Counted from the first letter of the stretch, positions 1-64,000 are shown. The stretch: DNA of 64,000 bases from Pseudomonadota bacterium (GCA_043825875.1 JBDRRF010000035.1:1-64000), one strand, 5' to 3'. Translations and numbers: made by a program. The notes: generated from the sequence alone by a model not told the origin.

Positions 1-136
1 CATTAAACTGGGATATGAATGGTAACGGTTATTGTATTATTTCCCGAGGATCTTATTAATTGTTATTAAAGCGTTGTCAGGCAAGACATGAAATAACAAT
101 AGTTTTTATGATTCATAAAAACCAAAGGAGGAAAAA

Positions 137-1459
137 GTGAAAATAAAATCAATACATATTTTTAAATACTTGGGGTTACCGCTGTTTTCCCTGCTCGTTC
201 TTCTTCTCCTGGGTATCAGAAGTCCCTTACAGGCTATGGATTTACCAAAAACCATAGATAAAACTAACTGTTCTCAATACAAAGACCTTCTGATTCCTTC
301 TATGTACCGAGCTATTGACAGGGGTGACTATATTGTTACACCGGGAAAAATCAATTTCGAATATAAGCATACCGGCAGCTTTTTAGCTGCCAGCGCAAAG
401 AATGAAGGGAAATTTGATATAACTCCTGATGGAGATTTGATGGATAAACGTACCGGGAAATACCCGGAAAATGTTTACGGTTTTCCTTTTCCCAACATTG
501 ATTTAAAAGATCCGAAGGCCGGGGCAAAGATCATATATAACTTCAATTTCCAGAGATACCGTTTTATGGCCACAAGAGAGGGAATCCGTGTTATGTGGAT
601 AGACAAAAATGGGGAAGAACGTTATATCCAAGGCTTGGATTCCCGCCTTTATATGAACGGCCGCCCGCCCGGTCAGGAACTAAGAAATCCTGACAAGGTT
701 CTGAGTTACGAATTTCAAAGAGTTTTGGAACCGATGGGTATGAAAGGGACCAACACATTGGGCTACATTTATATGGACAAAAGGCAGGATAGCAATTATG
801 CTTATGTGCCAGCCATCCGAAGGATTCGGCAAACCGGCTCAACAACGAGGTCCGACCCTTATATGGGTTCTGATTCATGGCTGGATACAAATTACGGGTG
901 GGGTGGGAAAGACAGAACCATGAAATGGAAGTATGTTGGTGAGAAAACAATACTTGTTTCTTTTACCAGCTCCAATATGATCCCGATGCAGGAATTTCCT
1001 GATGGAAGTATACATAGGGCGTTTCCCTATACCGGAACTCACTTACAATTCGGCTTTGACGATCCAAACTGGAAAGGAGCCACCTGGGCACCTCAAAATA
1101 TTATCTATGTTCCAAGAAAAGTATGGATTGTTGAACAGATGCCTAAAGATCCGTATTATAATTGGGGGCTGCACGTAAATTATATTGATCAGGAAACTTA
1201 TGTCACATGGTACAAGGAGGTATATGAAAAATCAGGAGATTTCCGTACATGGATTACTTTACCAATGCACTACAGTGAAAGCCCTAGCGGTAAAAACAAT
1301 GTAGGGGATCATGATGCTATGCTTTATATAGATGAAAAAGCGCGTCATGCTACAAGTGTAAACCGATCAGCACATCCGGAAGAATTCCTATATATGCCTG
1401 CTTCAAAACTGGACCCCAGCTTTTTTAGCGTGAATAACTTTTTGTTGTTGTCTAAATAA
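137..1459 (+). CDS. DUF1329-family exported protein (outer-membrane lipoprotein-sorting/LolA-like fold)
   Basis: GTG start after AGGAGG; N-terminal signal peptide; motifs GFPFPNID..DPKAGAKI, YAYVPAIRRIRQ, PKDPYY typical of DUF1329. Confidence 0.8.
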   Translation: MKIKSIHIFKYLGLPLFSLLVLLLLGIRSPLQAMDLPKTIDKTNCSQYKDLLIPSMYRAIDRGDYIVTPGKINFEYKHTGSFLAASAKNEGKFDITPDGDLMDKRTGKYPENVYGFPFPNIDLKDPKAGAKIIYNFNFQRYRFMATREGIRVMWIDKNGEERYIQGLDSRLYMNGRPPGQELRNPDKVLSYEFQRVLEPMGMKGTNTLGYIYMDKRQDSNYAYVPAIRRIRQTGSTTRSDPYMGSDSWLDTNYGWGGKDRTMKWKYVGEKTILVSFTSSNMIPMQEFPDGSIHRAFPYTGTHLQFGFDDPNWKGATWAPQNIIYVPRKVWIVEQMPKDPYYNWGLHVNYIDQETYVTWYKEVYEKSGDFRTWITLPMHYSESPSGKNNVGDHDAMLYIDEKARHATSVNRSAHPEEFLYMPASKLDPSFFSVNNFLLLSK

Positions 1460-1476
1460 CAACCCTCCATATTGCT

Positions 1477-1506
1477 CATCGGGAAAGTGCTATCACTTTC
1501 CCGATG
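1477..1506 (+). terminator. Perfect 13-bp hairpin after the DUF1329 gene
   Basis: CATCGGGAAAGTG-CTAT-CACTTTCCCGATG; only a weak U tract follows. Confidence 0.55.
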
Positions 1507-1523
1507 TTCTAAAGAGATTATCT

Positions 1524-1570
1524 AAAAATAAACAGGCCAAAGGCTATATGCTTTTGGCCTGTTTATTTTT
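1524..1570. terminator. Bidirectional intrinsic terminator between convergent genes
   Basis: AAAAATAAACAGGCCAAAGGC-TATAT-GCTTTTGGCCTGTTTATTTTT, with A/T tracts on both sides. Confidence 0.75.
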
Positions 1571-1598
1571 TAGTAGTTGTCAAGATTATGTTTGGAAT

Positions 1599-2615
1599 TT
1601 AACTTCTGATTCTCTTTTTCAATTCTTTAATAAGCGCCATGCACAACTGATTTGTATCGGCAACAATAGCTACATCCGCCTTTTTCATCATGGTTGCGTT
1701 GGGATTTTTATTTACAGCTATAATAAGTCCGGCATCCCGTATGGCAGCCGTATGCTGGATGGCGCCACTGACTCCGAAAGAAAAAAGAACATCGGGGTTA
1801 ATATGCTTTCCGGCCTGGCCTACCAGAAGTTCGGGATCTGCCCAGTCTGAATAAACTACAGGACGGGTGGCGCCCACTTCTCCACCTAAAAGCCTAGCCA
1901 GTTCAAACAGTTTTTTAAACCTGTTTTTACCTCCCATTCCGCGCCCGCCGCACACAACAACGTCTGCCTCTTCTATCCTCTGACCGCGATGCGGTTTTCT
2001 TTGATAATTAACAATCCTCAATCTCTCTTTTGGCAGATCTTTTGGCAGAGGCAGCCTTATCACTTCACCTTTGCGTTCATAATCATGTGGAATTTCCTGA
2101 AACATACCCGGACGCACAGTTGCCATTTGAGGCCGTTTTTCGGGTGTAATAATTTCGGCCAGCAGATTGCCTCCGAAAGCAGGAGCCGTTTGTACCAGAA
2201 TTCCCTGATCATCTATGTCCAGGCCAACGCAATCGGCAGTCAGCCCTGTTCCGAGGCGTTTTGCTATTCGTGGCGCAAATTCTCTTCCAAAAGTTGTGGC
2301 ACCTACCAGTATAATATCCGGTGCATACTCTCTGGCCAGCCTTTCCATAAGAGAGATATAAATTTCCATGCTGTATTTTTTTAAAGAGTTGTGCTCAATC
2401 ACATATACTTTATGGGCTCCGTGGGCAATATATTCACTTACATACTCATCCAGATTATGGCCGAATATAACCGCACAAACTGAAGCGCCGGTTTTGGAAG
2501 CAAGATCTCCTGCTCTCGAAAGAAGCTGCAAAGTAACTCTTGTTTGAAAATAGTTTCTGTAATCACCAAAAACCCAAATATCCTTTGCTTTTGCTGTTTG
2601 TGCTTTCTTCTTCAT
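1599..2615 (-). CDS. etfA: Electron transfer flavoprotein alpha subunit
   Basis: TGLTADC, PAFGGN, RPQMATVRPG, GGRGMG, GVSGAIQH; overlaps etfB stop. Confidence 0.95.
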   Translation of the reverse strand: MKKKAQTAKAKDIWVFGDYRNYFQTRVTLQLLSRAGDLASKTGASVCAVIFGHNLDEYVSEYIAHGAHKVYVIEHNSLKKYSMEIYISLMERLAREYAPDIILVGATTFGREFAPRIAKRLGTGLTADCVGLDIDDQGILVQTAPAFGGNLLAEIITPEKRPQMATVRPGMFQEIPHDYERKGEVIRLPLPKDLPKERLRIVNYQRKPHRGQRIEEADVVVCGGRGMGGKNRFKKLFELARLLGGEVGATRPVVYSDWADPELLVGQAGKHINPDVLFSFGVSGAIQHTAAIRDAGLIIAVNKNPNATMMKKADVAIVADTNQLCMALIKELKKRIRS

Positions 2616-3436
2616 TTTTCCTGCCCGTATGCTTTCAAATCTTTTTTAATTGCACCGCCGATTTTTCGTCCGAATTTGTCTAAAAGTTCTTCCGCTATTT
2701 TTTTTGCTGGACCTTTCATCTCAATATTTTTTTTCTCAGAAGATGGTGAATAGACTTTCAATATTCTTGTGGGAGAATCTTTTGTTCCAATAATATTAAG
2801 CTTAAGATCATCAGCATCTAATGTAATGATATTGCATTTGTCGTATGCATCCTGAATTCCTGCAAGCGGCACATACCGCGGCTGGTATTGGCTGGTTGTC
2901 ACAGTCACCAAACCAGGCAGATCCATTTCCATTGTTTCAAGAAAATTATCGGACAAACGCTTCATGCGAAGAATATTTTCCTTAAGTTCAAGCCACTCAA
3001 CATAAGCCGCGCCAGGGATTTTCAGTTCTTCTGCGAGTTGTGGCCCAACCTGTGCAGTCTCACTATCGCTTGTATGGCAACCGCACAGGATAATATCGAA
3101 ATCCGAACACTCTTTTTCAATAGCACGAGCCAGGATAAAAGATGTCATAAAGGTGTCGGCTCCTGCCAAACGCTTGTCAGTAAGCAGTATGCAGCGATCA
3201 GCGCCAATTGCCATGGCTTCTCTGAGCACTTCTTCAGCCATCGGAGGGCCCATTGTAATAGCCGTTATATGACCGCCATGTAAATCTTTTAAGCGCAACG
3301 CCGCTTCAAGAGCATGATGACAGGCCGGATTCATCATGCCTTCCGCCAGATCTCTCTTCAATGTACCTGTACGCGGATCCCAGTTCAGTTCCGACACCAT
3401 AGGCACTTGTTTTATGCATACTATCAATTTTAACAT
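2612..3436 (-). CDS. etfB: Electron transfer flavoprotein beta subunit
   Basis: IVCIKQVP, TMGPPMA, AGADT, ETAQVGPQLA, SPTRI. Confidence 0.95.
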   Translation of the reverse strand: MLKLIVCIKQVPMVSELNWDPRTGTLKRDLAEGMMNPACHHALEAALRLKDLHGGHITAITMGPPMAEEVLREAMAIGADRCILLTDKRLAGADTFMTSFILARAIEKECSDFDIILCGCHTSDSETAQVGPQLAEELKIPGAAYVEWLELKENILRMKRLSDNFLETMEMDLPGLVTVTTSQYQPRYVPLAGIQDAYDKCNIITLDADDLKLNIIGTKDSPTRILKVYSPSSEKKNIEMKGPAKKIAEELLDKFGRKIGGAIKKDLKAYGQEK

Positions 3437-3486
3437 TTTTGTCTCACTTTTATGCGAAGACCTCTGTTCGGTCTATTGCGCAATAA

Positions 3487-3572
3487 GGATTCGAGGATTC
3501 AAGGGTTCCAGGGTTCGAGAATAATAAAAAGTTTTTCACTTGAACCCTTGAATCCATGGCCCCTCGAGCCCT
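3487..3572. repeat. Inverted array of degenerate 8-mers
   Basis: GGATTCGA GGATTCAA GGGTTCCA GGGTTCGA, then a spacer, then CTTGAACC CTTGAATC CATGGCCC CTCGAGCC. Confidence 0.75.
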
Positions 3573-3588
3573 GAAGCAAGTAGCTTCT

Positions 3589-4737
3589 CTACGTTGGTTT
3601 TGAAAGCAAAGAACGCGCTATTACCATGCGCTGTACTTCGCTGGTTCCTTCATAAATCTCGGTAACTTTTGCATCTCTGAAATAGCGTTCAACATCATAT
3701 TCTTTGCTGTAACCGTATCCGCCATGAATCTGAACAGCAAGGCCGGTTACACGTGAAGCCAGTGTACTGCAATATAATTTAGCCATTGCGGCTTCTGCAC
3801 CAAAAGCCTTTCCTGAATCCTTAAAAACACAAGCTCTATATAAGAGTAATCGGGCTGCATCAATTTCGGTTGCCATGTCCGCAAGGTAATTTTGAATCGT
3901 CTGGAAATTACTTAACGGTTTTTTAAATTGTTGCCGTTCTTTTGAATATTTAAGAGCATCATCAAAAGCTGCCTGTGCTATGCCCAAAGCCTGGGCGGCA
4001 ATACCTATCCGGCCGGAATCAAGTGTAGAAAGTCCGATCTTGAGCCCGTCTCCTTTGCTTCCGAGCAAATTGCTTTTTGGAACCCGGCAATCTTCAAAGA
4101 AAAGAGAAGAAACAGGATTAGCCCGCATACCGCACAAATCTTCTATTTCTCCTACAAAAAATCCGGGCGTATTTTTTTCTGCTATTAGCACGCTGCTTGT
4201 ACTGCGCTGATTTTCCGAATCGGTGATAGCGAAAATAAGAGCTGAACCGCAGATTCCACCATTTGTAACAAATATTTTGGTGCCGTTAATGACATAATCA
4301 TCGCCGTCTTCAACTGCAGTGGTTTCAACACCACCTGCATCAGAACCGGCGTTTGCTTCGGTAAGGCAAAAAGCACCTATTATTTCTCCGCTTGCAAGTG
4401 GCGGTAAAAATTTCTCTTTTTGTTCTTTGGTTCCAAATTGTGCAATGGGATTCGTTCCCACACTGTTATGAACAGTTATGCAAAGCCCCATGGCAGCGCA
4501 AACACGTGATATCTCCTCGATAACAATTGCATAACTGACACTGTCCATTTCAGCTCCACCGTATTTTCTTGGAACCTGAAGGCCGAAAAAATTTAATGCC
4601 CGCATTTTTTCGACTACTTCTACTGGGAAACGCGCATTCTGATCAATTTCATGAGCAATAGGGCCCAGTTCTGTCTCAACAAATTTGCTCACGGTTTTAC
4701 GCACAGTTTTATGTTTTAAACAGGGATTAAAATTCAA
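3589..4737 (-). CDS. Acyl-CoA dehydrogenase (butyryl-CoA dehydrogenase-like)
   Basis: TTG start after GGAGG; CLTEANAGSD, NGTKIFVTNG, GRIGIAAQALG, HGGYGYSKEYDVERYFRDAKVTEIYEGTSE. Confidence 0.95.
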   Translation of the reverse strand: MNFNPCLKHKTVRKTVSKFVETELGPIAHEIDQNARFPVEVVEKMRALNFFGLQVPRKYGGAEMDSVSYAIVIEEISRVCAAMGLCITVHNSVGTNPIAQFGTKEQKEKFLPPLASGEIIGAFCLTEANAGSDAGGVETTAVEDGDDYVINGTKIFVTNGGICGSALIFAITDSENQRSTSSVLIAEKNTPGFFVGEIEDLCGMRANPVSSLFFEDCRVPKSNLLGSKGDGLKIGLSTLDSGRIGIAAQALGIAQAAFDDALKYSKERQQFKKPLSNFQTIQNYLADMATEIDAARLLLYRACVFKDSGKAFGAEAAMAKLYCSTLASRVTGLAVQIHGGYGYSKEYDVERYFRDAKVTEIYEGTSEVQRMVIARSLLSKPT

Positions 4738-4939
4738 AATACCCTCCGATTATTTCCCGGCTATGCCAATTGCCATAAAGCCAGGATTGATCACTTACAC
4801 AAATACAAACAACAATTATGTTTTAAAAAAATATACCCTAAAACTACCGAACAGCTAATATTGCTACTGATAAAAAATTGTTTAGGTAACTTAAAAGCTG
4901 CAAAAAATCAAGCCCCATTATAAACTCTGCGTTAAGAGT

Positions 4940-6472
4940 CTATAATATTTCAACTATCTCGAATTCCTGTAAATGATATTCATGTTCCGGATATATTACA
5001 ATTTGTCTTCCTATCATTTTTTCAAGTGAGCTTATAAGATGGCTTTCTTCAACATGGAGAAGCTCTGCTATTTCCGGGTGAACATGTAAAGCAACTTTGC
5101 TGCCGGCCATATCAAGAGATTCCCTTTGAATTTCTCTGTAAATATTATAACAAATAGTTTGCTTGGATAAAAGTTTCCCTTCTCCCTCACAGTAGAAACA
5201 AGGTTCGGAAAGCGCCTGTATCAATGGGGATCTAATCCTTTTTCTTGTCATTTGTATTAATCCCATTTCCGAAATAGGCAAAATATTCGTTTTGCTTTTA
5301 TCTTTAGATAGAGCCTCCTTAAAAGCGTTAAATACCTTTTCCTGGTTTTGCTTTTTTTCCATGTCGATAAAATCAATTATTATTATACCACCTATATCCC
5401 TTAAACGTATCTGGTAAGCAATTTCTTTTACAGCTTCAAGGTTGGTCTTTAATATAGTTTCTTCCAGATTATGCTTTCCTACATAACGACCTGTGTTTAC
5501 GTCAATTGCAACAAGGGCTTCCGTATGCTCAATTACTATATAACCACCGGATTTTAACCAGATCTTTCTTCTTATGGCACGGGAAATATCCCCTTCAAGA
5601 TTATATGCATCAAAAATAGGCTCATTACCTTCATAAAGCTCTACCGAACTTTTAAGGCTAGGCATGAAAGTATCAAGGAATGAAAGAACCGATTCATAAT
5701 CGGGACGTGAATCAATAATCATTTTTTCCGCTTCGTGCATCAAAAGATCTCTGGCGGCACGCAGGCAAACTGTAAGTTCCTTGTGAAGCAATGAAGGGGC
5801 TGAAGTCTTTTTGTATTTTTCCTGAACATTCTTCCATATGTTAATAAGGAAGCTCATTTCATTTAGAAGACTTTCTTCCTGAATTCCTTCAGCAGCAGTT
5901 CTTACAATATATCCGAAATGATCTGTTCTTAAAGAATTAACCATTTCTTTCAAACGGGTCCTTTCTGTTTCGTTCTCTATACGCCTGGATATGCCGATAT
6001 GATCCGAATTCGGCATAAGTACTAAAAATCTTCCTGGAAGTGTTGCGTAGGAAGTAGCACGCGCGCCTTTGGTGCCGATAGGCGGCTTCGCAACCTGGGC
6101 CAGCACTTCCTGGCCTTCAGTAATTAGATCTCCAATTTTAATATCATGATTTTTCTTAAAAGGATGAGCTGATTCCTGGTGCAAATTTGCGTTGTCATCT
6201 GTTTGTAATTCATCGGAATTAAAAGGGTTAAGCTCATCGAAACTATTCACATTCAGATCATCGACATATATAAAAGCAGCCTGGTTGATGCCTATATCGA
6301 TAAAAGCAGCCTGCATTCCCGGCAACACTCTTTGCACTCTTCCTTTATATATATTTCCGGCTATATCGGAAATGTTTCCCCGTTCAATAAAAAATTCCGC
6401 AATGGTTCCGTCTTCAAGAAGGGCTACCCTTGTTTCATGCTCACAGACATTTACAACAATCTTCTTATACAT
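4940..6472 (-). CDS. rng: Ribonuclease E/G family (RNase G-sized)
   Basis: GNIYKGRVQRVLPGMQAAFID S1 domain, AIDVNTG, IIIDFIDM, CFYCEGEG Zn link. Confidence 0.93.
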   Translation of the reverse strand: MYKKIVVNVCEHETRVALLEDGTIAEFFIERGNISDIAGNIYKGRVQRVLPGMQAAFIDIGINQAAFIYVDDLNVNSFDELNPFNSDELQTDDNANLHQESAHPFKKNHDIKIGDLITEGQEVLAQVAKPPIGTKGARATSYATLPGRFLVLMPNSDHIGISRRIENETERTRLKEMVNSLRTDHFGYIVRTAAEGIQEESLLNEMSFLINIWKNVQEKYKKTSAPSLLHKELTVCLRAARDLLMHEAEKMIIDSRPDYESVLSFLDTFMPSLKSSVELYEGNEPIFDAYNLEGDISRAIRRKIWLKSGGYIVIEHTEALVAIDVNTGRYVGKHNLEETILKTNLEAVKEIAYQIRLRDIGGIIIIDFIDMEKKQNQEKVFNAFKEALSKDKSKTNILPISEMGLIQMTRKRIRSPLIQALSEPCFYCEGEGKLLSKQTICYNIYREIQRESLDMAGSKVALHVHPEIAELLHVEESHLISSLEKMIGRQIVIYPEHEYHLQEFEIVEIL

Positions 6473-6519
6473 AATAACCCACCCTTTTTATCAGCTTCAT
6501 ATAATTTATTAAATCCATA

Positions 6520-9024
6520 TCATACTACGGAAATTTTTACTATACGTGCCGTTTTTAAATTTTCTTCGGAAAGAGCAAAAATATTTTTAATAACCTCAAT
6601 TGGTCTAACTGTTGTACCTGGTCCGGATAATAATACCATTTTAAGACCGGTTGGAGATAGCAAATCTATGCTGTTTATAACTTCTTTTAAATCAATCTTT
6701 TTTACAACTCCTTTTTTATTTTTTCGTTCTATAAAAGCCTCTAATTCCTTCTCGAATAATTCCAGGCTGTATTTATCAAAATTTCCCGAGTGCAATATAA
6801 CTTCATATTCATGCAGTGCGGTATTAAGGTTTTTATTTTTTGGCTTTTGATCTTGTTCGCAATGCAAAACAGATAATCCTTCGGGAAGTTGTTGGTTCAG
6901 TTTTTCTATTATTAAAAATGGGTCAGTATCGGCAGTAACTGTTAGGTATAATGTTTCACAAAGGCTTTCCATGCCTATGGGCAGTGTGTCTTCAAAGGAT
7001 ATTTTAGGCATGGGGTGGAAACCTTCCGAATAAGCAACTTGAATTGCGCTTCGCTTGATTGCCCGTAAAAATATGTTGATCATCTCAAGATGACCAAAAA
7101 ATCTTGCCGCATCTTTTTTATGGAAAGTAATTTTTAATTTTTTATAAAATCTTTTTTCCGGTTTACTTATTTTGGGGTTTATATTTATTGTTTCATTATT
7201 GTTTTCGCAAAACATTGGCTCAATACCGGCAAAATCACACACACCGCAGCTGTTACAAAAAGTTTTGCAATTATCGGACGTTTTTGCAAGCAGGGCTTTA
7301 TCAAATTCACTAATTAAAAAATCCTTAGTAACTCTGGTATCGATATGATCCCAGGGCAAAGGTTCTGATATCGTCCTTTTTCTATAAAGATAAAAAGCAG
7401 AGTCAATACCGGCAGATGATATGGCTTCTTCCCACAATCCATACCTGAATTTGTCGCTCCAGCCATCGAATCTGCATCCTTTTTCGTAGGCGGTGATAAG
7501 CAGGCTGTTAAGCCTTCTGTCCCCACGCGCCCATAATCCCTCAAGAAAGCTTACTTTAGGGTTTTGCCACTTAAAATTAATTCCTGAAACATCAAGTTTA
7601 TTTTTGATCAGTTTGATCTTTTCTTCCGATTCCTCCAAAGATATCTGAGGACACCACTGAAAAGGAGTATGCGCTTTTGGGATAAAGGTTGAAACACTTA
7701 CATTGATTGCACTGTTCTTATTGATCCTGCTTTTTCTAAGCTTATAAACAAGTTCTATAAGTTCTTTTATATCATCATCCGTTTCAGTTGGAAGGCCGAT
7801 CATAAAATAAAGCTTTATTGTCTTCCATCCCATGCTTAATGCCGTATTAACGGAACTGAAAATATCTTCTTCGTTAATGTTTTTATTAATAACATTTCTT
7901 AGACGCTGGCTTCCGGCCTCAGGTGCTATAGTAAAACCGGTTTTTCTTACTTTTTTTATATGATTTATAAGTTCAGGAGTAAGTGATCCTGCACGAAGAG
8001 ACGGTAAAGATACGGCAATATGCTCTGCTTCATATATTGTCATCAATTTTTCAAGAAGAGGATTTAATGAGCAATAATCTCCCGTACTCAAAGACAACAA
8101 AGAAACATCTTCATAGCCGGTTGAAGCAATAGACTGATTGGAGATATTAATAATGTTTTCAAGAGATCGTTCACGAACCGGCCTGTAAATCATTCCTGCC
8201 TGGCAGAATCTGCATCCTCGTGAACATCCTCTTGCGATCTCAATGCGAAGCCGGTCATGAACCGGTTTGCCGTATGGTATCACAGGTCTATCAGGAAAGG
8301 GGGCATCATTAAGATCTTTAATTATTGTTCGAGTGATTTTTGAATAATCAGAAAATTTAGGAGTTAAAATTTGAAATCCGTTTTCATCAAATCTTTCTTC
8401 AAAAAATGAAGGTATATAAACTCCTTCAATCCGGGACCAGGATTTTAAGAGCTCTTCCTTATCTTTAGACAAAGTTTCTTTCCATTTTATCCAGGCATTT
8501 GACATTTCAACAATTACTTTCTCGCCATCTCCTATCACAATAGCATCAAATATTTTGGATACAGTTTCCGGATTGGATGTACAAGGTCCCCCGGCAATTA
8601 TAAAAGGATGAGAAATATCCCTCTGGTTTGAATAAAAGGGAATCTTTGCAAGATCGAGCATTGTAAGTATATTCGTAAAATTCAGTTCATAAAGGAGACT
8701 GAAACCAATCATATCAAATTTATCAAGAGGTCTTCGTGTCTCAAGCGAAAACAGAGGCGTATTTGAAGCTCTGAGATAAGCTTCAAAGTCGACAGCCGGG
8801 GTAAAAACTCTTTCGGCAGCTATATTTTTATGGCTGTTTAAAATGTGATATATAATTTGAAGCCCAAAATGAGAAGTGCCTACTTCATATAAATCAGGAA
8901 AGGCAAGAGCAACAGAAAAGAATAATTCTTTATAATCTTTTTTTATAGTATTAACTTCCGAACCCAGATAGCGGCTTGGCTGCTCGACTAACGGCAATAT
9001 GTTATCAATATTTATTACAGCCAT
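6520..9024 (-). CDS. TIGR03960-like radical SAM protein fused to a TIGR03936-like radical-SAM-linked domain
   Basis: PSRYLGSEVN, AFPDLYEVG, RGCSRGCRFCQAG, LPWDHID, CNSCGVC, then GHLEMIN..YSEGFHPMPKISF. Confidence 0.85.
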   Translation of the reverse strand: MAVINIDNILPLVEQPSRYLGSEVNTIKKDYKELFFSVALAFPDLYEVGTSHFGLQIIYHILNSHKNIAAERVFTPAVDFEAYLRASNTPLFSLETRRPLDKFDMIGFSLLYELNFTNILTMLDLAKIPFYSNQRDISHPFIIAGGPCTSNPETVSKIFDAIVIGDGEKVIVEMSNAWIKWKETLSKDKEELLKSWSRIEGVYIPSFFEERFDENGFQILTPKFSDYSKITRTIIKDLNDAPFPDRPVIPYGKPVHDRLRIEIARGCSRGCRFCQAGMIYRPVRERSLENIINISNQSIASTGYEDVSLLSLSTGDYCSLNPLLEKLMTIYEAEHIAVSLPSLRAGSLTPELINHIKKVRKTGFTIAPEAGSQRLRNVINKNINEEDIFSSVNTALSMGWKTIKLYFMIGLPTETDDDIKELIELVYKLRKSRINKNSAINVSVSTFIPKAHTPFQWCPQISLEESEEKIKLIKNKLDVSGINFKWQNPKVSFLEGLWARGDRRLNSLLITAYEKGCRFDGWSDKFRYGLWEEAISSAGIDSAFYLYRKRTISEPLPWDHIDTRVTKDFLISEFDKALLAKTSDNCKTFCNSCGVCDFAGIEPMFCENNNETININPKISKPEKRFYKKLKITFHKKDAARFFGHLEMINIFLRAIKRSAIQVAYSEGFHPMPKISFEDTLPIGMESLCETLYLTVTADTDPFLIIEKLNQQLPEGLSVLHCEQDQKPKNKNLNTALHEYEVILHSGNFDKYSLELFEKELEAFIERKNKKGVVKKIDLKEVINSIDLLSPTGLKMVLLSGPGTTVRPIEVIKNIFALSEENLKTARIVKISVV

Positions 9025-9192
9025 ATTATTTATTTAAAAAACCTTTCATTTTAATGTTTTTATAAAAAACCCGTCATTTTTATTTCCGGTATAAAACATA
9101 TACATGGAAAAATTAAAAAAAGTACTATATATATGACATTGAATATATAAAAAAGAAACACCTGTCGAATATTTTTTTAATTGGATATTATT

Positions 9193-10575
9193 ATGAAAAA
9201 AAACAAAATATTATTTCTGCTAAATTCCAATGTTCCGGTAAGCAACATAATTATTAACGGATGGGTCAGAACAAAACGTGATTCTTCCTCCTTTTCTTTT
9301 ATTGAAGTAAACGATGGTTCATGCTTGAAAAATATTCAGATAATTGCTGAAAATAATCTTAGCAATTACAATGATATAAAAAAACTTTCCATAGGTTCGG
9401 CGGTTAGTGTATATGGAGATCTTGTCGAATCAAAAGGAAGCGGACAGAAATGGGAGGTTCTGGCAAACAGATTTGATATAATCGGCATAGCTTTAGATTC
9501 ATATCCTTTGCAGAAAAAACGCCATACGGATGAATATCTGCGAACAATAGCACATCTAAGACCCCGCACAAATAAATATGGGGCTGTATTTCGGATAAGG
9601 TCGGAATTATCTTTTGCCATACATAAATTTTTCCGGGACAAGGGATTTAAATATATTCACACTCCTATTATTACAGGTTCAGACTGTGAAGGTGCCGGCG
9701 AGATGTTTAAAATAACAACCACTGATCAGGAAAAAGTGGTAAAAACAAACGGCCAGATTAACTATTCACAGGATTTTTTCGGAAAACCTGCCAACCTTAC
9801 TGTGTCCGGCCAGTTATCTGCCGAAATGTTTGCCCTTTCTCTTGGTGATGTCTATACATTCGGGCCAACGTTTAGAGCGGAAAACTCAAACACAAGAAGG
9901 CATGCGGCTGAATTCTGGATGGTAGAGCCAGAGATGGTTTTTTGCGATATAAATGACGATATGGATCTTGGTGAACAAACAATTAAGTATTTAACAGATT
10001 ATGCACTTAAAGAATGTAAAGAAGACATGGAGTTGTTTGGAAAATTTATCGATAAGGATCTGATAAATAATCTTGAGAATATATCTTCATCGGATTTTAT
10101 GCGATTGCCATATGAAGAAGCTGTAAAAATATTAATAGCGTCAAAAGAAAAATTCGAATATGAAATCACCTTTGGTAAAGACCTTCAGGCAGAACACGAA
10201 AATTATCTTGCCGGAGTTTATTTTAAAAAACCGGTAATTTTGTATAACTATCCCAAAAATATTAAACCCTTTTATATGAGGGTAAATGACGATGATAAAA
10301 CGGTTGCCGCGATGGATATTCTTGTTCCTGGCATAGGCGAATTAATAGGCGGCAGCCAGCGCGAAGAGCGCCTTGATATGCTCGAATTGCGGATGGAAGA
10401 GTGTGGATTACCTAAAGAGGATTACTGGTGGTATCTTGATTCACGCCGTTTTGGAACAGTTGAACACAGCGGTTTCGGACTTGGCTTTGAACGGCTCCTG
10501 ATGCTTGTAACAGGCATTAAAAACATACGCGATGTAATACCTTTTCCGAGAACACCGGGAAGTATTGAATTCTAA
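9193..10575 (+). CDS. asnS: Asparagine--tRNA ligase
   Basis: GWVRTKR, AHLRPRTN, LTVSGQL, FRAENSNTRRHAAEFWMVEPE, GFGLGFERL; ATG 9193 preferred over TTG 9181. Confidence 0.97.
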   Translation: MKKNKILFLLNSNVPVSNIIINGWVRTKRDSSSFSFIEVNDGSCLKNIQIIAENNLSNYNDIKKLSIGSAVSVYGDLVESKGSGQKWEVLANRFDIIGIALDSYPLQKKRHTDEYLRTIAHLRPRTNKYGAVFRIRSELSFAIHKFFRDKGFKYIHTPIITGSDCEGAGEMFKITTTDQEKVVKTNGQINYSQDFFGKPANLTVSGQLSAEMFALSLGDVYTFGPTFRAENSNTRRHAAEFWMVEPEMVFCDINDDMDLGEQTIKYLTDYALKECKEDMELFGKFIDKDLINNLENISSSDFMRLPYEEAVKILIASKEKFEYEITFGKDLQAEHENYLAGVYFKKPVILYNYPKNIKPFYMRVNDDDKTVAAMDILVPGIGELIGGSQREERLDMLELRMEECGLPKEDYWWYLDSRRFGTVEHSGFGLGFERLLMLVTGIKNIRDVIPFPRTPGSIEF

Positions 10576-10649
10576 GCGAAGCGGCTTTTTGTGGCATTTT
10601 CTTCTTTTAAGACTTTTTGCAAAACCTTATAATTTATACCGGATAAAAA

Positions 10650-12026
10650 TTAACCTCCAGCTTTGGTTTTTAAAAAATCCTTAACAAGCAAAAGCGCTTC
10701 ATCACGACTATTTATATTACCGGAAAGTCTTGATTCTTCAACAACAGATAAAATCTTTTTAAATAAAGGCGAGGGAGAAAGTCCGAATTCTTCAATCAGA
10801 TCATGGCCTGTTATAAGCGAAGCTTCCTTTTGTTTGACCTTATAAACCAGGGTATATTTTTTTATTAAAAAAACTATAAAATTTATAAAATCCCCGTTTC
10901 CGGTATCATCATTTTTTGTTTTGCTTTCCATATCCGCAATTGCATGAAACAGTAAGTCCGGGATATAATCTTTGCACTTAACAAAAAAACGGGTAATACT
11001 TTTATCTGTCAATGGCTTTCTCTTATACGATTCATAGAGATGAAGAACTTTCATATGATTTTTTAATATAAAATCCATATAATTTGCTTCATAATTTGAG
11101 AATTTAAGCCTTTTTGCTATGCAGCCCGAAATATCGGCACTTATTTTTTCATGCCCGAAAAAATGAACATTACCGTTGTCAGTAGTAACAGAAGATGGTT
11201 TGCCTGTATCATGCAAAAGTATACAGCATTTTAACAACGGCGACCTTGTATTATCCATTTCCTGTTTTGCAAAATCGGATATTTCAGGATTAGCATGGCA
11301 ACCGTTAAGAAGTATTTCAAGTTTATTATAAGCTGCTAAGGAATGGTTAAATACATCATGTGTATGGTACTTGTTTTGCCGGCATCCAACCAATGCCGAT
11401 AGCTCAGGAAAGATTTCAAAAAGAAGACCTGTTTCAGACATTTTACTAATATAGGCATATGATTTTATGCTTGCAAAGATTTTAAAAAGCTCAGCCTTTA
11501 CTCTTTCACCCGCTGACTTTACAATAAGCCTTACATCATTTGAAATAGCCTTTTCGGTTAAATGCTCTATTTCAAAATCAAGCATTGCACCTATTCTGTA
11601 AGCTCTTAGAAGCCGAACCGGATCATTTTGAAATACTTCTTTTGAAACCGCCCTGATATTTTTTGCCAGTAGATCTTTAATGCCGTCAAAAGGATCAATA
11701 ATCTTTTTGGAGTAAAGATCATAGCAAATTGCATTGATAGTAAAATCTCTTTTTGAAAGGTCGTCTTCAATGGTTTTACCAATAACTGCCGAAACATCAA
11801 AGATATCCTTTTTTGAAACAACCCGGTATATCATTTGCTTTTGCTTTCCTATTTTTACAACATGCCCGCTTATGTGCGATGCAAGATCGGAGGCATATTT
11901 TTGCGCAAAACCAAGTACTGCTATGTCATAATCGGACGGAGTCCGCCCTATAAGCAGATCCCTTACAGATCCGCCGACAATATAAGCACCTTTTGCTTTG
12001 AGTATTACCGGATTAATTTCAATCAT
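10650..12026 (-). CDS. Class II tRNA nucleotidyltransferase with HD domain (probably CC-adding type)
   Basis: GGSVRDLLIG..DYD, RDFTINA, DPVRLLR, ERVKAEL, LLHDTGK; start moved to ATG 12026, overlapping the prmC stop. Confidence 0.88.
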   Translation of the reverse strand: MIEINPVILKAKGAYIVGGSVRDLLIGRTPSDYDIAVLGFAQKYASDLASHISGHVVKIGKQKQMIYRVVSKKDIFDVSAVIGKTIEDDLSKRDFTINAICYDLYSKKIIDPFDGIKDLLAKNIRAVSKEVFQNDPVRLLRAYRIGAMLDFEIEHLTEKAISNDVRLIVKSAGERVKAELFKIFASIKSYAYISKMSETGLLFEIFPELSALVGCRQNKYHTHDVFNHSLAAYNKLEILLNGCHANPEISDFAKQEMDNTRSPLLKCCILLHDTGKPSSVTTDNGNVHFFGHEKISADISGCIAKRLKFSNYEANYMDFILKNHMKVLHLYESYKRKPLTDKSITRFFVKCKDYIPDLLFHAIADMESKTKNDDTGNGDFINFIVFLIKKYTLVYKVKQKEASLITGHDLIEEFGLSPSPLFKKILSVVEESRLSGNINSRDEALLLVKDFLKTKAGG

Positions 12027-12921
12027 ATGCTTTTGTTGCGCAAACGACTCTGTCAATACTGCTGTAATCTTTCTTGAAATAAGCCTGCTCAAATTTCCCT
12101 GTAGCTTTGATGATTTCATCAACGGCATTTTTCTGATCATAGCCTATTTCAAGTAATAGCTTACCGCCTTTGTTAAGAAATTTATGTGCGTACTTTACTA
12201 TGTGCTTTATACAATAAAGCCCGTCTTCCCCGCCATCAAGCGCAGTTATTGGTTCAAATCTGTTAATTTCAGGCTGCAAGGTTTTGATATCATCTCTTCT
12301 GATATAAGGCGGGTTGGATATAATTATATCCAATAAATTGTTCTTATCTTTTACAGGAAAAAACCAGCTACCGCAAAAAAAATTGATTTTATTATCAAGA
12401 CCCAGATGTTTGGCGTTTTTAAAAGCAATGCCAAGAGCTTTCATTGATATATCTGATGCAAAATAATGATTATCCGGTTGTTGCGCTGCTATCGCAAGTA
12501 TGATAGCTCCTGAGCCCGTGCCCAGTTCCAAAATCTTTTTTGGGCAAAAAGCTTTATCTTTGGAAAGAAAGGAGAGAGCCTCTTCCACAAGGCATTCGGT
12601 TTCAGGCCTTGGAATAAGGACATCTTTTGAAACCATCAGATCAATGTTCCAGAACCCCTTGCTCCCGATAATATATGCAACCGGCTCTTTGTTTATCCTT
12701 CTTTTGATCAAAGTCTTGAAAAGATTGCGCTCGCTTATGTTAAGAGGCTGATCATATCTTAAGTAAAGATCAATTCTTTTTAATTTGAGTGCATGTGCAA
12801 GTAGAATTTCAGCGGCTGCTCTGGGGCTATCTATATCATTTGTTTTAAAATAAGATGTGGTCCATTGAAGAATTTTGATTATAGTCCATTCAGGTTCAGT
12901 TTGAGTTTGCCGATTCTGCAT
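12019..12921 (-). CDS. prmC: Release factor glutamine methyltransferase
   Basis: [37 protein letters not shown]; directly after prfA. Confidence 0.96.
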
Positions 12922-13975
12922 GCTGTAATGCCTGGGCCTGATAATGGGATGTCAATTCACTGATTATTTCGTCGATATTACCTTCAAGAACGTATTCAAG
13001 CTTATATAGTGTAAGCCCTATCCTGTGGTCGGTAATTCTGGACTGAGGGAAATTATAAGTTCTGATTCTTTCACTTCTGTCACCGCTTCCTATCTGAGTT
13101 TTTCGTTCTGCGGATCTTTTTTCATTCTGTTCCATTGTGATGCTGTCAAGAAGGCGGGCTCTTAATACTCTCATGGCCTTAGCTTTGTTCTTGAACTGAG
13201 ATTTTTCATCCTGGCAGGTAACAACAAGACCTGTAGGAAGATGCGTAATTCGCACGGCAGAATCGGTTGTATTTACACTTTGCCCGCCGGGCCCGGTTGC
13301 ACGGTAAACATCCACTTTAATTTCGGTAGGATCTATGTCGATTTCCACTTCTTCTGCTTCAGGTAAAACAGCAACAGTTACCGCAGAAGTATGAATTCTT
13401 CCCTGTGCTTCTGTTACAGGGACACGCTGTACCCGATGGGTTCCGCTTTCATATTTCAAGCGACTAAAGGCGCCCTTACCCTGAATTAAAGCAATAATTT
13501 CTTTAAGACCGCCGACACCTGTGGTATGACTGGATAAAACTTCAACTTTCCAGTTTCTGTTTTCCGCATATCTGGTATACATTCTGAAAAGATCGGTTAC
13601 AAAAAGGGCCGCTTCTTCTCCGCCTGTCCCGGCTCTGATTTCAAGAATAACATTTTTTTCATCTTTTTCATCTTTGGGAACAAGAAGCAGTCTTAATTGT
13701 TTTTCAAGATCTTCTTTATCAAGGCCAAGCGCTTCGATCTCATCACGGGCAAGCTCTTTGATTTCAGGATCTTCATTTTTTAAAAGGCTGATGCTTTCTT
13801 CGATCTGCTCATTAATTATTTTATACGAGCGGTAGATAGATACAATTTTAGATAAAGAGGAGTGTTCCCGAATATACTTCTGGTACGCCTCCCTGTCGTT
13901 AATAGTATCAGGATCACTTAAGAGCATTTCAAGTTCCATAAAACGCTCTTCAGCCCCTTTCAGTTTGTCAAGCAT
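12896..13975 (-). CDS. prfA: Peptide chain release factor 1
   Basis: [14 protein letters not shown] tripeptide, [15 protein letters not shown]. Confidence 0.98.
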
Positions 13976-14007
13976 AAAGCCGCCCTTCTTAACGATATTA
14001 TAAGCTT

Positions 14008-14042
14008 AAAAACGCCTCCTGAATACTTCTTGAGGCGTTTTT
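14008..14042 (-). terminator. Intrinsic terminator-like hairpin after rpmE
   Basis: AAAAACGCCTC...GAGGCGTTTTT inverted repeat with a 13-nt loop. Confidence 0.55.
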
Positions 14043-14073
14043 GAAGATTTTATAAACAAACAGCTATATTTTA

Positions 14074-14298
14074 TTAATTGTTCTGATTGTTCTGATTCTG
14101 ATATTTTTCGTATTTCTTGCGAAAACGCTCAATACGTCCGGCAGTATCTATAAGCTTTTGTTTTCCTGTGAAAAAGGGATGACATTTTGAACAGATTTCA
14201 ATTTTGATGTCTGATTTTGTCGAACCCACCTCAATTGCATTACCGCAGGCGCAACTAATTGTTGTAGTAGCATATTTAGGATGAATATCTTTTTTCAT
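14074..14298 (-). CDS. rpmE: 50S ribosomal protein L31 (zinc-binding type)
   Basis: [32 protein letters not shown]. Confidence 0.98.
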
Positions 14299-14324
14299 TG
14301 TTTTGTGCTCCTTACATTTATATA

Positions 14325-15572
14325 TTATGCATTCATGGAATTAAGAAATTGTTCATTATTCTTTGTTCCGCGCATTTTTTCAAGTAAAAATTCAAGGCTG
14401 TCTGTAGGATTTAATGAAGAAAGAAATTTTCTTAAAATCCATACCCTGTTTAAAGTCTCATCGGACAAAAGAAGTTCTTCTTTTCTTGTGCCGGATTTTT
14501 TTATGTCTATAGCCGGGAAAACGCGTTTATCGGCAAGCTTTCTGTCCAGTTGTATTTCCATATTACCGGTTCCTTTGAATTCCTCAAAAATAACTTCGTC
14601 CATACGGCTTCCGGTATCAACAAGCGCAGTTGCAATAATTGTCAGGCTTCCTCCCTCTTCTATGTTTCTCGCAGCGCCAAAAAAGCGTTTAGGCCTTTGT
14701 AGAGCATTTGAATCAACACCACCGGATAAAATCTTTCCGCTGGGAGGCATAACGGAATTATAAGCCCGGGCAAGTCTTGTGACGCTGTCTAAAAGGATAA
14801 TAACATCTCTTTTATGCTCAACCAGCCTTTTCGCTTTTTCAATAACCATTTCAGCAACTTGAACGTGTCTTTCAGCAGGTTCGTCAAAAGTGGAACTTAT
14901 GACTTCCGCCTTAACATTGCGTTCCATATCGGTAACTTCTTCCGGCCGTTCATCGATAAGAAGAACAAATGGAACAACATCTTTATGGCTTGCTATAATA
15001 CTATTTGCAATATTTTGTAACAACATAGTTTTTCCAGCTCTGGGAGGTGAAACAATCAGACCTCTTTGGCCAAAACCTATCGGGATCATTAAATCCATTA
15101 TCCGCATCGAATAGTTTTCAGAATCATTTTCTATGTTTATTTTCCTGTTTGGATAAAGAGGAGTCAGATTATCAAAAAGTATTTTATCTCTTGATATTTC
15201 AGGATCTTCATGGTTTACAGCTTCTACTTTCAGCAAGGCGAAATAACGCTCGGACTCTTTAGGCTGCCTGATCTGGCCGGAAACAATATCGCCGGTTCTT
15301 AAATTAAAGCGCCTTATCTGTGACGGAGAAACATAAATATCATCAGGACCGGGCAAATAGTTGTAGCTTGGAGCCCTTAAAAATCCAAATCCGTCAGGAA
15401 GAATCTCAAGAGTACCTTCCCCATAGATTAAACCATTTTTTTCTATCTGACTCTGGATTAAAGCAAAAATCAGCTCCTGCTTACGCATGCCTGCTGCCCC
15501 GTCAATATTCAGAGTCTTGGCAAGCTGAGTCAGTTCTTTAATCTTTTTGTTTTTCAGTTCAATTATATTCAT
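14325..15572 (-). CDS. rho: Transcription termination factor Rho
   Basis: [47 protein letters not shown]. Confidence 0.99.
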
Positions 15573-15916
15573 TAATATTATAACCTCATTAACTTCAGAA
15601 CATTTTTTCTAAAATTATTATACGGAATATTTAATTGCTGTTAATATTGGGCTAGAAGTTTGCACAAATATGTGGGCTTCTATCGGCAAGATGCTAAAGA
15701 TCAACTTATTATATAATATATCGTTTTTTTTGTTCAAAACTTAAGGATTATATGCCTGCCGCATGAAACAAAAAAGTATAAATTACCATCCGCAAATCAT
15801 GGATTAAATCTGGATTAATTTCTATAGAGGTATATTTGCCATCTATCGGTTTTTTATCAGAAGATTAAATTAAGTATCCACTCCAAGGCGGGTTTGATAT
15901 CTTTAAGATAATTTAA

Positions 15917-15943
15917 ATTATACTATGGCTTTACAACTGTCAA
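15917..15943 (-). promoter_or_regulatory. Candidate sigma-70 promoter for rho (would give a ~340-nt leader)
   Basis: Minus strand TTGACA-15nt-TATAAT; the spacing is short, so tentative. Confidence 0.35.
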
Positions 15944-16301
15944 GAAGTTTATTCCTTTGGTATTTGTTAATATTTCTTTTAAATAAAAAAATTACTCATT
16001 ATTAACATCCACCTGATTTTTTAGCGTATTATATATCATCCGGATTTTTTTGACAAGAAATAATTTTAAAATATTAATAATTTCTTGAGCCTATATGATA
16101 TGCTGGTCACAACTTATTAATATATTATGATTATTATAGAAATATTTCTAACGCAAGAGTGCTCGCAAAGATGAAATATTGTGAACCTGTTAAAGAATGT
16201 TATATATACTTAGAGATAGAAAAAGTATTATAGTAGCAAATTGCATGATCAGGTTTACACCCGTAAGATTATGTGCTAATTTCAATAAAATTTTTGTTAA
16301 A

Positions 16302-16445
16302 AGAGCCACTTTCAAAACGTTTCAGTTTGGTCAAACTCAAGGCGGGAGAAAATTTCAACCACAGGAATACATTTAGTATTTCGAGGATTGAAATTTGAGC
16401 CCAACGCCGAGATCGGCCAAAATGGGGCGTTTTGAAACTGGCTCT
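16302..16445 (+). mobile_element. 144-bp MITE-like palindromic element, copy 1
   Basis: Terminal inverted repeats AGAGCCACTTTCAAAACG / CGTTTTGAAACTGGCTCT (1 mismatch); highly similar copy at 29892-30035. Confidence 0.8.
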
Positions 16446-16522
16446 AAAGAATAAAGTCATTGTACCTTTAGGTAGGTCTTTTGTTCCAAGAGTGGAACAA
16501 TAATTTTTATGGAGAAAAACGT

Positions 16523-16882
16523 ATGTTAGACATAGGTATGCCTGAATTTCTCTTGATAGCCGCAATAGCGCTCATTGTTGTTGGCCCTGATAAACTTCCT
16601 GATATAGCCAAAACAGTTGGACGCATGTTTGGCGAACTTAAAAAGACAACAAATGAATTTAAACAAACAATAGAGTCTGAAATTAATTTAAACGATATAA
16701 AAAATATCGATAAAAATGCCATTATAGATAAAGCATTAAATATAAACAACCAGGAGGAAATTGATGCCACTCCCAATTTTGAAGATAATAAAAACGAGCA
16801 CGGAGATAAAACCGAAAATGAGGATAAAAACAGCTTAGAAAAAGAACCTGAACAAGGAACAACAAAAGATGAAAGAGGATGA
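16523..16882 (+). CDS. tatB: Twin-arginine translocase subunit TatB
   Basis: MLDIGMPEFLLIAAIALIVVGPDKLP; GGAG RBS before ATG 16523; upstream of tatC. Confidence 0.9.
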   Translation: MLDIGMPEFLLIAAIALIVVGPDKLPDIAKTVGRMFGELKKTTNEFKQTIESEINLNDIKNIDKNAIIDKALNINNQEEIDATPNFEDNKNEHGDKTENEDKNSLEKEPEQGTTKDERG

Positions 16883-17651
16883 TAAAATTTCTTTTACAGA
16901 CCACCTGACCGAACTCAGAAAACGCCTGATAATCTGCTTTATCGCTATTGGGGTCGGTTTTGCGTTAACATACGGTGTTAAGGAAAAAATATTTGAAATT
17001 CTAACACTTCCTCTTATCCATGAGATGAAAGCCGGAGATAAAATGATTTTTACCGGGCTTTCAGAAGCCTTTTTTATCTATATGAAGTTATCTTTATATG
17101 CCGGTATTGCGATAGCTTCTCCCGTGGTATTTTACCAGATCTGGGTTTTTGTAGCTCCTGGGCTTTATCACGATGAAAAACGTCATGTATTTCCAATAGT
17201 ATTATTTTCTGTATTTTTTTTTGCCGGAGGAATTCTTTTCTGTTATTTTATTGTTTTTCCTGTAGCTATAAAATTTTTTCTGGGTTTCGCCTCAGATACT
17301 ATACAGGCGCTTCCGTCCATGAACGAGTATTTACAATTTGCCACCAAGATGCTTCTTGGGTTTGGACTTGTTTTTCAACTTCCGCTTGTCATAATATTTC
17401 TTGCAAAGCTTGGTATTGTTACTGTTGAATTTTTAAGAAAAAACAGAAAGTATGCAATACTGCTGATATTTATTGTTGCAGCTCTTTTAACTCCAACCCC
17501 CGATGTATTTAATCAGCTTCTTATGGCTGTTCCTCTTATGTTTCTCTATGAAGTTAGTATTTTGGGTGCGGTATTTTTTGAAAAAAAGAAGGAGAAAGAA
17601 GAAAGTGAAAATAATGAAAGTGAAAGCACAGATAAAACATCAGCGGAATAA
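16869..17651 (+). CDS. tatC: Twin-arginine translocase subunit TatC
   Basis: DHLTELRKRL, YQIWVFVAPGLY, FQLPLV, AALLTPTPD; multi-TM. Confidence 0.97.
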   Translation: MKEDDKISFTDHLTELRKRLIICFIAIGVGFALTYGVKEKIFEILTLPLIHEMKAGDKMIFTGLSEAFFIYMKLSLYAGIAIASPVVFYQIWVFVAPGLYHDEKRHVFPIVLFSVFFFAGGILFCYFIVFPVAIKFFLGFASDTIQALPSMNEYLQFATKMLLGFGLVFQLPLVIIFLAKLGIVTVEFLRKNRKYAILLIFIVAALLTPTPDVFNQLLMAVPLMFLYEVSILGAVFFEKKKEKEESENNESESTDKTSAE

Positions 17652-17695
17652 TATCAAAAAATAGCTGGCAAAAAATTATTTGAATTATTGTATTA

Positions 17696-18121
17696 TCAGC
17701 AATCAATAGCGTTTTTTAAGATGGAATGTATTTCTTCCGGTATGGCAATTGCTCTGATATTTTCAGACTTGCTTACATCCATGCAAATTCTTTTTTCTAC
17801 TCCGGTAACCATAAGCTCATCATTTGATGCGTCAAAAATTAGGTGCTTTAATTTAACGGTTTTCTCATTAACTTCTTCAAGTTGTGTAATAATTCTTACA
17901 GTCTGATGATATCTGCCGGGCTTTGAATAAATGCAGGAAGTTTCGGTAAGCCCAAAGCCTAATTGCCTTTGTTTTGAAAGTATACTCAGATCCAAACCTA
18001 TAGATTCAAAAAATAGATGGCTGCTGGCATCCATCCATTCGTAATAGCGCGGATAAAAAACAATTCCCAAGGGATCAAGGTCACCCCACATGATTTTGCG
18101 TTCAACAATATTTGTTTTCAT
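17696..18121 (-). CDS. Acyl-CoA thioesterase (4HBT/YbgC hot-dog family)
   Basis: WGDLDPLGIVFYPRYYEWMD. Confidence 0.88.
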   Translation of the reverse strand: MKTNIVERKIMWGDLDPLGIVFYPRYYEWMDASSHLFFESIGLDLSILSKQRQLGFGLTETSCIYSKPGRYHQTVRIITQLEEVNEKTVKLKHLIFDASNDELMVTGVEKRICMDVSKSENIRAIAIPEEIHSILKNAIDC

Positions 18122-18311
18122 AAAGATTATATTTTCTTATGCTAGTAACAATTACGGTTTTTTGCCATATGCAAAATCGTAAATTTATGCATCATACCAA
18201 ATATTAAATAATTTGTTGCAAAATTTCTGTCAACATTTTAGTTATTGTTAATAGTAAGTTAAATATATAAAAATAATATATTTTCATGCACTCATATAAA
18301 AAGTTTATATT

Positions 18312-19097
18312 ATGAAAAAACATGTACCCCTTATTTTAATTTTGAGTTTTGGTTTTTTATTTGTCGGGCATCTTTATAGCGGCGACATTTCCCAGCGCGA
18401 TATACTTACTCAATATTCCACTATCAATGCATTGCTTGGAGGTGTTTATGATGGGGAAATGACTATTAAGGATCTGAAACGGCATGGAGACTTCGGTTTG
18501 GGTACTTTTAACGCGTTGGATGGAGAAATGTTTGTAGTTGACGGACATTACTACCAGATAACTTCGGATGGCAAGGCAAGAGAAGCTGATGAAAAAACAC
18601 GCACACCATTTGCCGCGGTTACTTTTTTTGAGTCGGACAAGAAAGCCGATCTTCATTCAGATATGGATTTTGATTCTTTTACCAGGAAAATAGATGAAAC
18701 AATTATTACTCCGAACATTTTTTATGCTATAAAAATTAAAGGCAAATTCAAAGCCATTAAGACAAGAAGTGTTCCTAAGCAAGTCAAGCCTTACAAGCCT
18801 TTAAAAGAAATTGTCGACACCCAGCCGATATTTTATTTTAGTAAAACAAGAGGCACTATAGTAGGCTTTCGTTGCCCTTCATATGTTAAAAATATAAACG
18901 TTCCCGGCTATCACCTGCATTTTATAACTGAAGATTGCAAAGCAGGAGGGCATGTCCTTGATTTTGTCGTTGATAAAGCTGTCCTTGAAATTGATGAAAC
19001 GTCAGGATTTTCATTGCTTCTCCCGCAAAACAAGGCGTTTTACAACTCTGACTTGTCTTTGGACAAACAGTCTGACTTAGAGAAGGTAGAAAAATAG
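18312..19097 (+). CDS. budA: Alpha-acetolactate decarboxylase with N-terminal signal-like segment
   Basis: QYSTINALLGGVYDG, HGDFGLGTFNALDGEM, TRSVP, GYHLHF, GGHVLD. Confidence 0.92.
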   Translation: MKKHVPLILILSFGFLFVGHLYSGDISQRDILTQYSTINALLGGVYDGEMTIKDLKRHGDFGLGTFNALDGEMFVVDGHYYQITSDGKAREADEKTRTPFAAVTFFESDKKADLHSDMDFDSFTRKIDETIITPNIFYAIKIKGKFKAIKTRSVPKQVKPYKPLKEIVDTQPIFYFSKTRGTIVGFRCPSYVKNINVPGYHLHFITEDCKAGGHVLDFVVDKAVLEIDETSGFSLLLPQNKAFYNSDLSLDKQSDLEKVEK

Positions 19098-19168
19098 CTC
19101 TTTGCTGGAAAGAACCTTATGTTTCTGTATTAAGGTTATTGTTATATAAATGAGCAGGAAATATTTTT

Positions 19169-20557
19169 ATGATACGAAAGGCAACAGAAAAGATAAATAA
19201 GAAATCATTAAACTGCGATTCACAAAACATTGGGCTTGCTCTTTTTACCGATCTTTACGAACTTACTATGATGCAAGCCTATTTTGAAGAGAACATGACC
19301 AAAGATGCGGTCTTCAGCCTTTTTGTTCGTAGGTTGCCTGAAAAACGAAATTTTTTGATTTCCTGTGGGCTTGATACAGTTCTTGATTTTTTAGAAAATA
19401 TTCGCTTTTATGATGATGATATCAAGTATCTGGCTTCGCTTGGTAAGTTTTCTAACAGTTTTCTTTCCATGCTGCATGATTTTCGCTTTACCGGCGATGT
19501 TTATGCCATGCAGGAGGGCACGCCTGTATTTGCCAATGAACCTATGATAGAGATTGTTGCACCTATATCGCAGGCACAGATCGTAGAAACCTTTATCATG
19601 AATCAGATTCATCTACAGACTTTGCTTGCATCAAAAGCCTATCGCGTTGTTAACGCAGCAAAAGGACGCACAGTGGTTGACTTTGGAACCCGCCGGATAC
19701 ACGGTATCGATGCCGCCCTTAAAGCAGCCCGCGCTTTCTATATCAGCGGAGTAGCGGCAACCTCCAATGTTCTTGCAGGAAAGAAATACGGGATACCAGT
19801 TGCAGGAACTATGGCACACAGTTATATTCAGGCGCATGAAGATGAAGCCGGTGCTTTTCAGGCTTTTGTTAAACACTACCCGGACACGGTACTACTTGTA
19901 GATACTTACGATACCATTGCAGGTACGCAAAAGGTAATAGATCTTGCAAAAATGCTTGGCAAAAATTTTAAAGTCAGAGCCCTGCGGCTTGATTCAGGTA
20001 ATCTGCACAAACTTTCTTGCGATGTCAGGCAAATGCTCAACAATGCAGCTTTAAATAATGTAGAGATCTTTGCAAGCGGTGGTTTAGATGAATATTCAAT
20101 AGCAAAACTTGTATCGTCAAAAGCACCGATTGACGGCTTTGGTGTGGGCACTAGTATGGGCGTTTCAAGTGATGTGCCTGATCTTGATATTGTTTATAAA
20201 CTCTGTCTTTATGCCGGTAAAGGACGGCTTAAGTTATCAACCGGCAAGCCGGTTCTTCCCGGTCGAAAACAGGTTTTCCGTATTTCGGAAGGCAAAGAAG
20301 ATATACGCGATGTGATAACCCGCGCCGATGAAAATTTCGAAGGCAGACCACTTCTCATACCGGTAATGAAAAAAGGCAGGCGCCTGCCTGAAACTACTTT
20401 TGATCTTAATTGCATACGAAACTATACAAAAAAACAGGTCGCCCGTTTACCTGCAAAGATAAGAGCAATAGCTAAGGTTGATTTTCCCTACCCTGTTGAT
20501 GTCAGTAAAAAGCTTTCCGATTATCAAAAGAAGGTTGAGCAAGATATTGCCAACTGA
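19169..20557 (+). CDS. pncB: Nicotinate phosphoribosyltransferase
   Basis: LFTDLYELTM, DFGTRR, GTMAHS, LVDTYD, RLDSG, DIVYKL. Confidence 0.95.
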   Translation: MIRKATEKINKKSLNCDSQNIGLALFTDLYELTMMQAYFEENMTKDAVFSLFVRRLPEKRNFLISCGLDTVLDFLENIRFYDDDIKYLASLGKFSNSFLSMLHDFRFTGDVYAMQEGTPVFANEPMIEIVAPISQAQIVETFIMNQIHLQTLLASKAYRVVNAAKGRTVVDFGTRRIHGIDAALKAARAFYISGVAATSNVLAGKKYGIPVAGTMAHSYIQAHEDEAGAFQAFVKHYPDTVLLVDTYDTIAGTQKVIDLAKMLGKNFKVRALRLDSGNLHKLSCDVRQMLNNAALNNVEIFASGGLDEYSIAKLVSSKAPIDGFGVGTSMGVSSDVPDLDIVYKLCLYAGKGRLKLSTGKPVLPGRKQVFRISEGKEDIRDVITRADENFEGRPLLIPVMKKGRRLPETTFDLNCIRNYTKKQVARLPAKIRAIAKVDFPYPVDVSKKLSDYQKKVEQDIAN

Positions 20558-20574
20558 CAGGGTAGTAAATATAA

Positions 20575-20629
20575 AAATTTGAGCCCAACGCAGAGATCGG
20601 CCAAAATGGGGCGTTTTGAAACTGACTCT
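20575..20629 (+). mobile_element. Truncated (right 55 bp) copy of the 144-bp element
   Basis: AAATTTGAGCCCAACGCAGAGATCGGCCAAAATGGGGCGTTTTGAAACTGACTCT matches 16391-16445 with 2 mismatches. Confidence 0.85.
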
Positions 20630-20689
20630 TGTATAAAAGCCGATTTGCAAACAAGAGCGTATGCAAAGATTGTTTAGAGGAGCAAAGTT

Positions 20690-21256
20690 ATGACCAACAT
20701 AAGACATGCCATGGAACCGGGTGATGCTTTGATAATAGTTGATGTTCAAAATGATTTCTGCCCCGGCGGTTTGCTTCCGATTAAAGATGGCCATATGATT
20801 GTTCCTGTAATTAACCAATGGATCGAAGCAGCCGTTGAAAATAACATACCCGTATATGTCTCACGAGACTGGCATCCTGTTGGGCACTTAAGCTTTAAAG
20901 ACAGTGGAGGGCTTTGGCCGCCCCACTGTATCCAGGATAGCGATGGCGCAAGATTTCATCCGAATCTTAAGTTACCTGACTCTGCAATAATGATTACTAA
21001 AGGTGTGCGCTTTGATCAGGACCAGAATTCGGTTTTTGACCAGACAGGGTTTGCCTTTAAGCTTAAAAAAGACGGCATCAAGCGGCTGTTGGTTTCCGGT
21101 CTTGCCGAAGATGTCTGTGTTCTGGCGACAGTTACAGATGCTTGCAAAGAAGGCTTTGAAACAATACTTATCGCAAATGCTACAAAGCCGGTTACCCAAA
21201 AAGGCGGTAAAGAAGCGCGTCAGAAAATGCAGGATGCCGGAGTGAATTTTGTATAA
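20690..21256 (+). CDS. pncA: Nicotinamidase/pyrazinamidase
   Basis: IVDVQNDFCPGG, RDWHP, WPPHC, GLAEDVCV; next to pncB. Confidence 0.92.
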   Translation: MTNIRHAMEPGDALIIVDVQNDFCPGGLLPIKDGHMIVPVINQWIEAAVENNIPVYVSRDWHPVGHLSFKDSGGLWPPHCIQDSDGARFHPNLKLPDSAIMITKGVRFDQDQNSVFDQTGFAFKLKKDGIKRLLVSGLAEDVCVLATVTDACKEGFETILIANATKPVTQKGGKEARQKMQDAGVNFV

Positions 21257-21434
21257 TAAAAATGGATAGTTTTTTCTTAACCGAATACAATAGTTGCAAT
21301 ATAATATAAATAATACTTCTCAAAATAATAATTAAATTGATTTTAGCGGCAAAAAAGCGTTAATATAATAGTGATTAAAAAGATAACATGATTAAATAGT
21401 TATAAAGTACAATCAGTCCGTTCGGGAGGAAACA

Positions 21435-21857
21435 ATGACATTTAAAAATATTCTTGTCCCTTGTGATCTTACCAAAAGCAGCCAAAAAGCACTTGATATA
21501 GCAATCTCTATGATTTTAAAAGATATGGGAGAAATTACGCTAATCCATGTGATTGAAAAGATAGAGGGCATTGAGGATGAAGATCTTATAAGCTTTTACC
21601 AAAAACTGAAAACCCGCGCTCAGAAGAAAATGGATGAAATAGCACTTGAATATAAAAATCATGGCATTCCCGTTAAAACGGAAATTACAATTGGTAAACG
21701 AGTGCCGGATATTCTAAGGGCTGTTCAGGAACATAAAATTGATCTTATAATTTTAAAATCACATAAGATAGAAGAAGTTCGCACAGGCGAAGGTTGGGCC
21801 ACTATAAGTTACAAGATTGCGATATTAGCTCCATGCCCTGTGATGATGGTTAAATAA
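21435..21857 (+). CDS. Universal stress protein
   Basis: FKNILVPCDLT..S, IDLIIL, APCPVMMVK. Confidence 0.9.
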   Translation: MTFKNILVPCDLTKSSQKALDIAISMILKDMGEITLIHVIEKIEGIEDEDLISFYQKLKTRAQKKMDEIALEYKNHGIPVKTEITIGKRVPDILRAVQEHKIDLIILKSHKIEEVRTGEGWATISYKIAILAPCPVMMVK

Positions 21858-21889
21858 AAGTTTATAGCTTGTTATGAGGGATTTGGTTT

Positions 21890-24742
21890 ATGCCCAAAAA
21901 ATTCGTAATCGGAACACTTGCTTTTATTGTTGTTTATACCGTTTTCGGATTTTTTATTCTTCCTTCCATTCTAAAGTCCATACTAACCAAAAACCTTACT
22001 GAAAGACTCCACCGCACAGTCTCAATTGAGGATATAAAAACCAATCCTTACATAATATCTGCTAAGGTAAAAGGCCTGGTCATTAAAGATCAGCAGAATC
22101 AGGATATATTTGCATCAATAGCCGAACTCTATATAAATGCTCAGATTGAATCCTTGCTAAAAAGAGCTTTAGTTATTAAAGAAATAAGTGTATCCAAACC
22201 CTATATAAACATAATACATAATGCTTCACAGCAATATAATTTTTCAGACCTTATTCAGGAAAACGGCGCAAAAGAGGATACAAAAAAAGAGTCTTTCAGA
22301 TTTTTTTTAGGAAATATCCAGGTGTCGGGCGGGCAAATTAATTTTCTTGATTTACCTAAGAACAAGCAGCATAAAGTTTCAGATATTTCTTTTGCTCTTC
22401 CGTTTTTATCCAATATGAAAAAAAGTGCCGATATATTTGTGCAACCGTATTTCAGAGCAAACATAAATGGCACTCCCCTTGTAATCGAAGGCAAATCAAA
22501 ACCATTTGCCGGAAGTCTTGAAACTGTTTTTAATATCAATCTAAAAGGGATCCAGATCCCAAACTATATGGATTATCTGCCGAAGGAAATAGAGGTTAAG
22601 ATACCATCGGGAACTCTTGATGTTCAGGCAAACATTGCATATATCCAGCCCCAGGACAAAACTCCTGCTTTTCATGTTTCCGGCGCATTAGGACTAAACA
22701 ACCTAAAAATTTATGATACAAAAGATCTCCCGCTTATCTTTCTTTCCGGTCTTTCGATCAAAATTGCCGACATTGCGTTTCCTGAAAGAAATGCACATCT
22801 GTCCGGCATTGATATTACATCTCCTGAATTATATATCAGGCGTGATAAATCAGGTAAGATAAATTTAAATGCTATTATACGGAAAATAAACACTCAGGAA
22901 ACTGAAGCAAAAACTGAAAGCCAACCGTTTCCAATTCAAATAGACCAGGTTAAGCTTAAATCCGGTAGCTTCTACTTTTCAGATGAGTCAACTTCAGACC
23001 CCGTTAATCTTGTAGCCGATAATCTGGACATAAGTGCCCACAACATAGATACAGCAAAGGGCGGTATGGCAGAGCTTTCCTGCAGGTTGAACAAGAAGGG
23101 TATGATTTCAACAAAGGCAACATTTGCAATAGACCCATTAAAATGTGATGCCGAGGTAAGTATAGAAGGAATGGAACCGGCATGGGTGCAGTCCTATTTC
23201 ACTGATCAGATACGCATAATTGTGACAAAAGGGCGTGTATCAACCAAAGGCACTTTTACAATGAAACAGGACAATATGAAAAATCCGCAAATTTCATATA
23301 AAGGAAGTGCCGCACTTTCTGATTTTGCTTCTGTAGATAAAGAGAATAATGATGACTTTTTCAAAATAAATGCGCTTAACTTTAATGCTCTTGATGCAGG
23401 TTTTAACCCAACCTATGTTGATATTAAAGAAATATCTCTGAAAGATTTTTTTGCCGGCATTGTCGTAAATGCTGATGGGAAGCTCAACTTAAGCAATGTG
23501 GTTAAACAGGATCAGAATAGTACTATACCCAAGAAAGAGGAGAACAATAAAAGCATTGAAAAAATACGGATCGGCAAAGTTTCGCTCAAGAACGGTAACA
23601 TCAGGTTTGTTGACAGGAGCATCAACCCAAACTTTTCAACGGAACTTGTAAATATCAAAGGATCAATTACAGGACTGACGTCGCGGGAAACGGAAGTTGC
23701 AAAGGTTGAATTGTCAGGTAAGCTTGAAAACACTTCTCCTTTGTCGATCACCGGCAGCATAAACCCGCTAAAAGATGATCTTTTTGTGGATTTGCATACA
23801 AGTTTTAAAGACATAGATTTAAGCTCAGAATCGCCTTATTCCGGGAAATATATAGGATATACAATAAACAAGGGTAAACTTTCTCTTAACCTGAAATACC
23901 TCATTAATAAAAAGAAGCTCGATTCGCAAAATGATGTTTTTATCGATCAGTTTACTTTCGGCAATTCTGTTGACAGCCCGGATGCTACCAGTTTGCCTGT
24001 TAGCCTTGCAGTTTCCCTGCTAAAGGATTATCAAGGCAAAATAAATCTCAACTTGCCTGTTTCAGGAAGAACTGATGACCCGGAATTCAGCGTATGGAAA
24101 GTTATTGTTAAAATACTTGTCAATCTTGTTGGAAAGGCTGCAACTTCTCCTTTTTCACTTCTTACTTCATTATATCCCGGCGCAGATCAGCTAAGCAATG
24201 TGAACTTTGATTTTGGAACGGCTGCTCTTTCCCCACAGAGTGAAGGCAAGCTTCAACTTCTTAAAAAGATATTAACGGACAAACCGTCAGTGTCCCTTGA
24301 GGTAAAAGGATATGCCGACAAGGATAAAGACCGGCAGGCCATTATTCAATATTTATTTGAAAAGAAATTAAAGGCCCAGAAACTCATAAAAATGATCAAA
24401 TCAGGTCAGCCTGCGATTGAAGTGGATAAAATTACCATTTCACCTGATGAATATGAATTATATCTGAAAGAAGCATATCGGGCGGAAACATTACCAAAGC
24501 CGAAAACTACCAAAGACAATCCTGCTGTACCGGAGATGAAAAAGTTAATCATTGATCATATACAGGTAACAGAGAGTGATCTGAAATTTCTTGCAAAACA
24601 ACGCGCCAAGCAGGTGAAAAATTTTCTGCAAAAATCACAGCAGATCAACCCTGAAAGAATATTTTTAGTTGAAGCTGAGTTAATCTCTAAAGAAAAATCC
24701 GAAGGTGCTGGAGCTGCGTATGTAGGACTTAATCTTAAATAG
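21890..24742 (+). CDS. DUF748 repeat protein (AsmA-like) with C-terminal OmpA-like region
   Basis: N-terminal membrane anchor, repeated beta-rich units, SPYSGKYIGY, LPVSLAVSLLKD, LAKQRAKQVK. Confidence 0.8.
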   Translation: MPKKFVIGTLAFIVVYTVFGFFILPSILKSILTKNLTERLHRTVSIEDIKTNPYIISAKVKGLVIKDQQNQDIFASIAELYINAQIESLLKRALVIKEISVSKPYINIIHNASQQYNFSDLIQENGAKEDTKKESFRFFLGNIQVSGGQINFLDLPKNKQHKVSDISFALPFLSNMKKSADIFVQPYFRANINGTPLVIEGKSKPFAGSLETVFNINLKGIQIPNYMDYLPKEIEVKIPSGTLDVQANIAYIQPQDKTPAFHVSGALGLNNLKIYDTKDLPLIFLSGLSIKIADIAFPERNAHLSGIDITSPELYIRRDKSGKINLNAIIRKINTQETEAKTESQPFPIQIDQVKLKSGSFYFSDESTSDPVNLVADNLDISAHNIDTAKGGMAELSCRLNKKGMISTKATFAIDPLKCDAEVSIEGMEPAWVQSYFTDQIRIIVTKGRVSTKGTFTMKQDNMKNPQISYKGSAALSDFASVDKENNDDFFKINALNFNALDAGFNPTYVDIKEISLKDFFAGIVVNADGKLNLSNVVKQDQNSTIPKKEENNKSIEKIRIGKVSLKNGNIRFVDRSINPNFSTELVNIKGSITGLTSRETEVAKVELSGKLENTSPLSITGSINPLKDDLFVDLHTSFKDIDLSSESPYSGKYIGYTINKGKLSLNLKYLINKKKLDSQNDVFIDQFTFGNSVDSPDATSLPVSLAVSLLKDYQGKINLNLPVSGRTDDPEFSVWKVIVKILVNLVGKAATSPFSLLTSLYPGADQLSNVNFDFGTAALSPQSEGKLQLLKKILTDKPSVSLEVKGYADKDKDRQAIIQYLFEKKLKAQKLIKMIKSGQPAIEVDKITISPDEYELYLKEAYRAETLPKPKTTKDNPAVPEMKKLIIDHIQVTESDLKFLAKQRAKQVKNFLQKSQQINPERIFLVEAELISKEKSEGAGAAYVGLNLK

Positions 24743-24785
24743 AAGAGCCAACTAAATAAATACGATATATATAAGGAAATGATTC

Positions 24786-26123
24786 ATGAAAGGTCTGTTG
24801 AAAAAGGCTGCTGGAATTATTGATTTTATAAGAGAAGATGTATGGAGAATACGTATAAAGGATCTTAATATTATAAAGCGTTTTATTCTCAAAGGATTAA
24901 GAATCATCATTATCGCAGCAAAAGAATTTGTTTATGACAAATGTCCGCTTCGAGCCTCCGCCCTTACTTATTACTCGCTTCTTTCCGTAGTTCCGGTTGC
25001 GGCAATGGCATTTGCTATTGCCAAGGGATTCAGATTACAAAAACTTCTTGAAGAACAGCTTATGGAAAAGTTTTCCGGTCAGGAAGTAATGGTAATGCAG
25101 ATATTGGAATTCTCCAATAATATGCTTAAAAATACCAAGGGTGGAGTTATCGCTGGTGTGGGTGTGGTAGTACTTCTATGGGCTGTTATAAATGTTTTAA
25201 GTCAGATAGAAGACACCTTTAATGATATCTCAGGAGTTAAAAAGTCTCGTTCTTTTGGAAGAAAATTCAGTGATTATCTTTCTTTATTTATGTTTGGTCC
25301 TCTTCTTTTAATCATGTCAAGCAGTGCAATGGTATTGATTTCTACAAATCTTCCACAGATAACACAAAAAATAGCTATACTGGGTATATTCACTCCGCTT
25401 GTTGCAATTACTATAAAAATGCTTCCATATTGTTTTATATGGGTACTTTTTACTTTTATTTATATCTTCATGCCTAATCAAAAGGTGCCTTTTGTTTCCG
25501 GTCTTATTGCAGGAATTGTTGCAGGAACAATTTTTGTTGTTGTCCAAAAGTTTTATATATTTTTCCAGGTTGGAGTATCAAAATACAATACCATTTACGG
25601 CAGTTTTGCGGCGCTTCCCTTGTTCTTGCTATGGTTGCAGCTAAGCTGGTTTATAATGCTTTTCGGTGCTGAAATATCTTTTGCACACCAAAATGTAGAT
25701 GCCTATGAGTTTGAGCCGGACAGAAAAAATATCAGTCCTTTATTTAGAAAACTATTAAGCCTGCAGATCAGCCATATGCTTGTCATGAATTTCATTCAGG
25801 GTGAAAAGCCCGTAACAGTTAACCAAATATGTAATACTCTCGATATCCCGATCCGGCTTGTTCAGGAAATTTTAAATGATCTTATTGCTTGCGGTCTGAT
25901 ATCTGATACTACATCCGAAGGCAATTGCGGAACCGCTTATCAGCCTGCCCGCGATATAAACGACTTTTCCGTTTCTTTTATTATTAATGCTCTCGAAAAT
26001 AACGGCATCGATACAATTCCAACTGCACGTACGGATTCCTTTAATTCTCTATCCAAAAGATTGAAAGCTTTCGCTGAAACCATAGAAAAATCGCCATCAA
26101 ACACTTTGCTGAAAAATATTTGA
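24786..26123 (+). CDS. YihY/BrkB family inner membrane protein with C-terminal winged-helix-like region
   Basis: RASALTYYSLLSVVP, IYGSFAALPLFLLWLQLSW..FGAEI, YQPARD. Confidence 0.9.
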   Translation: MKGLLKKAAGIIDFIREDVWRIRIKDLNIIKRFILKGLRIIIIAAKEFVYDKCPLRASALTYYSLLSVVPVAAMAFAIAKGFRLQKLLEEQLMEKFSGQEVMVMQILEFSNNMLKNTKGGVIAGVGVVVLLWAVINVLSQIEDTFNDISGVKKSRSFGRKFSDYLSLFMFGPLLLIMSSSAMVLISTNLPQITQKIAILGIFTPLVAITIKMLPYCFIWVLFTFIYIFMPNQKVPFVSGLIAGIVAGTIFVVVQKFYIFFQVGVSKYNTIYGSFAALPLFLLWLQLSWFIMLFGAEISFAHQNVDAYEFEPDRKNISPLFRKLLSLQISHMLVMNFIQGEKPVTVNQICNTLDIPIRLVQEILNDLIACGLISDTTSEGNCGTAYQPARDINDFSVSFIINALENNGIDTIPTARTDSFNSLSKRLKAFAETIEKSPSNTLLKNI

Positions 26124-26340
26124 TTCGTGTAACCTTTTGTTCCTTTTAATTCCGGCATGGTTTGACTCGATTCTCGAAAAATGAGCCGTTTTACCAAAAC
26201 AATGCGCAGGCTATAAAAAAACAATTTACGGGCTTATTTGTAAAGCTGTCAATTTTGTTTACTTGTGCTAAACGGACAGGTATGTTATCAGGCCGTTGTC
26301 TGACAGGAAAATTTATTTTTATTGGAGACTAATATAAAAA

Positions 26341-27747
26341 ATGGATACCGTTATTACCCGCTTTCCGCCAAGTCCTACAGGTTATTTGCATGTAGGCGGC
26401 GCCAGAACCGCTTTGTTTAACTGGCTTTATGCGCGTCATATGAAAGGGCGCTTTGTGTTAAGAATTGAAGACACAGATACCCAGCGCTCAACTCAGGCTT
26501 CTGTTGATGCAATATTTGAAGCAATGGAATGGCTTGGCATCGACTGGGATGAAGGCCCCTACTTTCAATCTAAACGATTTGATATTTATCTGGAATATAT
26601 ACAAAAGCTGATTGACTCAAAGAATGCATACTATTGCACATGCTCGCCTGAAAAACTGGATGAAATGCGAGCGGCCGCTATGGCAAGCGGTAAAAAGCCT
26701 AAGTATGACGGCACATGCAGGGATAAAGGCTTGGGGAAAACTGATAATGCCGTTGTCCGCATAAAGGCTCCTCTTGATGGGACAACTGTTGTGCGCGATG
26801 TCATAAAAAACAATATTGTTTTTCAGAACACTGAACTTGATGATTTTATAATCTGTAGAAGTGATGGAACTCCTACATACAATCTTGCTGTAGTTGTAGA
26901 TGATATAACTATGTCCATTAATACTATCATCAGGGGCGATGACCATGTCAACAATACGCCAAAGCAGATCATTATATACAATGCTCTCGGGCATCCTTTG
27001 CCAACTTTCGGCCATGTTCCAATGGTGCTGGGAAGCGATAGAACCCGTTTGAGCAAAAGGCATGGTGCCATGTCTGTAACCGAATACAAAGATATGGGAT
27101 ATTTGCCTGATGCTTTCATCAATTATATTGCAAGACTTGGCTGGTCACACGGTGATCAGGAGTTTTTTACCAGAGATGAGCTGATAGAAAAATTTTCGCT
27201 TGAAAATATAGGAAGATCAGCAGGGATTTTTGATATAAATAAGCTTCTTGCTTTAAATGCTGAGCATATAAAATTGACTGATCCCAAAAAAATCACAAGT
27301 CGTCTTGCTCCGTTTCTAAATAATCTTGGGTTTGAAATCAAAGAAGGACCTTTTATAGAAGGTGTAATAAAAACGCTTAATGCCCGAAGCAAAACTTTAA
27401 AAGAAATGGCTGAAAGCGCAGAGTTTTATTTTAAGGATACGATTTCATATCAGCAGGATGCTGCTTCAAAATTTCTAACATCTGATTTTCTTGAAATTCT
27501 TAATACCCTTGTTTCTTTGCTTGAGACTCTTGAATCTTTTGATGAAAAAAGGCTTGAAAGTGTTTTTCTTAAAGTTATGGAACAAACCGGGCTCAAACTT
27601 GGAAAAATTGCACAGCCGGTTCGAGTAGCTTTAACCGGAAAGACAATCAGCCCAGGAATTTTTGAAATATTAAACATTCTTGGAAAAGAAAAATCACTTG
27701 AAAGGTTAAGGCAGGCGGTCTCATTTATCGAGGACAAAAAAAACTGA
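26341..27747 (+). CDS. gltX: Glutamate--tRNA ligase
   Basis: RFPPSPTGYLHVGG, RIEDTD, IRGDDH, RLSKR, PVRVALTG. Confidence 0.97.
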   Translation: MDTVITRFPPSPTGYLHVGGARTALFNWLYARHMKGRFVLRIEDTDTQRSTQASVDAIFEAMEWLGIDWDEGPYFQSKRFDIYLEYIQKLIDSKNAYYCTCSPEKLDEMRAAAMASGKKPKYDGTCRDKGLGKTDNAVVRIKAPLDGTTVVRDVIKNNIVFQNTELDDFIICRSDGTPTYNLAVVVDDITMSINTIIRGDDHVNNTPKQIIIYNALGHPLPTFGHVPMVLGSDRTRLSKRHGAMSVTEYKDMGYLPDAFINYIARLGWSHGDQEFFTRDELIEKFSLENIGRSAGIFDINKLLALNAEHIKLTDPKKITSRLAPFLNNLGFEIKEGPFIEGVIKTLNARSKTLKEMAESAEFYFKDTISYQQDAASKFLTSDFLEILNTLVSLLETLESFDEKRLESVFLKVMEQTGLKLGKIAQPVRVALTGKTISPGIFEILNILGKEKSLERLRQAVSFIEDKKN

Positions 27748-27775
27748 TTTTGCAACAATCTCCGGGAAAATTATC

Positions 27776-27804
27776 TTGACTATCATTTTCTCATTCAATA
27801 GTAT
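27776..27804 (+). promoter_or_regulatory. Sigma-70 promoter for tRNA-Gln
   Basis: TTGACT-17nt-TAGTAT, ending 54 nt before the tRNA. Confidence 0.6.
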
Positions 27805-27858
27805 TGGCACGCTTGTTACGCATTGAAACAGGCTTAAGATTAAAGACATAAAACTAAA

Positions 27859-27932
27859 TGGGGGATGGTCTAGCGGCAGGACGACGGGTTCTGGCCCCGT
27901 TAACCCAGGTTCGAATCCTGGTCCCCCAGCCA
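27859..27932 (+). tRNA. tRNA-Gln (anticodon CTG)
   Basis: Acceptor TGGGGGA/TCCCCCA, anticodon arm ACGGG-TTCTGGC-CCCGT, T-arm CCAGG-TTCGAAT-CCTGG, encoded CCA. Confidence 0.97.
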
Positions 27933-27968
27933 TTTTTATTTTCTTCGTAAAAATTCCGTAGAACACCT

Positions 27969-28580
27969 TTATTTTTCAGCAATTTGTTTTAAATATGAGT
28001 CTATAATTTTCCCCGAACCTGTTCCGCAGGTAAGTATGGTTCTCATAGCTTCTTCTACTGAAATATCAACGTGATAAACGAATTCACTTTTAAGATGATA
28101 TATATAACCGGATGTAGGGTTTGGAGATGTCGGAATAAAGACTGTATAAATTCCATCCTTATGCGTATCGGTTATAAAACCTGTTAATAGAGAGCTGTTT
28201 TCATAGATTCTCACAAGAACAACCTCAGAGAAAGGAAACTTTTTTCCTACTAACTGCATGACGGTTTCCTTGATAACAGAATAACCTGGTGCAACCTTGA
28301 GCATACGTTTTTCAAGACGTGTGTGTATGTATTGCCCTGCTTTAGTTTTAACAATAACTCCAATAATGAAACAACCTATTATAATAAGGGCAATAATAAG
28401 CGCGTCGGCAATAAACTGGCTGAGATGAGATTGCGTAACAACAAGACTTGTGATGGGGCGTATAATATCTGTAACCCATCCGAACAGCCATTTTGTTACC
28501 ATTACGAAAATGAACATGGGAAGAATAACCGTAATTCCACCGATAAGAGATGTTTTAAAAAAGGATTTAAATCTTTCCAT
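27969..28580 (-). CDS. DUF502 family membrane protein
   Basis: Two N-terminal TM segments; GFIT, VFIPTSPNPTSG, SVEEAM. Confidence 0.88.
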   Translation of the reverse strand: MERFKSFFKTSLIGGITVILPMFIFVMVTKWLFGWVTDIIRPITSLVVTQSHLSQFIADALIIALIIIGCFIIGVIVKTKAGQYIHTRLEKRMLKVAPGYSVIKETVMQLVGKKFPFSEVVLVRIYENSSLLTGFITDTHKDGIYTVFIPTSPNPTSGYIYHLKSEFVYHVDISVEEAMRTILTCGTGSGKIIDSYLKQIAEK

Positions 28581-28638
28581 ATTTATCTTTCTTTCTTTAA
28601 CCAGAAGTTATTTGCATCAATAATCCCTTTGGAATGTA

Positions 28639-29349
28639 TCATATCTGTTGTTTTTTGTGTGTTTTTAAATTCAGCATTTCAACAAATACGGAAAACCCCA
28701 TAGCAAAATATATGTATCCTTTGGGAATATGCATATCGAGACCTTCGCCAACAAGGGCCATGCCAATTAAAAGAAGAAAACTTAATGCCAGAATTTTAAT
28801 GGTGGGGTGATTATCTACAAACGAACTTAAAGGAGCCGAAAAAATCATCATAAATATTACTGCAAGAACAATAGCAATAACCATTATCTCGATCCTGTTT
28901 GCAAGACCTATGGCTGTTATAACAGAATCAAGGGAAAAAATAATATCAAGAAACATTATCTGAATTACTACACTTAAAAAAGTTGTTTTGCCGGTCTTTG
29001 TTGGATTATGTTCTGATCCCTCAAGTTTTTCATGGATTTCAAGAGTGCTTTTTCCAAGCAGAAACAGCCCTCCGATAATAAGAATTATATCTCTTCCCGA
29101 AATATCATTGTTTATAACCGTAAAAATCGGTTTTGTAAGACGCATTATGAGGGTCAAGGAAAAAAGGAGGGCTATGCGCGTAATCATTGCAAGGGCAAGG
29201 CCTGTAATACGTGCCTTGCCCTGTTGATCTGCGGGAAGTTTGCCTGCAAGTATCGCAATAAAAATTATATTATCGACACCAAGAACAATTTCAAGCAGTG
29301 TAAGAGTTACCAGTGCAAGCCAGATACCCGGCTCAAAAAGCCATGACAT
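28639..29349 (-). CDS. TerC family membrane protein
   Basis: LEIVLGVDNIIF, DIIFSLDSVITA, HPTIKILAL, IPKGYIYFAM. Confidence 0.93.
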   Translation of the reverse strand: MSWLFEPGIWLALVTLTLLEIVLGVDNIIFIAILAGKLPADQQGKARITGLALAMITRIALLFSLTLIMRLTKPIFTVINNDISGRDIILIIGGLFLLGKSTLEIHEKLEGSEHNPTKTGKTTFLSVVIQIMFLDIIFSLDSVITAIGLANRIEIMVIAIVLAVIFMMIFSAPLSSFVDNHPTIKILALSFLLLIGMALVGEGLDMHIPKGYIYFAMGFSVFVEMLNLKTHKKQQI

Positions 29350-29373
29350 AAATTGTCTCTTGTTAGATTATTT

Positions 29374-29694
29374 CTAAGATAATGGCAGATCCTCACCTAA
29401 AGATCTTTTAAAAGTATAATCGATATTTTGACCTAAAAGAGCATCATAAGCTTTATCTGTACTGTCATCAATCAGTGTAAACGGATAGGCAACAGCAAAA
29501 ATTACCGCTCCTACAGGAACAAGCACAATGCCGATAGGTCTTGCGATCAAAAGATCCAATGTATATTCAAGGGCATTAGGCCCTTTTTCTCCTGTAGCCG
29601 ATCCATTTTCCAATGTTGCAAAAGAAGCTGACGGTATAATAATCAGACAGAAAATTAACAATGAGATGGTTAATTTTTTGAAATTGTTAAACAT
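29374..29694 (-). CDS. Small exported/membrane hypothetical protein
   Basis: GGAGG RBS, signal peptide, DLLIARPIG hydrophobic hairpin, YTFKRSLG tail. Confidence 0.75.
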   Translation of the reverse strand: MFNNFKKLTISLLIFCLIIIPSASFATLENGSATGEKGPNALEYTLDLLIARPIGIVLVPVGAVIFAVAYPFTLIDDSTDKAYDALLGQNIDYTFKRSLGEDLPLS

Positions 29695-29891
29695 GCTATC
29701 CTCCGTATTTTCTAATATTTTTTCACCTTACCGCTTTAATTTTTTACAAATCGAGAATGTAGCTATACCCGTTACCAATATTAGTTATTAATCTGTTGCT
29801 AAAAACTGCTTGTGGTAATATTTAAAACCGCCTGTCAAAAAAGTCAATATTTTGGGAAACGCTATAAAGATAAAAAGCATATTTAAATTAT

Positions 29892-30035
29892 GGAGCCAGT
29901 TTCAAAACGTCCCATTTTGGCCGATCTCTGCGTTGGGCTCAAATTTTAATCCTCGAAATACTCCATGTATTCCTGCGGGTAAAATTTTCGCCCGCCTTGA
30001 GCTTGACCAAACTGAAACGTTTTGAAAGTGGCTCT
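29892..30035 (-). mobile_element. 144-bp MITE-like palindromic element, copy 2 (opposite orientation)
   Basis: Reverse complement aligns end to end with 16302-16445; same length. Confidence 0.8.
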
Positions 30036-30212
30036 ATGGAATTGTGAATTAAGTCCGCAATAAAAAAACAGGAATTTTCTAACTTTTTTACCAATATAGC
30101 AGCAATGATTTTTTATTTGGTGGGAAAAGAGATTAACATCTTCCGTGCTTTAAAATCAAACAAATATCTTCTTCATTAATTTTGAATATTGCCATCATAA
30201 TTCTTTATAATA

Positions 30213-30362
30213 TCATTGTTTTTTTTCAGTCTTCTTTAGTTTTGGTTTTTTCTTTTTAAGACATATTCTGTCTTTTCTAACAAAAGCACATAGCTTGGGA
30301 TTGTAATATTCTTTACAATTTAACGGATTATATAGTGGGCATTCAGGATGTTTTACCGACAT
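30213..30362 (-). CDS. 49-aa Cys/His-rich basic small protein (not in ORF track)
   Basis: MSVKHPECPLYNPLNCKEYYNPKLCAFVRKDRICLKKKKPKLKKTEKKQ; AAGGA upstream; sits in an otherwise empty intergenic region. Confidence 0.65.
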   Translation of the reverse strand: MSVKHPECPLYNPLNCKEYYNPKLCAFVRKDRICLKKKKPKLKKTEKKQ

Positions 30363-30521
30363 AGCCTGTTTTTCCTTCTGAAAATATTATTGTCTTGAAA
30401 AAATAGTTTTTGTAAATAATAATTTTATCTTGCCTTGGAACTAATTTATAGTTTAAAGTTTAATACCATAAAATATTAAACTTTACAAGCTATTACCTAA
30501 AATTAAATCGGAGGGTGTAAA

Positions 30522-31247
30522 ATGGCCGGACTTGCTGTAAATGTAGATCATGTAGCCACACTCAGAAAAGCTAGAGAAAATATAAGTTACCCTGCCCCGG
30601 TTTACGCAGCGGTGCTGGCCGAGCTTGCCGGTGCTGATGGAATTGTAATTCATCTCAGAGAAGACCGGCGTCATATACAGGATAATGACTTAAAAATATT
30701 AAGAAATATAGTTCAGACAAAACTTATACTGGAAATGGCCGCTACTTCTGAAATGATAGAAATAGCTCTTAGCGTAAAACCTGATGTAGTTACATTTGTT
30801 CCGGAAAAACGAAGCGAATTAACAACAGAAGGAGGGCTTAATCTTTTAATTCACGCCAATGCAATTTCAGAATGTGTCGCAACTCTTCAAAATTCCGGAA
30901 TCCCTGTCAGTATTTTTATCGACCCGGAACCCGAACAGGTTAAACTGGCACATAAAATCCATGCTGCTATGGTTGAACTTCATACCGGCACTTTTGTTGA
31001 GGCCAAAACAAAGACAAAAAAAGAAAAAGTGCTTTCCGATATACGCAATTGCGCTATACTGGCAAACAAGCTGAAAATGAAAGTAAATGCAGGACATGGT
31101 TTATGTTATCAAAGTATAAAAGCCTTTAAGGGCATTACTGAAATCAGCGAATTCAGCATCGGCCACAGCATTATAGCAAGAGCCGTTATGGTTGGCATGG
31201 AAAGAGCTGTGAAAGATATGATAGCTCTTATTAAAGATTTAAGATGA
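30522..31247 (+). CDS. pdxJ: Pyridoxine 5'-phosphate synthase
   Basis: VNVDHVATLR, HLREDRRHIQ, VPEKRSELTTEGG, NAGHGL, IGHSII. Confidence 0.97.
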   Translation: MAGLAVNVDHVATLRKARENISYPAPVYAAVLAELAGADGIVIHLREDRRHIQDNDLKILRNIVQTKLILEMAATSEMIEIALSVKPDVVTFVPEKRSELTTEGGLNLLIHANAISECVATLQNSGIPVSIFIDPEPEQVKLAHKIHAAMVELHTGTFVEAKTKTKKEKVLSDIRNCAILANKLKMKVNAGHGLCYQSIKAFKGITEISEFSIGHSIIARAVMVGMERAVKDMIALIKDLR

Positions 31248-31272
31248 CAAATTGTAAACATTACAAAAAATT

Positions 31273-31986
31273 ATGAAAGAATATACAATACATCCGTGTG
31301 CGGTGGGTATAAATGAAACAGACCAGGGAATTATGACCTACCTGCGTGACTATGGGAAAAGAATACTTCTTCCCGTTTATATGTTTTATATTAAAGGTGG
31401 AGATAAAAATATCATAGTCGATACTGGCCTGGAACAGTTTGTCGTTTCAGAAGAAACCGAAAAAAAATGCGGATTCAAAGTACTAGAGTTTGAATCCGCT
31501 CTTGATTCTTTTAATCTTACACCTGAAGAGATTGATATAATAATTCATACCCATCTTCATAATGATCATTGTGAAAATGATTATAAATGTAAAAATGCCG
31601 TTGTATATGTGCAAAAAGCCGAACTGGACTTTTTCAAAAACCCTCATCCGATAGATCACAGATATTATCCTGATGTTCTCGATGATGTTAATGTCGTTGA
31701 AATAGAAGGCGATGTTAAAATAGAAGACGGAATAGAAGTAATTTTTTCACCGGGTCATACGGTCGGAGGTCAGTCCGTTTCAATAAACACTTCAAAAGGC
31801 AAAGCCGTTATCACTGGTTTTTGCTGCAATGAAAAAAATTTTCCTGAAATAGGGCCTGCAATATGTCCCGGTGTTCACATTGATGTTATTAAAGCCTACG
31901 AGTCTGCGCAGAAAATAAAAAATCTGGCTGATATTTTAATACCGCTTCATGATATTTCTATAGGAAGACAAAAACAGATTCCTTGA
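31273..31986 (+). CDS. Metallo-beta-lactamase fold hydrolase, AHL-lactonase-like family
   Basis: IVDTG, HTHLHNDH, PGHTVGGQS, IPLHD. Confidence 0.85.
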   Translation: MKEYTIHPCAVGINETDQGIMTYLRDYGKRILLPVYMFYIKGGDKNIIVDTGLEQFVVSEETEKKCGFKVLEFESALDSFNLTPEEIDIIIHTHLHNDHCENDYKCKNAVVYVQKAELDFFKNPHPIDHRYYPDVLDDVNVVEIEGDVKIEDGIEVIFSPGHTVGGQSVSINTSKGKAVITGFCCNEKNFPEIGPAICPGVHIDVIKAYESAQKIKNLADILIPLHDISIGRQKQIP

Positions 31987-32162
31987 AAATATATATGAAA
32001 GATATTTATCCAACTCTTAAATTTTGCTATATATTTTACACCTTGTAAAAAATATCGACAAAGACCGGCGTTTTTTTATTACTACATATTAATCGCTTGG
32101 TATATCATATTGATTAAATTGCATTTCAAGTTGTTATATTCTGCTAATCATGTCTTTTCCAG

Positions 32163-32178
32163 TGGCATATCATTTGCT
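32163..32178 (+). promoter_or_regulatory. Sigma-54 (-24/-12) promoter
   Basis: TGGCATATCATTTGCT = GG-N10-GC, ~50 nt upstream of the usp start. Confidence 0.7.
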
Positions 32179-32226
32179 TAAACATAATTATAGCGCGTAA
32201 TTTATTAATAGTAAGGAGGGTTAGAT

Positions 32227-32691
32227 ATGGAATTTAAAAAAATTTTATTCCCCATTGATTTTTCAGAAGCATCTCCAAAAATTGTTCCTTATGTAACAGA
32301 AATGGCAGATAAATTTAATTCGGAAATTCACGTTTTGTTTGTTGCACGTGCTTTTCAATATTTTACCACCATATATGTGCCACATCCTTCCGTTGATCTT
32401 TTTGAAAGTGCTATTGTTGACGGAGGCAGAAAAAGTATTGAGGAATTTACAGAAAAATATTTCAAAGAGCCTGAAAAAATTATAATTTCTATTGTAAATG
32501 GTGATGCAGCGGAAGAAATCATTAATTACATAAATGAAAAAGATATAGACCTTCTCATAATGGGCACTCATGGAAGAAAGGGTATCGATAAGTTAATTTT
32601 TGGGTCTGTTGCCGAAAAAGTGACGAAAGCCACACCCATTCCGATGATGTTGATAAAACCATATAAAACAAAAAAAATTATAGATGCATAA
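32227..32691 (+). CDS. Universal stress protein
   Basis: FKKILFPIDFSEAS, IMGTHGRKG..FGSVAEKV. Confidence 0.93.
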   Translation: MEFKKILFPIDFSEASPKIVPYVTEMADKFNSEIHVLFVARAFQYFTTIYVPHPSVDLFESAIVDGGRKSIEEFTEKYFKEPEKIIISIVNGDAAEEIINYINEKDIDLLIMGTHGRKGIDKLIFGSVAEKVTKATPIPMMLIKPYKTKKIIDA

Positions 32692-32709
32692 AACAGGGAG
32701 TTAATCTTT

Positions 32710-35403
32710 ATGGGTGTTGATAATCTGGATAAGATATTTCAACCAAAATCAATAGCAGTAATAGGTGCAAGTGAAAATAAAGAAAGTGTAGGTTTTGCCA
32801 TCATGCGAAATTTGATTAACGGGAAATTCTCCGGAAACATATATCCCGTTAATCCTTTAAACAAAACACTTTGGAATCTTAAAGCCTATGCATCTGTAAC
32901 CGAAATTGATTCTATGGTAGATCTTGCGATTATTGCCATTCCAATTGCATCTGCTCCAAAAATAGTAAATGAGTGCGCAAAATCCGGTATAGGCGGTGCT
33001 ATAATTATTTCGGCGGGAGGCAAAGAAACCGGCCAAAAGGGAAAAGAGATCGAAATTGCCATAAAAAAAGAATCTGAAGCTTCAGGTATTCGCGTAATAG
33101 GCCCTAATTGTCTTGGGGTAGTATGTACAAAATCAAATCTGAATGCCAGTTTTGCTGGTCAGATGCCTATAATGGGAAAAATGGCATTCATATCCCAAAG
33201 CGGGGCAATATGTTCGGCTATTATGGATCTATCAATAAAGGAGCAAATCGGTTTTAGTTATTTTGTCAGCGTTGGTTCGATGCTCGATGTCGATTTCGGA
33301 GATATGATAGATTTTATCGGCCAGGACCCTAATGTGGGCAGCATAGTTATGTATGTGGAAAATCTGACAAATATCAGATATTTCATGAGTGCTGCAAGGG
33401 CTGTTTCAAGGATTAAGCCAATTATTGCTTTAAAGTCGGGACGGACAAGAGCAGGAGCTGCTGCTGCTGCTTCTCATACCGGAGCACTTGCCGGAGAAGA
33501 TGATATTTATGATGCTGCATTCAAACGCGCAGGAATAGTGCGTGTTAAAACTTTTGAAGAACTGTTTGACTGTGCGGAGCTTCTTGCAAAAAAGCCACAT
33601 TCATCAGGCCCTGGACTTGCAATAATTACCAATGCCGGAGGGCTGGGAGTTATGGCAGTTGATGCCCTTTCCGATTATAATATAGAACCCGTATCTCTGT
33701 CAGCGAAAACCATACAAAAACTCGATGAAGTACTTCCGGATTACTGGAGCCATTCAAATCCGATTGATTTAATCGGAGATGCCGACCATGAGCGATACTT
33801 AGAAGCCGTTAAAATCTGTATTGAGGCTCCCGAAATAAACGGCCTGTTGGTAATTCTCGTTCCGCAGGGTTTGAATGACCCCGAAAATATTGCAAAAATT
33901 CTTGCGGATTATCTTAAGGATAATCAATTTCCGGTTTTTACCTCATGGCTTGGCGGTTCGGGTGTTGAAAAAGGCCGGCAGATTTTAAATGATGCCCGTA
34001 TCCCAACTTTTGATACTCCTGAACGTGCGGTAAGGGCTTTCATGGATCTTTACAAGCATTCTAAAAATATAGAACTGCTTCAGGAAACCCCCGCAAGACT
34101 ACCCGGAAAGCTTAAGTTCGACCGTGAAAGTGCGTCCTTGATTATAGAAAACGGGATTGAAAACGGACATTTTCTTCTTAACGAGGTTGAAGCAAAATCT
34201 TTGCTTCTTTCTTACGGCATTCCAATTAATCAAACCGAATTAGTCTGCTCTGCCAAAGAAGCTGCACAAAAAGCCAAAGAAATAGGCTTCCCGGTTGCCA
34301 TGAAGATTTGTTCAAGAGATGTCGTGCATAAAACCTCCGTAGATGGAATCCGGCTTGGTTTAAACAGCATTTCAGATGTCGAAAAAGCCTACGAAAGTAT
34401 ATTAGCCTCTTGTCTTTCATGTAAGCCTGAAGCAAAAATAGACGGGGTTACAATTCAGCCTATGCTCAAACGGCCGGATTTTGAGATTATACTTGGAATA
34501 AAAAAAGACAGAGATTTCGGTCCGGTAATTCTTTTTGGAATGGGTGGAGTAATGACTGAAGTATTAAAAGACAGGGCTATAGCGTTCCCGCCTCTTACCC
34601 GTCTTCTTGCAAGAAGACTTATGGAAGAGACCAAGATCTACAGGATTTTAAAAGGTCAAGCACGTAATGCTACGACAGACTTATATCTTATTGAAGAGAT
34701 CCTTATACGCCTTGCCCAGCTTGCGGCAGATTTTCCGGAAATAGAAGAACTGGATTTAAATCCACTTATTTTCACAGAAAACTCAGTATGTGCCATTGAT
34801 GCGCGGGTACTTATAAAACGGTCTGAAACTAAAGCACCTTTGCATCTTATCATAAGTCCATATCCCAATCAGCATGAAAGTCATATTTCTGTCGGTGACA
34901 ATATCAATTTATTTGTAAGACCTATCAGACCGGAAGATGCTTCTCTTATAGAAGATCTTTTCAAAACTCTTTCTCCGCAAACTATCTACTTCAGGTTTTT
35001 TGCGCCCATGAAATATATCTCTCCCACTATGCTGGCACGATTTACTCAGATCGACTACGACAGGGAAATTGCTCTGGTTGCCATTCTTGAATCAGAAACC
35101 GATGAAAAAATTGTTGGTGTTGCGCGTGTCATTAGTCAACGAAACCCCAAACATGCTGAATTTGCAGTTCTTGTAGCCGATAATTGGCACGGAAAAGGGA
35201 TCGGGGCCACTCTTTTAAGGCGCTGTCTTAATATTGCAAAAGATCATGGCATTGAAAAGGTATGGGGAACCGTTCTTGCTGAAAATACGCAGATGCTGGC
35301 TATGGGAAAAAAAATGGGCTTTAAGGTTGAGAGAGTTCCTGATGAAAATGAATATCAATTGATAATTGATCTTACAAAGCCATATGATGGTATGAATAAA
35401 TAA
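32710..35403 (+). CDS. NDP-forming acyl-CoA synthetase-like domains fused to C-terminal GNAT (Pat/PatZ-type protein lysine acetyltransferase)
   Basis: AVIGAS, GPNCLG, SQSGA, ASHTGALAG, ATP-grasp FGPVILFGMGG/ELDLNP, then RPIRPED..IDYDREIALVA..HGKGIG. Confidence 0.9.
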   Translation: MGVDNLDKIFQPKSIAVIGASENKESVGFAIMRNLINGKFSGNIYPVNPLNKTLWNLKAYASVTEIDSMVDLAIIAIPIASAPKIVNECAKSGIGGAIIISAGGKETGQKGKEIEIAIKKESEASGIRVIGPNCLGVVCTKSNLNASFAGQMPIMGKMAFISQSGAICSAIMDLSIKEQIGFSYFVSVGSMLDVDFGDMIDFIGQDPNVGSIVMYVENLTNIRYFMSAARAVSRIKPIIALKSGRTRAGAAAAASHTGALAGEDDIYDAAFKRAGIVRVKTFEELFDCAELLAKKPHSSGPGLAIITNAGGLGVMAVDALSDYNIEPVSLSAKTIQKLDEVLPDYWSHSNPIDLIGDADHERYLEAVKICIEAPEINGLLVILVPQGLNDPENIAKILADYLKDNQFPVFTSWLGGSGVEKGRQILNDARIPTFDTPERAVRAFMDLYKHSKNIELLQETPARLPGKLKFDRESASLIIENGIENGHFLLNEVEAKSLLLSYGIPINQTELVCSAKEAAQKAKEIGFPVAMKICSRDVVHKTSVDGIRLGLNSISDVEKAYESILASCLSCKPEAKIDGVTIQPMLKRPDFEIILGIKKDRDFGPVILFGMGGVMTEVLKDRAIAFPPLTRLLARRLMEETKIYRILKGQARNATTDLYLIEEILIRLAQLAADFPEIEELDLNPLIFTENSVCAIDARVLIKRSETKAPLHLIISPYPNQHESHISVGDNINLFVRPIRPEDASLIEDLFKTLSPQTIYFRFFAPMKYISPTMLARFTQIDYDREIALVAILESETDEKIVGVARVISQRNPKHAEFAVLVADNWHGKGIGATLLRRCLNIAKDHGIEKVWGTVLAENTQMLAMGKKMGFKVERVPDENEYQLIIDLTKPYDGMNK

Positions 35404-35426
35404 TTAAATAGGGGAGGGGAGATACT

Positions 35427-36368
35427 ATGAAAAATATAATCAAAGTACTTATTCCTGTTGATGGTTCCAAACAATCTCTTGCTGCAGTACGCTATGTTGG
35501 AAGTATTCTTAAACCCAAAAATATAAAAGTGGTTTTTTTTTATGTTGATTCGGAATTACCTGAATCTTTCTGGGATTTGGGAAAAAATCCTGATTTCCGT
35601 TCAAAATTAGCGCCTGTAAAAGCATGGGCAGCACAGCGGAAACAACTCGTCAATGATGCAATGAATAAAGCCGTTAAAATTCTTATAAATGCCGGATTCC
35701 CAGCTGAAGCTTTATCAACAAAGATCCAGGGAAGAAAGATCGGAATAGCCAGAGACATCTTGCAGGAGGCTAACAGCAAAGACTATAAAGCAATTATAGT
35801 CGGGCGTACCGGAATGAGCAATGCTAAGGAAATTGTATTGGGAAGTGTGACAAACAAACTGATCGGGAATCTGGTTAATATGCCGCTTGTGGTTATTGGA
35901 GGCAAACCCAATACAAAAAAATTTCTTATAGCATTTGACGGATCAAAAGGCTCTATGAAATGTGTTGCAACTGTGGGCGCAATGCTCAATAACACTGATT
36001 CCGAGATAATGATATGCCATGTAATAAGATCTCTTGGCATTGAACAGCAAGGTTTAAGTGAAATTCCCATGGCAAAGATAGAAAAAGACTGGAATGAAGC
36101 AAACATAAATAAAATTAAACCGGCTATGGAAGAAGCCAAGAAAAAGCTTATTTCCGCAGGTATTGATCCATCAAGAATATCGAAAAAAATTCTTACAGAT
36201 AAAGCAAGCAGGGCCGTAAGTATTATAGCAGAAGCAAAAGAGGGAGGTTATGGAACTATCGTGCTTGGAAGGCGCGGGCTTTCTGCAACTCAAGAGTATT
36301 TTATTGGAAGAGTAAGCAGAAAGATTTTACATATGGCGAAAAAGTATGCTGTCTGGGTGGTAAATTAG
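35427..36368 (+). CDS. Tandem-domain universal stress protein
   Basis: Two units: IPVDGS..VGRTGMS..LGSVT and IAFDGS..LGRRGLS..IGRVS. Confidence 0.9.
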   Translation: MKNIIKVLIPVDGSKQSLAAVRYVGSILKPKNIKVVFFYVDSELPESFWDLGKNPDFRSKLAPVKAWAAQRKQLVNDAMNKAVKILINAGFPAEALSTKIQGRKIGIARDILQEANSKDYKAIIVGRTGMSNAKEIVLGSVTNKLIGNLVNMPLVVIGGKPNTKKFLIAFDGSKGSMKCVATVGAMLNNTDSEIMICHVIRSLGIEQQGLSEIPMAKIEKDWNEANINKIKPAMEEAKKKLISAGIDPSRISKKILTDKASRAVSIIAEAKEGGYGTIVLGRRGLSATQEYFIGRVSRKILHMAKKYAVWVVN

Positions 36369-36441
36369 AGTATAATACTTATATATCATTTATTTAATAC
36401 AGTTTCTTGACAAAAAATGCATCAGGATATAAAAATGTAAT

Positions 36442-36909
36442 ATGAATTTTAAAGAAAAGATGGTCTTATTCCTTGCAACCGGTTTTTATGTTGGGAATAT
36501 TCCAAAAGCTCCCGGTACATTCGGCACTATCGAGGGGCTTTTATTTTGCTTTTTTTTATCCAAAATGGCATTGTTTTATGTCATAATCTTTGTAGCCTTT
36601 TTCATTTTATTTTCAATCCGGATTTCAGATAGAGCCGAAAGGATATTGCAGGAAAAGGATTCCGGTAGTATTGTAATTGACGAAATAGCAGGAATTATGG
36701 TAACCCTTATCGGAATACCATTTAATTTCATTACTGTAATTTCAGGTTTTTTTGTTTTTAGGTTGTTAGATATCATAAAACCGTTTCCAATTTGCTCAGT
36801 TGAAAAAAGGCTTTCAGGGGGGTTTGGAATAGTAATGGATGATGTTGTAGCCGGGATAATTGGCAACTGTATTTTACGGGTAATATTTTATTCAACCGGT
36901 TTGATTTAA
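36442..36909 (+). CDS. pgpA: Phosphatidylglycerophosphatase A
   Basis: KAPGTFGT, DSGSIVIDEIAG, FRLLDIIKPFPI, GIVMDDVVAG. Confidence 0.95.
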   Translation: MNFKEKMVLFLATGFYVGNIPKAPGTFGTIEGLLFCFFLSKMALFYVIIFVAFFILFSIRISDRAERILQEKDSGSIVIDEIAGIMVTLIGIPFNFITVISGFFVFRLLDIIKPFPICSVEKRLSGGFGIVMDDVVAGIIGNCILRVIFYSTGLI

Positions 36910-36950
36910 CCTAAAAGAACTTAACAAACAGAAAAGGTGTCTAATATAAA

Positions 36951-37613
36951 TTGAAATCAAAGAATATTAAGACTGTAAGCAAAGACGAAGCTATAAAGAA
37001 AGAGACAAAAAAAAAGGGCGCTCTTAGGGAAAATATAGAGGCGATTATTATAGCCATAGTTCTTGCCATGTTTATAAGGACATTTGTTGTACAGGCTTTT
37101 AAGATTCCTTCGGGATCTATGAAAGAAACGCTTCAGATAGGAGACCATATTCTCGTAAATAAATTCATATTCGGAGTTAAAATTCCTTTTTTAAGAACGA
37201 CTCTGATAGATGTAAAAAAGCCTAAAAGATTTGATATTGTTGTCTTCAAGTTTCCCGAAGATCCCAGTAAAGATTTTATTAAAAGAGTTATTGGACTTGA
37301 GGGGGATATCGTGGAGATACGCAATAAAAAGGTCTATATAAATAATGAGCCTATCAAAGATACTTATGGTCAGTTTACCGATCCTTCTTTTTTCCCTACA
37401 GGTGATAAGCCGAAAGACAATTTCGGGCCTGTTAAAGTGCCTCCTCATTCAATATTTGTCATGGGAGACAACAGGGATCACAGTTATGACAGCAGATGGT
37501 GGGGTTTTGTTGACCTGAAGGCTTTAGAGGGCAAGGCGATGATTATATACTGGTCTTGGGATGGGGACAATTTCGGAGTCAGGTGGAACAGGCTTGGAAA
37601 AATATTAAGATAA
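36951..37613 (+). CDS. lepB: Signal peptidase I
   Basis: IPSGSM, GDHILVNK, FIKRVIG, MGDNRDHSYDSR. Confidence 0.96.
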   Translation: MKSKNIKTVSKDEAIKKETKKKGALRENIEAIIIAIVLAMFIRTFVVQAFKIPSGSMKETLQIGDHILVNKFIFGVKIPFLRTTLIDVKKPKRFDIVVFKFPEDPSKDFIKRVIGLEGDIVEIRNKKVYINNEPIKDTYGQFTDPSFFPTGDKPKDNFGPVKVPPHSIFVMGDNRDHSYDSRWWGFVDLKALEGKAMIIYWSWDGDNFGVRWNRLGKILR

Positions 37614-37625
37614 GGCAGGTGCAAT

Positions 37626-38564
37626 ATGCAGTTTGAAAGGAAACACATTCTTGATATGGAATCCCTTTCAGCAGAAGAAATTACTTTTATTATTGACACC
37701 GCTGACCGGCTAAAAGAAATTTCAAGAAGACCGGTAAAAAAAGTACCGACATTAAGAGGCAAAACTGTGGTACTTTTTTTTTATGAAGCAAGCACCCGTA
37801 CCCGTTCTTCTTTCGAACTGGCTGCGAAACGTTTGAGCGCTGACAGTATTTCCATATCAAAATCTTCCAGCAGTATTGTTAAAGGAGAAACTTTAATAGA
37901 TACTGCTAAAAATCTTGAAGCTATGAACCCGGATGTAATTATTATCAGGCACTCTTCGGCAGGAGCACCACATATGCTTGCAAAAGTGCTAAAAACATCA
38001 ATAATCAATGCCGGTGATGGAATGCATGCTCATCCCAGCCAGGCGCTTTTGGATATAATGACGGTAAGAGAAAAGAAAGGCTTTATAAAGGGCCTGCAAA
38101 TTGCAATAATTGGAGATATATCTCACAGCAGAGTTGCTAGATCAGACATTACAGGCTTTACTAAAATGGGGGCCAATGTAGTTGTTGCCGGCCCTTTAAC
38201 AATGATTCCAAAAGGTATAGAAAGTCTTGGCGCTCATGTTGCAGAAAGTTCAGATGTTGCCGTAAAAAACGCAGATGTAATAATTATGTTAAGGATACAG
38301 AAAGAAAGGCAGAACAGTTTTTTATATCCTTCCGATCGTGAATATTCCAAAGTTTTTGGCCTTAACCGGCAAAGGATCAAAAAAGCAAAAAAAGACGTTC
38401 TGATTATGCATCCCGGCCCTATAAACAGAGGGGTTGAAATCTCATCCGAATTGGCAGACGGACCTTATTCAATTATTCTTGATCAGGTGACAAATGGTGT
38501 TTCATTACGTATGGCTCTTTTGTATCTAACCACCGGAGGTATTCGAAATGTTGACTCTGATTAA
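37626..38564 (+). CDS. pyrB: Aspartate carbamoyltransferase catalytic subunit
   Basis: [40 protein letters not shown]. Confidence 0.97.
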
Positions 38565-39855
38565 GGGTGGAAGGGTTATAGACCCAGGGAACATCGACGG
38601 GGTTATGGATATCCTTATAAAAAACGACAGGATAATCGATATAACGCCTTTGGAGAAATCTGAAAGCAATACTTCTGAATTATTAAAAAAATATACTGCT
38701 ATCAGAATAATTGATGCTTCCGGCAAAATAGTTGTTCCGGGATTAATTGACATGCATGTTCATTTAAGGGAACCCGGGCAGGAATATAAAGAAACAATTG
38801 AATCAGGGACACTTGCAGCTGCTTCAGGTGGTTTTACAAGCGTTTGCGCAATGCCAAATACCATTCCTGTAAATGATAACAGTCAAGTTACCAGATATAT
38901 TTTAAACAGGGCCAAAGATGTCGGAAAAGTAAATGTATATCCTGTTGCAGCAATAAGTGTTGGCCTTAATGGAAACAGGCTTTGTGAATATGGCGATTTA
39001 AAAGAAGCCGGAGCTGTAGCAATTTCTGATGACGGACATCCGGTATCAAACAGCCGCCTAATGAGAAGAGCAATGGAATATGCTAAGGGGTTCGGGTTAC
39101 CAGTGATTTCGCATTGCGAAGTAAGTGAACTTTCATCGGGCGGATCAATGAATGAGGGTTTTGTCGCCACTAGAATGGGTTTGGCAGGAATACCGAATGA
39201 AGCTGAAAGCATAATGGTTGCAAGAGATATTGCTTTATGCGAACTTACAGGCGCACATCTTCACATAGCGCATGTAAGTACTTTCCAATCCCTTAGGGCT
39301 ATAAGAGATGCCAAAAAAAGAGGCCTTCCGGTTACCGCTGAAACTGCCCCGCATTATTTTACCCTAACAGAAGAAGCCGTTTATGGATATAATACCAATG
39401 CAAAGATGAACCCGCCTCTGCGATCCGAAACTGACAGAAATGCAATCAGAGAAGGGCTTGCTGATGGAACAATTGATGTTATCGCAACCGACCATGCCCC
39501 GCATTCCAGCCTTGAAAAAGATGTTGAATTTGATTTGGCTGCAAACGGAATTGTAGGTCTTGAAACATCTGTTTCGCTCGGCTTAAAGCTTGTTGAGGAA
39601 GGCATTATCAGTCTTTCCGTACTGATAGAAAAAATGTCTTCTAATCCGGCACGCATCTTAGGTTTTGACAAGAGTCTAAAAAAAGGAAACATTGCAGACA
39701 TTACAGTTATTGATACTAATATGCCATACACTGTTGATTCGGATTTATTTTGTTCTCTTGGCCGTAATACCCCGTTTAATGGATGGGAAATCAAAGGAAG
39801 AACAAATCTTACAATGGTAGCCGGAAAAATTGTATATGAAAATATAATTTCTTGA
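38548..39855 (+). CDS. pyrC: Dihydroorotase
   Basis: [34 protein letters not shown]. Confidence 0.96.
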
Positions 39856-39862
39856 ACTTACT

Positions 39863-41275
39863 ATGCTTATGAATAAAAAAAACTTTAATATACTTGTTGT
39901 TGATGATGAAGAAAGCATGAGAGAATTGCTGGATGTAATTTTGTCAAGGGAGGGATACAATATTACATCAGCAGGAAGTGGGGGCAAGGCAATCTCCTGG
40001 CTTGGAAAAAAAGATTTTGATCTTCTCCTTTGCGATATCAGGCTGGGGGATATGACAGGAATTGATGTCCTCAAGGCAGCAAAGATGAAAGATCCTAATT
40101 CTGTTGTTATCATGATTTCTGCCTATGCTTCTGCTGAAACAGCGATTGAAGCCATGAACAGCGGGGCATATGACTATGTTCCTAAACCTTTCAACAATGA
40201 GGAGCTTAAACTTACCATTGCTAACGCTCTTGAATTAAAGACCATAGAGCAGGAAAAGAAATATATTGATAATGAACTTAAAAAACAGCTTCATTTCGGG
40301 AAAATAATAGGAAACAGTCCCGCCATGATGCATGTTTACAATCTTATAAAGCAGGTTGGAAAAACTAAAACCAGCGTACTTATCACAGGCGAAAGCGGAA
40401 CCGGCAAGGAACTTATAGCAAAGGCCATCCGTGATGAAAGCAATCGCCGTGACAAGCCTTTTGTTGTGATAAACTGTGCCGGTATTCCTGAAACATTAAT
40501 GGAGAGCGAGCTTTTCGGGCATAAGAAAGGGGCTTTCACGGGAGCGGCATATGATAAGAAAGGGCTTTTTGAGCTTGCCGATAAAGGGACCGTTTTTTTA
40601 GATGAGATAGGTGAGCTTAGCATACATCTCCAGGTAAAACTTCTAAGGGTTGTCCAGGAAAGAGTATTTAAACCTGTTGGAGGTATTGAAGATGTTGCAG
40701 TTGATATAAGGATAATATCTGCAACGAATAAAGATCTTACAAGCGAAGTAATAGAAGAGCGTTTCAGGGAAGATCTTTTCTACAGATTAAATGTTATAGA
40801 GATAAAATTGCCTCCTTTAAGAGAGAGAAAAAGCGATATTCGTGCTCTTGCCCAGCATTTTCTTGAAAAGTATTCCAATGAAATGGGAAAGGAGGTTACG
40901 AAATTATCTTCTTATGCTATAGATCTTTTAAATAAATATGAATTTCCCGGAAATATCCGGGAGCTTGAGAATTTAATGGAAAGAAGTGTAGCCATTAGTG
41001 ATACAAATATTCTTCTTCCTGAAAGTCTTTCTATTTCTATGCATAAGAGAAGACGCTTTGTTGAAGGAGTTAAAGGGCGAAGATTTGATTTAAACGATGT
41101 TGAAAACGGTGTTGCTCTTGATGTAATACTTGAAGATCTTGAAAAAGCTTATGTAAAGAAGGCATTGGAATGTTCAGGCGGTGATAAGATAAAATCTGCT
41201 GAATTACTAGGGATAAACATAAGATCAATGAGATATCGTCTTGAAAAACACCACCTAGACAGTAAAGGTGAATAA
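39863..41275 (+). CDS. Sigma-54-dependent response regulator (NtrC/PilR-like)
   Basis: Receiver domain (VVDDE, LCDIR, KPF), GESGTGKE, GAFTGA, FREDLFYRLNV, C-terminal HTH. Confidence 0.93.
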   Translation: MLMNKKNFNILVVDDEESMRELLDVILSREGYNITSAGSGGKAISWLGKKDFDLLLCDIRLGDMTGIDVLKAAKMKDPNSVVIMISAYASAETAIEAMNSGAYDYVPKPFNNEELKLTIANALELKTIEQEKKYIDNELKKQLHFGKIIGNSPAMMHVYNLIKQVGKTKTSVLITGESGTGKELIAKAIRDESNRRDKPFVVINCAGIPETLMESELFGHKKGAFTGAAYDKKGLFELADKGTVFLDEIGELSIHLQVKLLRVVQERVFKPVGGIEDVAVDIRIISATNKDLTSEVIEERFREDLFYRLNVIEIKLPPLRERKSDIRALAQHFLEKYSNEMGKEVTKLSSYAIDLLNKYEFPGNIRELENLMERSVAISDTNILLPESLSISMHKRRRFVEGVKGRRFDLNDVENGVALDVILEDLEKAYVKKALECSGGDKIKSAELLGINIRSMRYRLEKHHLDSKGE

Positions 41276-41524
41276 GGTCTTTTGATATGGCTGATGCCGG
41301 TTAAGCATGTATTTTTCGTTAATTGATTTACAGGCAGACATCAGAATAACTGTAATTGAGGCTAATCTAATAATAAATAGAATGTTAAGCTTTGTCATAA
41401 TTCCACGTATAGAATCTGATTCTGATCCAAAATGTTGACACCTATCTTCCTATCCTCAATAAAAAACAATATCAGCAATCTAATCCCGGTTACCATTGCT
41501 TCTCGATAATCATAGACGTGGCAA

Positions 41525-41803
41525 TCATTTCTTCGACCGATTTTCCATAAAAACCGAAATCATCAAAACACCGATTGCAAGATTCAATATCAGCAAACCG
41601 ATTAAAGTATCTGAAAACTGCTGAGGCCATCCATCCCATGCAAACCAGCCACAAAACATTATGGTGCTGTATAAAAATGGCAGCATCACATACTTTCCCA
41701 TTTTCTCGCGATTTGCCGTATAGGCTATTGTAAAAATTAAACCACTGAGGAAAACTATTATTGCAATCGCATCAACAACATTTATATCTGCATACTTACT
41801 TAT
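41525..41803 (-). pseudogene. Three-TM small membrane protein with no canonical start (ATA start or decayed gene)
   Basis: 93-codon frame (I/M)SKYADINVVDAIAIIVFLSGLIFTIAYT..MLPFLYSTIMFCGWFAW..LIGLLILNLAIGVLMISVF..; AGGGAG lies 9 nt before the ATA. Confidence 0.4.
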
Positions 41804-42017
41804 GGCCTGATACTCCCTATTTTTCCAACAATATGCTAATTACCTTTATAACGTTGTGCTTTTTCCGGATGATCAATCAAGCTTCTACAATCAGAGGCTT
41901 GGGTTCCATTGATAATCGGAGTTCTACCTGGTCTCTTATTAACAATAATACCATCCAGTTTACAAATACTTTATTTGGGCATTTTTCGATTCAGAAAAAA
42001 AGATTGACACTCACACG

Positions 42018-42053
42018 TGTCTATCATATGACATTCATGTCATATGATAGACA
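42018..42053. promoter_or_regulatory. Perfect 17-bp-arm palindrome, probable operator over a promoter
   Basis: TGTCTATCATATGACAT-TC-ATGTCATATGATAGACA, just downstream of TTGACA (42004-42009). Confidence 0.65.
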
Positions 42054-42210
42054 GTTTGTAATATCCCTAATACTATAGATACTTACACAAAAGTTGATCC
42101 AACAGCTTAAAATCCTTTGAAAAAATTAATGATTTAATAAACGGAGTGTATATATCATATTATCATATCCTATAAAACATACGCGGGCTTTTGAAACTAC
42201 TAACACAAAG

Positions 42211-43815
42211 TTGGAAAATTCCGAGATTGATATGCTATCAGAGGATTGGTCGGATGATAGGATGGAAAGTATTATCCGACTCTGGGAAGTTTTGCGAACT
42301 ATCGGAACATTAGATAAAAAGTTTAAATTTATAACCGATGCCGTTAATGATGTTATTAAAACCGAATTTACAACACTTTGGATTGTCAAAGAAGGGGACA
42401 GATGTAATTCAGGTTGTACTTTTTCAGAAAAGTTATCTGGGAACATAACTTGCGAAGGCAATATTGAATGTCTTCACCTTACAGCAAGTTCCGGTGGCTA
42501 TAGTAACTTTAATACAGATCTAAACAGGATACCATTAAGCCATTTTAAAGCAGGAAATTTTTTAATAACTAATAGTCACGATTCTTTAATAAATAGGATT
42601 ATTAAAGATTTATTTATACATAATGAAAACTGTGCAAACGGACTTGGCATAAAATCTGTTGCCGGATTCAAACTTTTTTCGGAATCTGACAATGTAATAG
42701 GTGTACTTGCCGTGTTCAGCAAACAAATTATAAGTAATGCTGATATTGTTCATATCGAATGCTTCTCCAATTTGGCAGCTCAGGTTATAAAAAATTCTCA
42801 ACTGGAAGATTCACTGATAAAATATCGTGAACACCTCGAGGGACTCATAAAAGTACGTACCGATGATCTGATGGAAACCAACCGGAAATTACAAAAGATT
42901 GTCAAGGAAAAAGCCCATATTGAAAAATCTCTTATAGAAAGCGAAAAAAGGTTTCGCAGCTTTCTCGATAATTCATATGATGTTATTTACTTTATGAATT
43001 TTAAAACATCAAAATTCGAATATCTAAGCCCGTCTTCCAAAAAAATAACCGGTTATACTCCCGAAGAAATCATATATTTGCAGGAAAGCGGAAATTTTGA
43101 CTTCCTTCATCCTGAAGAGGAAGATAATGTCCATGAATTCTTTAAACAGCTGAACATTCGTCCGGATGAGGATGATATTAACAGAACCATAACCTTCAGA
43201 ATGAAACACAAAACAAATGGCCACCGCTGGGTCAGCACCACGCGTTCCGTTATTTTTGATGAAAATGGAGAACCGGCAGCTATTGTTGGTAATCTTAGAG
43301 ATATTACCGATATAAAAAATGCTGAAGAACAAGAAAAGAAAATGAAAGATAATCTTGAAAACATGGTTCAGGAGCGCACAGTTGAACTTGAGAAGAACAA
43401 CACAGCCTTAGAAGTACTTTTAAAAAAGCGGGAAATGGATAAAACTAAGCTTGAAGAAAAACTGATTTTTAATATTAAGCAATTAATTGTTCCGTATCTT
43501 GAAAGATTAAATAATACTACATTAGATAATTATCAGGAGAATTTGATACATATTATTGAAGCGAACTTAAATGACATTCTTACTCCGCTTATTCCGTTTG
43601 TTTCTCCTTCTCAGATTGACCTGACACCTTCGGAAATTCAGGTTGCAAGCCTTATAAAGCTGGGAAAAACCACCAAGGAGATAGCAAACACTTTACACCT
43701 GGCTATGAGCACAATCCATTTCCACAGAGATAATATAAGAAATAAAATCGGAATTAAAAACAAAAAGGTTAATCTTAGAAGCTATCTTTTATCTTCGGAA
43801 CAAAACATATGGTGA
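42211..43815 (+). CDS. GAF-like/PAS/LuxR-HTH transcriptional regulator
   Basis: PAS ([33 protein letters not shown]), Lux[36 protein letters not shown]; start may be ATG 42232. Confidence 0.9.
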
Positions 43816-43842
43816 GTTTTCATAATTTTTTTATCTGTTGCC

Positions 43843-45228
43843 CTATCTGTTGTCGACGATTCTTCTTTTCTGCTGCCTGCCCCCTCTTCTTAAAATACCC
43901 GCTTCTACAAACTGAATTTCGGGATTTCCCATAAGACCTTTTTCCATATTTTTCTTAATAGACGGTACGGAATTTATGCAGCCGATGATCCTGGCTGTTA
44001 AATCATCCTGATTTTTCAGTACCTCAACACAGCATTTAATATGATCCAGGCCGTCTTTTCTGGTGATAAATATTCTGTAATCTATGAGCTCAGAAATGGC
44101 GTATAATCTGTCATCAAAAAGAGATGTATATATTTTATCGTCTTCTCCGATATTGACAATCAGTGCTTTTCTTCTTGGGATTTCACCGATTCTAAGCAAA
44201 GTACAAGCACCACATTCACAGGGACTTCGGATAAGCCGGGCAAGATCTCCTGTACGATAGCGAATCAAAGGCATGCCAATACGATTTAAAGTAGTAAAAA
44301 CCAGCTCTCCTTCCTCTTCTTCATTATTTATCGGCTCACCTGTTTTAAAATCTACTATTTCAAAATAAAGATCACATTCATTAAAATGGTATCCCTTGTG
44401 TGCTGTGCATTCTATACCGATAGCAAAGCCAGGTTCTGTCATTCCGTAATGATGGTATACTTTTGCATTCCAAGCTTTTTCTAAAGCCTTCCGCATGGCA
44501 GGGGAAAGATATTCGGAGGTGATAAAAACGAATTTTACGCCAATATCGGCCAGATCAAAAACAGACTCGGATTCTTTTGTCATGCGCCATATGCGAAAGG
44601 CTGATCCCATGATCATATCCGGTTTAAATGCTTTTATGCTTTCAATCTGAGATGGGGTAGGGCTGTCGCACTGACCGATTAACGGAATTCCGTTAAGATT
44701 TTTTACTCCTTTTGCAATCATTCCGGCCATGCTAAGCGGAGGAGAATTATCGGGCAAAAATATCTGAACTTTGCATCCGTCAAAACAATATTGATCGTTT
44801 CCGTCCGAAACAACAGTGTGCATTATTGCTGCCATGGATTCTATGATTGCATCTGCATCCTGCTGTGTGAAAAATATTTTTTTGGGTTTTCCGGTAGTAC
44901 CTGTTGTAAAATGACTGTATATCCTGTCAATTTTTCCCAATGAAACACAAAGGAGCTTATAAGGGCTGTTTCTTAAATCATCGGGTTCGGTAAAAGGAAG
45001 ATGTCTGATACTTTCAAGAGAATCAATTTTGGCGATTTTATCTTTAAGAGATTTATAAAATACACTGTTATCGGCAGCATAGCAAAGTGTCTTTATAAGC
45101 CTGTCAAGCTGATACTGCTCAATATCCTTGCGGGTAATGCAGTCTGGGTTTTGACCGAATTGTTTTCGTGAGCAGTTTTTATTAAAAAACTCTTTAATTT
45201 TGTTATGAATCCATTTTTCCAGGATCAT
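43843..45228 (-). CDS. Phenylacetate-CoA ligase (PaaK)-like AMP-dependent CoA ligase (DVU_1553-like)
   Basis: LPFTEPDDL, FTTGTTGKPKKIFFT, HYGMTE, GELVFTTL, PLIRYRTGD. Confidence 0.88.
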   Translation of the reverse strand: MILEKWIHNKIKEFFNKNCSRKQFGQNPDCITRKDIEQYQLDRLIKTLCYAADNSVFYKSLKDKIAKIDSLESIRHLPFTEPDDLRNSPYKLLCVSLGKIDRIYSHFTTGTTGKPKKIFFTQQDADAIIESMAAIMHTVVSDGNDQYCFDGCKVQIFLPDNSPPLSMAGMIAKGVKNLNGIPLIGQCDSPTPSQIESIKAFKPDMIMGSAFRIWRMTKESESVFDLADIGVKFVFITSEYLSPAMRKALEKAWNAKVYHHYGMTEPGFAIGIECTAHKGYHFNECDLYFEIVDFKTGEPINNEEEEGELVFTTLNRIGMPLIRYRTGDLARLIRSPCECGACTLLRIGEIPRRKALIVNIGEDDKIYTSLFDDRLYAISELIDYRIFITRKDGLDHIKCCVEVLKNQDDLTARIIGCINSVPSIKKNMEKGLMGNPEIQFVEAGILRRGGRQQKRRIVDNR

Positions 45229-45246
45229 TTTGCTTTTTTATCTCTT

Positions 45247-46392
45247 TTAATTATTTATTCTTTTACCTATCGGCCCAAGCTTGTCATTTCGTGATGGCAG
45301 TATAATAGTCGATTTTGCAGGCATAACATCGTCACCTCTTTGATTAATAGCTTTTGATACTATATCAACACAGCATTCTTTCTTATCATCTATATATTTA
45401 TCTGTAACATAGCCGGAAATTCTGATGGCATCCGAAAGATAAACCAGCCTCTTAAATCTTGCATGGCTGCTTTTTATCCAGCCATTATCACCCATCCAGT
45501 TTGTCAGAAAATGGATAAGCCAGCAATGCCTTTGAACAGCCGTATCATAAGGATAAGGCAAACCGCATTCATTGGCTGCATCAATATTATAATGTACACT
45601 AAAAACCGGTTCCATAGCTGATGTTTTGCTGTCTCTAAATGCCCAGGCCGGATGTTTGCGATAAGTTTTAAGAGCTAATCCATGAGCCTGTAATGGAACC
45701 GGCGAAGCGCCAATGCAAAAGGATATAATATCAGTTATCCCCAAAGGGCCTTTTATGATTTCGGGTAATACTTTGCCTTTGTCAACATCTTCATAATAAA
45801 GCGGCTTTTTACCCCGGTATTTTTCTGCAAGCACATGATCTTCAATTTCTTCCAGTTCCTGTAATGTCCATGGATGAGGCAATTTAATTTTTTTGCCGGA
45901 AACATCTTGTTCATCCGGGCTTCGTTCAACCCTGAATGCAGAAGAGTTGACGCTGGCAACCAAATGGTCATTCTGATTTATAAATTTTACTTCCTGCTGT
46001 TCATAAACGGATTTGCCGTAAAATTGGCTGTTGACCTTTTTGCATCCTGTCAAAAAACATTGAGGGCTGATCCGGTCATTTACTAGTACGGGTTTGTAGT
46101 ATTGCCAGTCTACACTTGTTTGTAAAGCATGCACTCCCGGCAAACCCTGCAATACCCATGTAGGAAGAACGCTGTTAAGCCATGATGGCGGAGCCGGAAG
46201 TGTTTTATAAGAAGTTGAATCGGCATAATTTATATCTCTCCACAAAATATTGGGATCGCCTATGCCGTCGGCAAACTTTTTAATCGCATCTTCTGTGGCG
46301 ACACTGTTAAATTGATAGTTAACACGAAGTTGTTTTCCTACCCGGATTCTCATTTCTTCAAACGCTGCATCCGTAATCTTACTCTTTTCCAT
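45247..46392 (-). CDS. Tandem MaoC/hot-dog fold acyl-CoA dehydratase/hydratase-like protein
   Basis: DAIKKFADGIGDPNILW..APPS, YYEDV..LP..KGP, VHYN..A..GLPYPYD, TNWMGD. Confidence 0.8.
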   Translation of the reverse strand: MEKSKITDAAFEEMRIRVGKQLRVNYQFNSVATEDAIKKFADGIGDPNILWRDINYADSTSYKTLPAPPSWLNSVLPTWVLQGLPGVHALQTSVDWQYYKPVLVNDRISPQCFLTGCKKVNSQFYGKSVYEQQEVKFINQNDHLVASVNSSAFRVERSPDEQDVSGKKIKLPHPWTLQELEEIEDHVLAEKYRGKKPLYYEDVDKGKVLPEIIKGPLGITDIISFCIGASPVPLQAHGLALKTYRKHPAWAFRDSKTSAMEPVFSVHYNIDAANECGLPYPYDTAVQRHCWLIHFLTNWMGDNGWIKSSHARFKRLVYLSDAIRISGYVTDKYIDDKKECCVDIVSKAINQRGDDVMPAKSTIILPSRNDKLGPIGKRINN

Positions 46393-46406
46393 ACACTCAT
46401 TTATCC

Positions 46407-47801
46407 TTAATAATTGCTAAGTCTATGCTGTATTTTGTTGTGCAGACTGTCACCATGCGAGCCGGTCAAATAGTAACTGCAAAAAGGAATCAGCCGCTTA
46501 TCTGTTGTTATTACGTGGATGCAGCAACCCTTAAGTCTTTTAAGATCAATTGTCCAGGCATCCATAAAAGGCATCCCCGATATGGATAAATAGTGTGTTT
46601 GAATCCGTTCGTGAAAATTATTGAAAGGTCCGTTTGGGGTTTTGCATGAACATTGTTTTGTTGCAGGTTCTATAAATCTGGCTTTTTCAGTGATAAAACG
46701 ACGCACATGAGCAGTCGGGCTTTCTTTCTTTTGGGCTTGCATACGGTTTGTTTTGTTTTCAATTAGAGTGGAATTGTCAGGATGAAAACGGGTAGTCGTC
46801 TGTAGTTTGCCCTTATCATTTAAGATATAAAATCCTGAAAAGCCGCAATGAGAATCCATTTTTCTGCGTGGCTGGAAATCATTAACCTTGATTTCGCCAT
46901 GGGTTTGGATTTCAAGCAATCGTAATATTTCAGGAGTAGTAATTCTACTCTCATTTGACGGGCTGAAGTTATAGCGACCGGAATAGGTAACAGGCTGGAA
47001 ATGAATTCCTTTAATAACCGGCATATATTTTTTTGCAAAAAAAAGGATATCGCCCAGTTGAGAGTCGTTTATCTTCGGAATTACAGTAGGAACCAGTTGA
47101 ACTCCAAGCCTGATTTCAGAACAGTTTTCAACCGCTTTAATCTTTATATCAAAAAGGTTTGTTCCTCTTATTTTTTGGTAAATATCATCTGTCACTCCAT
47201 CAAATTGAAGATAAATCAAATCAGCCCCGGCATCTTTTAAAGCCTTTAAATAAACTTTATCTTCAGCAATCCTTATGCCGTTAGTATTAATCTGGATGTG
47301 GCCCAATCCAACGTCTTTTGCCATATGGACAATTTCAGGAAGATCATCTCTTACAGTCGGTTCTCCGCCACTTAACTGGATAGGACAGTTTCCGGCAGCA
47401 GCCACAACTGCTTCACACATTTCTTTAAGCTGTTTAATTTCGGGAGTATTTGATGATGATTGCCTGTCTCCGGCAAAACATACGGGGCAGGAAAGGTTAC
47501 ACTTATCTGTTACTTCCATTAAAACAGTACAGGTATCCGACTGGTGCTCCGGGCATATCCCGCAATCTTTCGGGCATCCCGATACTGTTTTTGTCTGTGT
47601 CTTTTGAGAAGGTTGAGATAATTCTCCGTAGCCCCATTCTTCATATGTTGGATCACCTCTCCAGATTACGGTTTTAAATTCGCCATGATCGGGGCAGGTT
47701 TTTTTTAGAAAGATATCTTCACCTTCTAAAATCTTTAAAGCAGGTATAACAGCAAGGCAAAGGGGACAAACACTTGTTGTCTCGCCTATATTTTTAGGCA
47801 T
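46407..47801 (-). CDS. trsS: Radical SAM protein, TrsS (DVU_1554)/tetraether-synthase-like architecture, Cys form
   Basis: CPLC..CPDHG, CPKDCGICPEH, CNLSCPVC, LSGGEPT, NTNG, YLQFDG, HFQP, FMDAWTIDLKRLKGCCIHV..IPFC. Confidence 0.8.
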   Translation of the reverse strand: MPKNIGETTSVCPLCLAVIPALKILEGEDIFLKKTCPDHGEFKTVIWRGDPTYEEWGYGELSQPSQKTQTKTVSGCPKDCGICPEHQSDTCTVLMEVTDKCNLSCPVCFAGDRQSSSNTPEIKQLKEMCEAVVAAAGNCPIQLSGGEPTVRDDLPEIVHMAKDVGLGHIQINTNGIRIAEDKVYLKALKDAGADLIYLQFDGVTDDIYQKIRGTNLFDIKIKAVENCSEIRLGVQLVPTVIPKINDSQLGDILFFAKKYMPVIKGIHFQPVTYSGRYNFSPSNESRITTPEILRLLEIQTHGEIKVNDFQPRRKMDSHCGFSGFYILNDKGKLQTTTRFHPDNSTLIENKTNRMQAQKKESPTAHVRRFITEKARFIEPATKQCSCKTPNGPFNNFHERIQTHYLSISGMPFMDAWTIDLKRLKGCCIHVITTDKRLIPFCSYYLTGSHGDSLHNKIQHRLSNY

Positions 47802-47810
47802 TTTACTATC

Positions 47811-48590
47811 CTATAATGGTTTACGGAAAGAAAATACAGCATATCCCGGTTTGCATTCTGTAAAAAATCTTTTCCACTCAATTTGAGTATCAGTACTGTT
47901 TTTGCCGGTTGAACAGCAGGAAATACTTCTGCCTGCAAAATGCTTCCAGAAATCATCCAATGAACCATAGCCTGAGATTAATCTGTAAGCGATTTTTTTT
48001 AATTCAATAGAATGATCTTCAAACAGTTCATTTTCAAATCCCTCTTTACAAAATACTTCGATGTATCCGGCTTTTGTCAATGCCCCGGTAAAGCAACAAT
48101 TAAAAAGAACCTCATCTTTTAAATCGGAGCTTAATGGATGATTTAAGATAACATCCGACATCGAGAATCTTCCGCCCGGTTTAAGAATCCGAAAAATCTC
48201 TTTTGCAACACGCATTTTATCAGTAAACAGAGAAAAAGCACATTCCATAATAACCGCATCAAAAACCGAGTTGGAAAACGGCAATGATTCGGCATCGGCT
48301 AAACAAAATTCTGCTTTATTAGAAAGCGACAACTTTTGGGCTTTTTGCCTGGCAAGAGATGATGATTCAAGCGATAAATCTGTGCCTATAACCTGGCAAT
48401 CAAAAAGTTCGGATAAAAAGCAAGCGCTTGATCCTCTGCCGGATGCGATATCTAATACCAGATCTCCATTTTGAATACCGGCTGATTCGGCGGTTTTCTT
48501 TGTGAGTTCCAATCCGCCGGGATGTAATATTTCATCCAAGACCTGATTAAACTCTTTTGCTTCATAGGCTTTAACAATAGAAGATTTCAT
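47811..48590 (-). CDS. Class I SAM-dependent methyltransferase (DVU_1556-like, Cys-rich)
   Basis: LHPGGLELT, VLDIASGRG, DAESLPF..FDAVIMECAFS, RILKPGG, CCFTGA, KPGY. Confidence 0.88.
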   Translation of the reverse strand: MKSSIVKAYEAKEFNQVLDEILHPGGLELTKKTAESAGIQNGDLVLDIASGRGSSACFLSELFDCQVIGTDLSLESSSLARQKAQKLSLSNKAEFCLADAESLPFSNSVFDAVIMECAFSLFTDKMRVAKEIFRILKPGGRFSMSDVILNHPLSSDLKDEVLFNCCFTGALTKAGYIEVFCKEGFENELFEDHSIELKKIAYRLISGYGSLDDFWKHFAGRSISCCSTGKNSTDTQIEWKRFFTECKPGYAVFSFRKPL

Positions 48591-48609
48591 GTAAGCATAG
48601 CTTTAAATT

Positions 48610-48798
48610 TTATCCGAACTTTGCTTCCATTTCGGCTTCGGTTTTGTTCATTTCCATGGCTACTTCTTCAGTTATAAATTTTATCTTACATCCGGGGCAT
48701 TCCAGACCGCTTTGAAAACCAAGCATTTCATAATAAATTAAAGAAAGATCTTTTACTTCCATTGGTTTTTCACATTTACAGCATTGCCAATTTGACAT
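48610..48798 (-). CDS. Small double-CxxC zinc-ribbon/redox protein (DVU_1557-like)
   Basis: WQCCKC..LECPGCKIKFITEE..EAK; GAGGAG RBS. Confidence 0.8.
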   Translation of the reverse strand: MSNWQCCKCEKPMEVKDLSLIYYEMLGFQSGLECPGCKIKFITEEVAMEMNKTEAEMEAKFG

Positions 48799-48801
48799 TT
48801 T

Positions 48802-49080
48802 TCAGCTCTCCTCATCAAAAGCGCTTTTTACACAATACGCAGTATGAATTTTATAGATATCAGCATCTTTTGAATACCTTACAAAATAAAGCGCATTGCC
48901 GATAGTTTTTTTGCCTAAAAATTCATTATTGCCGGTATCACAAAGCTTTTCATTTGTTGTTTCGGAATCATAAATGACCATTTTAAGCTCATCATCCAAA
49001 ATGCCTCTTGATTCCAGCAGTTCCGAAACTTCAGAGCTTTTATTTATATTGATTGTTTCATATCCTTCCGCATTGCTCAT
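48802..49080 (-). CDS. Small protein resembling the C-terminal domain of DVU_1558-like oxidoreductases
   Basis: AGGAG RBS; EVSELLESRGILDDELKMVI..YFVRYS..IHTAY; family match recalled from memory, not searched. Confidence 0.65.
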   Translation of the reverse strand: MSNAEGYETININKSSEVSELLESRGILDDELKMVIYDSETTNEKLCDTGNNEFLGKKTIGNALYFVRYSKDADIYKIHTAYCVKSAFDEES

Positions 49081-49111
49081 TAGTTACTCTCCTTTGTTTA
49101 TCTGCAAGGCT

Positions 49112-51604
49112 TCATGAATAAATCTCAGTAAGCTTTGCCTTTAAATAGGATTGGTTATCTTTTTTGATATTTGCAGGATTGGGCGGCTTTGCCTTATTCT
49201 CATCCCAGTTGGGATTAAACAACAGATCAAGAACATGAATAGTAGGTTTGTGTTGAGCCAGCGCTTCCCTGCATGTAGCACAATAGGTAAGAATATCATG
49301 CTTTGCTTCTTCTACTCTTTTTTTAGTGATTTTTTGGGCCAGATCAAAAGAAGCAAAAGCTATCATACCTCCCATACCGCAGCAAAGGCCGTTTTCTCCA
49401 TGATGTTCCATTTCGATAATACTGTTTCCTGTTTGAGATACCAGTTTGCGTATATTATTATGAGTATCTTTTTTAAATCTTCCGGCGCAAGGATCATGAA
49501 TTGAAAATACGCCTGTTTTATGCCCATCTGATAAAACAATTCCCTCTTCAGCCAGAACATCATATAATGATCTTATTTTAATTCCTGAGGCATCATGCTG
49601 GCTTATAGTTCTAAGACAGTTGGGACATGCCAGAATAAGCTCTTCTGCTCCCATCCGTTTAATTTCATCCGTAAGATCTTTAATCATATTTTGAAATGAT
49701 GCATGATCTCCTAATGAACGGGTTGGGTTTCCGCAGCATTTTAAAATAATGCCCGTATCTTTATCGTTTGATATAAGCCAGTCATAAGCTGAAATTACAG
49801 ATTGCGGCGAATATGCCGACAGATGGCAACCCGGCATGAAAACCCGGCTGCTTTTTCTTTTGTCAGGATTTGGAATGCTTAACATGAACTCATCTGATCT
49901 TACCCAATCCTGATCTTTTATAACAAGCTTGTGCGTTGGAAGCGGGCCTTTGCCGCACTCAACCAGCTCTTGTTTTGCTTCGTTGCACATTTTTCCGATA
50001 TTAAGTCCTTCGGGACATACTTTTTCACAAAGATCGCAAATATTGCAACAATATGGAATCGCCGGTCTTTTAATAAAAGCGCCATCTTTGTATTTATTAA
50101 CAAGATCTTTGGGACTGTCGCAAAAACGATTTAGAAATTCACAATCCGTCATACAGCTTTTGCATTCACAGACAAGGCATCTTTGAGCCTCTTTAATCGC
50201 AGTTTGCTCATCAAAGCCAAGTTCCACTTCATCAAATCCCAATCGCTTGTCAATAGCTGTTTCCGGCATTTTGGATCTTGGGGTTGGTGTTGCATCTTTT
50301 TTAAAAGTTTCTTTTAAAACTTTATATGTCTTTTGTCTTCCTTCATAAAGATCCTGACCGCTTAGATACCTGTCAATTGAAACGGCTGCTTCTTTACCGG
50401 CAGCAATAGCTTTAATAACAGTAGATGCACCTGAAACAACATCACCTCCGGCAAAAACTCCAGTGGTATTTGTCTGCATTGTAATCTCATCAACTGCCAG
50501 AGTCCCCTGCTTGTTTAGTTCAGGCATTATCGGCAGCTTTGATTTATCTACACTTTGACCAATGGCGATTATCACATTATCTGTATCTAAAACAAACTCT
50601 GACCCTTTAATCGGTATGGGACGGGGTCTGCCGCTATCATCTACTTCTCCCGGTTTCATTTCAAGACACTCAACGCCAATACATTTTCCGTTATTTTCTA
50701 TTATTTTAACAGGAGAAACGTGGAAACGGATATTAACGCCTTCAAGCTCAGCCTCCTTGATTTCAAGCGGATCGGCAGGCATTTCATCGCGGGATCGTCT
50801 GTAAATAATGCTTACATTATCCGCTCCAAGCCTTTTGGCTGCTCTGGCGCTGTCAATAGCAGCATTGCCGCCTCCGACAATTATTACCCGTTTCCCAAGA
50901 TTAATTTTTTCACCATTATTAACAGCTTCCAGAAAATCAAGTGCAGAAAACACACCGCTGCTGTTTACTCCTTGCAATCCGGCATTTACAGAAGTTTTCG
51001 CCCCAACTCCCATAAATACGGCATCATAATTTTCATTGACAAGTAAATTCTCCAGACTGAGAATCGGCTGGCTGGTTTTTATCTCAACTCCCAGTTCTCT
51101 GATGTATTCGATATCATTATCAAGGCAAGTGTCAGGCAATCTGTATGCCGGAATACCATAACGCATAAGCCCGCCTGTTTTCGGCATTGCTTCAAAAATT
51201 GTTACAAAATAACCTTTTCTTATCAAATCGTATGCACAGGAAAGACCTGCCGGTCCGGAACCTATAATTGCAACCTTTTTTTCTTTGGTGATTTTACAGG
51301 GGCTGGCCTTTTCTCTTCCGTTTTGAACTTCATAGTCAGATACAAATCTTTTAAGAGCCCGAATTGCTACAGGTTGATCAATATTATTACGCTCGCATTG
51401 ACTTTCACATGGGTATGTGCAAACTCTTCCGCATACTGCGGGAAAAGGCATGGTTTCTCTGATTACTTCCAGAGATTTATTGAATTCACCTTGTGAGATA
51501 AGGGTTATATATTTTCTTACATCAATATGTGCCGGGCACGCATCCTGACAACGGGGATAAGCATCTCCCCTACAGTTTTCAATTATTTTATCGATCTCTT
51601 TCAT
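49112..51604 (-). CDS. Multidomain FAD/NAD(P)H oxidoreductase: GltD/NfnB-like module + 4Fe-4S dicluster + two CCG domains
   Basis: CQDACPAH, VCGRVCTYPCESQC, IGSGPAG, RYGIP, GGGNAA..YRR, FAGGD, CLVCECKSCMTDC, CNICDLCEKVCP, PGC..CCG..CPNC, HDPC..CCG..CATC. Confidence 0.9.
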   Translation of the reverse strand: MKEIDKIIENCRGDAYPRCQDACPAHIDVRKYITLISQGEFNKSLEVIRETMPFPAVCGRVCTYPCESQCERNNIDQPVAIRALKRFVSDYEVQNGREKASPCKITKEKKVAIIGSGPAGLSCAYDLIRKGYFVTIFEAMPKTGGLMRYGIPAYRLPDTCLDNDIEYIRELGVEIKTSQPILSLENLLVNENYDAVFMGVGAKTSVNAGLQGVNSSGVFSALDFLEAVNNGEKINLGKRVIIVGGGNAAIDSARAAKRLGADNVSIIYRRSRDEMPADPLEIKEAELEGVNIRFHVSPVKIIENNGKCIGVECLEMKPGEVDDSGRPRPIPIKGSEFVLDTDNVIIAIGQSVDKSKLPIMPELNKQGTLAVDEITMQTNTTGVFAGGDVVSGASTVIKAIAAGKEAAVSIDRYLSGQDLYEGRQKTYKVLKETFKKDATPTPRSKMPETAIDKRLGFDEVELGFDEQTAIKEAQRCLVCECKSCMTDCEFLNRFCDSPKDLVNKYKDGAFIKRPAIPYCCNICDLCEKVCPEGLNIGKMCNEAKQELVECGKGPLPTHKLVIKDQDWVRSDEFMLSIPNPDKRKSSRVFMPGCHLSAYSPQSVISAYDWLISNDKDTGIILKCCGNPTRSLGDHASFQNMIKDLTDEIKRMGAEELILACPNCLRTISQHDASGIKIRSLYDVLAEEGIVLSDGHKTGVFSIHDPCAGRFKKDTHNNIRKLVSQTGNSIIEMEHHGENGLCCGMGGMIAFASFDLAQKITKKRVEEAKHDILTYCATCREALAQHKPTIHVLDLLFNPNWDENKAKPPNPANIKKDNQSYLKAKLTEIYS

Positions 51605-52401
51605 GCCACTTCTTCCTGTTTCCGGTTTTTTCCAACATCTACATCAGCTAACAATGCCGCACCCAAAGCTCCAATAATTTGCGGCACCTCAGGCAATACG
51701 ACTTCTTTATCAAGCAATTCCTGAATAAATTTAACAACTCCGCTGTTTTTAGCTACACCTCCTGTAAAAACAATCTTGTCATTATAGCCCACAGATCTTC
51801 CCATTATAATAACCCGCCGTGAAACCGCTTTGTGTAATCCTGCAACCATATCCTCACGATTGGTTCTGTCTGCTCTTAAAGATATAATTTCAGATTCTGC
51901 GAAGATAGTGCATGTGCTGGAGATATTGGACGGACTCACACTCTTAAGTGAGTCAGGCCCCATCTGATCAATTGTAAGATTCAAAACGGAAGCCATAACT
52001 TCTAAAAATCTTCCGGTTCCTGCAGCGCATTTATCATTCATGACAAAACTTTTTACTGTTCCGTTTTCTCTCATACCAATAACTTTGCTGTCCTGGCCTC
52101 CAATGTCAATGATTGTTCGGGCTTCGGGAATTAAAAAGCTGGCTCCTTTGGCATGACAAATAATTTCACTGATGCTTTTATCAGCGAATTTCACACTGTC
52201 TCTGCCATAGCCGGTCGATACAAAACGATCTACATCCTTAAATGTGTACCCGGCTTTTTTAAGTGCTTTTTCCGTTACCTCTTTCGAAGATTCTGTTACA
52301 TAATCTCCTGTGGGGATAACTTCATAAGCCACAAACTCACCATCTTTTAATATGGCTGTTTTAGCTGTAGCAGCCCCGACATCAACACCTACTATTAACA
52401 T
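51601..52401 (-). CDS. ATP-dependent activator of 2-hydroxyacyl-CoA dehydratase (HgdC/HadI/BadFG ASKHA family)
   Basis: GVDVG, TGYGR, EIICHAKG, DIGGQDSK, MNDKCAAGTGRFLE, SSTCTIFAESE, GGVAKN, GALGAA. Confidence 0.95.
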   Translation of the reverse strand: MLIVGVDVGAATAKTAILKDGEFVAYEVIPTGDYVTESSKEVTEKALKKAGYTFKDVDRFVSTGYGRDSVKFADKSISEIICHAKGASFLIPEARTIIDIGGQDSKVIGMRENGTVKSFVMNDKCAAGTGRFLEVMASVLNLTIDQMGPDSLKSVSPSNISSTCTIFAESEIISLRADRTNREDMVAGLHKAVSRRVIIMGRSVGYNDKIVFTGGVAKNSGVVKFIQELLDKEVVLPEVPQIIGALGAALLADVDVGKNRKQEEVA

Positions 52402-52660
52402 GGGTTCTCCTTTTGTGCTGTTTTTATTTCAAACAAATCAGACGATTTATAACATAACGGAGGCTTCCTAAGAATCTGTATCGTATTGAATGTATTTTCT
52501 CATAAATTTTCATTAATGCAAGGTGAGAAAACTATGGGTATAATATGGTGCCTGTCCCCATATATATCCATCTTCAATGTGTTTTAATCGAAGTTTCAAA
52601 AAACCGAAATTTCCAATATTGATCATAGATCATTAACAGCTCTGTTTAATAAAATATAAT

Positions 52661-52677
52661 GTCGGGATTATCCCGAC
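52661..52677. promoter_or_regulatory. Palindrome in the divergent promoter region
   Basis: GTCGGGAT-T-ATCCCGAC, GC-rich in an AT-rich spacer, directly after TATAAT. Confidence 0.5.
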
Positions 52678-52883
52678 TTTTTAACCTCAATTTTCCAATC
52701 TTACTTTTTCCGGCAGTTTGTGTAAAAATCACACTGAAATTTTAGTCTTGGATACTCATTTTTAAAGAAGACGGAAAGCAATCGGCACCGTCTGAGATTG
52801 TAGAATATGTACATTCAATAATAAGCTCATCTGAGCGGATTTGCCGAAAGAACTACAACCAAACTGATAGAAGGAGATAGGAA

Positions 52884-54026
52884 ATGGGAGCGATGGAACG
52901 GCTGAAAGATCATTTGTCGGACAGAGCATCGACATTAAGGAAACTAAAGAAAGACGGTGTCAAAATTGTCGGATACACACCCGGAGGGTTCATGCCTGAA
53001 GAAATTGTCCATGCGGCAGGTGCAATTCCGATTTGTTTGTTAAAAGGCGGCGATGCTGATTCCGTAATCGAAAGTTTAAAGTACAATCCAAGGTTTTTTT
53101 GCACTTTCTGCAAGACCCAGATTGCGTATCTTATGGGCGGCGATCTGGTATATAATCTGCCTGATATTCTCGTTGTTCCACACACAGACTGCAATCACAA
53201 GATAATTGCCGATTCCTGGAACTACTACAGCAAGACGGATGTGTTCCGATATGGGATTCCTCACAATAAAGGAGAATCTGCCCGAACCTATTTTAAAGGA
53301 GGGCTGGAATTGCTGAAGAAAAAGCTTGAAGATCTTACCGGAAACAAAGTTACTGAAGAAAAGCTAGTTGATGAAATACAGATAGGAAACAAAATAAGAA
53401 GTCTTTTTAAAGAAATCAGCTTTGCGCGAAAAACAAACCCGGCTGCAATCAGCAGCAGGGATTTTACAATGCTTCAGCATGCATCCACATTTGCGGACAA
53501 GGATTTTATTCTTCAAACCTTGGAAGCAGTCCGCGATGAAATAAAAGAGAAGCCTACAGCCGACAAAAACCGGAAACGGGTTATGATGATAGCATCTTCT
53601 TTGGCAAACGGCGATAATCTTGTTTTTGATATTATTGAAAATACCGATGCTGATATTGTTTATGAAGAGGTTACGGAAGGATACCGTCCATATCTGGATA
53701 ATGTGGATGTTAACGGAAATGACCCAATACAAAACTTATCCGATATATATTTTGACAAGCGTATACCTGCTCCCTGGGATCGTCCCTGGGGAGACCGCAT
53801 GGAACGGCTTATTGAAAAGGCAAAGGAATTTTCCTGCGGCGGAGTTGTCTGGTATCAGATGATGTACCGTGACGGATTTGATATCCAGGCCCATTATTTT
53901 AGTAAGATGATAGAAGAGCAAGCAGGAATCCCGATGGTCAAGATTGAATCCGATTATGCTCCGGCTGAAAAAGGCCCGGCTCGTACAAGGATTGAGACCT
54001 TGGTTGAAGTAATGAGTGCCAACTAG
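52884..54026 (+). CDS. 2-hydroxyacyl-CoA dehydratase / aryl-CoA reductase family subunit (HgdB/BcrC-like)
   Basis: VGY..PEEIVHAAG, FCTFCK, TDCN, LEDLTGNKVT, GIPMVKIESDY..RTRIET. Confidence 0.85.
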   Translation: MGAMERLKDHLSDRASTLRKLKKDGVKIVGYTPGGFMPEEIVHAAGAIPICLLKGGDADSVIESLKYNPRFFCTFCKTQIAYLMGGDLVYNLPDILVVPHTDCNHKIIADSWNYYSKTDVFRYGIPHNKGESARTYFKGGLELLKKKLEDLTGNKVTEEKLVDEIQIGNKIRSLFKEISFARKTNPAAISSRDFTMLQHASTFADKDFILQTLEAVRDEIKEKPTADKNRKRVMMIASSLANGDNLVFDIIENTDADIVYEEVTEGYRPYLDNVDVNGNDPIQNLSDIYFDKRIPAPWDRPWGDRMERLIEKAKEFSCGGVVWYQMMYRDGFDIQAHYFSKMIEEQAGIPMVKIESDYAPAEKGPARTRIETLVEVMSAN

Positions 54027-54071
54027 AGATTTTAGTTTATCAGATATCAAATCAATATCAGGAGATTTATT

Positions 54072-55481
54072 ATGTATACAAATTTATTCAAACTATGCGG
54101 ATTCAGCGATGAAGAAATCGACGAACAAAAACCAAGGATAGAAAAGACCTTACAAATTATCGGATCAGATACAAAGGAAATGATTGCAAAGGCTGAAAAA
54201 AATGTCCAGGCAAATTTTGATTGCTCTCTTGAAGGCATAAGAATGCTGCTTAAAGTCATGATGAAAGAAGTTATGGATGCTGTCTTGTCTGGTGAAGAAT
54301 ACGAAAAAAGAGTTTATTACAATTGGCCCGGCCTTAGCCCTTTAGCACAGGCTATGATAGTTGCCGGCAGAGGGACAAATGTATACGCATGTCTGGCAAA
54401 ACAATATCTGTGGATGGGACTTGGTAATATCTTTGATACGGTAAATGATCTTCTTGACTTGGGAGAACTTATCGGACAAACCGCAGGAAGAGCACATTGC
54501 CCGGAATACCAAATTTATACAGCCTTGTATGAAAGAAAGATACTTCCTATCCCCACTATAGTTTTGAATTGCGGCTGGTGTTGTGATCAGGGCCCTGAAG
54601 TTGAAGAACTGTGCACAAAGCTATACGGCTATGAGGCTACTTACCTTGATGGAACCAATGACTGGGAATGGGGAAGCTGGCCCAATATGGATAAACGCGC
54701 AATTGAATACAACGCAAGCACAATTAAAGCTTCAATAGCCCGTGTTAAAGAAACAACAGGCCTTGATATTACCGATGATCACATTAAAGCAGCATTGCAG
54801 GAAATAATGCAGATTACAATGGGCTATATGACTCTTATCGGAATGGTGTCAAAGGCTGATCCGCAGCCTATAAGCCAGGCCGATATCGGATTGGTTTTTT
54901 TAATCAAGGGTGCCGGAACACGCTATCCCAAAGATGTAATCAATGGCATTAATATGCTCATTAAGGAAACAAAACAAAAAATTGATGCAGGAGTTGGAGT
55001 AGTGCCCAAAGGTGCTCCAAGGGTATATGTGCAGCTTAGAACACTTGTGGACCAGAAGCCTATGAGAGCCATCGAAGAGCTGGGGCTTGCAATACCGATG
55101 ATGATGGTGGACGGTTACCATCCATATGAAACTCAGCCTACAAATTATCCGAATGATCGATGGATGTCTTTATCCGAGCAGGCATTTCGCAAACCTCAGC
55201 TTAGTTCCGCCGAAGGAAGTCTGCGATACTGGGAATGGTGTGCAAATGATCAGAAAGTAGATGGAGTCATAATGATGTATCCTATATCATGCAGGCCTTT
55301 TTGCAGTCCCACATTTATAGGAAAAGATTATCTGGAAAAAAGCACAGGGCTTCCAACTATTCTGGTTGAAGCGGATGGCTATGATACAAGAAACTACAGC
55401 TCAGGACAGATAAAGACACGAATTGAATCATTTGCCGAAATTTTAAAAGCCAACAAAAAGATAGCTGCCGGAACTCTTTGA
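54072..55481 (+). CDS. 2-hydroxyacyl-CoA dehydratase / aryl-CoA reductase family subunit (HgdA/BcrB-like) with N-terminal extension
   Basis: AHCP, CCDQ, VDGVI..SCRP, GLPTILVEADGYDTR..QIKTRIESFAEIL. Confidence 0.82.
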   Translation: MYTNLFKLCGFSDEEIDEQKPRIEKTLQIIGSDTKEMIAKAEKNVQANFDCSLEGIRMLLKVMMKEVMDAVLSGEEYEKRVYYNWPGLSPLAQAMIVAGRGTNVYACLAKQYLWMGLGNIFDTVNDLLDLGELIGQTAGRAHCPEYQIYTALYERKILPIPTIVLNCGWCCDQGPEVEELCTKLYGYEATYLDGTNDWEWGSWPNMDKRAIEYNASTIKASIARVKETTGLDITDDHIKAALQEIMQITMGYMTLIGMVSKADPQPISQADIGLVFLIKGAGTRYPKDVINGINMLIKETKQKIDAGVGVVPKGAPRVYVQLRTLVDQKPMRAIEELGLAIPMMMVDGYHPYETQPTNYPNDRWMSLSEQAFRKPQLSSAEGSLRYWEWCANDQKVDGVIMMYPISCRPFCSPTFIGKDYLEKSTGLPTILVEADGYDTRNYSSGQIKTRIESFAEILKANKKIAAGTL

Positions 55482-55569
55482 TATGCATAAATCCCAATAG
55501 ATCCAATATGGTTGGATGGTAAATATACCTGTGCATAGAATAACCTATTGCATTACAAGTATATCCTGG

Positions 55570-56622
55570 CTATCGGCAGATCAGGCTCGTTACAACATCA
55601 AATACTTCTTCTGCCGATATATTTTTCATACATGCTGTATTATCACATTCTTTTTTAAGGCATGGGCTGCAATCCATATCGCTTCTTATTACTTTATGTC
55701 CTTTTCCGTAAGGGCCGGTTCGCAACGGTGAAGTAGGTCCGAAAAGCGCAACAACCTTGCATCCCATTGCAGATGCGATATGCATAGGTCCGGTATCAGT
55801 ACAGACAAGAACCGAACATTTCGAATAAAGGTAAGCAAGTTCTTTTAGGCTTGTACGGCCTGCAAAATTTATTGTTCTATCTTTACTGTCCATTTTATTC
55901 ATAATGCCATCGATAACCGGTACATCCTGTTTACTTCCTGTAAATATTATACTACAGGACAAATTCTTTTGCAGCATTGAAGCAAGTTTAGAAAATTTAT
56001 CTTCTTCCCATAATTTTGTTTTCCATTTGGCCATCGGATTAACGGCTATAATATTTTTATTTTCTATTTGTGATCCAAGCAGGTTGTTGATAAGAATTTT
56101 ATCCTGTTCAAAAACAGGAATTTCACCCTTAACGGTATCGGTATTGCAACCAAGATATGATGCTACTTTGAGGTATCGGTCAATTGCATGCTGTTCGTAG
56201 CTGACAGGGACAGGAGGTTCTTTTAAGAAAAATGAAGCTCCTTCCCTTGATCCGCTCATGCCTATTTTCCTTTTTCCCTTTGAAATTGCAGCTAAAACAC
56301 CGCTTCTGAAAAGACCCTGCAAATCAATTACTACATCATATGAAGATAATCTCACATCTTTATAAAATTTAATTATATCAGAAGATGTCTTTATGAATTT
56401 TGAAGGTTTGAAAATATCTTTTTGCCATCTTTTTCTTCCTGATACAATAATTCGGTTAATCGACGGGTGCCCTGTTATTACCTGGGAAGCTTCTTCTTCA
56501 ATCAGCCAGTCTATTTTAGAGGCAGGGTAACATTGTCTTATTGCTTCAAGAAATGGAAGAGCGTGAACAACATCACCTATGGAGCTCAATTTAATTATTA
56601 AAATATTTTTGACATCTGTCAT
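55570..56622 (-). CDS. waaC: LPS heptosyltransferase, GT9 (WaaC-like)
   Basis: IIKLSSIGDVVH, IDLQGL, DTGPMHIA, LFGPT. Confidence 0.8.
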   Translation of the reverse strand: MTDVKNILIIKLSSIGDVVHALPFLEAIRQCYPASKIDWLIEEEASQVITGHPSINRIIVSGRKRWQKDIFKPSKFIKTSSDIIKFYKDVRLSSYDVVIDLQGLFRSGVLAAISKGKRKIGMSGSREGASFFLKEPPVPVSYEQHAIDRYLKVASYLGCNTDTVKGEIPVFEQDKILINNLLGSQIENKNIIAVNPMAKWKTKLWEEDKFSKLASMLQKNLSCSIIFTGSKQDVPVIDGIMNKMDSKDRTINFAGRTSLKELAYLYSKCSVLVCTDTGPMHIASAMGCKVVALFGPTSPLRTGPYGKGHKVIRSDMDCSPCLKKECDNTACMKNISAEEVFDVVTSLICR

Positions 56623-57689
56623 TCGGATATATTTTCACAAGCGGACCTGAATTGTTCCATTTCTTGCCAGACTTGTTCAGGTGTTATGGAAAGCATGCAT
56701 TTGAAATCTGTAGGGCACTCCTGCTTTAAGCATGGTGCGCAATCGATATCATGTTTTACAATTCTTGTTTTTGGGCCTCGCGGGCCGGTAGCTATATGAT
56801 CGGTAGAACCAAAAATCGCAAGAGTTGGAACACCAAGTGCTGCTGCTACATGCATGAGGCCTGAATCATTTGATACAAAAAAATTACACCTGCTGATAAT
56901 TGCTATTGCTTCTTCAAGAGAGGTTATACCGCAAAAGTCTACAGGGGTATGTATCATCAGGTTGCTTACAACGGTACCGATATATTTTTCTTTTTTGCTC
57001 CCAACTATAATTGTTTTTGCACCCCATCTTTGGGCTGCGATATCTCCTATTTCAGCAAAACGTTCCGGAGGCCACTTTTTAGCATTTCCGAAAATTGCTC
57101 CCGGTGCAAAACCAAGCACAAAATCATCATTATTTATACCGTTTTGCTTTAAAATATTATCTGCTCTATTAAAATTGTTTTCTGAAATATAAATAACAGG
57201 ATTACGGCTTTCGGCCTTAAAGCCTAATGCCTTTATAATAGACAGATAATATTCAACCTGATGGACCTTAAATATTTCATTGGTTCTTTTTATCGGATGG
57301 GTCAGCAATATGCCCCGGCCATCCGAATCGAAACCAACTCTGTTTTTTACTCCGCCAAGGTATGCAATTATGGCAGCTTCAAATGCATTTTGAAAAAGAA
57401 TTGCAAGATCAAATTGTTTTTCTTTTATAGATTCAACCAGACTGCGTATTTCAGATATATCTTTTATAAAGCTTTCGTGTTTTTGAAAAACCATAACATC
57501 GCTTATAGCTGGATGATTTTCAAATAAAGGAGCAACCCATGGCCTTGCAATAACAGTAATCTTTGCAGATGGAAAACTCTCAGATACTGCTTCAAGTGCC
57601 GGAAGAGTCATTACGGCATCGCCTACCCAGTTTGTGGCACGAATAAGTATTGTGTTAATACTTGAGCCCTCAAGCGGTTGAAGTTGCAT
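56619..57689 (-). CDS. waaF: LPS heptosyltransferase II
   Basis: ATNWVGDAVMT, APGAIFGNAKKWP, SNDSGLMHVAAA. Confidence 0.92.
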   Translation of the reverse strand: MQLQPLEGSSINTILIRATNWVGDAVMTLPALEAVSESFPSAKITVIARPWVAPLFENHPAISDVMVFQKHESFIKDISEIRSLVESIKEKQFDLAILFQNAFEAAIIAYLGGVKNRVGFDSDGRGILLTHPIKRTNEIFKVHQVEYYLSIIKALGFKAESRNPVIYISENNFNRADNILKQNGINNDDFVLGFAPGAIFGNAKKWPPERFAEIGDIAAQRWGAKTIIVGSKKEKYIGTVVSNLMIHTPVDFCGITSLEEAIAIISRCNFFVSNDSGLMHVAAALGVPTLAIFGSTDHIATGPRGPKTRIVKHDIDCAPCLKQECPTDFKCMLSITPEQVWQEMEQFRSACENISE

Positions 57690-57733
57690 AATTTCTCTTC
57701 CTCCCGGAATTTTGGCTATATTTTCTATCCTTT

Positions 57734-59017
57734 TTAATTAACATGTTCTTTAATATGCCTTAATGCTTCTTTTATTGCTCCATGGTGTTTACTAACAAAT
57801 TTTTTGGAGTTTTCCCCTATTTTGCCACAAAAACCGGAATCTTCAAGAAGCTTTTTTATATTTTCAAAAAGTTCGGTTTCGTTATTTACCTGAATGGCGC
57901 CTTCATCTTTTAATATAAGATCGGACATAAGAACAAAATTATGCATATATGGGCCAAAAAGCACCGGGCATCCAAAACTTGCAGGTTCAAGCGGGTTATG
58001 GCCTCCTAAAGGAACCATGCTTCCGCCGATATAAGCAATTTTGCCAATACCGTAGATTCTGTTTAATTCTCCTATAGTATTTAAAATCATAATTTTGTAA
58101 GTTTCTTTATTGTTATGCAAATCAGTTTTAAGAATACTTTTTATGCCCATCTCCTGAGCCATTTTAAGTATTGCGCCCGATTCTTCTATATTTCTGGGAG
58201 CAAGAATAAGGCGCAGTCCGGCAAATTGAGGTAAAAGCCTTGAAAAAACATTAAGTATTATTTTATCTTCTTCTTTGTGAATACTTCCTGCAACCCATAT
58301 AACATCTTTTGCAGATAGAGATAATTTCTTAAACCATTCATCCCGTTCCTGTGTCTGCATCGGGACCCATTGCCTGTCGAATTTAATATTTCCTGTAGTT
58401 ATAATTTTATTTTTATCAATGCCTGTTTCAATAAGCCTTTTTGAGTCATGTTCCGATTGCATCATACATAATGCAAATTTATCGAAAACGGGTTTAATAA
58501 AAAAAGATAATCTCTTGTATGCCTTGAAAGTACGCGGCGAAATACGTCCGTTTACAAGAAAACAATTTATATTTCTTTTCGAAAGATTATTTAAAAGACC
58601 AGGCCAAATATCTGTTTCAATAAGCACAAAAAAATATGGATTGATATGATTTCTTATTCTGTTAATGCTCCACCAGAAATCAAGAGGCATAGGTAAAATT
58701 TTAACTTTTTTATTCAGCTCTTTTCTTGCAATCAAAAGTCCTTTTGATGTTGTTACCGAAAAAACAATCTCTTTGCCGGGATATTCCAGTTTTATCGCAT
58801 CAATAAGGGGTATAGCCGAAATAACCTCACCTACAGAAAGAGCGTGAATCCATATCCTGCTGGCTTTTGGAGATTCTTTGGGAAGTGACAGGCCCAGTCT
58901 TTCAGTAATCCTTTTATTTCCCAGGATTGAAAAAAGCATGATAAACGGTGCGCCGCAGATAATAATTATTGTATATATAATTTGGTATAATAAATGCGTT
59001 TTATATGATTTTTTCAT
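57734..59017 (-). CDS. waaA: 3-deoxy-D-manno-octulosonic acid (Kdo) transferase
   Basis: WIHALSVGEV, ETDIWP, NGRIS, TGNIKFD, GGHNPLEPA. Confidence 0.95.
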   Translation of the reverse strand: MKKSYKTHLLYQIIYTIIIICGAPFIMLFSILGNKRITERLGLSLPKESPKASRIWIHALSVGEVISAIPLIDAIKLEYPGKEIVFSVTTSKGLLIARKELNKKVKILPMPLDFWWSINRIRNHINPYFFVLIETDIWPGLLNNLSKRNINCFLVNGRISPRTFKAYKRLSFFIKPVFDKFALCMMQSEHDSKRLIETGIDKNKIITTGNIKFDRQWVPMQTQERDEWFKKLSLSAKDVIWVAGSIHKEEDKIILNVFSRLLPQFAGLRLILAPRNIEESGAILKMAQEMGIKSILKTDLHNNKETYKIMILNTIGELNRIYGIGKIAYIGGSMVPLGGHNPLEPASFGCPVLFGPYMHNFVLMSDLILKDEGAIQVNNETELFENIKKLLEDSGFCGKIGENSKKFVSKHHGAIKEALRHIKEHVN

Positions 59018-59244
59018 AATATATTTTCAACAATAAATTAGTATGCTACCGATTTTATGGTAATATATTTGGCGCCATTTACCAAAGCCGCCGTGTGTGT
59101 TTACTGACAGAATCAACAGATTAAAAAAATTCAATTTGATTCTATTGGGGGTTCCCAATCTTGGCAAGTAAATTTTTTAATGATAATAAAAAACTTGTCG
59201 GAAAGGTATTTGGTGGTACAATATTTTGGCAGGTAAATATCATA

Positions 59245-59376
59245 GATGGTCTCGTAAAAAGTCGGAATATACCTGTTTCGTCATGCCGGACCCGATCCGG
59301 CATCCAGCAATTTCAATAGGATCTGGATACCGGCTTTCGCCGGTATGACGGTCTGGGGACTTTTTGCGAATTCATC
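59245..59376. repeat. Composite palindromic intergenic repeat (REP-like core inside outer inverted repeats)
   Basis: Outer GATGGTCTCGTAAAAAGTC / GACTTTTTGCGAATTCATC; inner CGTCATGCCGGA..TCCGGCATCCAG..CTGGATACCGGC..GCCGGTATGACG. Confidence 0.75.
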
Positions 59377-59455
59377 ATCATTAAGAGTATTCACAAAAAT
59401 GAAATATCAATGAGATAGTATAGGAAGGCTAACCTCAGTCAGGAGATAATCAGAA

Positions 59456-60571
59456 ATGCATAAAAGCAGGGGCATTCACATGCGTTACATAGGTTTTGTT
59501 CTTCTCGCTTTGATTTTGGGAGCCAGCACAAAAGCTATCGCACTTGAACCCAAAGAAGTTGTGGTGATAGCAAATTTAAAGAGCAAAGCCAGTGTAGAAC
59601 TTGCAAAGTACTACATGAAAGGCCGCAAAATACCTGCTGCAAATCTTATTATCATCTCTTGCACCTTAAAGGAGCGTTGTTCAAGAAATACTTATGAGAA
59701 AGAAATTGCAGATCCTGTTCGTAAATTTTTGTTGCGTGCTGATTTTTCAGGCAGAATCAAATGCCTGGTTTTAATGACTGGTATACCTCTAAAAGTGGAA
59801 CCGGAGAAGCGTTCTCAACCGGAAATTTCTGAGCTTGCCTCGGTAGATTCGGAAATTTCTTTTTTACGTATTAAAGGATTAAGACTTGAAGGTTGGCTTC
59901 CTAATCCTCATTTTACCGGTTATGATCAGGCCAATATTTTGCAATTTCGTTCCGATGTTCTAATGGTGAGTCGTCTTGACGGCCCTGATGCCAAAACAGC
60001 AAAAAGAATTATTGATGATGCGCTCCGCGTTGAAAAACATGGTCTTAAGGGAATTGCATACTTTGATGCCCGTTATCCACTTTTGGGCAAGGACCTAAAC
60101 ACTTACGAAAAATACGATCTTTCCATAAGAAAGGCTTCGGAGATAGTGAGAAAAAGCGGGCTAATGAAAGATGTCGTTTTGGATACCCGGTCAAATCTTT
60201 TTCAAAAGGGGCAGTGTCCCGATGCGGCACTTTATTGCGGCTGGTACAGTCTGGCCAAATATGTAGATGCTTTCAAGTGGAATGCCGGGTCTGTCGGTTT
60301 TCATATAGCAAGTTCCGAGTGTGTGAGCCTCAAGAATCCGGCAAAACCTTATTGGTGTCCAAACATGTTAAAACATGGTGTTTGCGCTACGCTGGGGCCG
60401 GTTGCGGAGCCTTACCTTTACGCATTTCCTGACCCGGAGTTGTTTTTCAAATACCTGGTTGAAGAAAAAAAGACCCTGGTGGAAAGTTATTTTATGAGCC
60501 AGCCCTTTGTCTCCTGGCGAATGGTACTTATCGGCGATCCATTATATGAGCCGTTTAAAAACAGGGAATAA
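59456..60571 (+). CDS. TIGR03790-like exported protein of unknown function
   Basis: Signal peptide, ASVDSEI, MVSRLDG, YFDAR, LYCGWYS, GFHIASSE, GPVAEPYL..FP, IGDPLY; start may be 59480. Confidence 0.8.
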   Translation: MHKSRGIHMRYIGFVLLALILGASTKAIALEPKEVVVIANLKSKASVELAKYYMKGRKIPAANLIIISCTLKERCSRNTYEKEIADPVRKFLLRADFSGRIKCLVLMTGIPLKVEPEKRSQPEISELASVDSEISFLRIKGLRLEGWLPNPHFTGYDQANILQFRSDVLMVSRLDGPDAKTAKRIIDDALRVEKHGLKGIAYFDARYPLLGKDLNTYEKYDLSIRKASEIVRKSGLMKDVVLDTRSNLFQKGQCPDAALYCGWYSLAKYVDAFKWNAGSVGFHIASSECVSLKNPAKPYWCPNMLKHGVCATLGPVAEPYLYAFPDPELFFKYLVEEKKTLVESYFMSQPFVSWRMVLIGDPLYEPFKNRE

Positions 60572-60573
60572 AC

Positions 60574-60696
60574 ATGCACTCCATTGTACGAATGGGGGCG
60601 GTACTGGCATCCGCAGTTTTTGATGCCACCGGCGCAAAGTTATTTCAGCTTCCTATGACCCATGAACGGGCCAAAAAGGGACTTGAAAAATCTTAA
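60574..60696 (+). pseudogene. C-terminal remnant of a xanthine dehydrogenase-family molybdopterin-binding subunit
   Basis: SIVRMGAVLASAVFDATGAKLFQLPMTHERAKKGL matches the family terminal pattern A(N)AVFDATG.R...LP.TPERV. Confidence 0.7.
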
Positions 60697-60814
60697 TTTT
60701 AAGGTAACTTCAGACCGTAGTATTATAAACGCCGACAAGAATTATTTACTTCCGGAACCTGTTGCTTTAGGTATGCTTTTTTGCTTCAGCAACCAGGTTT
60801 TATGGAATACCTTT

Positions 60815-62683
60815 ATGATAAATGCAAACGTTTTGCCAATTATAGCCGGAATACTTACAGCCTGTATTTTATGCCAATGGATAGCATGGCGATTCAAACT
60901 GCCTGCTATCATCTTCTTGCTCTTTACAGGGATCATAGCAGGGCCGATTTTAGGTCTTTTAAATCCTGAAAATATACTAGGAGATCTCTTTTTTCCCTTT
61001 GTATCTCTTTCTGTTGCAGTCATTCTTTTCGAAGGAAGCCTGGCGCTTAGATTCAAAGAAATACTAGGTTTGGAGGTCGTTGTTCGGAACATGGTTTCAT
61101 TTGGTATGACTGTTACATGGCTTATCACTGCCCTGGCGACACATTATGCTATCGGACTGTCTTGGGAAATATCGTTTCTATTCGGGGCCATAACGGTGGT
61201 GACTGGTCCCACGGTCATTGCACCTATGTTGCGTACCATACGACCAACACAAGCTGTTTCAAATATACTTCGGTGGGAGGGTATCATTATCGACCCCATA
61301 GGCGCGTCCCTCGCAGTTTTGGTTTATGAGTTCATCATATCCAGCGGAGGACAGACTGCATGGTCCCACACAATGTTGACCTTCGCGAAAATTATCTCTG
61401 TTGGAACGATAATAGGCATTTGCTGTGGTTATTTTTTTGGCCTCTCAATAAGATATCATTGGTTACCGGAGTTTCTCCATAATGTCACAGCACTAACACT
61501 CGTAATTACAACCTTTATAATATCAAACATTATTCAGATAGAATCCGGCCTTGTAACGGTTACGATTATGGGGATTTGGCTGGCAAATATGAAAGATGTA
61601 GATTTGGAAGGAATCCTTGATTTCAAAGAAAGTATCAGTATATTATTGATTTCTCTTCTTTTTATTATGTTGGCTGCACGTCTTGATATTCAATCATTAA
61701 AAAACCTGGGTTGGGGAGTTGTATTCATATTAATCGCCATCCAGTTTCTTGCGCGCCCGCTTAATGTCATGGTGTCCACTATGCGATCGAAGTTGACATG
61801 GCCGGAGCGCCACATTCTTGCCTGGATTGCTCCTCGCGGCATCATCGCAGCCGCAATATCAGCCCTGTTTGCAGTCCAGCTTGAAAACGCCGGATTTTCC
61901 GATGCTCACCTTCTTGTTCCACTAACCTTTTCCGTTATCATCGTAACTGTTCTCCTGCAAAGCATCACAGCACGGCCTATTGCTCAGTGGCTTAAGGTAG
62001 CCGAGCCCGAGCCGGCAGGGTTTCTCATTATTGGTGCGAATCTTGTGGCCCGGGCTATTGCTAAGGTTTTAGTTCAAAATAATATGAACGTCTTGTTAGT
62101 TGATCCCGAATGGGAAAAAATATCCAAGGCTAAAAAAGAAGGATTGGCGACATATTTCGGCAACCCAATTTCAGAGCATGCCGACCGCCATTTAGACCTT
62201 ATCGGTATCGGTCGAATGTTAGCCCTTTCTCCCTCTGAGAGTATAAATATTTCTGCGGTTATGCACTACAGGATGGAGCTTGGGCGAAACAATGTATTTA
62301 TTATTCAATCTGAACCACAGGAAAGTGTGTCGGAAAGATTGAAAATGCCAATTCAAAGATTTGGGAAAACACTTTTCGGGAAAAATTTAACCTATTCCTC
62401 CATGGTCTCAGCGTTGTCTAATGGTGGAAAAATTCGCACAACAACTCTTACGGAACGTTTTGGGTTTAATGATTTTATTGAAAATCATGGTCAATTTGCT
62501 ATCCCACTTTTCGCCATTGATCCTAAAGGGAAAGTTCATATTTATTGTGAAGGTCAACGTGTAGACCCTAAGCCAAAGTGGTTAATAGTTTATTTATATA
62601 CGGTTAAGGATGATAAAAAAAAGAGTCAACAATTGACCCAAACTGACATTGAGAAAAGCGGCAATTTTGTCATGAAAAATTGA
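60815..62683 (+). CDS. CPA1 (NhaP-type) cation:proton antiporter with RCK/TrkA-N-like C-terminal domain
   Basis: VAVILFEG, VTGPTV, WEGIIIDPIGA, ESGL, APRGIIAAA, LIIGAN; start moved to ATG 60815. Confidence 0.9.
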   Translation: MINANVLPIIAGILTACILCQWIAWRFKLPAIIFLLFTGIIAGPILGLLNPENILGDLFFPFVSLSVAVILFEGSLALRFKEILGLEVVVRNMVSFGMTVTWLITALATHYAIGLSWEISFLFGAITVVTGPTVIAPMLRTIRPTQAVSNILRWEGIIIDPIGASLAVLVYEFIISSGGQTAWSHTMLTFAKIISVGTIIGICCGYFFGLSIRYHWLPEFLHNVTALTLVITTFIISNIIQIESGLVTVTIMGIWLANMKDVDLEGILDFKESISILLISLLFIMLAARLDIQSLKNLGWGVVFILIAIQFLARPLNVMVSTMRSKLTWPERHILAWIAPRGIIAAAISALFAVQLENAGFSDAHLLVPLTFSVIIVTVLLQSITARPIAQWLKVAEPEPAGFLIIGANLVARAIAKVLVQNNMNVLLVDPEWEKISKAKKEGLATYFGNPISEHADRHLDLIGIGRMLALSPSESINISAVMHYRMELGRNNVFIIQSEPQESVSERLKMPIQRFGKTLFGKNLTYSSMVSALSNGGKIRTTTLTERFGFNDFIENHGQFAIPLFAIDPKGKVHIYCEGQRVDPKPKWLIVYLYTVKDDKKKSQQLTQTDIEKSGNFVMKN

Positions 62684-62730
62684 TCTGAAAAAGGTAAAAG
62701 AAATACAAGCGGTTTGCAAAAGGAGAAAAT

Positions 62731-63795
62731 ATGTATCGTGTGATGATTCACCCCGCATCTTACGAAAATTGTCGGAAAGCGGTTGATAGGGCATTTGAGC
62801 TTTTCCCCCAGGATATTGCCCAAAAAAAAGTTGTAATTAAACCCAATGTGCTCAGGGCTTCTGCTGCAGAAGAACATATTGTAACCAATCCGTCTTTATT
62901 GCGGGCGGTGGTTGAAAAAGTTGAGGAAATGTCTCCGGCTTCTATTGTGGTCGGCGATAATCCTGGTCTGTATGACTATGGTGACAACGAGAATAGCTTT
63001 AGAAAAACCGGATTAATGGATGCGTCAAAGGGTTATTACAAAAACCTCGGTGACACAACGCAAAACCTTTCCTTTAATTCAGATCTCATGCCCAATGTAG
63101 GAGTTTCCAAAGAAATCATGGATGCTGATATTTTTATCAGCCTGCCAAAATTTAAAACCCATGGTCTTACCGTTTTAACCGGGGCCATTAAAAACAGCTA
63201 TGGGATACTTCCCGGTGCACAAAAAGCAAGATTGCATCAAATTGCAGGCTCGCCGGAGCGTTTTCATGATGTTATTGTAGAAGTATTCCGCCTGCGTATT
63301 CCGGATCTTTTTATTATGGATGCAGTAGTAGGCATGGAAGGAAATGGTCCGGCTTCGCCTGAGCTAAGAGAAATCGGCCTTATTCTGGCTGCCGATAATG
63401 CTGTGGCCTTAGATGGAGTTGTTGCAAGAATGATGGGGCTTGATCCCAGCCGCCTGCGTTTTCTCCAAAAAGCAAAAGCCATGGGCCTTGGTGATTTTGA
63501 TTCTAAAATGATTAAAATCGATGGAAAAATGCGAATTCTACCTGATTTCAAACTTCCACCCTTAGGCGGTGAGGCTTTAGATAATCCTGCTGTTCAAGAA
63601 TTGATGCAAACAAAGTCTCAGGTTAGACCCCAGGCCGATCCGGAGTTGTGTACGGCGTGTGGCTCCTGTATAGATCATTGTCCGGTTTCGGCTCTCACAA
63701 TGGAAGAAAATTTACCTGTAGTTGATGTTGATATCTGTATTACTTGTTTTTGCTGTCAGGAGATTTGCCCTGAAAAGGCGATGGCTCTTAGATAA
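62731..63795 (+). CDS. DUF362 protein with C-terminal 2x[4Fe-4S] ferredoxin domain
   Basis: IKPN, VTNP, LPKFKTH..TGAIKN, MEGNGP, CTACGSCIDHCP, CITCFCCQEICP. Confidence 0.92.
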   Translation: MYRVMIHPASYENCRKAVDRAFELFPQDIAQKKVVIKPNVLRASAAEEHIVTNPSLLRAVVEKVEEMSPASIVVGDNPGLYDYGDNENSFRKTGLMDASKGYYKNLGDTTQNLSFNSDLMPNVGVSKEIMDADIFISLPKFKTHGLTVLTGAIKNSYGILPGAQKARLHQIAGSPERFHDVIVEVFRLRIPDLFIMDAVVGMEGNGPASPELREIGLILAADNAVALDGVVARMMGLDPSRLRFLQKAKAMGLGDFDSKMIKIDGKMRILPDFKLPPLGGEALDNPAVQELMQTKSQVRPQADPELCTACGSCIDHCPVSALTMEENLPVVDVDICITCFCCQEICPEKAMALR

Positions 63796-63811
63796 AAGGA
63801 GGGTACTGTCC

Positions 63812-64000
63812 ATGTTCCATTGGCTCAGAAACTATCGCCGTTCTAAAATACGAAAGCAACCATTCCCCACTGAGTGGGAGATCTTCATGCGCGCAAACGT
63901 GGCTCATTATTGTGTGCTTGATGAAAATGAACGCACCGAGCTGCGTGCATTGATGCAGGTATTATTGAAGGAGAAGTACTGGGAAGGATGTGGCGGCCTT
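63812..64000 (+). CDS. MtfA/M90-family zinc peptidase, N-terminal part (runs off the window)
   Basis: AGGAGG RBS; MFHWLRNYRRSKIRKQPFPTEWE..LLKEKYWEGCGGL. Confidence 0.75.
   Translation, partial: MFHWLRNYRRSKIRKQPFPTEWEIFMRANVAHYCVLDENERTELRALMQVLLKEKYWEGCGGL

Follow-up and report, generated by a model that had tools for sequence, protein, structure and literature searches.

We found that 11 intact genes in the genome of a groundwater bacterium, at positions 42211-55481 of the window (the whole stretch of 64,000 nucleotides that was analysed), are best read as a functional, selected second TrsS cassette, in which an acyl-CoA radical pathway would be coupled to the TrsS core. We place the probability of this reading at about 0.55. 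It is built on the gene content of the locus, its paralogy to the canonical TrsS cluster, purifying selection, and the recurrence of an HGD-D/activase-TrsS operon in another family, each of which was directly established.

Eight of the genes lie on the minus strand with intergenic gaps of 3 to 31 nt, and the activase stop codon overlaps the oxidoreductase start (ATGA), as read directly in the sequence. The initial annotation had described this packing and overlap, and the open reading frames proved intact at those places. Two HGD-D family genes, X1 and X2, which it took for the divergently transcribed partners of the activase, are indeed on the plus strand opposite the minus-strand operon. The locus is flanked on one side by pyrB, a dihydroorotase-like gene and a sigma-54 response regulator, and on the other by WaaA and two GT9 heptosyltransferases, in agreement with the pyr and waa surroundings proposed earlier. 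Against the copy in a related MAG (L061), dN/dS was 0.01-0.31 for all 11 genes; the whole 11-gene arrangement is under purifying selection.

The canonical TrsS neighbourhood, DVU_1553-DVU_1559, is represented by NCBIfam models NF045645, NF045646, NF045663 and NF045666-NF045669, was reportedly first set out by Haft and Tolstoy in mSystems in 2025, and is itself uncharacterised. The window locus shares its five core families in identical order (oxidoreductase, CxxC protein, methyltransferase, TrsS, ligase). It is the order of DVU_1558-1553, as the initial annotation had proposed, and also that of the canonical cluster that the same genome carries on contig C76, together with a Mo aldehyde oxidoreductase and a C-GCAxxG-C-C protein. 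The contig stretch of the window locus contains no Mo aldehyde oxidoreductase or DVU_1555 homolog. The reported absence of the Mo enzyme and the C-GCAxxG-C-C protein thus holds for the window locus but not for the genome, as the C76 cluster has both, and the window locus is a diverged paralogous second TrsS system, not a replacement of the Mo-linked cluster. Where the canonical cluster has these two proteins, the window locus has a putative three-part ATP-dependent enzyme of the benzoyl-CoA reductase / 2-hydroxyacyl-CoA dehydratase family (X2, X1 and the activase), a double hot-dog MaoC-like hydratase, and an oxidoreductase with a full NAD(P)H/FAD module. In a TrsS tree (FastTree only, with L147 and L149 left out), the window's TrsS falls in a 19-row clade (support 94), no row of which has a Mo/1555 neighbour; its sister is a 34-row clade (support 100) in which every neighbourhood covered by a sufficiently long contig is of the Mo/1555 type.

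NCBIfam and Pfam models, the check proposed with the initial annotation, placed four of the five core proteins above their NCBIfam cut-offs. TrsS (464 aa; 46407-47801, minus strand) scored 553 bits with NF045646 (cut-off 490); it has a Zn-ribbon/rubredoxin-like N-terminus (PF23545) and a radical SAM core (PF04055), and its gene has no in-frame TGA. The same architecture is found in the tetraether lipid synthase Tes (GDGT-MAS, NF045702), which couples unactivated methyl groups through C-C bonds. TrsS matches that model with 367 bits over Tes positions 2-308, under the cut-off of 450, and differs from Tes in its C-terminal half and in belonging to a soluble redox/ligase operon rather than a lipid context. 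The PaaK-like adenylating enzyme, the 'CoA ligase' of the DVU_1553 family (461 aa; 43843-45228, minus strand), reached 305 bits with NF045666 (cut-off 300) and has AMP-binding and AMP-binding_C_2 domains, although its scores of 149-179 bits with PaaK models are far below their cut-offs. Its CoA product is uncertain, because the family also holds amide-forming enzymes (BagE/FevW and DdaG, weak matches). The DVU_1556-family SAM methyltransferase (259 aa; 47811-48590, minus strand) gave 162 bits with NF045667 (cut-off 155); it and the ligase exceed their cut-offs by a narrow margin.

The fourth of these proteins, an 830-aa oxidoreductase (49112-51604, minus strand), matched NF045663 over residues 356-827 (548 bits, cut-off 530) and PRK12771 over residues 14-533 (518, cut-off 516). 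With Pfam domains Fer4_20, Pyr_redox_2, Pyr_redox and two CCG, it joins a full GltD-like Fe-S/FAD/NAD(P)H module to a 2x[4Fe-4S] dicluster and a pair of HdrD-like CCG domains. The canonical 762-aa protein has nothing that corresponds to some 200 of its residues (roughly 175-382), and an extra NAD(P)H domain is present where the Mo enzyme is absent. The last domain of the canonical protein is encoded separately in the window: judged by its alignment to positions 673-752 of NF045663, the 92-aa protein (48802-49080, minus strand) is the split-off C-terminal 'AYSHRM' domain and no orphan. It also aligned with the fused domains of canonical oxidoreductases; its motif reads AYCVK. Its gene has its own ribosome-binding site, AAAGGAGAG, and lies in a different frame from the oxidoreductase gene; the split domain is also present in L061, L064, L081, L147 and L149. 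The adjacent 62-aa Zn-ribbon CxxC protein (48610-48798, minus strand) is DVU_1557-like: it scored under the cut-off of NF045645 (32.8, cut-off 60) and over that of DUF7479 (PF24292; 40.5, cut-off 27). Residues C6, C34, C37, E44 and K60 are invariant across 31 sequences, as in the canonical small protein, though the window protein has two residues beyond the otherwise C-terminal Lys. Modelling predicts that the Zn-ribbon protein docks on the 92-aa domain: the complex scored 0.72 (best control 0.01), a mark that 116 of 157 solved complexes attained, as against 2 of 215 mismatched pairs. Contact agreement between runs was at least 94%, and the partner pLDDT was at least 81.

The activase, X1 and X2 have no place in the canonical cluster. 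The HgdC/BcrAD-type ATP-dependent activase, or 'archerase' (266 aa; 51601-52401, minus strand), scored 288 bits with TIGR00241 (cut-off 125), and is 52-56% identical to the X2-adjacent activases of L147 and L149-L152 and at most 45% identical to paralogs within its own genome. X1, of beta type (380 aa; 52884-54026, plus strand), and X2, the candidate catalytic subunit of alpha type (469 aa; 54072-55481, plus strand), both match PF06050 (219 and 102 bits). As in the 2-hydroxyacyl-CoA dehydratases HadBC-HadI and HgdAB-HgdC and in class I benzoyl-CoA reductase, BzdNOPQ, a PF06050 subunit pair would work with an ASKHA-type activase in a CoA-ester context. The alpha-like subunit has a conserved three-Cys pattern, as in the 2-hydroxyacyl-CoA dehydratases and BzdNOPQ (C143 and C171 invariant in 17/17 homologs, C407 in 14/17), and the beta-like subunit is without a double-cubane motif, as in the dehydratases. 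In contrast to these systems, the activase belongs to another operon, where it is coupled to an HdrD-like flavoprotein, and a PaaK-like ligase is present instead of a CoA-transferase. Scores remained far under each equivalog cut-off (HadC 112/700 bits and BzdN 84/454 for X1; BcrC 78/421). The cysteines of X1 are poorly conserved among relatives, and HadC and BzdN are among its best solved relatives. For X2, the only match in the PDB has 35 bits, to the C-terminal half of the double-cubane protein DCCP. X2 belongs to a rare subfamily, with 44 clusters at E<=1e-20 and members in 16 of 401 phylum genomes, and its homologs are neighboured by CoA-transferases, ADP-forming CoA ligases, acyl-CoA dehydrogenase, mutases and SDRs.

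The closest solved relative of X1 is DCCP itself (6eno/7yyl, 88 bits), which with DCCP-R forms a two-component system for ATP-driven electron transfer and, according to PMC7317905, reduces small molecules. This likeness raises a very different reading, in which the core would handle arsenic, selenium, tellurium or a thiol/selenol: the ArsM-like methyltransferase would methylate it, TrsS, a selenoprotein in some species, would form a C-S/Se/As bond, the CCG domains would reduce a (hetero)disulfide, and X1X2 with the activase would be an ATP-driven, DCCP-like enzyme that reduces a small inorganic compound. PMC13188914 lists TrsS among selenoprotein families, and an arsenite methyltransferase subfamily model is the second-best match of the methyltransferase. 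That match, however, has 113 bits against a cut-off of 263, and ArsM structures are weak, non-top matches. Two cysteines of the methyltransferase, Cys117 (25/28 aligned family members) and Cys166 (22/28), are conserved and may be equivalent to the As-binding cysteines of ArsM. X1, for its part, fails the double-cubane test (181 bits, cut-off 350): the 7-Cys motif is lost, including the three C-domain cysteines shared by DCCP and BzdN, and the window enzyme is heteromeric (X1+X2), unlike the DCCP homodimer. Pfam and NCBIfam models revealed no ars, selenium or tellurium genes at the locus, and the relatives of X2 and of the MaoC-like protein are neighboured by CoA-ester enzymes. We consider a metalloid or chalcogen role very improbable.

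The MaoC-like enoyl-CoA hydratase/dehydratase (381 aa; 45247-46392, minus strand) had been annotated as a hot-dog protein. This assignment is upheld by PF13452 (35 bits) and by a predicted double hot-dog fold (AlphaFold, pLDDT 87.4), PF01575 being under its cut-off. The top Foldseek matches were 4v12 (E 4.7e-21), 5i7n, 4e3e, mesaconyl-CoA hydratase MeaC and itaconyl-CoA hydratase PaIch. MaoC homologs adjoin a CoA ligase or CoA-transferase gene in 9/9 annotated loci, and TrsS and MaoC genes are adjacent in G321 (L059), a Coriobacteriales MAG (L062) and L097. The four accessory functions that the window locus adds also occur together, without the TrsS core, in an uncharacterised cluster of G315 (L049): it encodes a pair of activases, a pair of HGD-D proteins, a PaaK-like ligase and a MaoC-like protein of 46% identity. 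Its HGD-D proteins, however, are only 26% identical to X1 and come from a different subfamily.

The regulator (534 aa; 42211-43815, plus strand) does converge on the operon and has the PAS and LuxR-type parts attributed to it (PAS_3 50 bits, GerE 46.5 bits). The GAF domain was not borne out, as GAF_2 reached only E 0.041 and 14.5 bits (cut-off 28.6) in the N-terminal 240 aa, which are otherwise unassigned. A 75%-identical, N-terminally shorter paralog lies directly upstream of X1'/X2' paralogs on contig C41, and a 43%-identical relative is upstream of HGD-D genes in G118. Since the regulator shares the plus strand with X1 and X2, and the counterparts of all three form a contiguous unit on C41, the eight-gene operon appears to sit inside a regulator-X1-X2 unit; the divergent and convergent geometry described earlier is correct, and is best read as this nesting. 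The 482-bp divergent spacer (52402-52883) is ~93% identical to the same spacer in L061. It contains the best sigma-70-like match of the region, a candidate promoter at 52633-52660 (plus strand), directly followed at 52661-52677 by a perfect palindrome, GTCGGGAT-T-ATCCCGAC, that is unique in the genome. Promoter and terminator counts in the region were not above those of shuffled sequences.

Such nesting could also mean that two independent units were joined by rearrangement, the regulator-X1-X2 set being a catabolic unit complete in itself, as on C41, and the operon having landed between the regulator and X1, with the activase serving X1X2 only and the core unrelated to them. A contig of run X4 joins position 43781 to 52870, which is the arrangement of the paralog. 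X2 is abutted by waa genes here and by a canonical TrsS-ligase pair in the related MAG, so the region rearranges. In G118, the nearest homologs of the MaoC-like protein (61%) and the ligase (59%) are encoded together on a second contig, next to an integrase and a transposase. The activase, however, is within the TrsS operon, its gene overlapping that of the oxidoreductase, and selection maintains the arrangement. In L147, L149 and L095, moreover, HGD-D, activase and TrsS genes follow one another in one direction at short distances, although their products are only 37-56% identical to the window proteins. We therefore think a chance junction improbable.

L061 and contigs of three further groundwater runs retain the entire locus. 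Two genomes of another family carry single co-directional operons: X2-X2-activase-CCG protein-91 aa-DUF7479-methyltransferase-TrsS in G118 (L147), where both HGD-D genes are X2-like and which also has the MaoC-ligase pair mentioned above, and X2-X1-X2-activase-92 aa-DUF7479-methyltransferase-TrsS-ligase in G371 (L149), which lacks MaoC. Because of these two operons, the link between HGD-D/activase and TrsS is recurrent, and the combination, whose presence in other genomes had been set as a test, is found beyond the close relatives. A metagenome contig (L095) carries two TrsS-like radical SAM genes, a ligase, DUF5714, an activase and an HGD-D gene in one direction. Our searches found no already characterised pathway for the combination. 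Most variant TrsS loci are without a nearby HGD-D or activase gene: such genes accompany TrsS in only 3 of the 19 phylum-sample loci examined, and the HGD-D pair of L094 is missing from its near-identical relative L092. Among 80 metagenome TrsS loci, 29 were of the Mo/1555 type, 18 had the core alone, 2 had HGD-D/activase and 1 had MaoC, which bears out the earlier suggestion of a portable core.

A core that accompanies such unlike partners, in metagenome loci and in genomes, may instead be a service module: rather than acting on the substrate of X1X2, it would make, mature or recycle a cofactor, prosthetic group or small redox carrier, or would tap local low-potential electrons, supplied by aldehyde oxidation at the Mo enzyme in canonical clusters and by the ATP-driven activase and X1X2 here. 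The partners of the TrsS core all handle low-potential electrons. Translational coupling links the activase gene to that of the oxidoreductase rather than to X1X2; the oxidoreductase differs in flavin/NAD(P)H content from one partner to another; and the Zn-ribbon protein is predicted to dock on an oxidoreductase-derived domain. Nevertheless, the ligase and, in this subclade, the enoyl-CoA hydratase within the core operon fit a substrate pathway better, and there is no known candidate cofactor. Nor is the core needed by X1'X2' on C41, whose neighbour is a 4-hydroxybenzoyl-CoA-reductase-like Mo enzyme, or by the stand-alone X1-X2-activase sets of L150-L153. As the C41 pair lacks both TrsS genes and an adjacent activase, X1X2 is not tied to the TrsS core. 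On balance a service role seems unlikely, if worth keeping in mind.

For the favoured coupling of an acyl-CoA radical pathway to the TrsS core, family membership suggests each catalytic step. An organic acid would be converted to its CoA thioester by the PaaK-like ligase. The oxidoreductase would relay electrons from NAD(P)H by way of FAD and Fe-S to the activase, which, with ATP, would pass one low-potential electron into X1X2. The acyl-CoA would there undergo ketyl-radical chemistry at a three-Cys [4Fe-4S] site of X2. Since the double-cubane electron store is missing from X1, elimination of an alpha-hydroxyl is likelier than reduction of a ring by two electrons. The enoyl-CoA product would be hydrated or dehydrated by the MaoC-like enzyme. 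The TrsS core would take this same skeleton, or a tethered version, as its substrate, with TrsS functionalizing an unactivated C-H bond and the methyltransferase adding a methyl group, and the Zn-ribbon protein, docked on the 92-aa domain, would couple both to the CCG/Fe-S oxidoreductase. Expression would be controlled by the PAS-LuxR regulator as a member of the X1X2 unit. The neighbours of related genes point to CoA esters of (aryl)alkanoic or dicarboxylic acids as the substrate class. The locus thus presents the catalogued but uncharacterised TrsS system with what appear to be an ATP-powered iron-sulfur enzyme and a CoA-ester hydratase in place of its Mo partner.

The window lies on contig C35 of a genome of groundwater origin (4.77 Mb in 118 contigs), and between 42211 and 55481 it holds eleven ORFs, all intact. 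Eight of them are packed on the minus strand with gaps of 3–31 nt: an acyl-CoA dehydratase activase of the HgdC/BcrAD type (51601–52401; TIGR00241, 288 bits against a curated cut-off of 125, hereafter written 288/125), an 830-aa oxidoreductase (49112–51604; NF045663, 548/530), a 92-aa ORF (48802–49080), a 62-aa CxxC protein (48610–48798), a methyltransferase (47811–48590; DVU_1556 family, 162/155), the radical SAM protein TrsS (46407–47801; NF045646, 553/490), a MaoC-like protein (45247–46392) and a ligase (43843–45228; DVU_1553 family, 305/300). The stop of the activase gene overlaps the start of the oxidoreductase gene (ATGA). A 482-bp spacer parts this operon from two divergent plus-strand genes of the benzoyl-CoA reductase/2-hydroxyacyl-CoA dehydratase family (HGD-D, PF06050), X1 (52884–54026; 219 bits) and X2 (54072–55481; 102 bits). 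At the opposite end a plus-strand regulator gene of the PAS/LuxR type (42211–43815), encoding PAS and GerE domains, converges on the ligase gene. The layout of packed genes, overlap, divergent partner pair and convergent regulator is thus as the initial annotation described it; the GAF domain that it also assigned to the regulator was detected only as a hint (E 0.041). On one side the flanking genes are pyrB, a dihydroorotase-like gene and a sigma-54-dependent response regulator gene (39863–41275, between the pyr genes and the locus), and on the other two GT9 heptosyltransferase genes and the gene for WaaA.

The match of TrsS to its model spans profile positions 2–440 of 441. The ligase, methyltransferase and oxidoreductase passed their cut-offs by narrow margins, the oxidoreductase matching NF045663 only at profile positions 201–663, and their genes stand in the canonical order. 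The 62-aa protein, a Zn-ribbon protein, scored below the cut-off of NF045645, the DVU_1557 model (32.8/60), but passed Pfam DUF7479 (40.5/27). Neither the Mo aldehyde oxidoreductase (NF045668) nor the C-GCAxxG-C-C protein DVU_1555 (NF045669) of the canonical DVU_1553–1559 cluster was found at the locus. With the model of tetraether lipid synthase (Tes, the lipid-welding enzyme; NF045702) TrsS scored below the cut-off (367/450) and matched only profile positions 2–308 of 486.

A whole-genome search with the TrsS model returned a second TrsS above the cut-off (661 bits), on contig C76, in a complete canonical cluster of the DVU_1553–1559 type (C76:17490–27420; L009:8488–18421). This cluster, in which the core genes have the same order as in the window, encodes the Mo aldehyde oxidoreductase (1679/1100), a full-length oxidoreductase (NF045663, 1041/530), a DVU_1557 protein (90/60), a methyltransferase (217/155), the DVU_1555 protein (175/103) and a ligase (462/300); no XdhC or NTP-transferase gene was seen in the 20 kb that cover it. 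The window and C76 copies are 41% identical in TrsS and 32% in the ligase. The window locus is therefore a diverged paralog of the canonical cluster and not the remnant of a sole copy. The C76 cluster has a gene for a GGDEF protein upstream and, on its other side, one for a FlxJ-like methyltransferase, with three unassigned ORFs (475, 168 and 183 aa). Contig C109 carries a tandem pair of Tes/TrsS-like radical SAM genes (86498–89252, locus L010) that score 256 and 185 bits with the TrsS model, below its cut-off, and have very long tree branches; more radical SAM genes lie 7–9 kb off.

Across the phylum the TrsS model scored above its cut-off in 40 of 401 genomes; none of the 13 sampled genomes of the window's own order gave a match with TrsS, MaoC or X2. 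We read the surroundings of 19 TrsS loci from the phylum sample (the window, C76, L059, L147, L149 and 14 others). A Mo enzyme was found in 8 (C76 and seven more) and was absent from 11, HGD-D/activase genes were found in 3 (the window, L147 and L149), and MaoC in 2 (the window and L059). Among the best 80 metagenome loci found with a variant-TrsS alignment, 29 had Mo or DVU_1555 neighbours, 18 had the core only, 2 had HGD-D/activase and 1 had MaoC, and in 30 the radical SAM gene stood alone (mostly 35–37% identical, Tes-like); many of these contigs are short, so that absences are weak evidence. In a FastTree of 87 TrsS-like proteins (94 extracted, 7 fragments of less than 380 aa dropped; L147 and L149 not included), the window TrsS did not group with the Mo-linked TrsS. 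It fell in a clade of 19 rows (support 94), none of which has a Mo or DVU_1555 neighbour, and in the sister clade of 34 rows (support 100) every contig of sufficient length shows a neighbourhood of the Mo/DVU_1555 type. Inside the variant clade the window TrsS groups (support 99) with L061, L059, L062 and L067, next to L069.

All eleven genes recur in identical layout, with 87–100% protein identity, on L061, a contig from a related MAG ('Proteobacteria bacterium'), where a canonical TrsS–ligase pair directly adjoins X2. Contigs from three further groundwater runs also cover the locus and form one lineage with L061. For every gene dN/dS between the window and L061 was 0.01–0.31. The X2 search gave matches in 16 of 401 phylum genomes. 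In G118 (L147), which like G371 belongs to another family of the phylum, the order is X2–X2–activase (56% identity)–58 aa–CCG/dicluster protein–91 aa–DUF7479–methyltransferase–TrsS (52%), followed by two extra methyltransferases, all co-directional. In G371 (L149) it is X2–X1 (46%)–X2–64 aa–activase (55%)–92 aa–DUF7479–methyltransferase–TrsS (53%)–ligase (43%), with a convergent CCG protein gene at the operon end. On the metagenome contig L095, an activase (47%) and an HGD-D gene run co-directionally with a ligase, DUF5714 and two TrsS-like radical SAM genes. The variant is found in at least two families, and one distinct contig of metagenome origin carries it too. Co-occurrence of TrsS-like genes with HGD-D and activase genes, without the molybdoenzyme, was seen in the neighbourhoods of L061, L147 and L149. 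As for the full set with MaoC, L061 has all of it, but MaoC is absent from the G371 operon and in G118 lies on a separate contig, C37 (L060:9775–13732), which holds the best homologs of the window MaoC (61%) and ligase (59%). A phage-type integrase gene immediately precedes this pair and a DUF772 transposase is near, while the remaining cassette is on contig C33, suggesting recent rearrangement or mobility. We consider it very probable that the locus is a real, recurrent and functional variant.

Partial combinations were also found. TrsS stands beside MaoC, without HGD-D, in G321 (L059), in a Coriobacteriales MAG (L062) and in L097, and X1–X2–activase sets occur without TrsS in L150, L151, L152 (X1 not detected) and L153. 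Locus L094 has a divergent HGD-D pair, and its near-identical relative L092 is without it. DUF5714 proteins (L095:6152–6745 and L094:14475–15239) are encoded in both loci that pair two TrsS-like radical SAM genes with a ligase; in L094 a SIR2 gene separates the ligase from the second radical SAM gene, and an NMT1-type ABC transporter is present as well. After the TrsS homolog of L062 (1461–2813; 47%) lie genes for a CobW/HypB-like GTPase, a MaoC-like protein (42%) and a regulator of the LuxR type. Selenocysteine in this TrsS was considered and rejected: the single in-frame stop is not TGA, and hence is a break or an error. A further cassette type (L154–L156 and L167; genomes G151, G182, G212 and G084) consists of a DVU_1555-like protein, a 92-aa-type domain, a methyltransferase, TrsS of the variant clade (42–51%) and a ligase, with no Mo enzyme, CCG protein or HGD-D detected.

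The canonical neighbourhood is catalogued by NCBIfam and is credited, in the table of a review (PMC13188914), to Haft & Tolstoy 2025. Full-text literature searches returned no functional study of TrsS or of DVU_1553–1559, and no TrsS function through the Tes and selenoprotein literature; the locus tags DVU1554, DVU1555, DVU1558 and DVU1559 had passing mentions, and DVU_1553, DVU_1556 and DVU_1557 none. In these searches the locus matched no characterised pathway, a point on which the initial annotation had made its proposal depend, and it is a real, previously undescribed version of a catalogued, uncharacterised system.

We compared the HGD-D pair with characterised enzymes. X1 scored far below the cut-offs of the equivalogs HadC (112/700), BzdN (84/454) and BcrC (78/421), and X2 reached at most 28 bits with any of HadB/C, BzdN/O and BcrB/C; with the double-cubane model NF040772 (cut-off 350) they gave 181 and 58 bits. 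The double-cubane cluster protein (DCCP) motif has seven cysteines (CX19CX18-19CX29CX166-170CX32-34CX32C, as given in PMC7317905). When X1 was aligned to 7yyl, no Cys was present at the three C-domain positions of the DCCP/BzdN motif, and its other cysteines vary among relatives. Without the double-cubane electron store X1X2 looks more like a one-electron-recycling dehydratase than a two-electron ring reductase. In X2 homologs C143 and C171 are kept in 17/17 and C407, which aligns with the final Cys of the DCCP motif, in 14/17; by pattern, this two-plus-one arrangement resembles the catalytic [4Fe-4S] ligands of BzdO, Cys95/128/380 (PMC11971306). The X2 subfamily is rare (44 clusters at E≤1e-20 among 5.8 billion proteins) and carries generic names only. 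The window activase is 52–56% identical to activases beside X2 homologs and at most 45% identical to at least eight paralogs in its own genome, from which we take its partner to be X1X2.

The MaoC-like protein is modelled by AlphaFold as a double hot-dog (pLDDT 87.4, pTM 0.89). It fell below the Pfam cut-off (PF01575, 20/27) and had no PDB sequence match at E≤0.01, and Foldseek with the model returned MaoC-type dehydratases and hydratases, including mesaconyl-CoA and itaconyl-CoA hydratases (4v12 at E 4.7e-21, 5i7n, 4e3e, 8hgn and 8khg). The family consensus, GDxNPLW, has Trp where the hydratase-2 motif places its catalytic His; an invariant His267 lies in the second half. In 9/9 annotated loci (L045 left out) the MaoC homolog has a gene for an AMP-forming CoA ligase or CoA-transferase as its immediate neighbour, with TRAP/Tct transporters, 2-hydroxyacid dehydrogenase, SDR, LarA-like and AcnX genes as further neighbours. 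Around X2 homologs we found family III CoA-transferases, ADP-forming CoA ligases, a glycyl radical enzyme, B12 mutases, acyl-CoA dehydrogenase, SDRs, an OYE-type reductase and many Peripla_BP_6 binding proteins. In G315 (L049), where TrsS is absent, a PaaK-like ligase and a MaoC-like gene accompany two HGD-D genes and two activases. The neighbours of these relatives point to a CoA-ester context. Two clusters with MaoC-family homologs (L044:5008–7693 and L046:12347–15020; 48–49%) contain a TctA transporter, DUF6282, a split UGSC-family pair (92 aa and ~455 aa), a CoA ligase, an SDR, a LarA-like protein and a 2-hydroxyacid dehydrogenase, apparently another uncharacterised acid-CoA pathway.

Contig C41 of the same genome carries an N-terminally shorter paralog of the regulator (75% identity), followed directly by paralogs of X1 (X1', 88%) and X2 (X2', 81%). 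Next in line are genes for a Mo enzyme resembling 4-hydroxybenzoyl-CoA reductase (two alpha subunits, one beta and one gamma; ~575–600 bits, cut-off 995), an HdrD-like protein with CCG domains, an FAD enzyme similar to phytoene desaturase and an MFS transporter; no activase is among the genes of this stretch (C41:79342–94821, L143). The unit is a combination of HGD-D and Mo-hydroxylase of an uncharacterised kind. One groundwater-run contig connects 43781 with 52870, which is the paralog-type arrangement (85% likeness). From these comparisons we infer that the eight-gene operon sits within a regulator–X1–X2 unit, and this would account for both the convergent regulator and the divergent partner subunits. 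A third, more distant pair of the X1/X2 type (42% and 35% identity) lies at C116:32502–35146 (L144), with no activase or TrsS gene among its annotated neighbours. Two independent units brought side by side would suit the self-standing C41 unit and the common strand of regulator, X1 and X2; against this, the activase gene lies in the TrsS operon and overlaps the oxidoreductase gene, and HGD-D, activase and TrsS genes are co-directional in G118, G371 and L095. We find such chance adjacency quite improbable.

Overall we favour, with a probability of about 0.55, an acyl-CoA radical pathway joined to the TrsS core. Its individual steps are a tentative scheme, in which the ligase would form the CoA ester, NAD(P)H electrons would pass through the oxidoreductase to the activase, and ATP hydrolysis would push one electron into X1X2. 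X2 would then perform ketyl-radical chemistry on the acyl-CoA, the MaoC-like enzyme would process the enoyl-CoA, and TrsS and the methyltransferase would work on that same skeleton, connected to the redox protein through the Zn-ribbon protein docked on the 92-aa domain. The window oxidoreductase has a complete GltD-like NAD(P)H/FAD module (PRK12771, 518/516, residues 14–533), whereas the canonical protein (762 aa) is without ~200 residues present in the 830-aa protein; the CCG/dicluster proteins of other variant loci (416, 362 and 380 aa) are without any flavin module. Against this pathway, however, HGD-D genes are absent from most variant TrsS loci, the C41 paralogs of X1X2 manage without the core, and the presence of MaoC is not constant. 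The unlike partners with which the core travels would fit a service or electron-delivery module for low-potential enzymes; against this, a ligase and, in this subclade, an enoyl-CoA hydratase are encoded inside the core operon, and the C41 paralogs need no such module. We regard this alternative as rather unlikely.

The 92-aa ORF (profile positions 673–752) continues the NF045663 profile where the 830-aa protein ends (663), in a different frame and with its own ribosome-binding site, AAAGGAGAG. The split recurs in L061, L064, L081, L147 and L149, so the ORF is a genuine gene rather than a sequencing artefact. In canonical clusters, by contrast, oxidoreductase and domain form one protein, and the domain closes with a conserved AYSHRM (AYCVK in the window and L061). 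A fold search with its model (pLDDT 87.4) gave no match at E≤0.001; a RelE/HigB/BrnT-like toxin fold was rejected as too weak (best rows E 0.012–0.06, TM 0.36–0.55). In the 62-aa protein C6, C34, C37, E44 and K60 are invariant in 31/31 sequences, and the Lys is the last residue in canonical clusters (...LEDK) but is followed by two further residues in the window's subclade. The predicted complex of the two scored 0.72, compared with 0.01 for the best control (alignments of 25 and 31 rows), a score attained by 116/157 solved complexes and 2/215 mismatched pairs. At least 94% of contacts agree between runs (partner pLDDT ≥81) and would join the 92-aa motif strand (residues 80 and 82–89) to residues 44–54 of the 62-aa protein, which supports binding of the two.

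Such docking is also compatible with another reading, improbable as a whole, that the TrsS core is a protein-tethered radical machine plugged into any very-low-potential electron source. The Zn-ribbon protein, with its invariant Lys near the C-terminus, would be a carrier analogous to LysW, docked on the 'AYSHRM' domain and loaded by the PaaK-like adenylating enzyme. TrsS, as a cousin of Tes (or GDGT-MAS), would link an unactivated carbon of the acyl group, whether tethered or CoA-bound, in a C–C or C–S/Se bond, and the product would be capped by the methyltransferase. In this subclade the electron source would be the ATP-driven archerase enzyme, so that radical SAM and ketyl-radical enzymes would share both pathway and substrate. 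We hold a system for metalloids or chalcogens to be very improbable. We also considered an ArsM likeness of the methyltransferase and rejected it, as ArsM structures were weak, non-top PDB matches (47 bits, against 63 for a generic methyltransferase).

In the divergent spacer, the best sigma-70-like match of the region (TTAACA-16-TATAAT, plus strand, within 52633–52677) is directly followed by a perfect 17-bp palindrome, GTCGGGAT-T-ATCCCGAC (52661–52677), and then a T-run. The palindrome, whose arms L061 shares, occurs once in the genome; it may serve as an operator or as a terminator in both directions. Promoter and terminator counts were no higher than in shuffled sequence. Copies of the 10-mer CTTTTTCCGG lie in the spacer and upstream of both the regulator gene and its C41 paralog; it is changed in L061, and we claim no operator. 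A perfect inverted repeat with a 16-bp stem, TGTCTATCATATGACA-TTCA-TGTCATATGATAGACA (42018–42053), lies ~160 bp upstream of the regulator gene. The metatranscriptome X16 gave only two matches to the stretch (~35 nt each, <95% likeness).

The TrsS cassette is widespread in anaerobes and is named in NCBI annotation models. The above results show that it is not solely an accessory of the Mo aldehyde oxidoreductase, as a whole sister clade is without that enzyme, and that one lineage joins it, in a single operon, to an ATP-driven enzyme of the HGD-D family. The locus offers handles in a screenable ligase substrate, a rare, unexplored HGD-D subfamily and a predicted docking pair of the 92-aa and Zn-ribbon proteins, and the presence of both systems in one genome allows side-by-side comparison. 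Should the core prove to be a service module, an unknown cofactor or route of electron delivery to low-potential enzymes would be indicated, and if the tethered machine is real, it would be a new kind of anaerobic C–H functionalisation route for organic acids. If both radical systems do act on a common substrate, the anaerobic pathway that they form would be of a new type.
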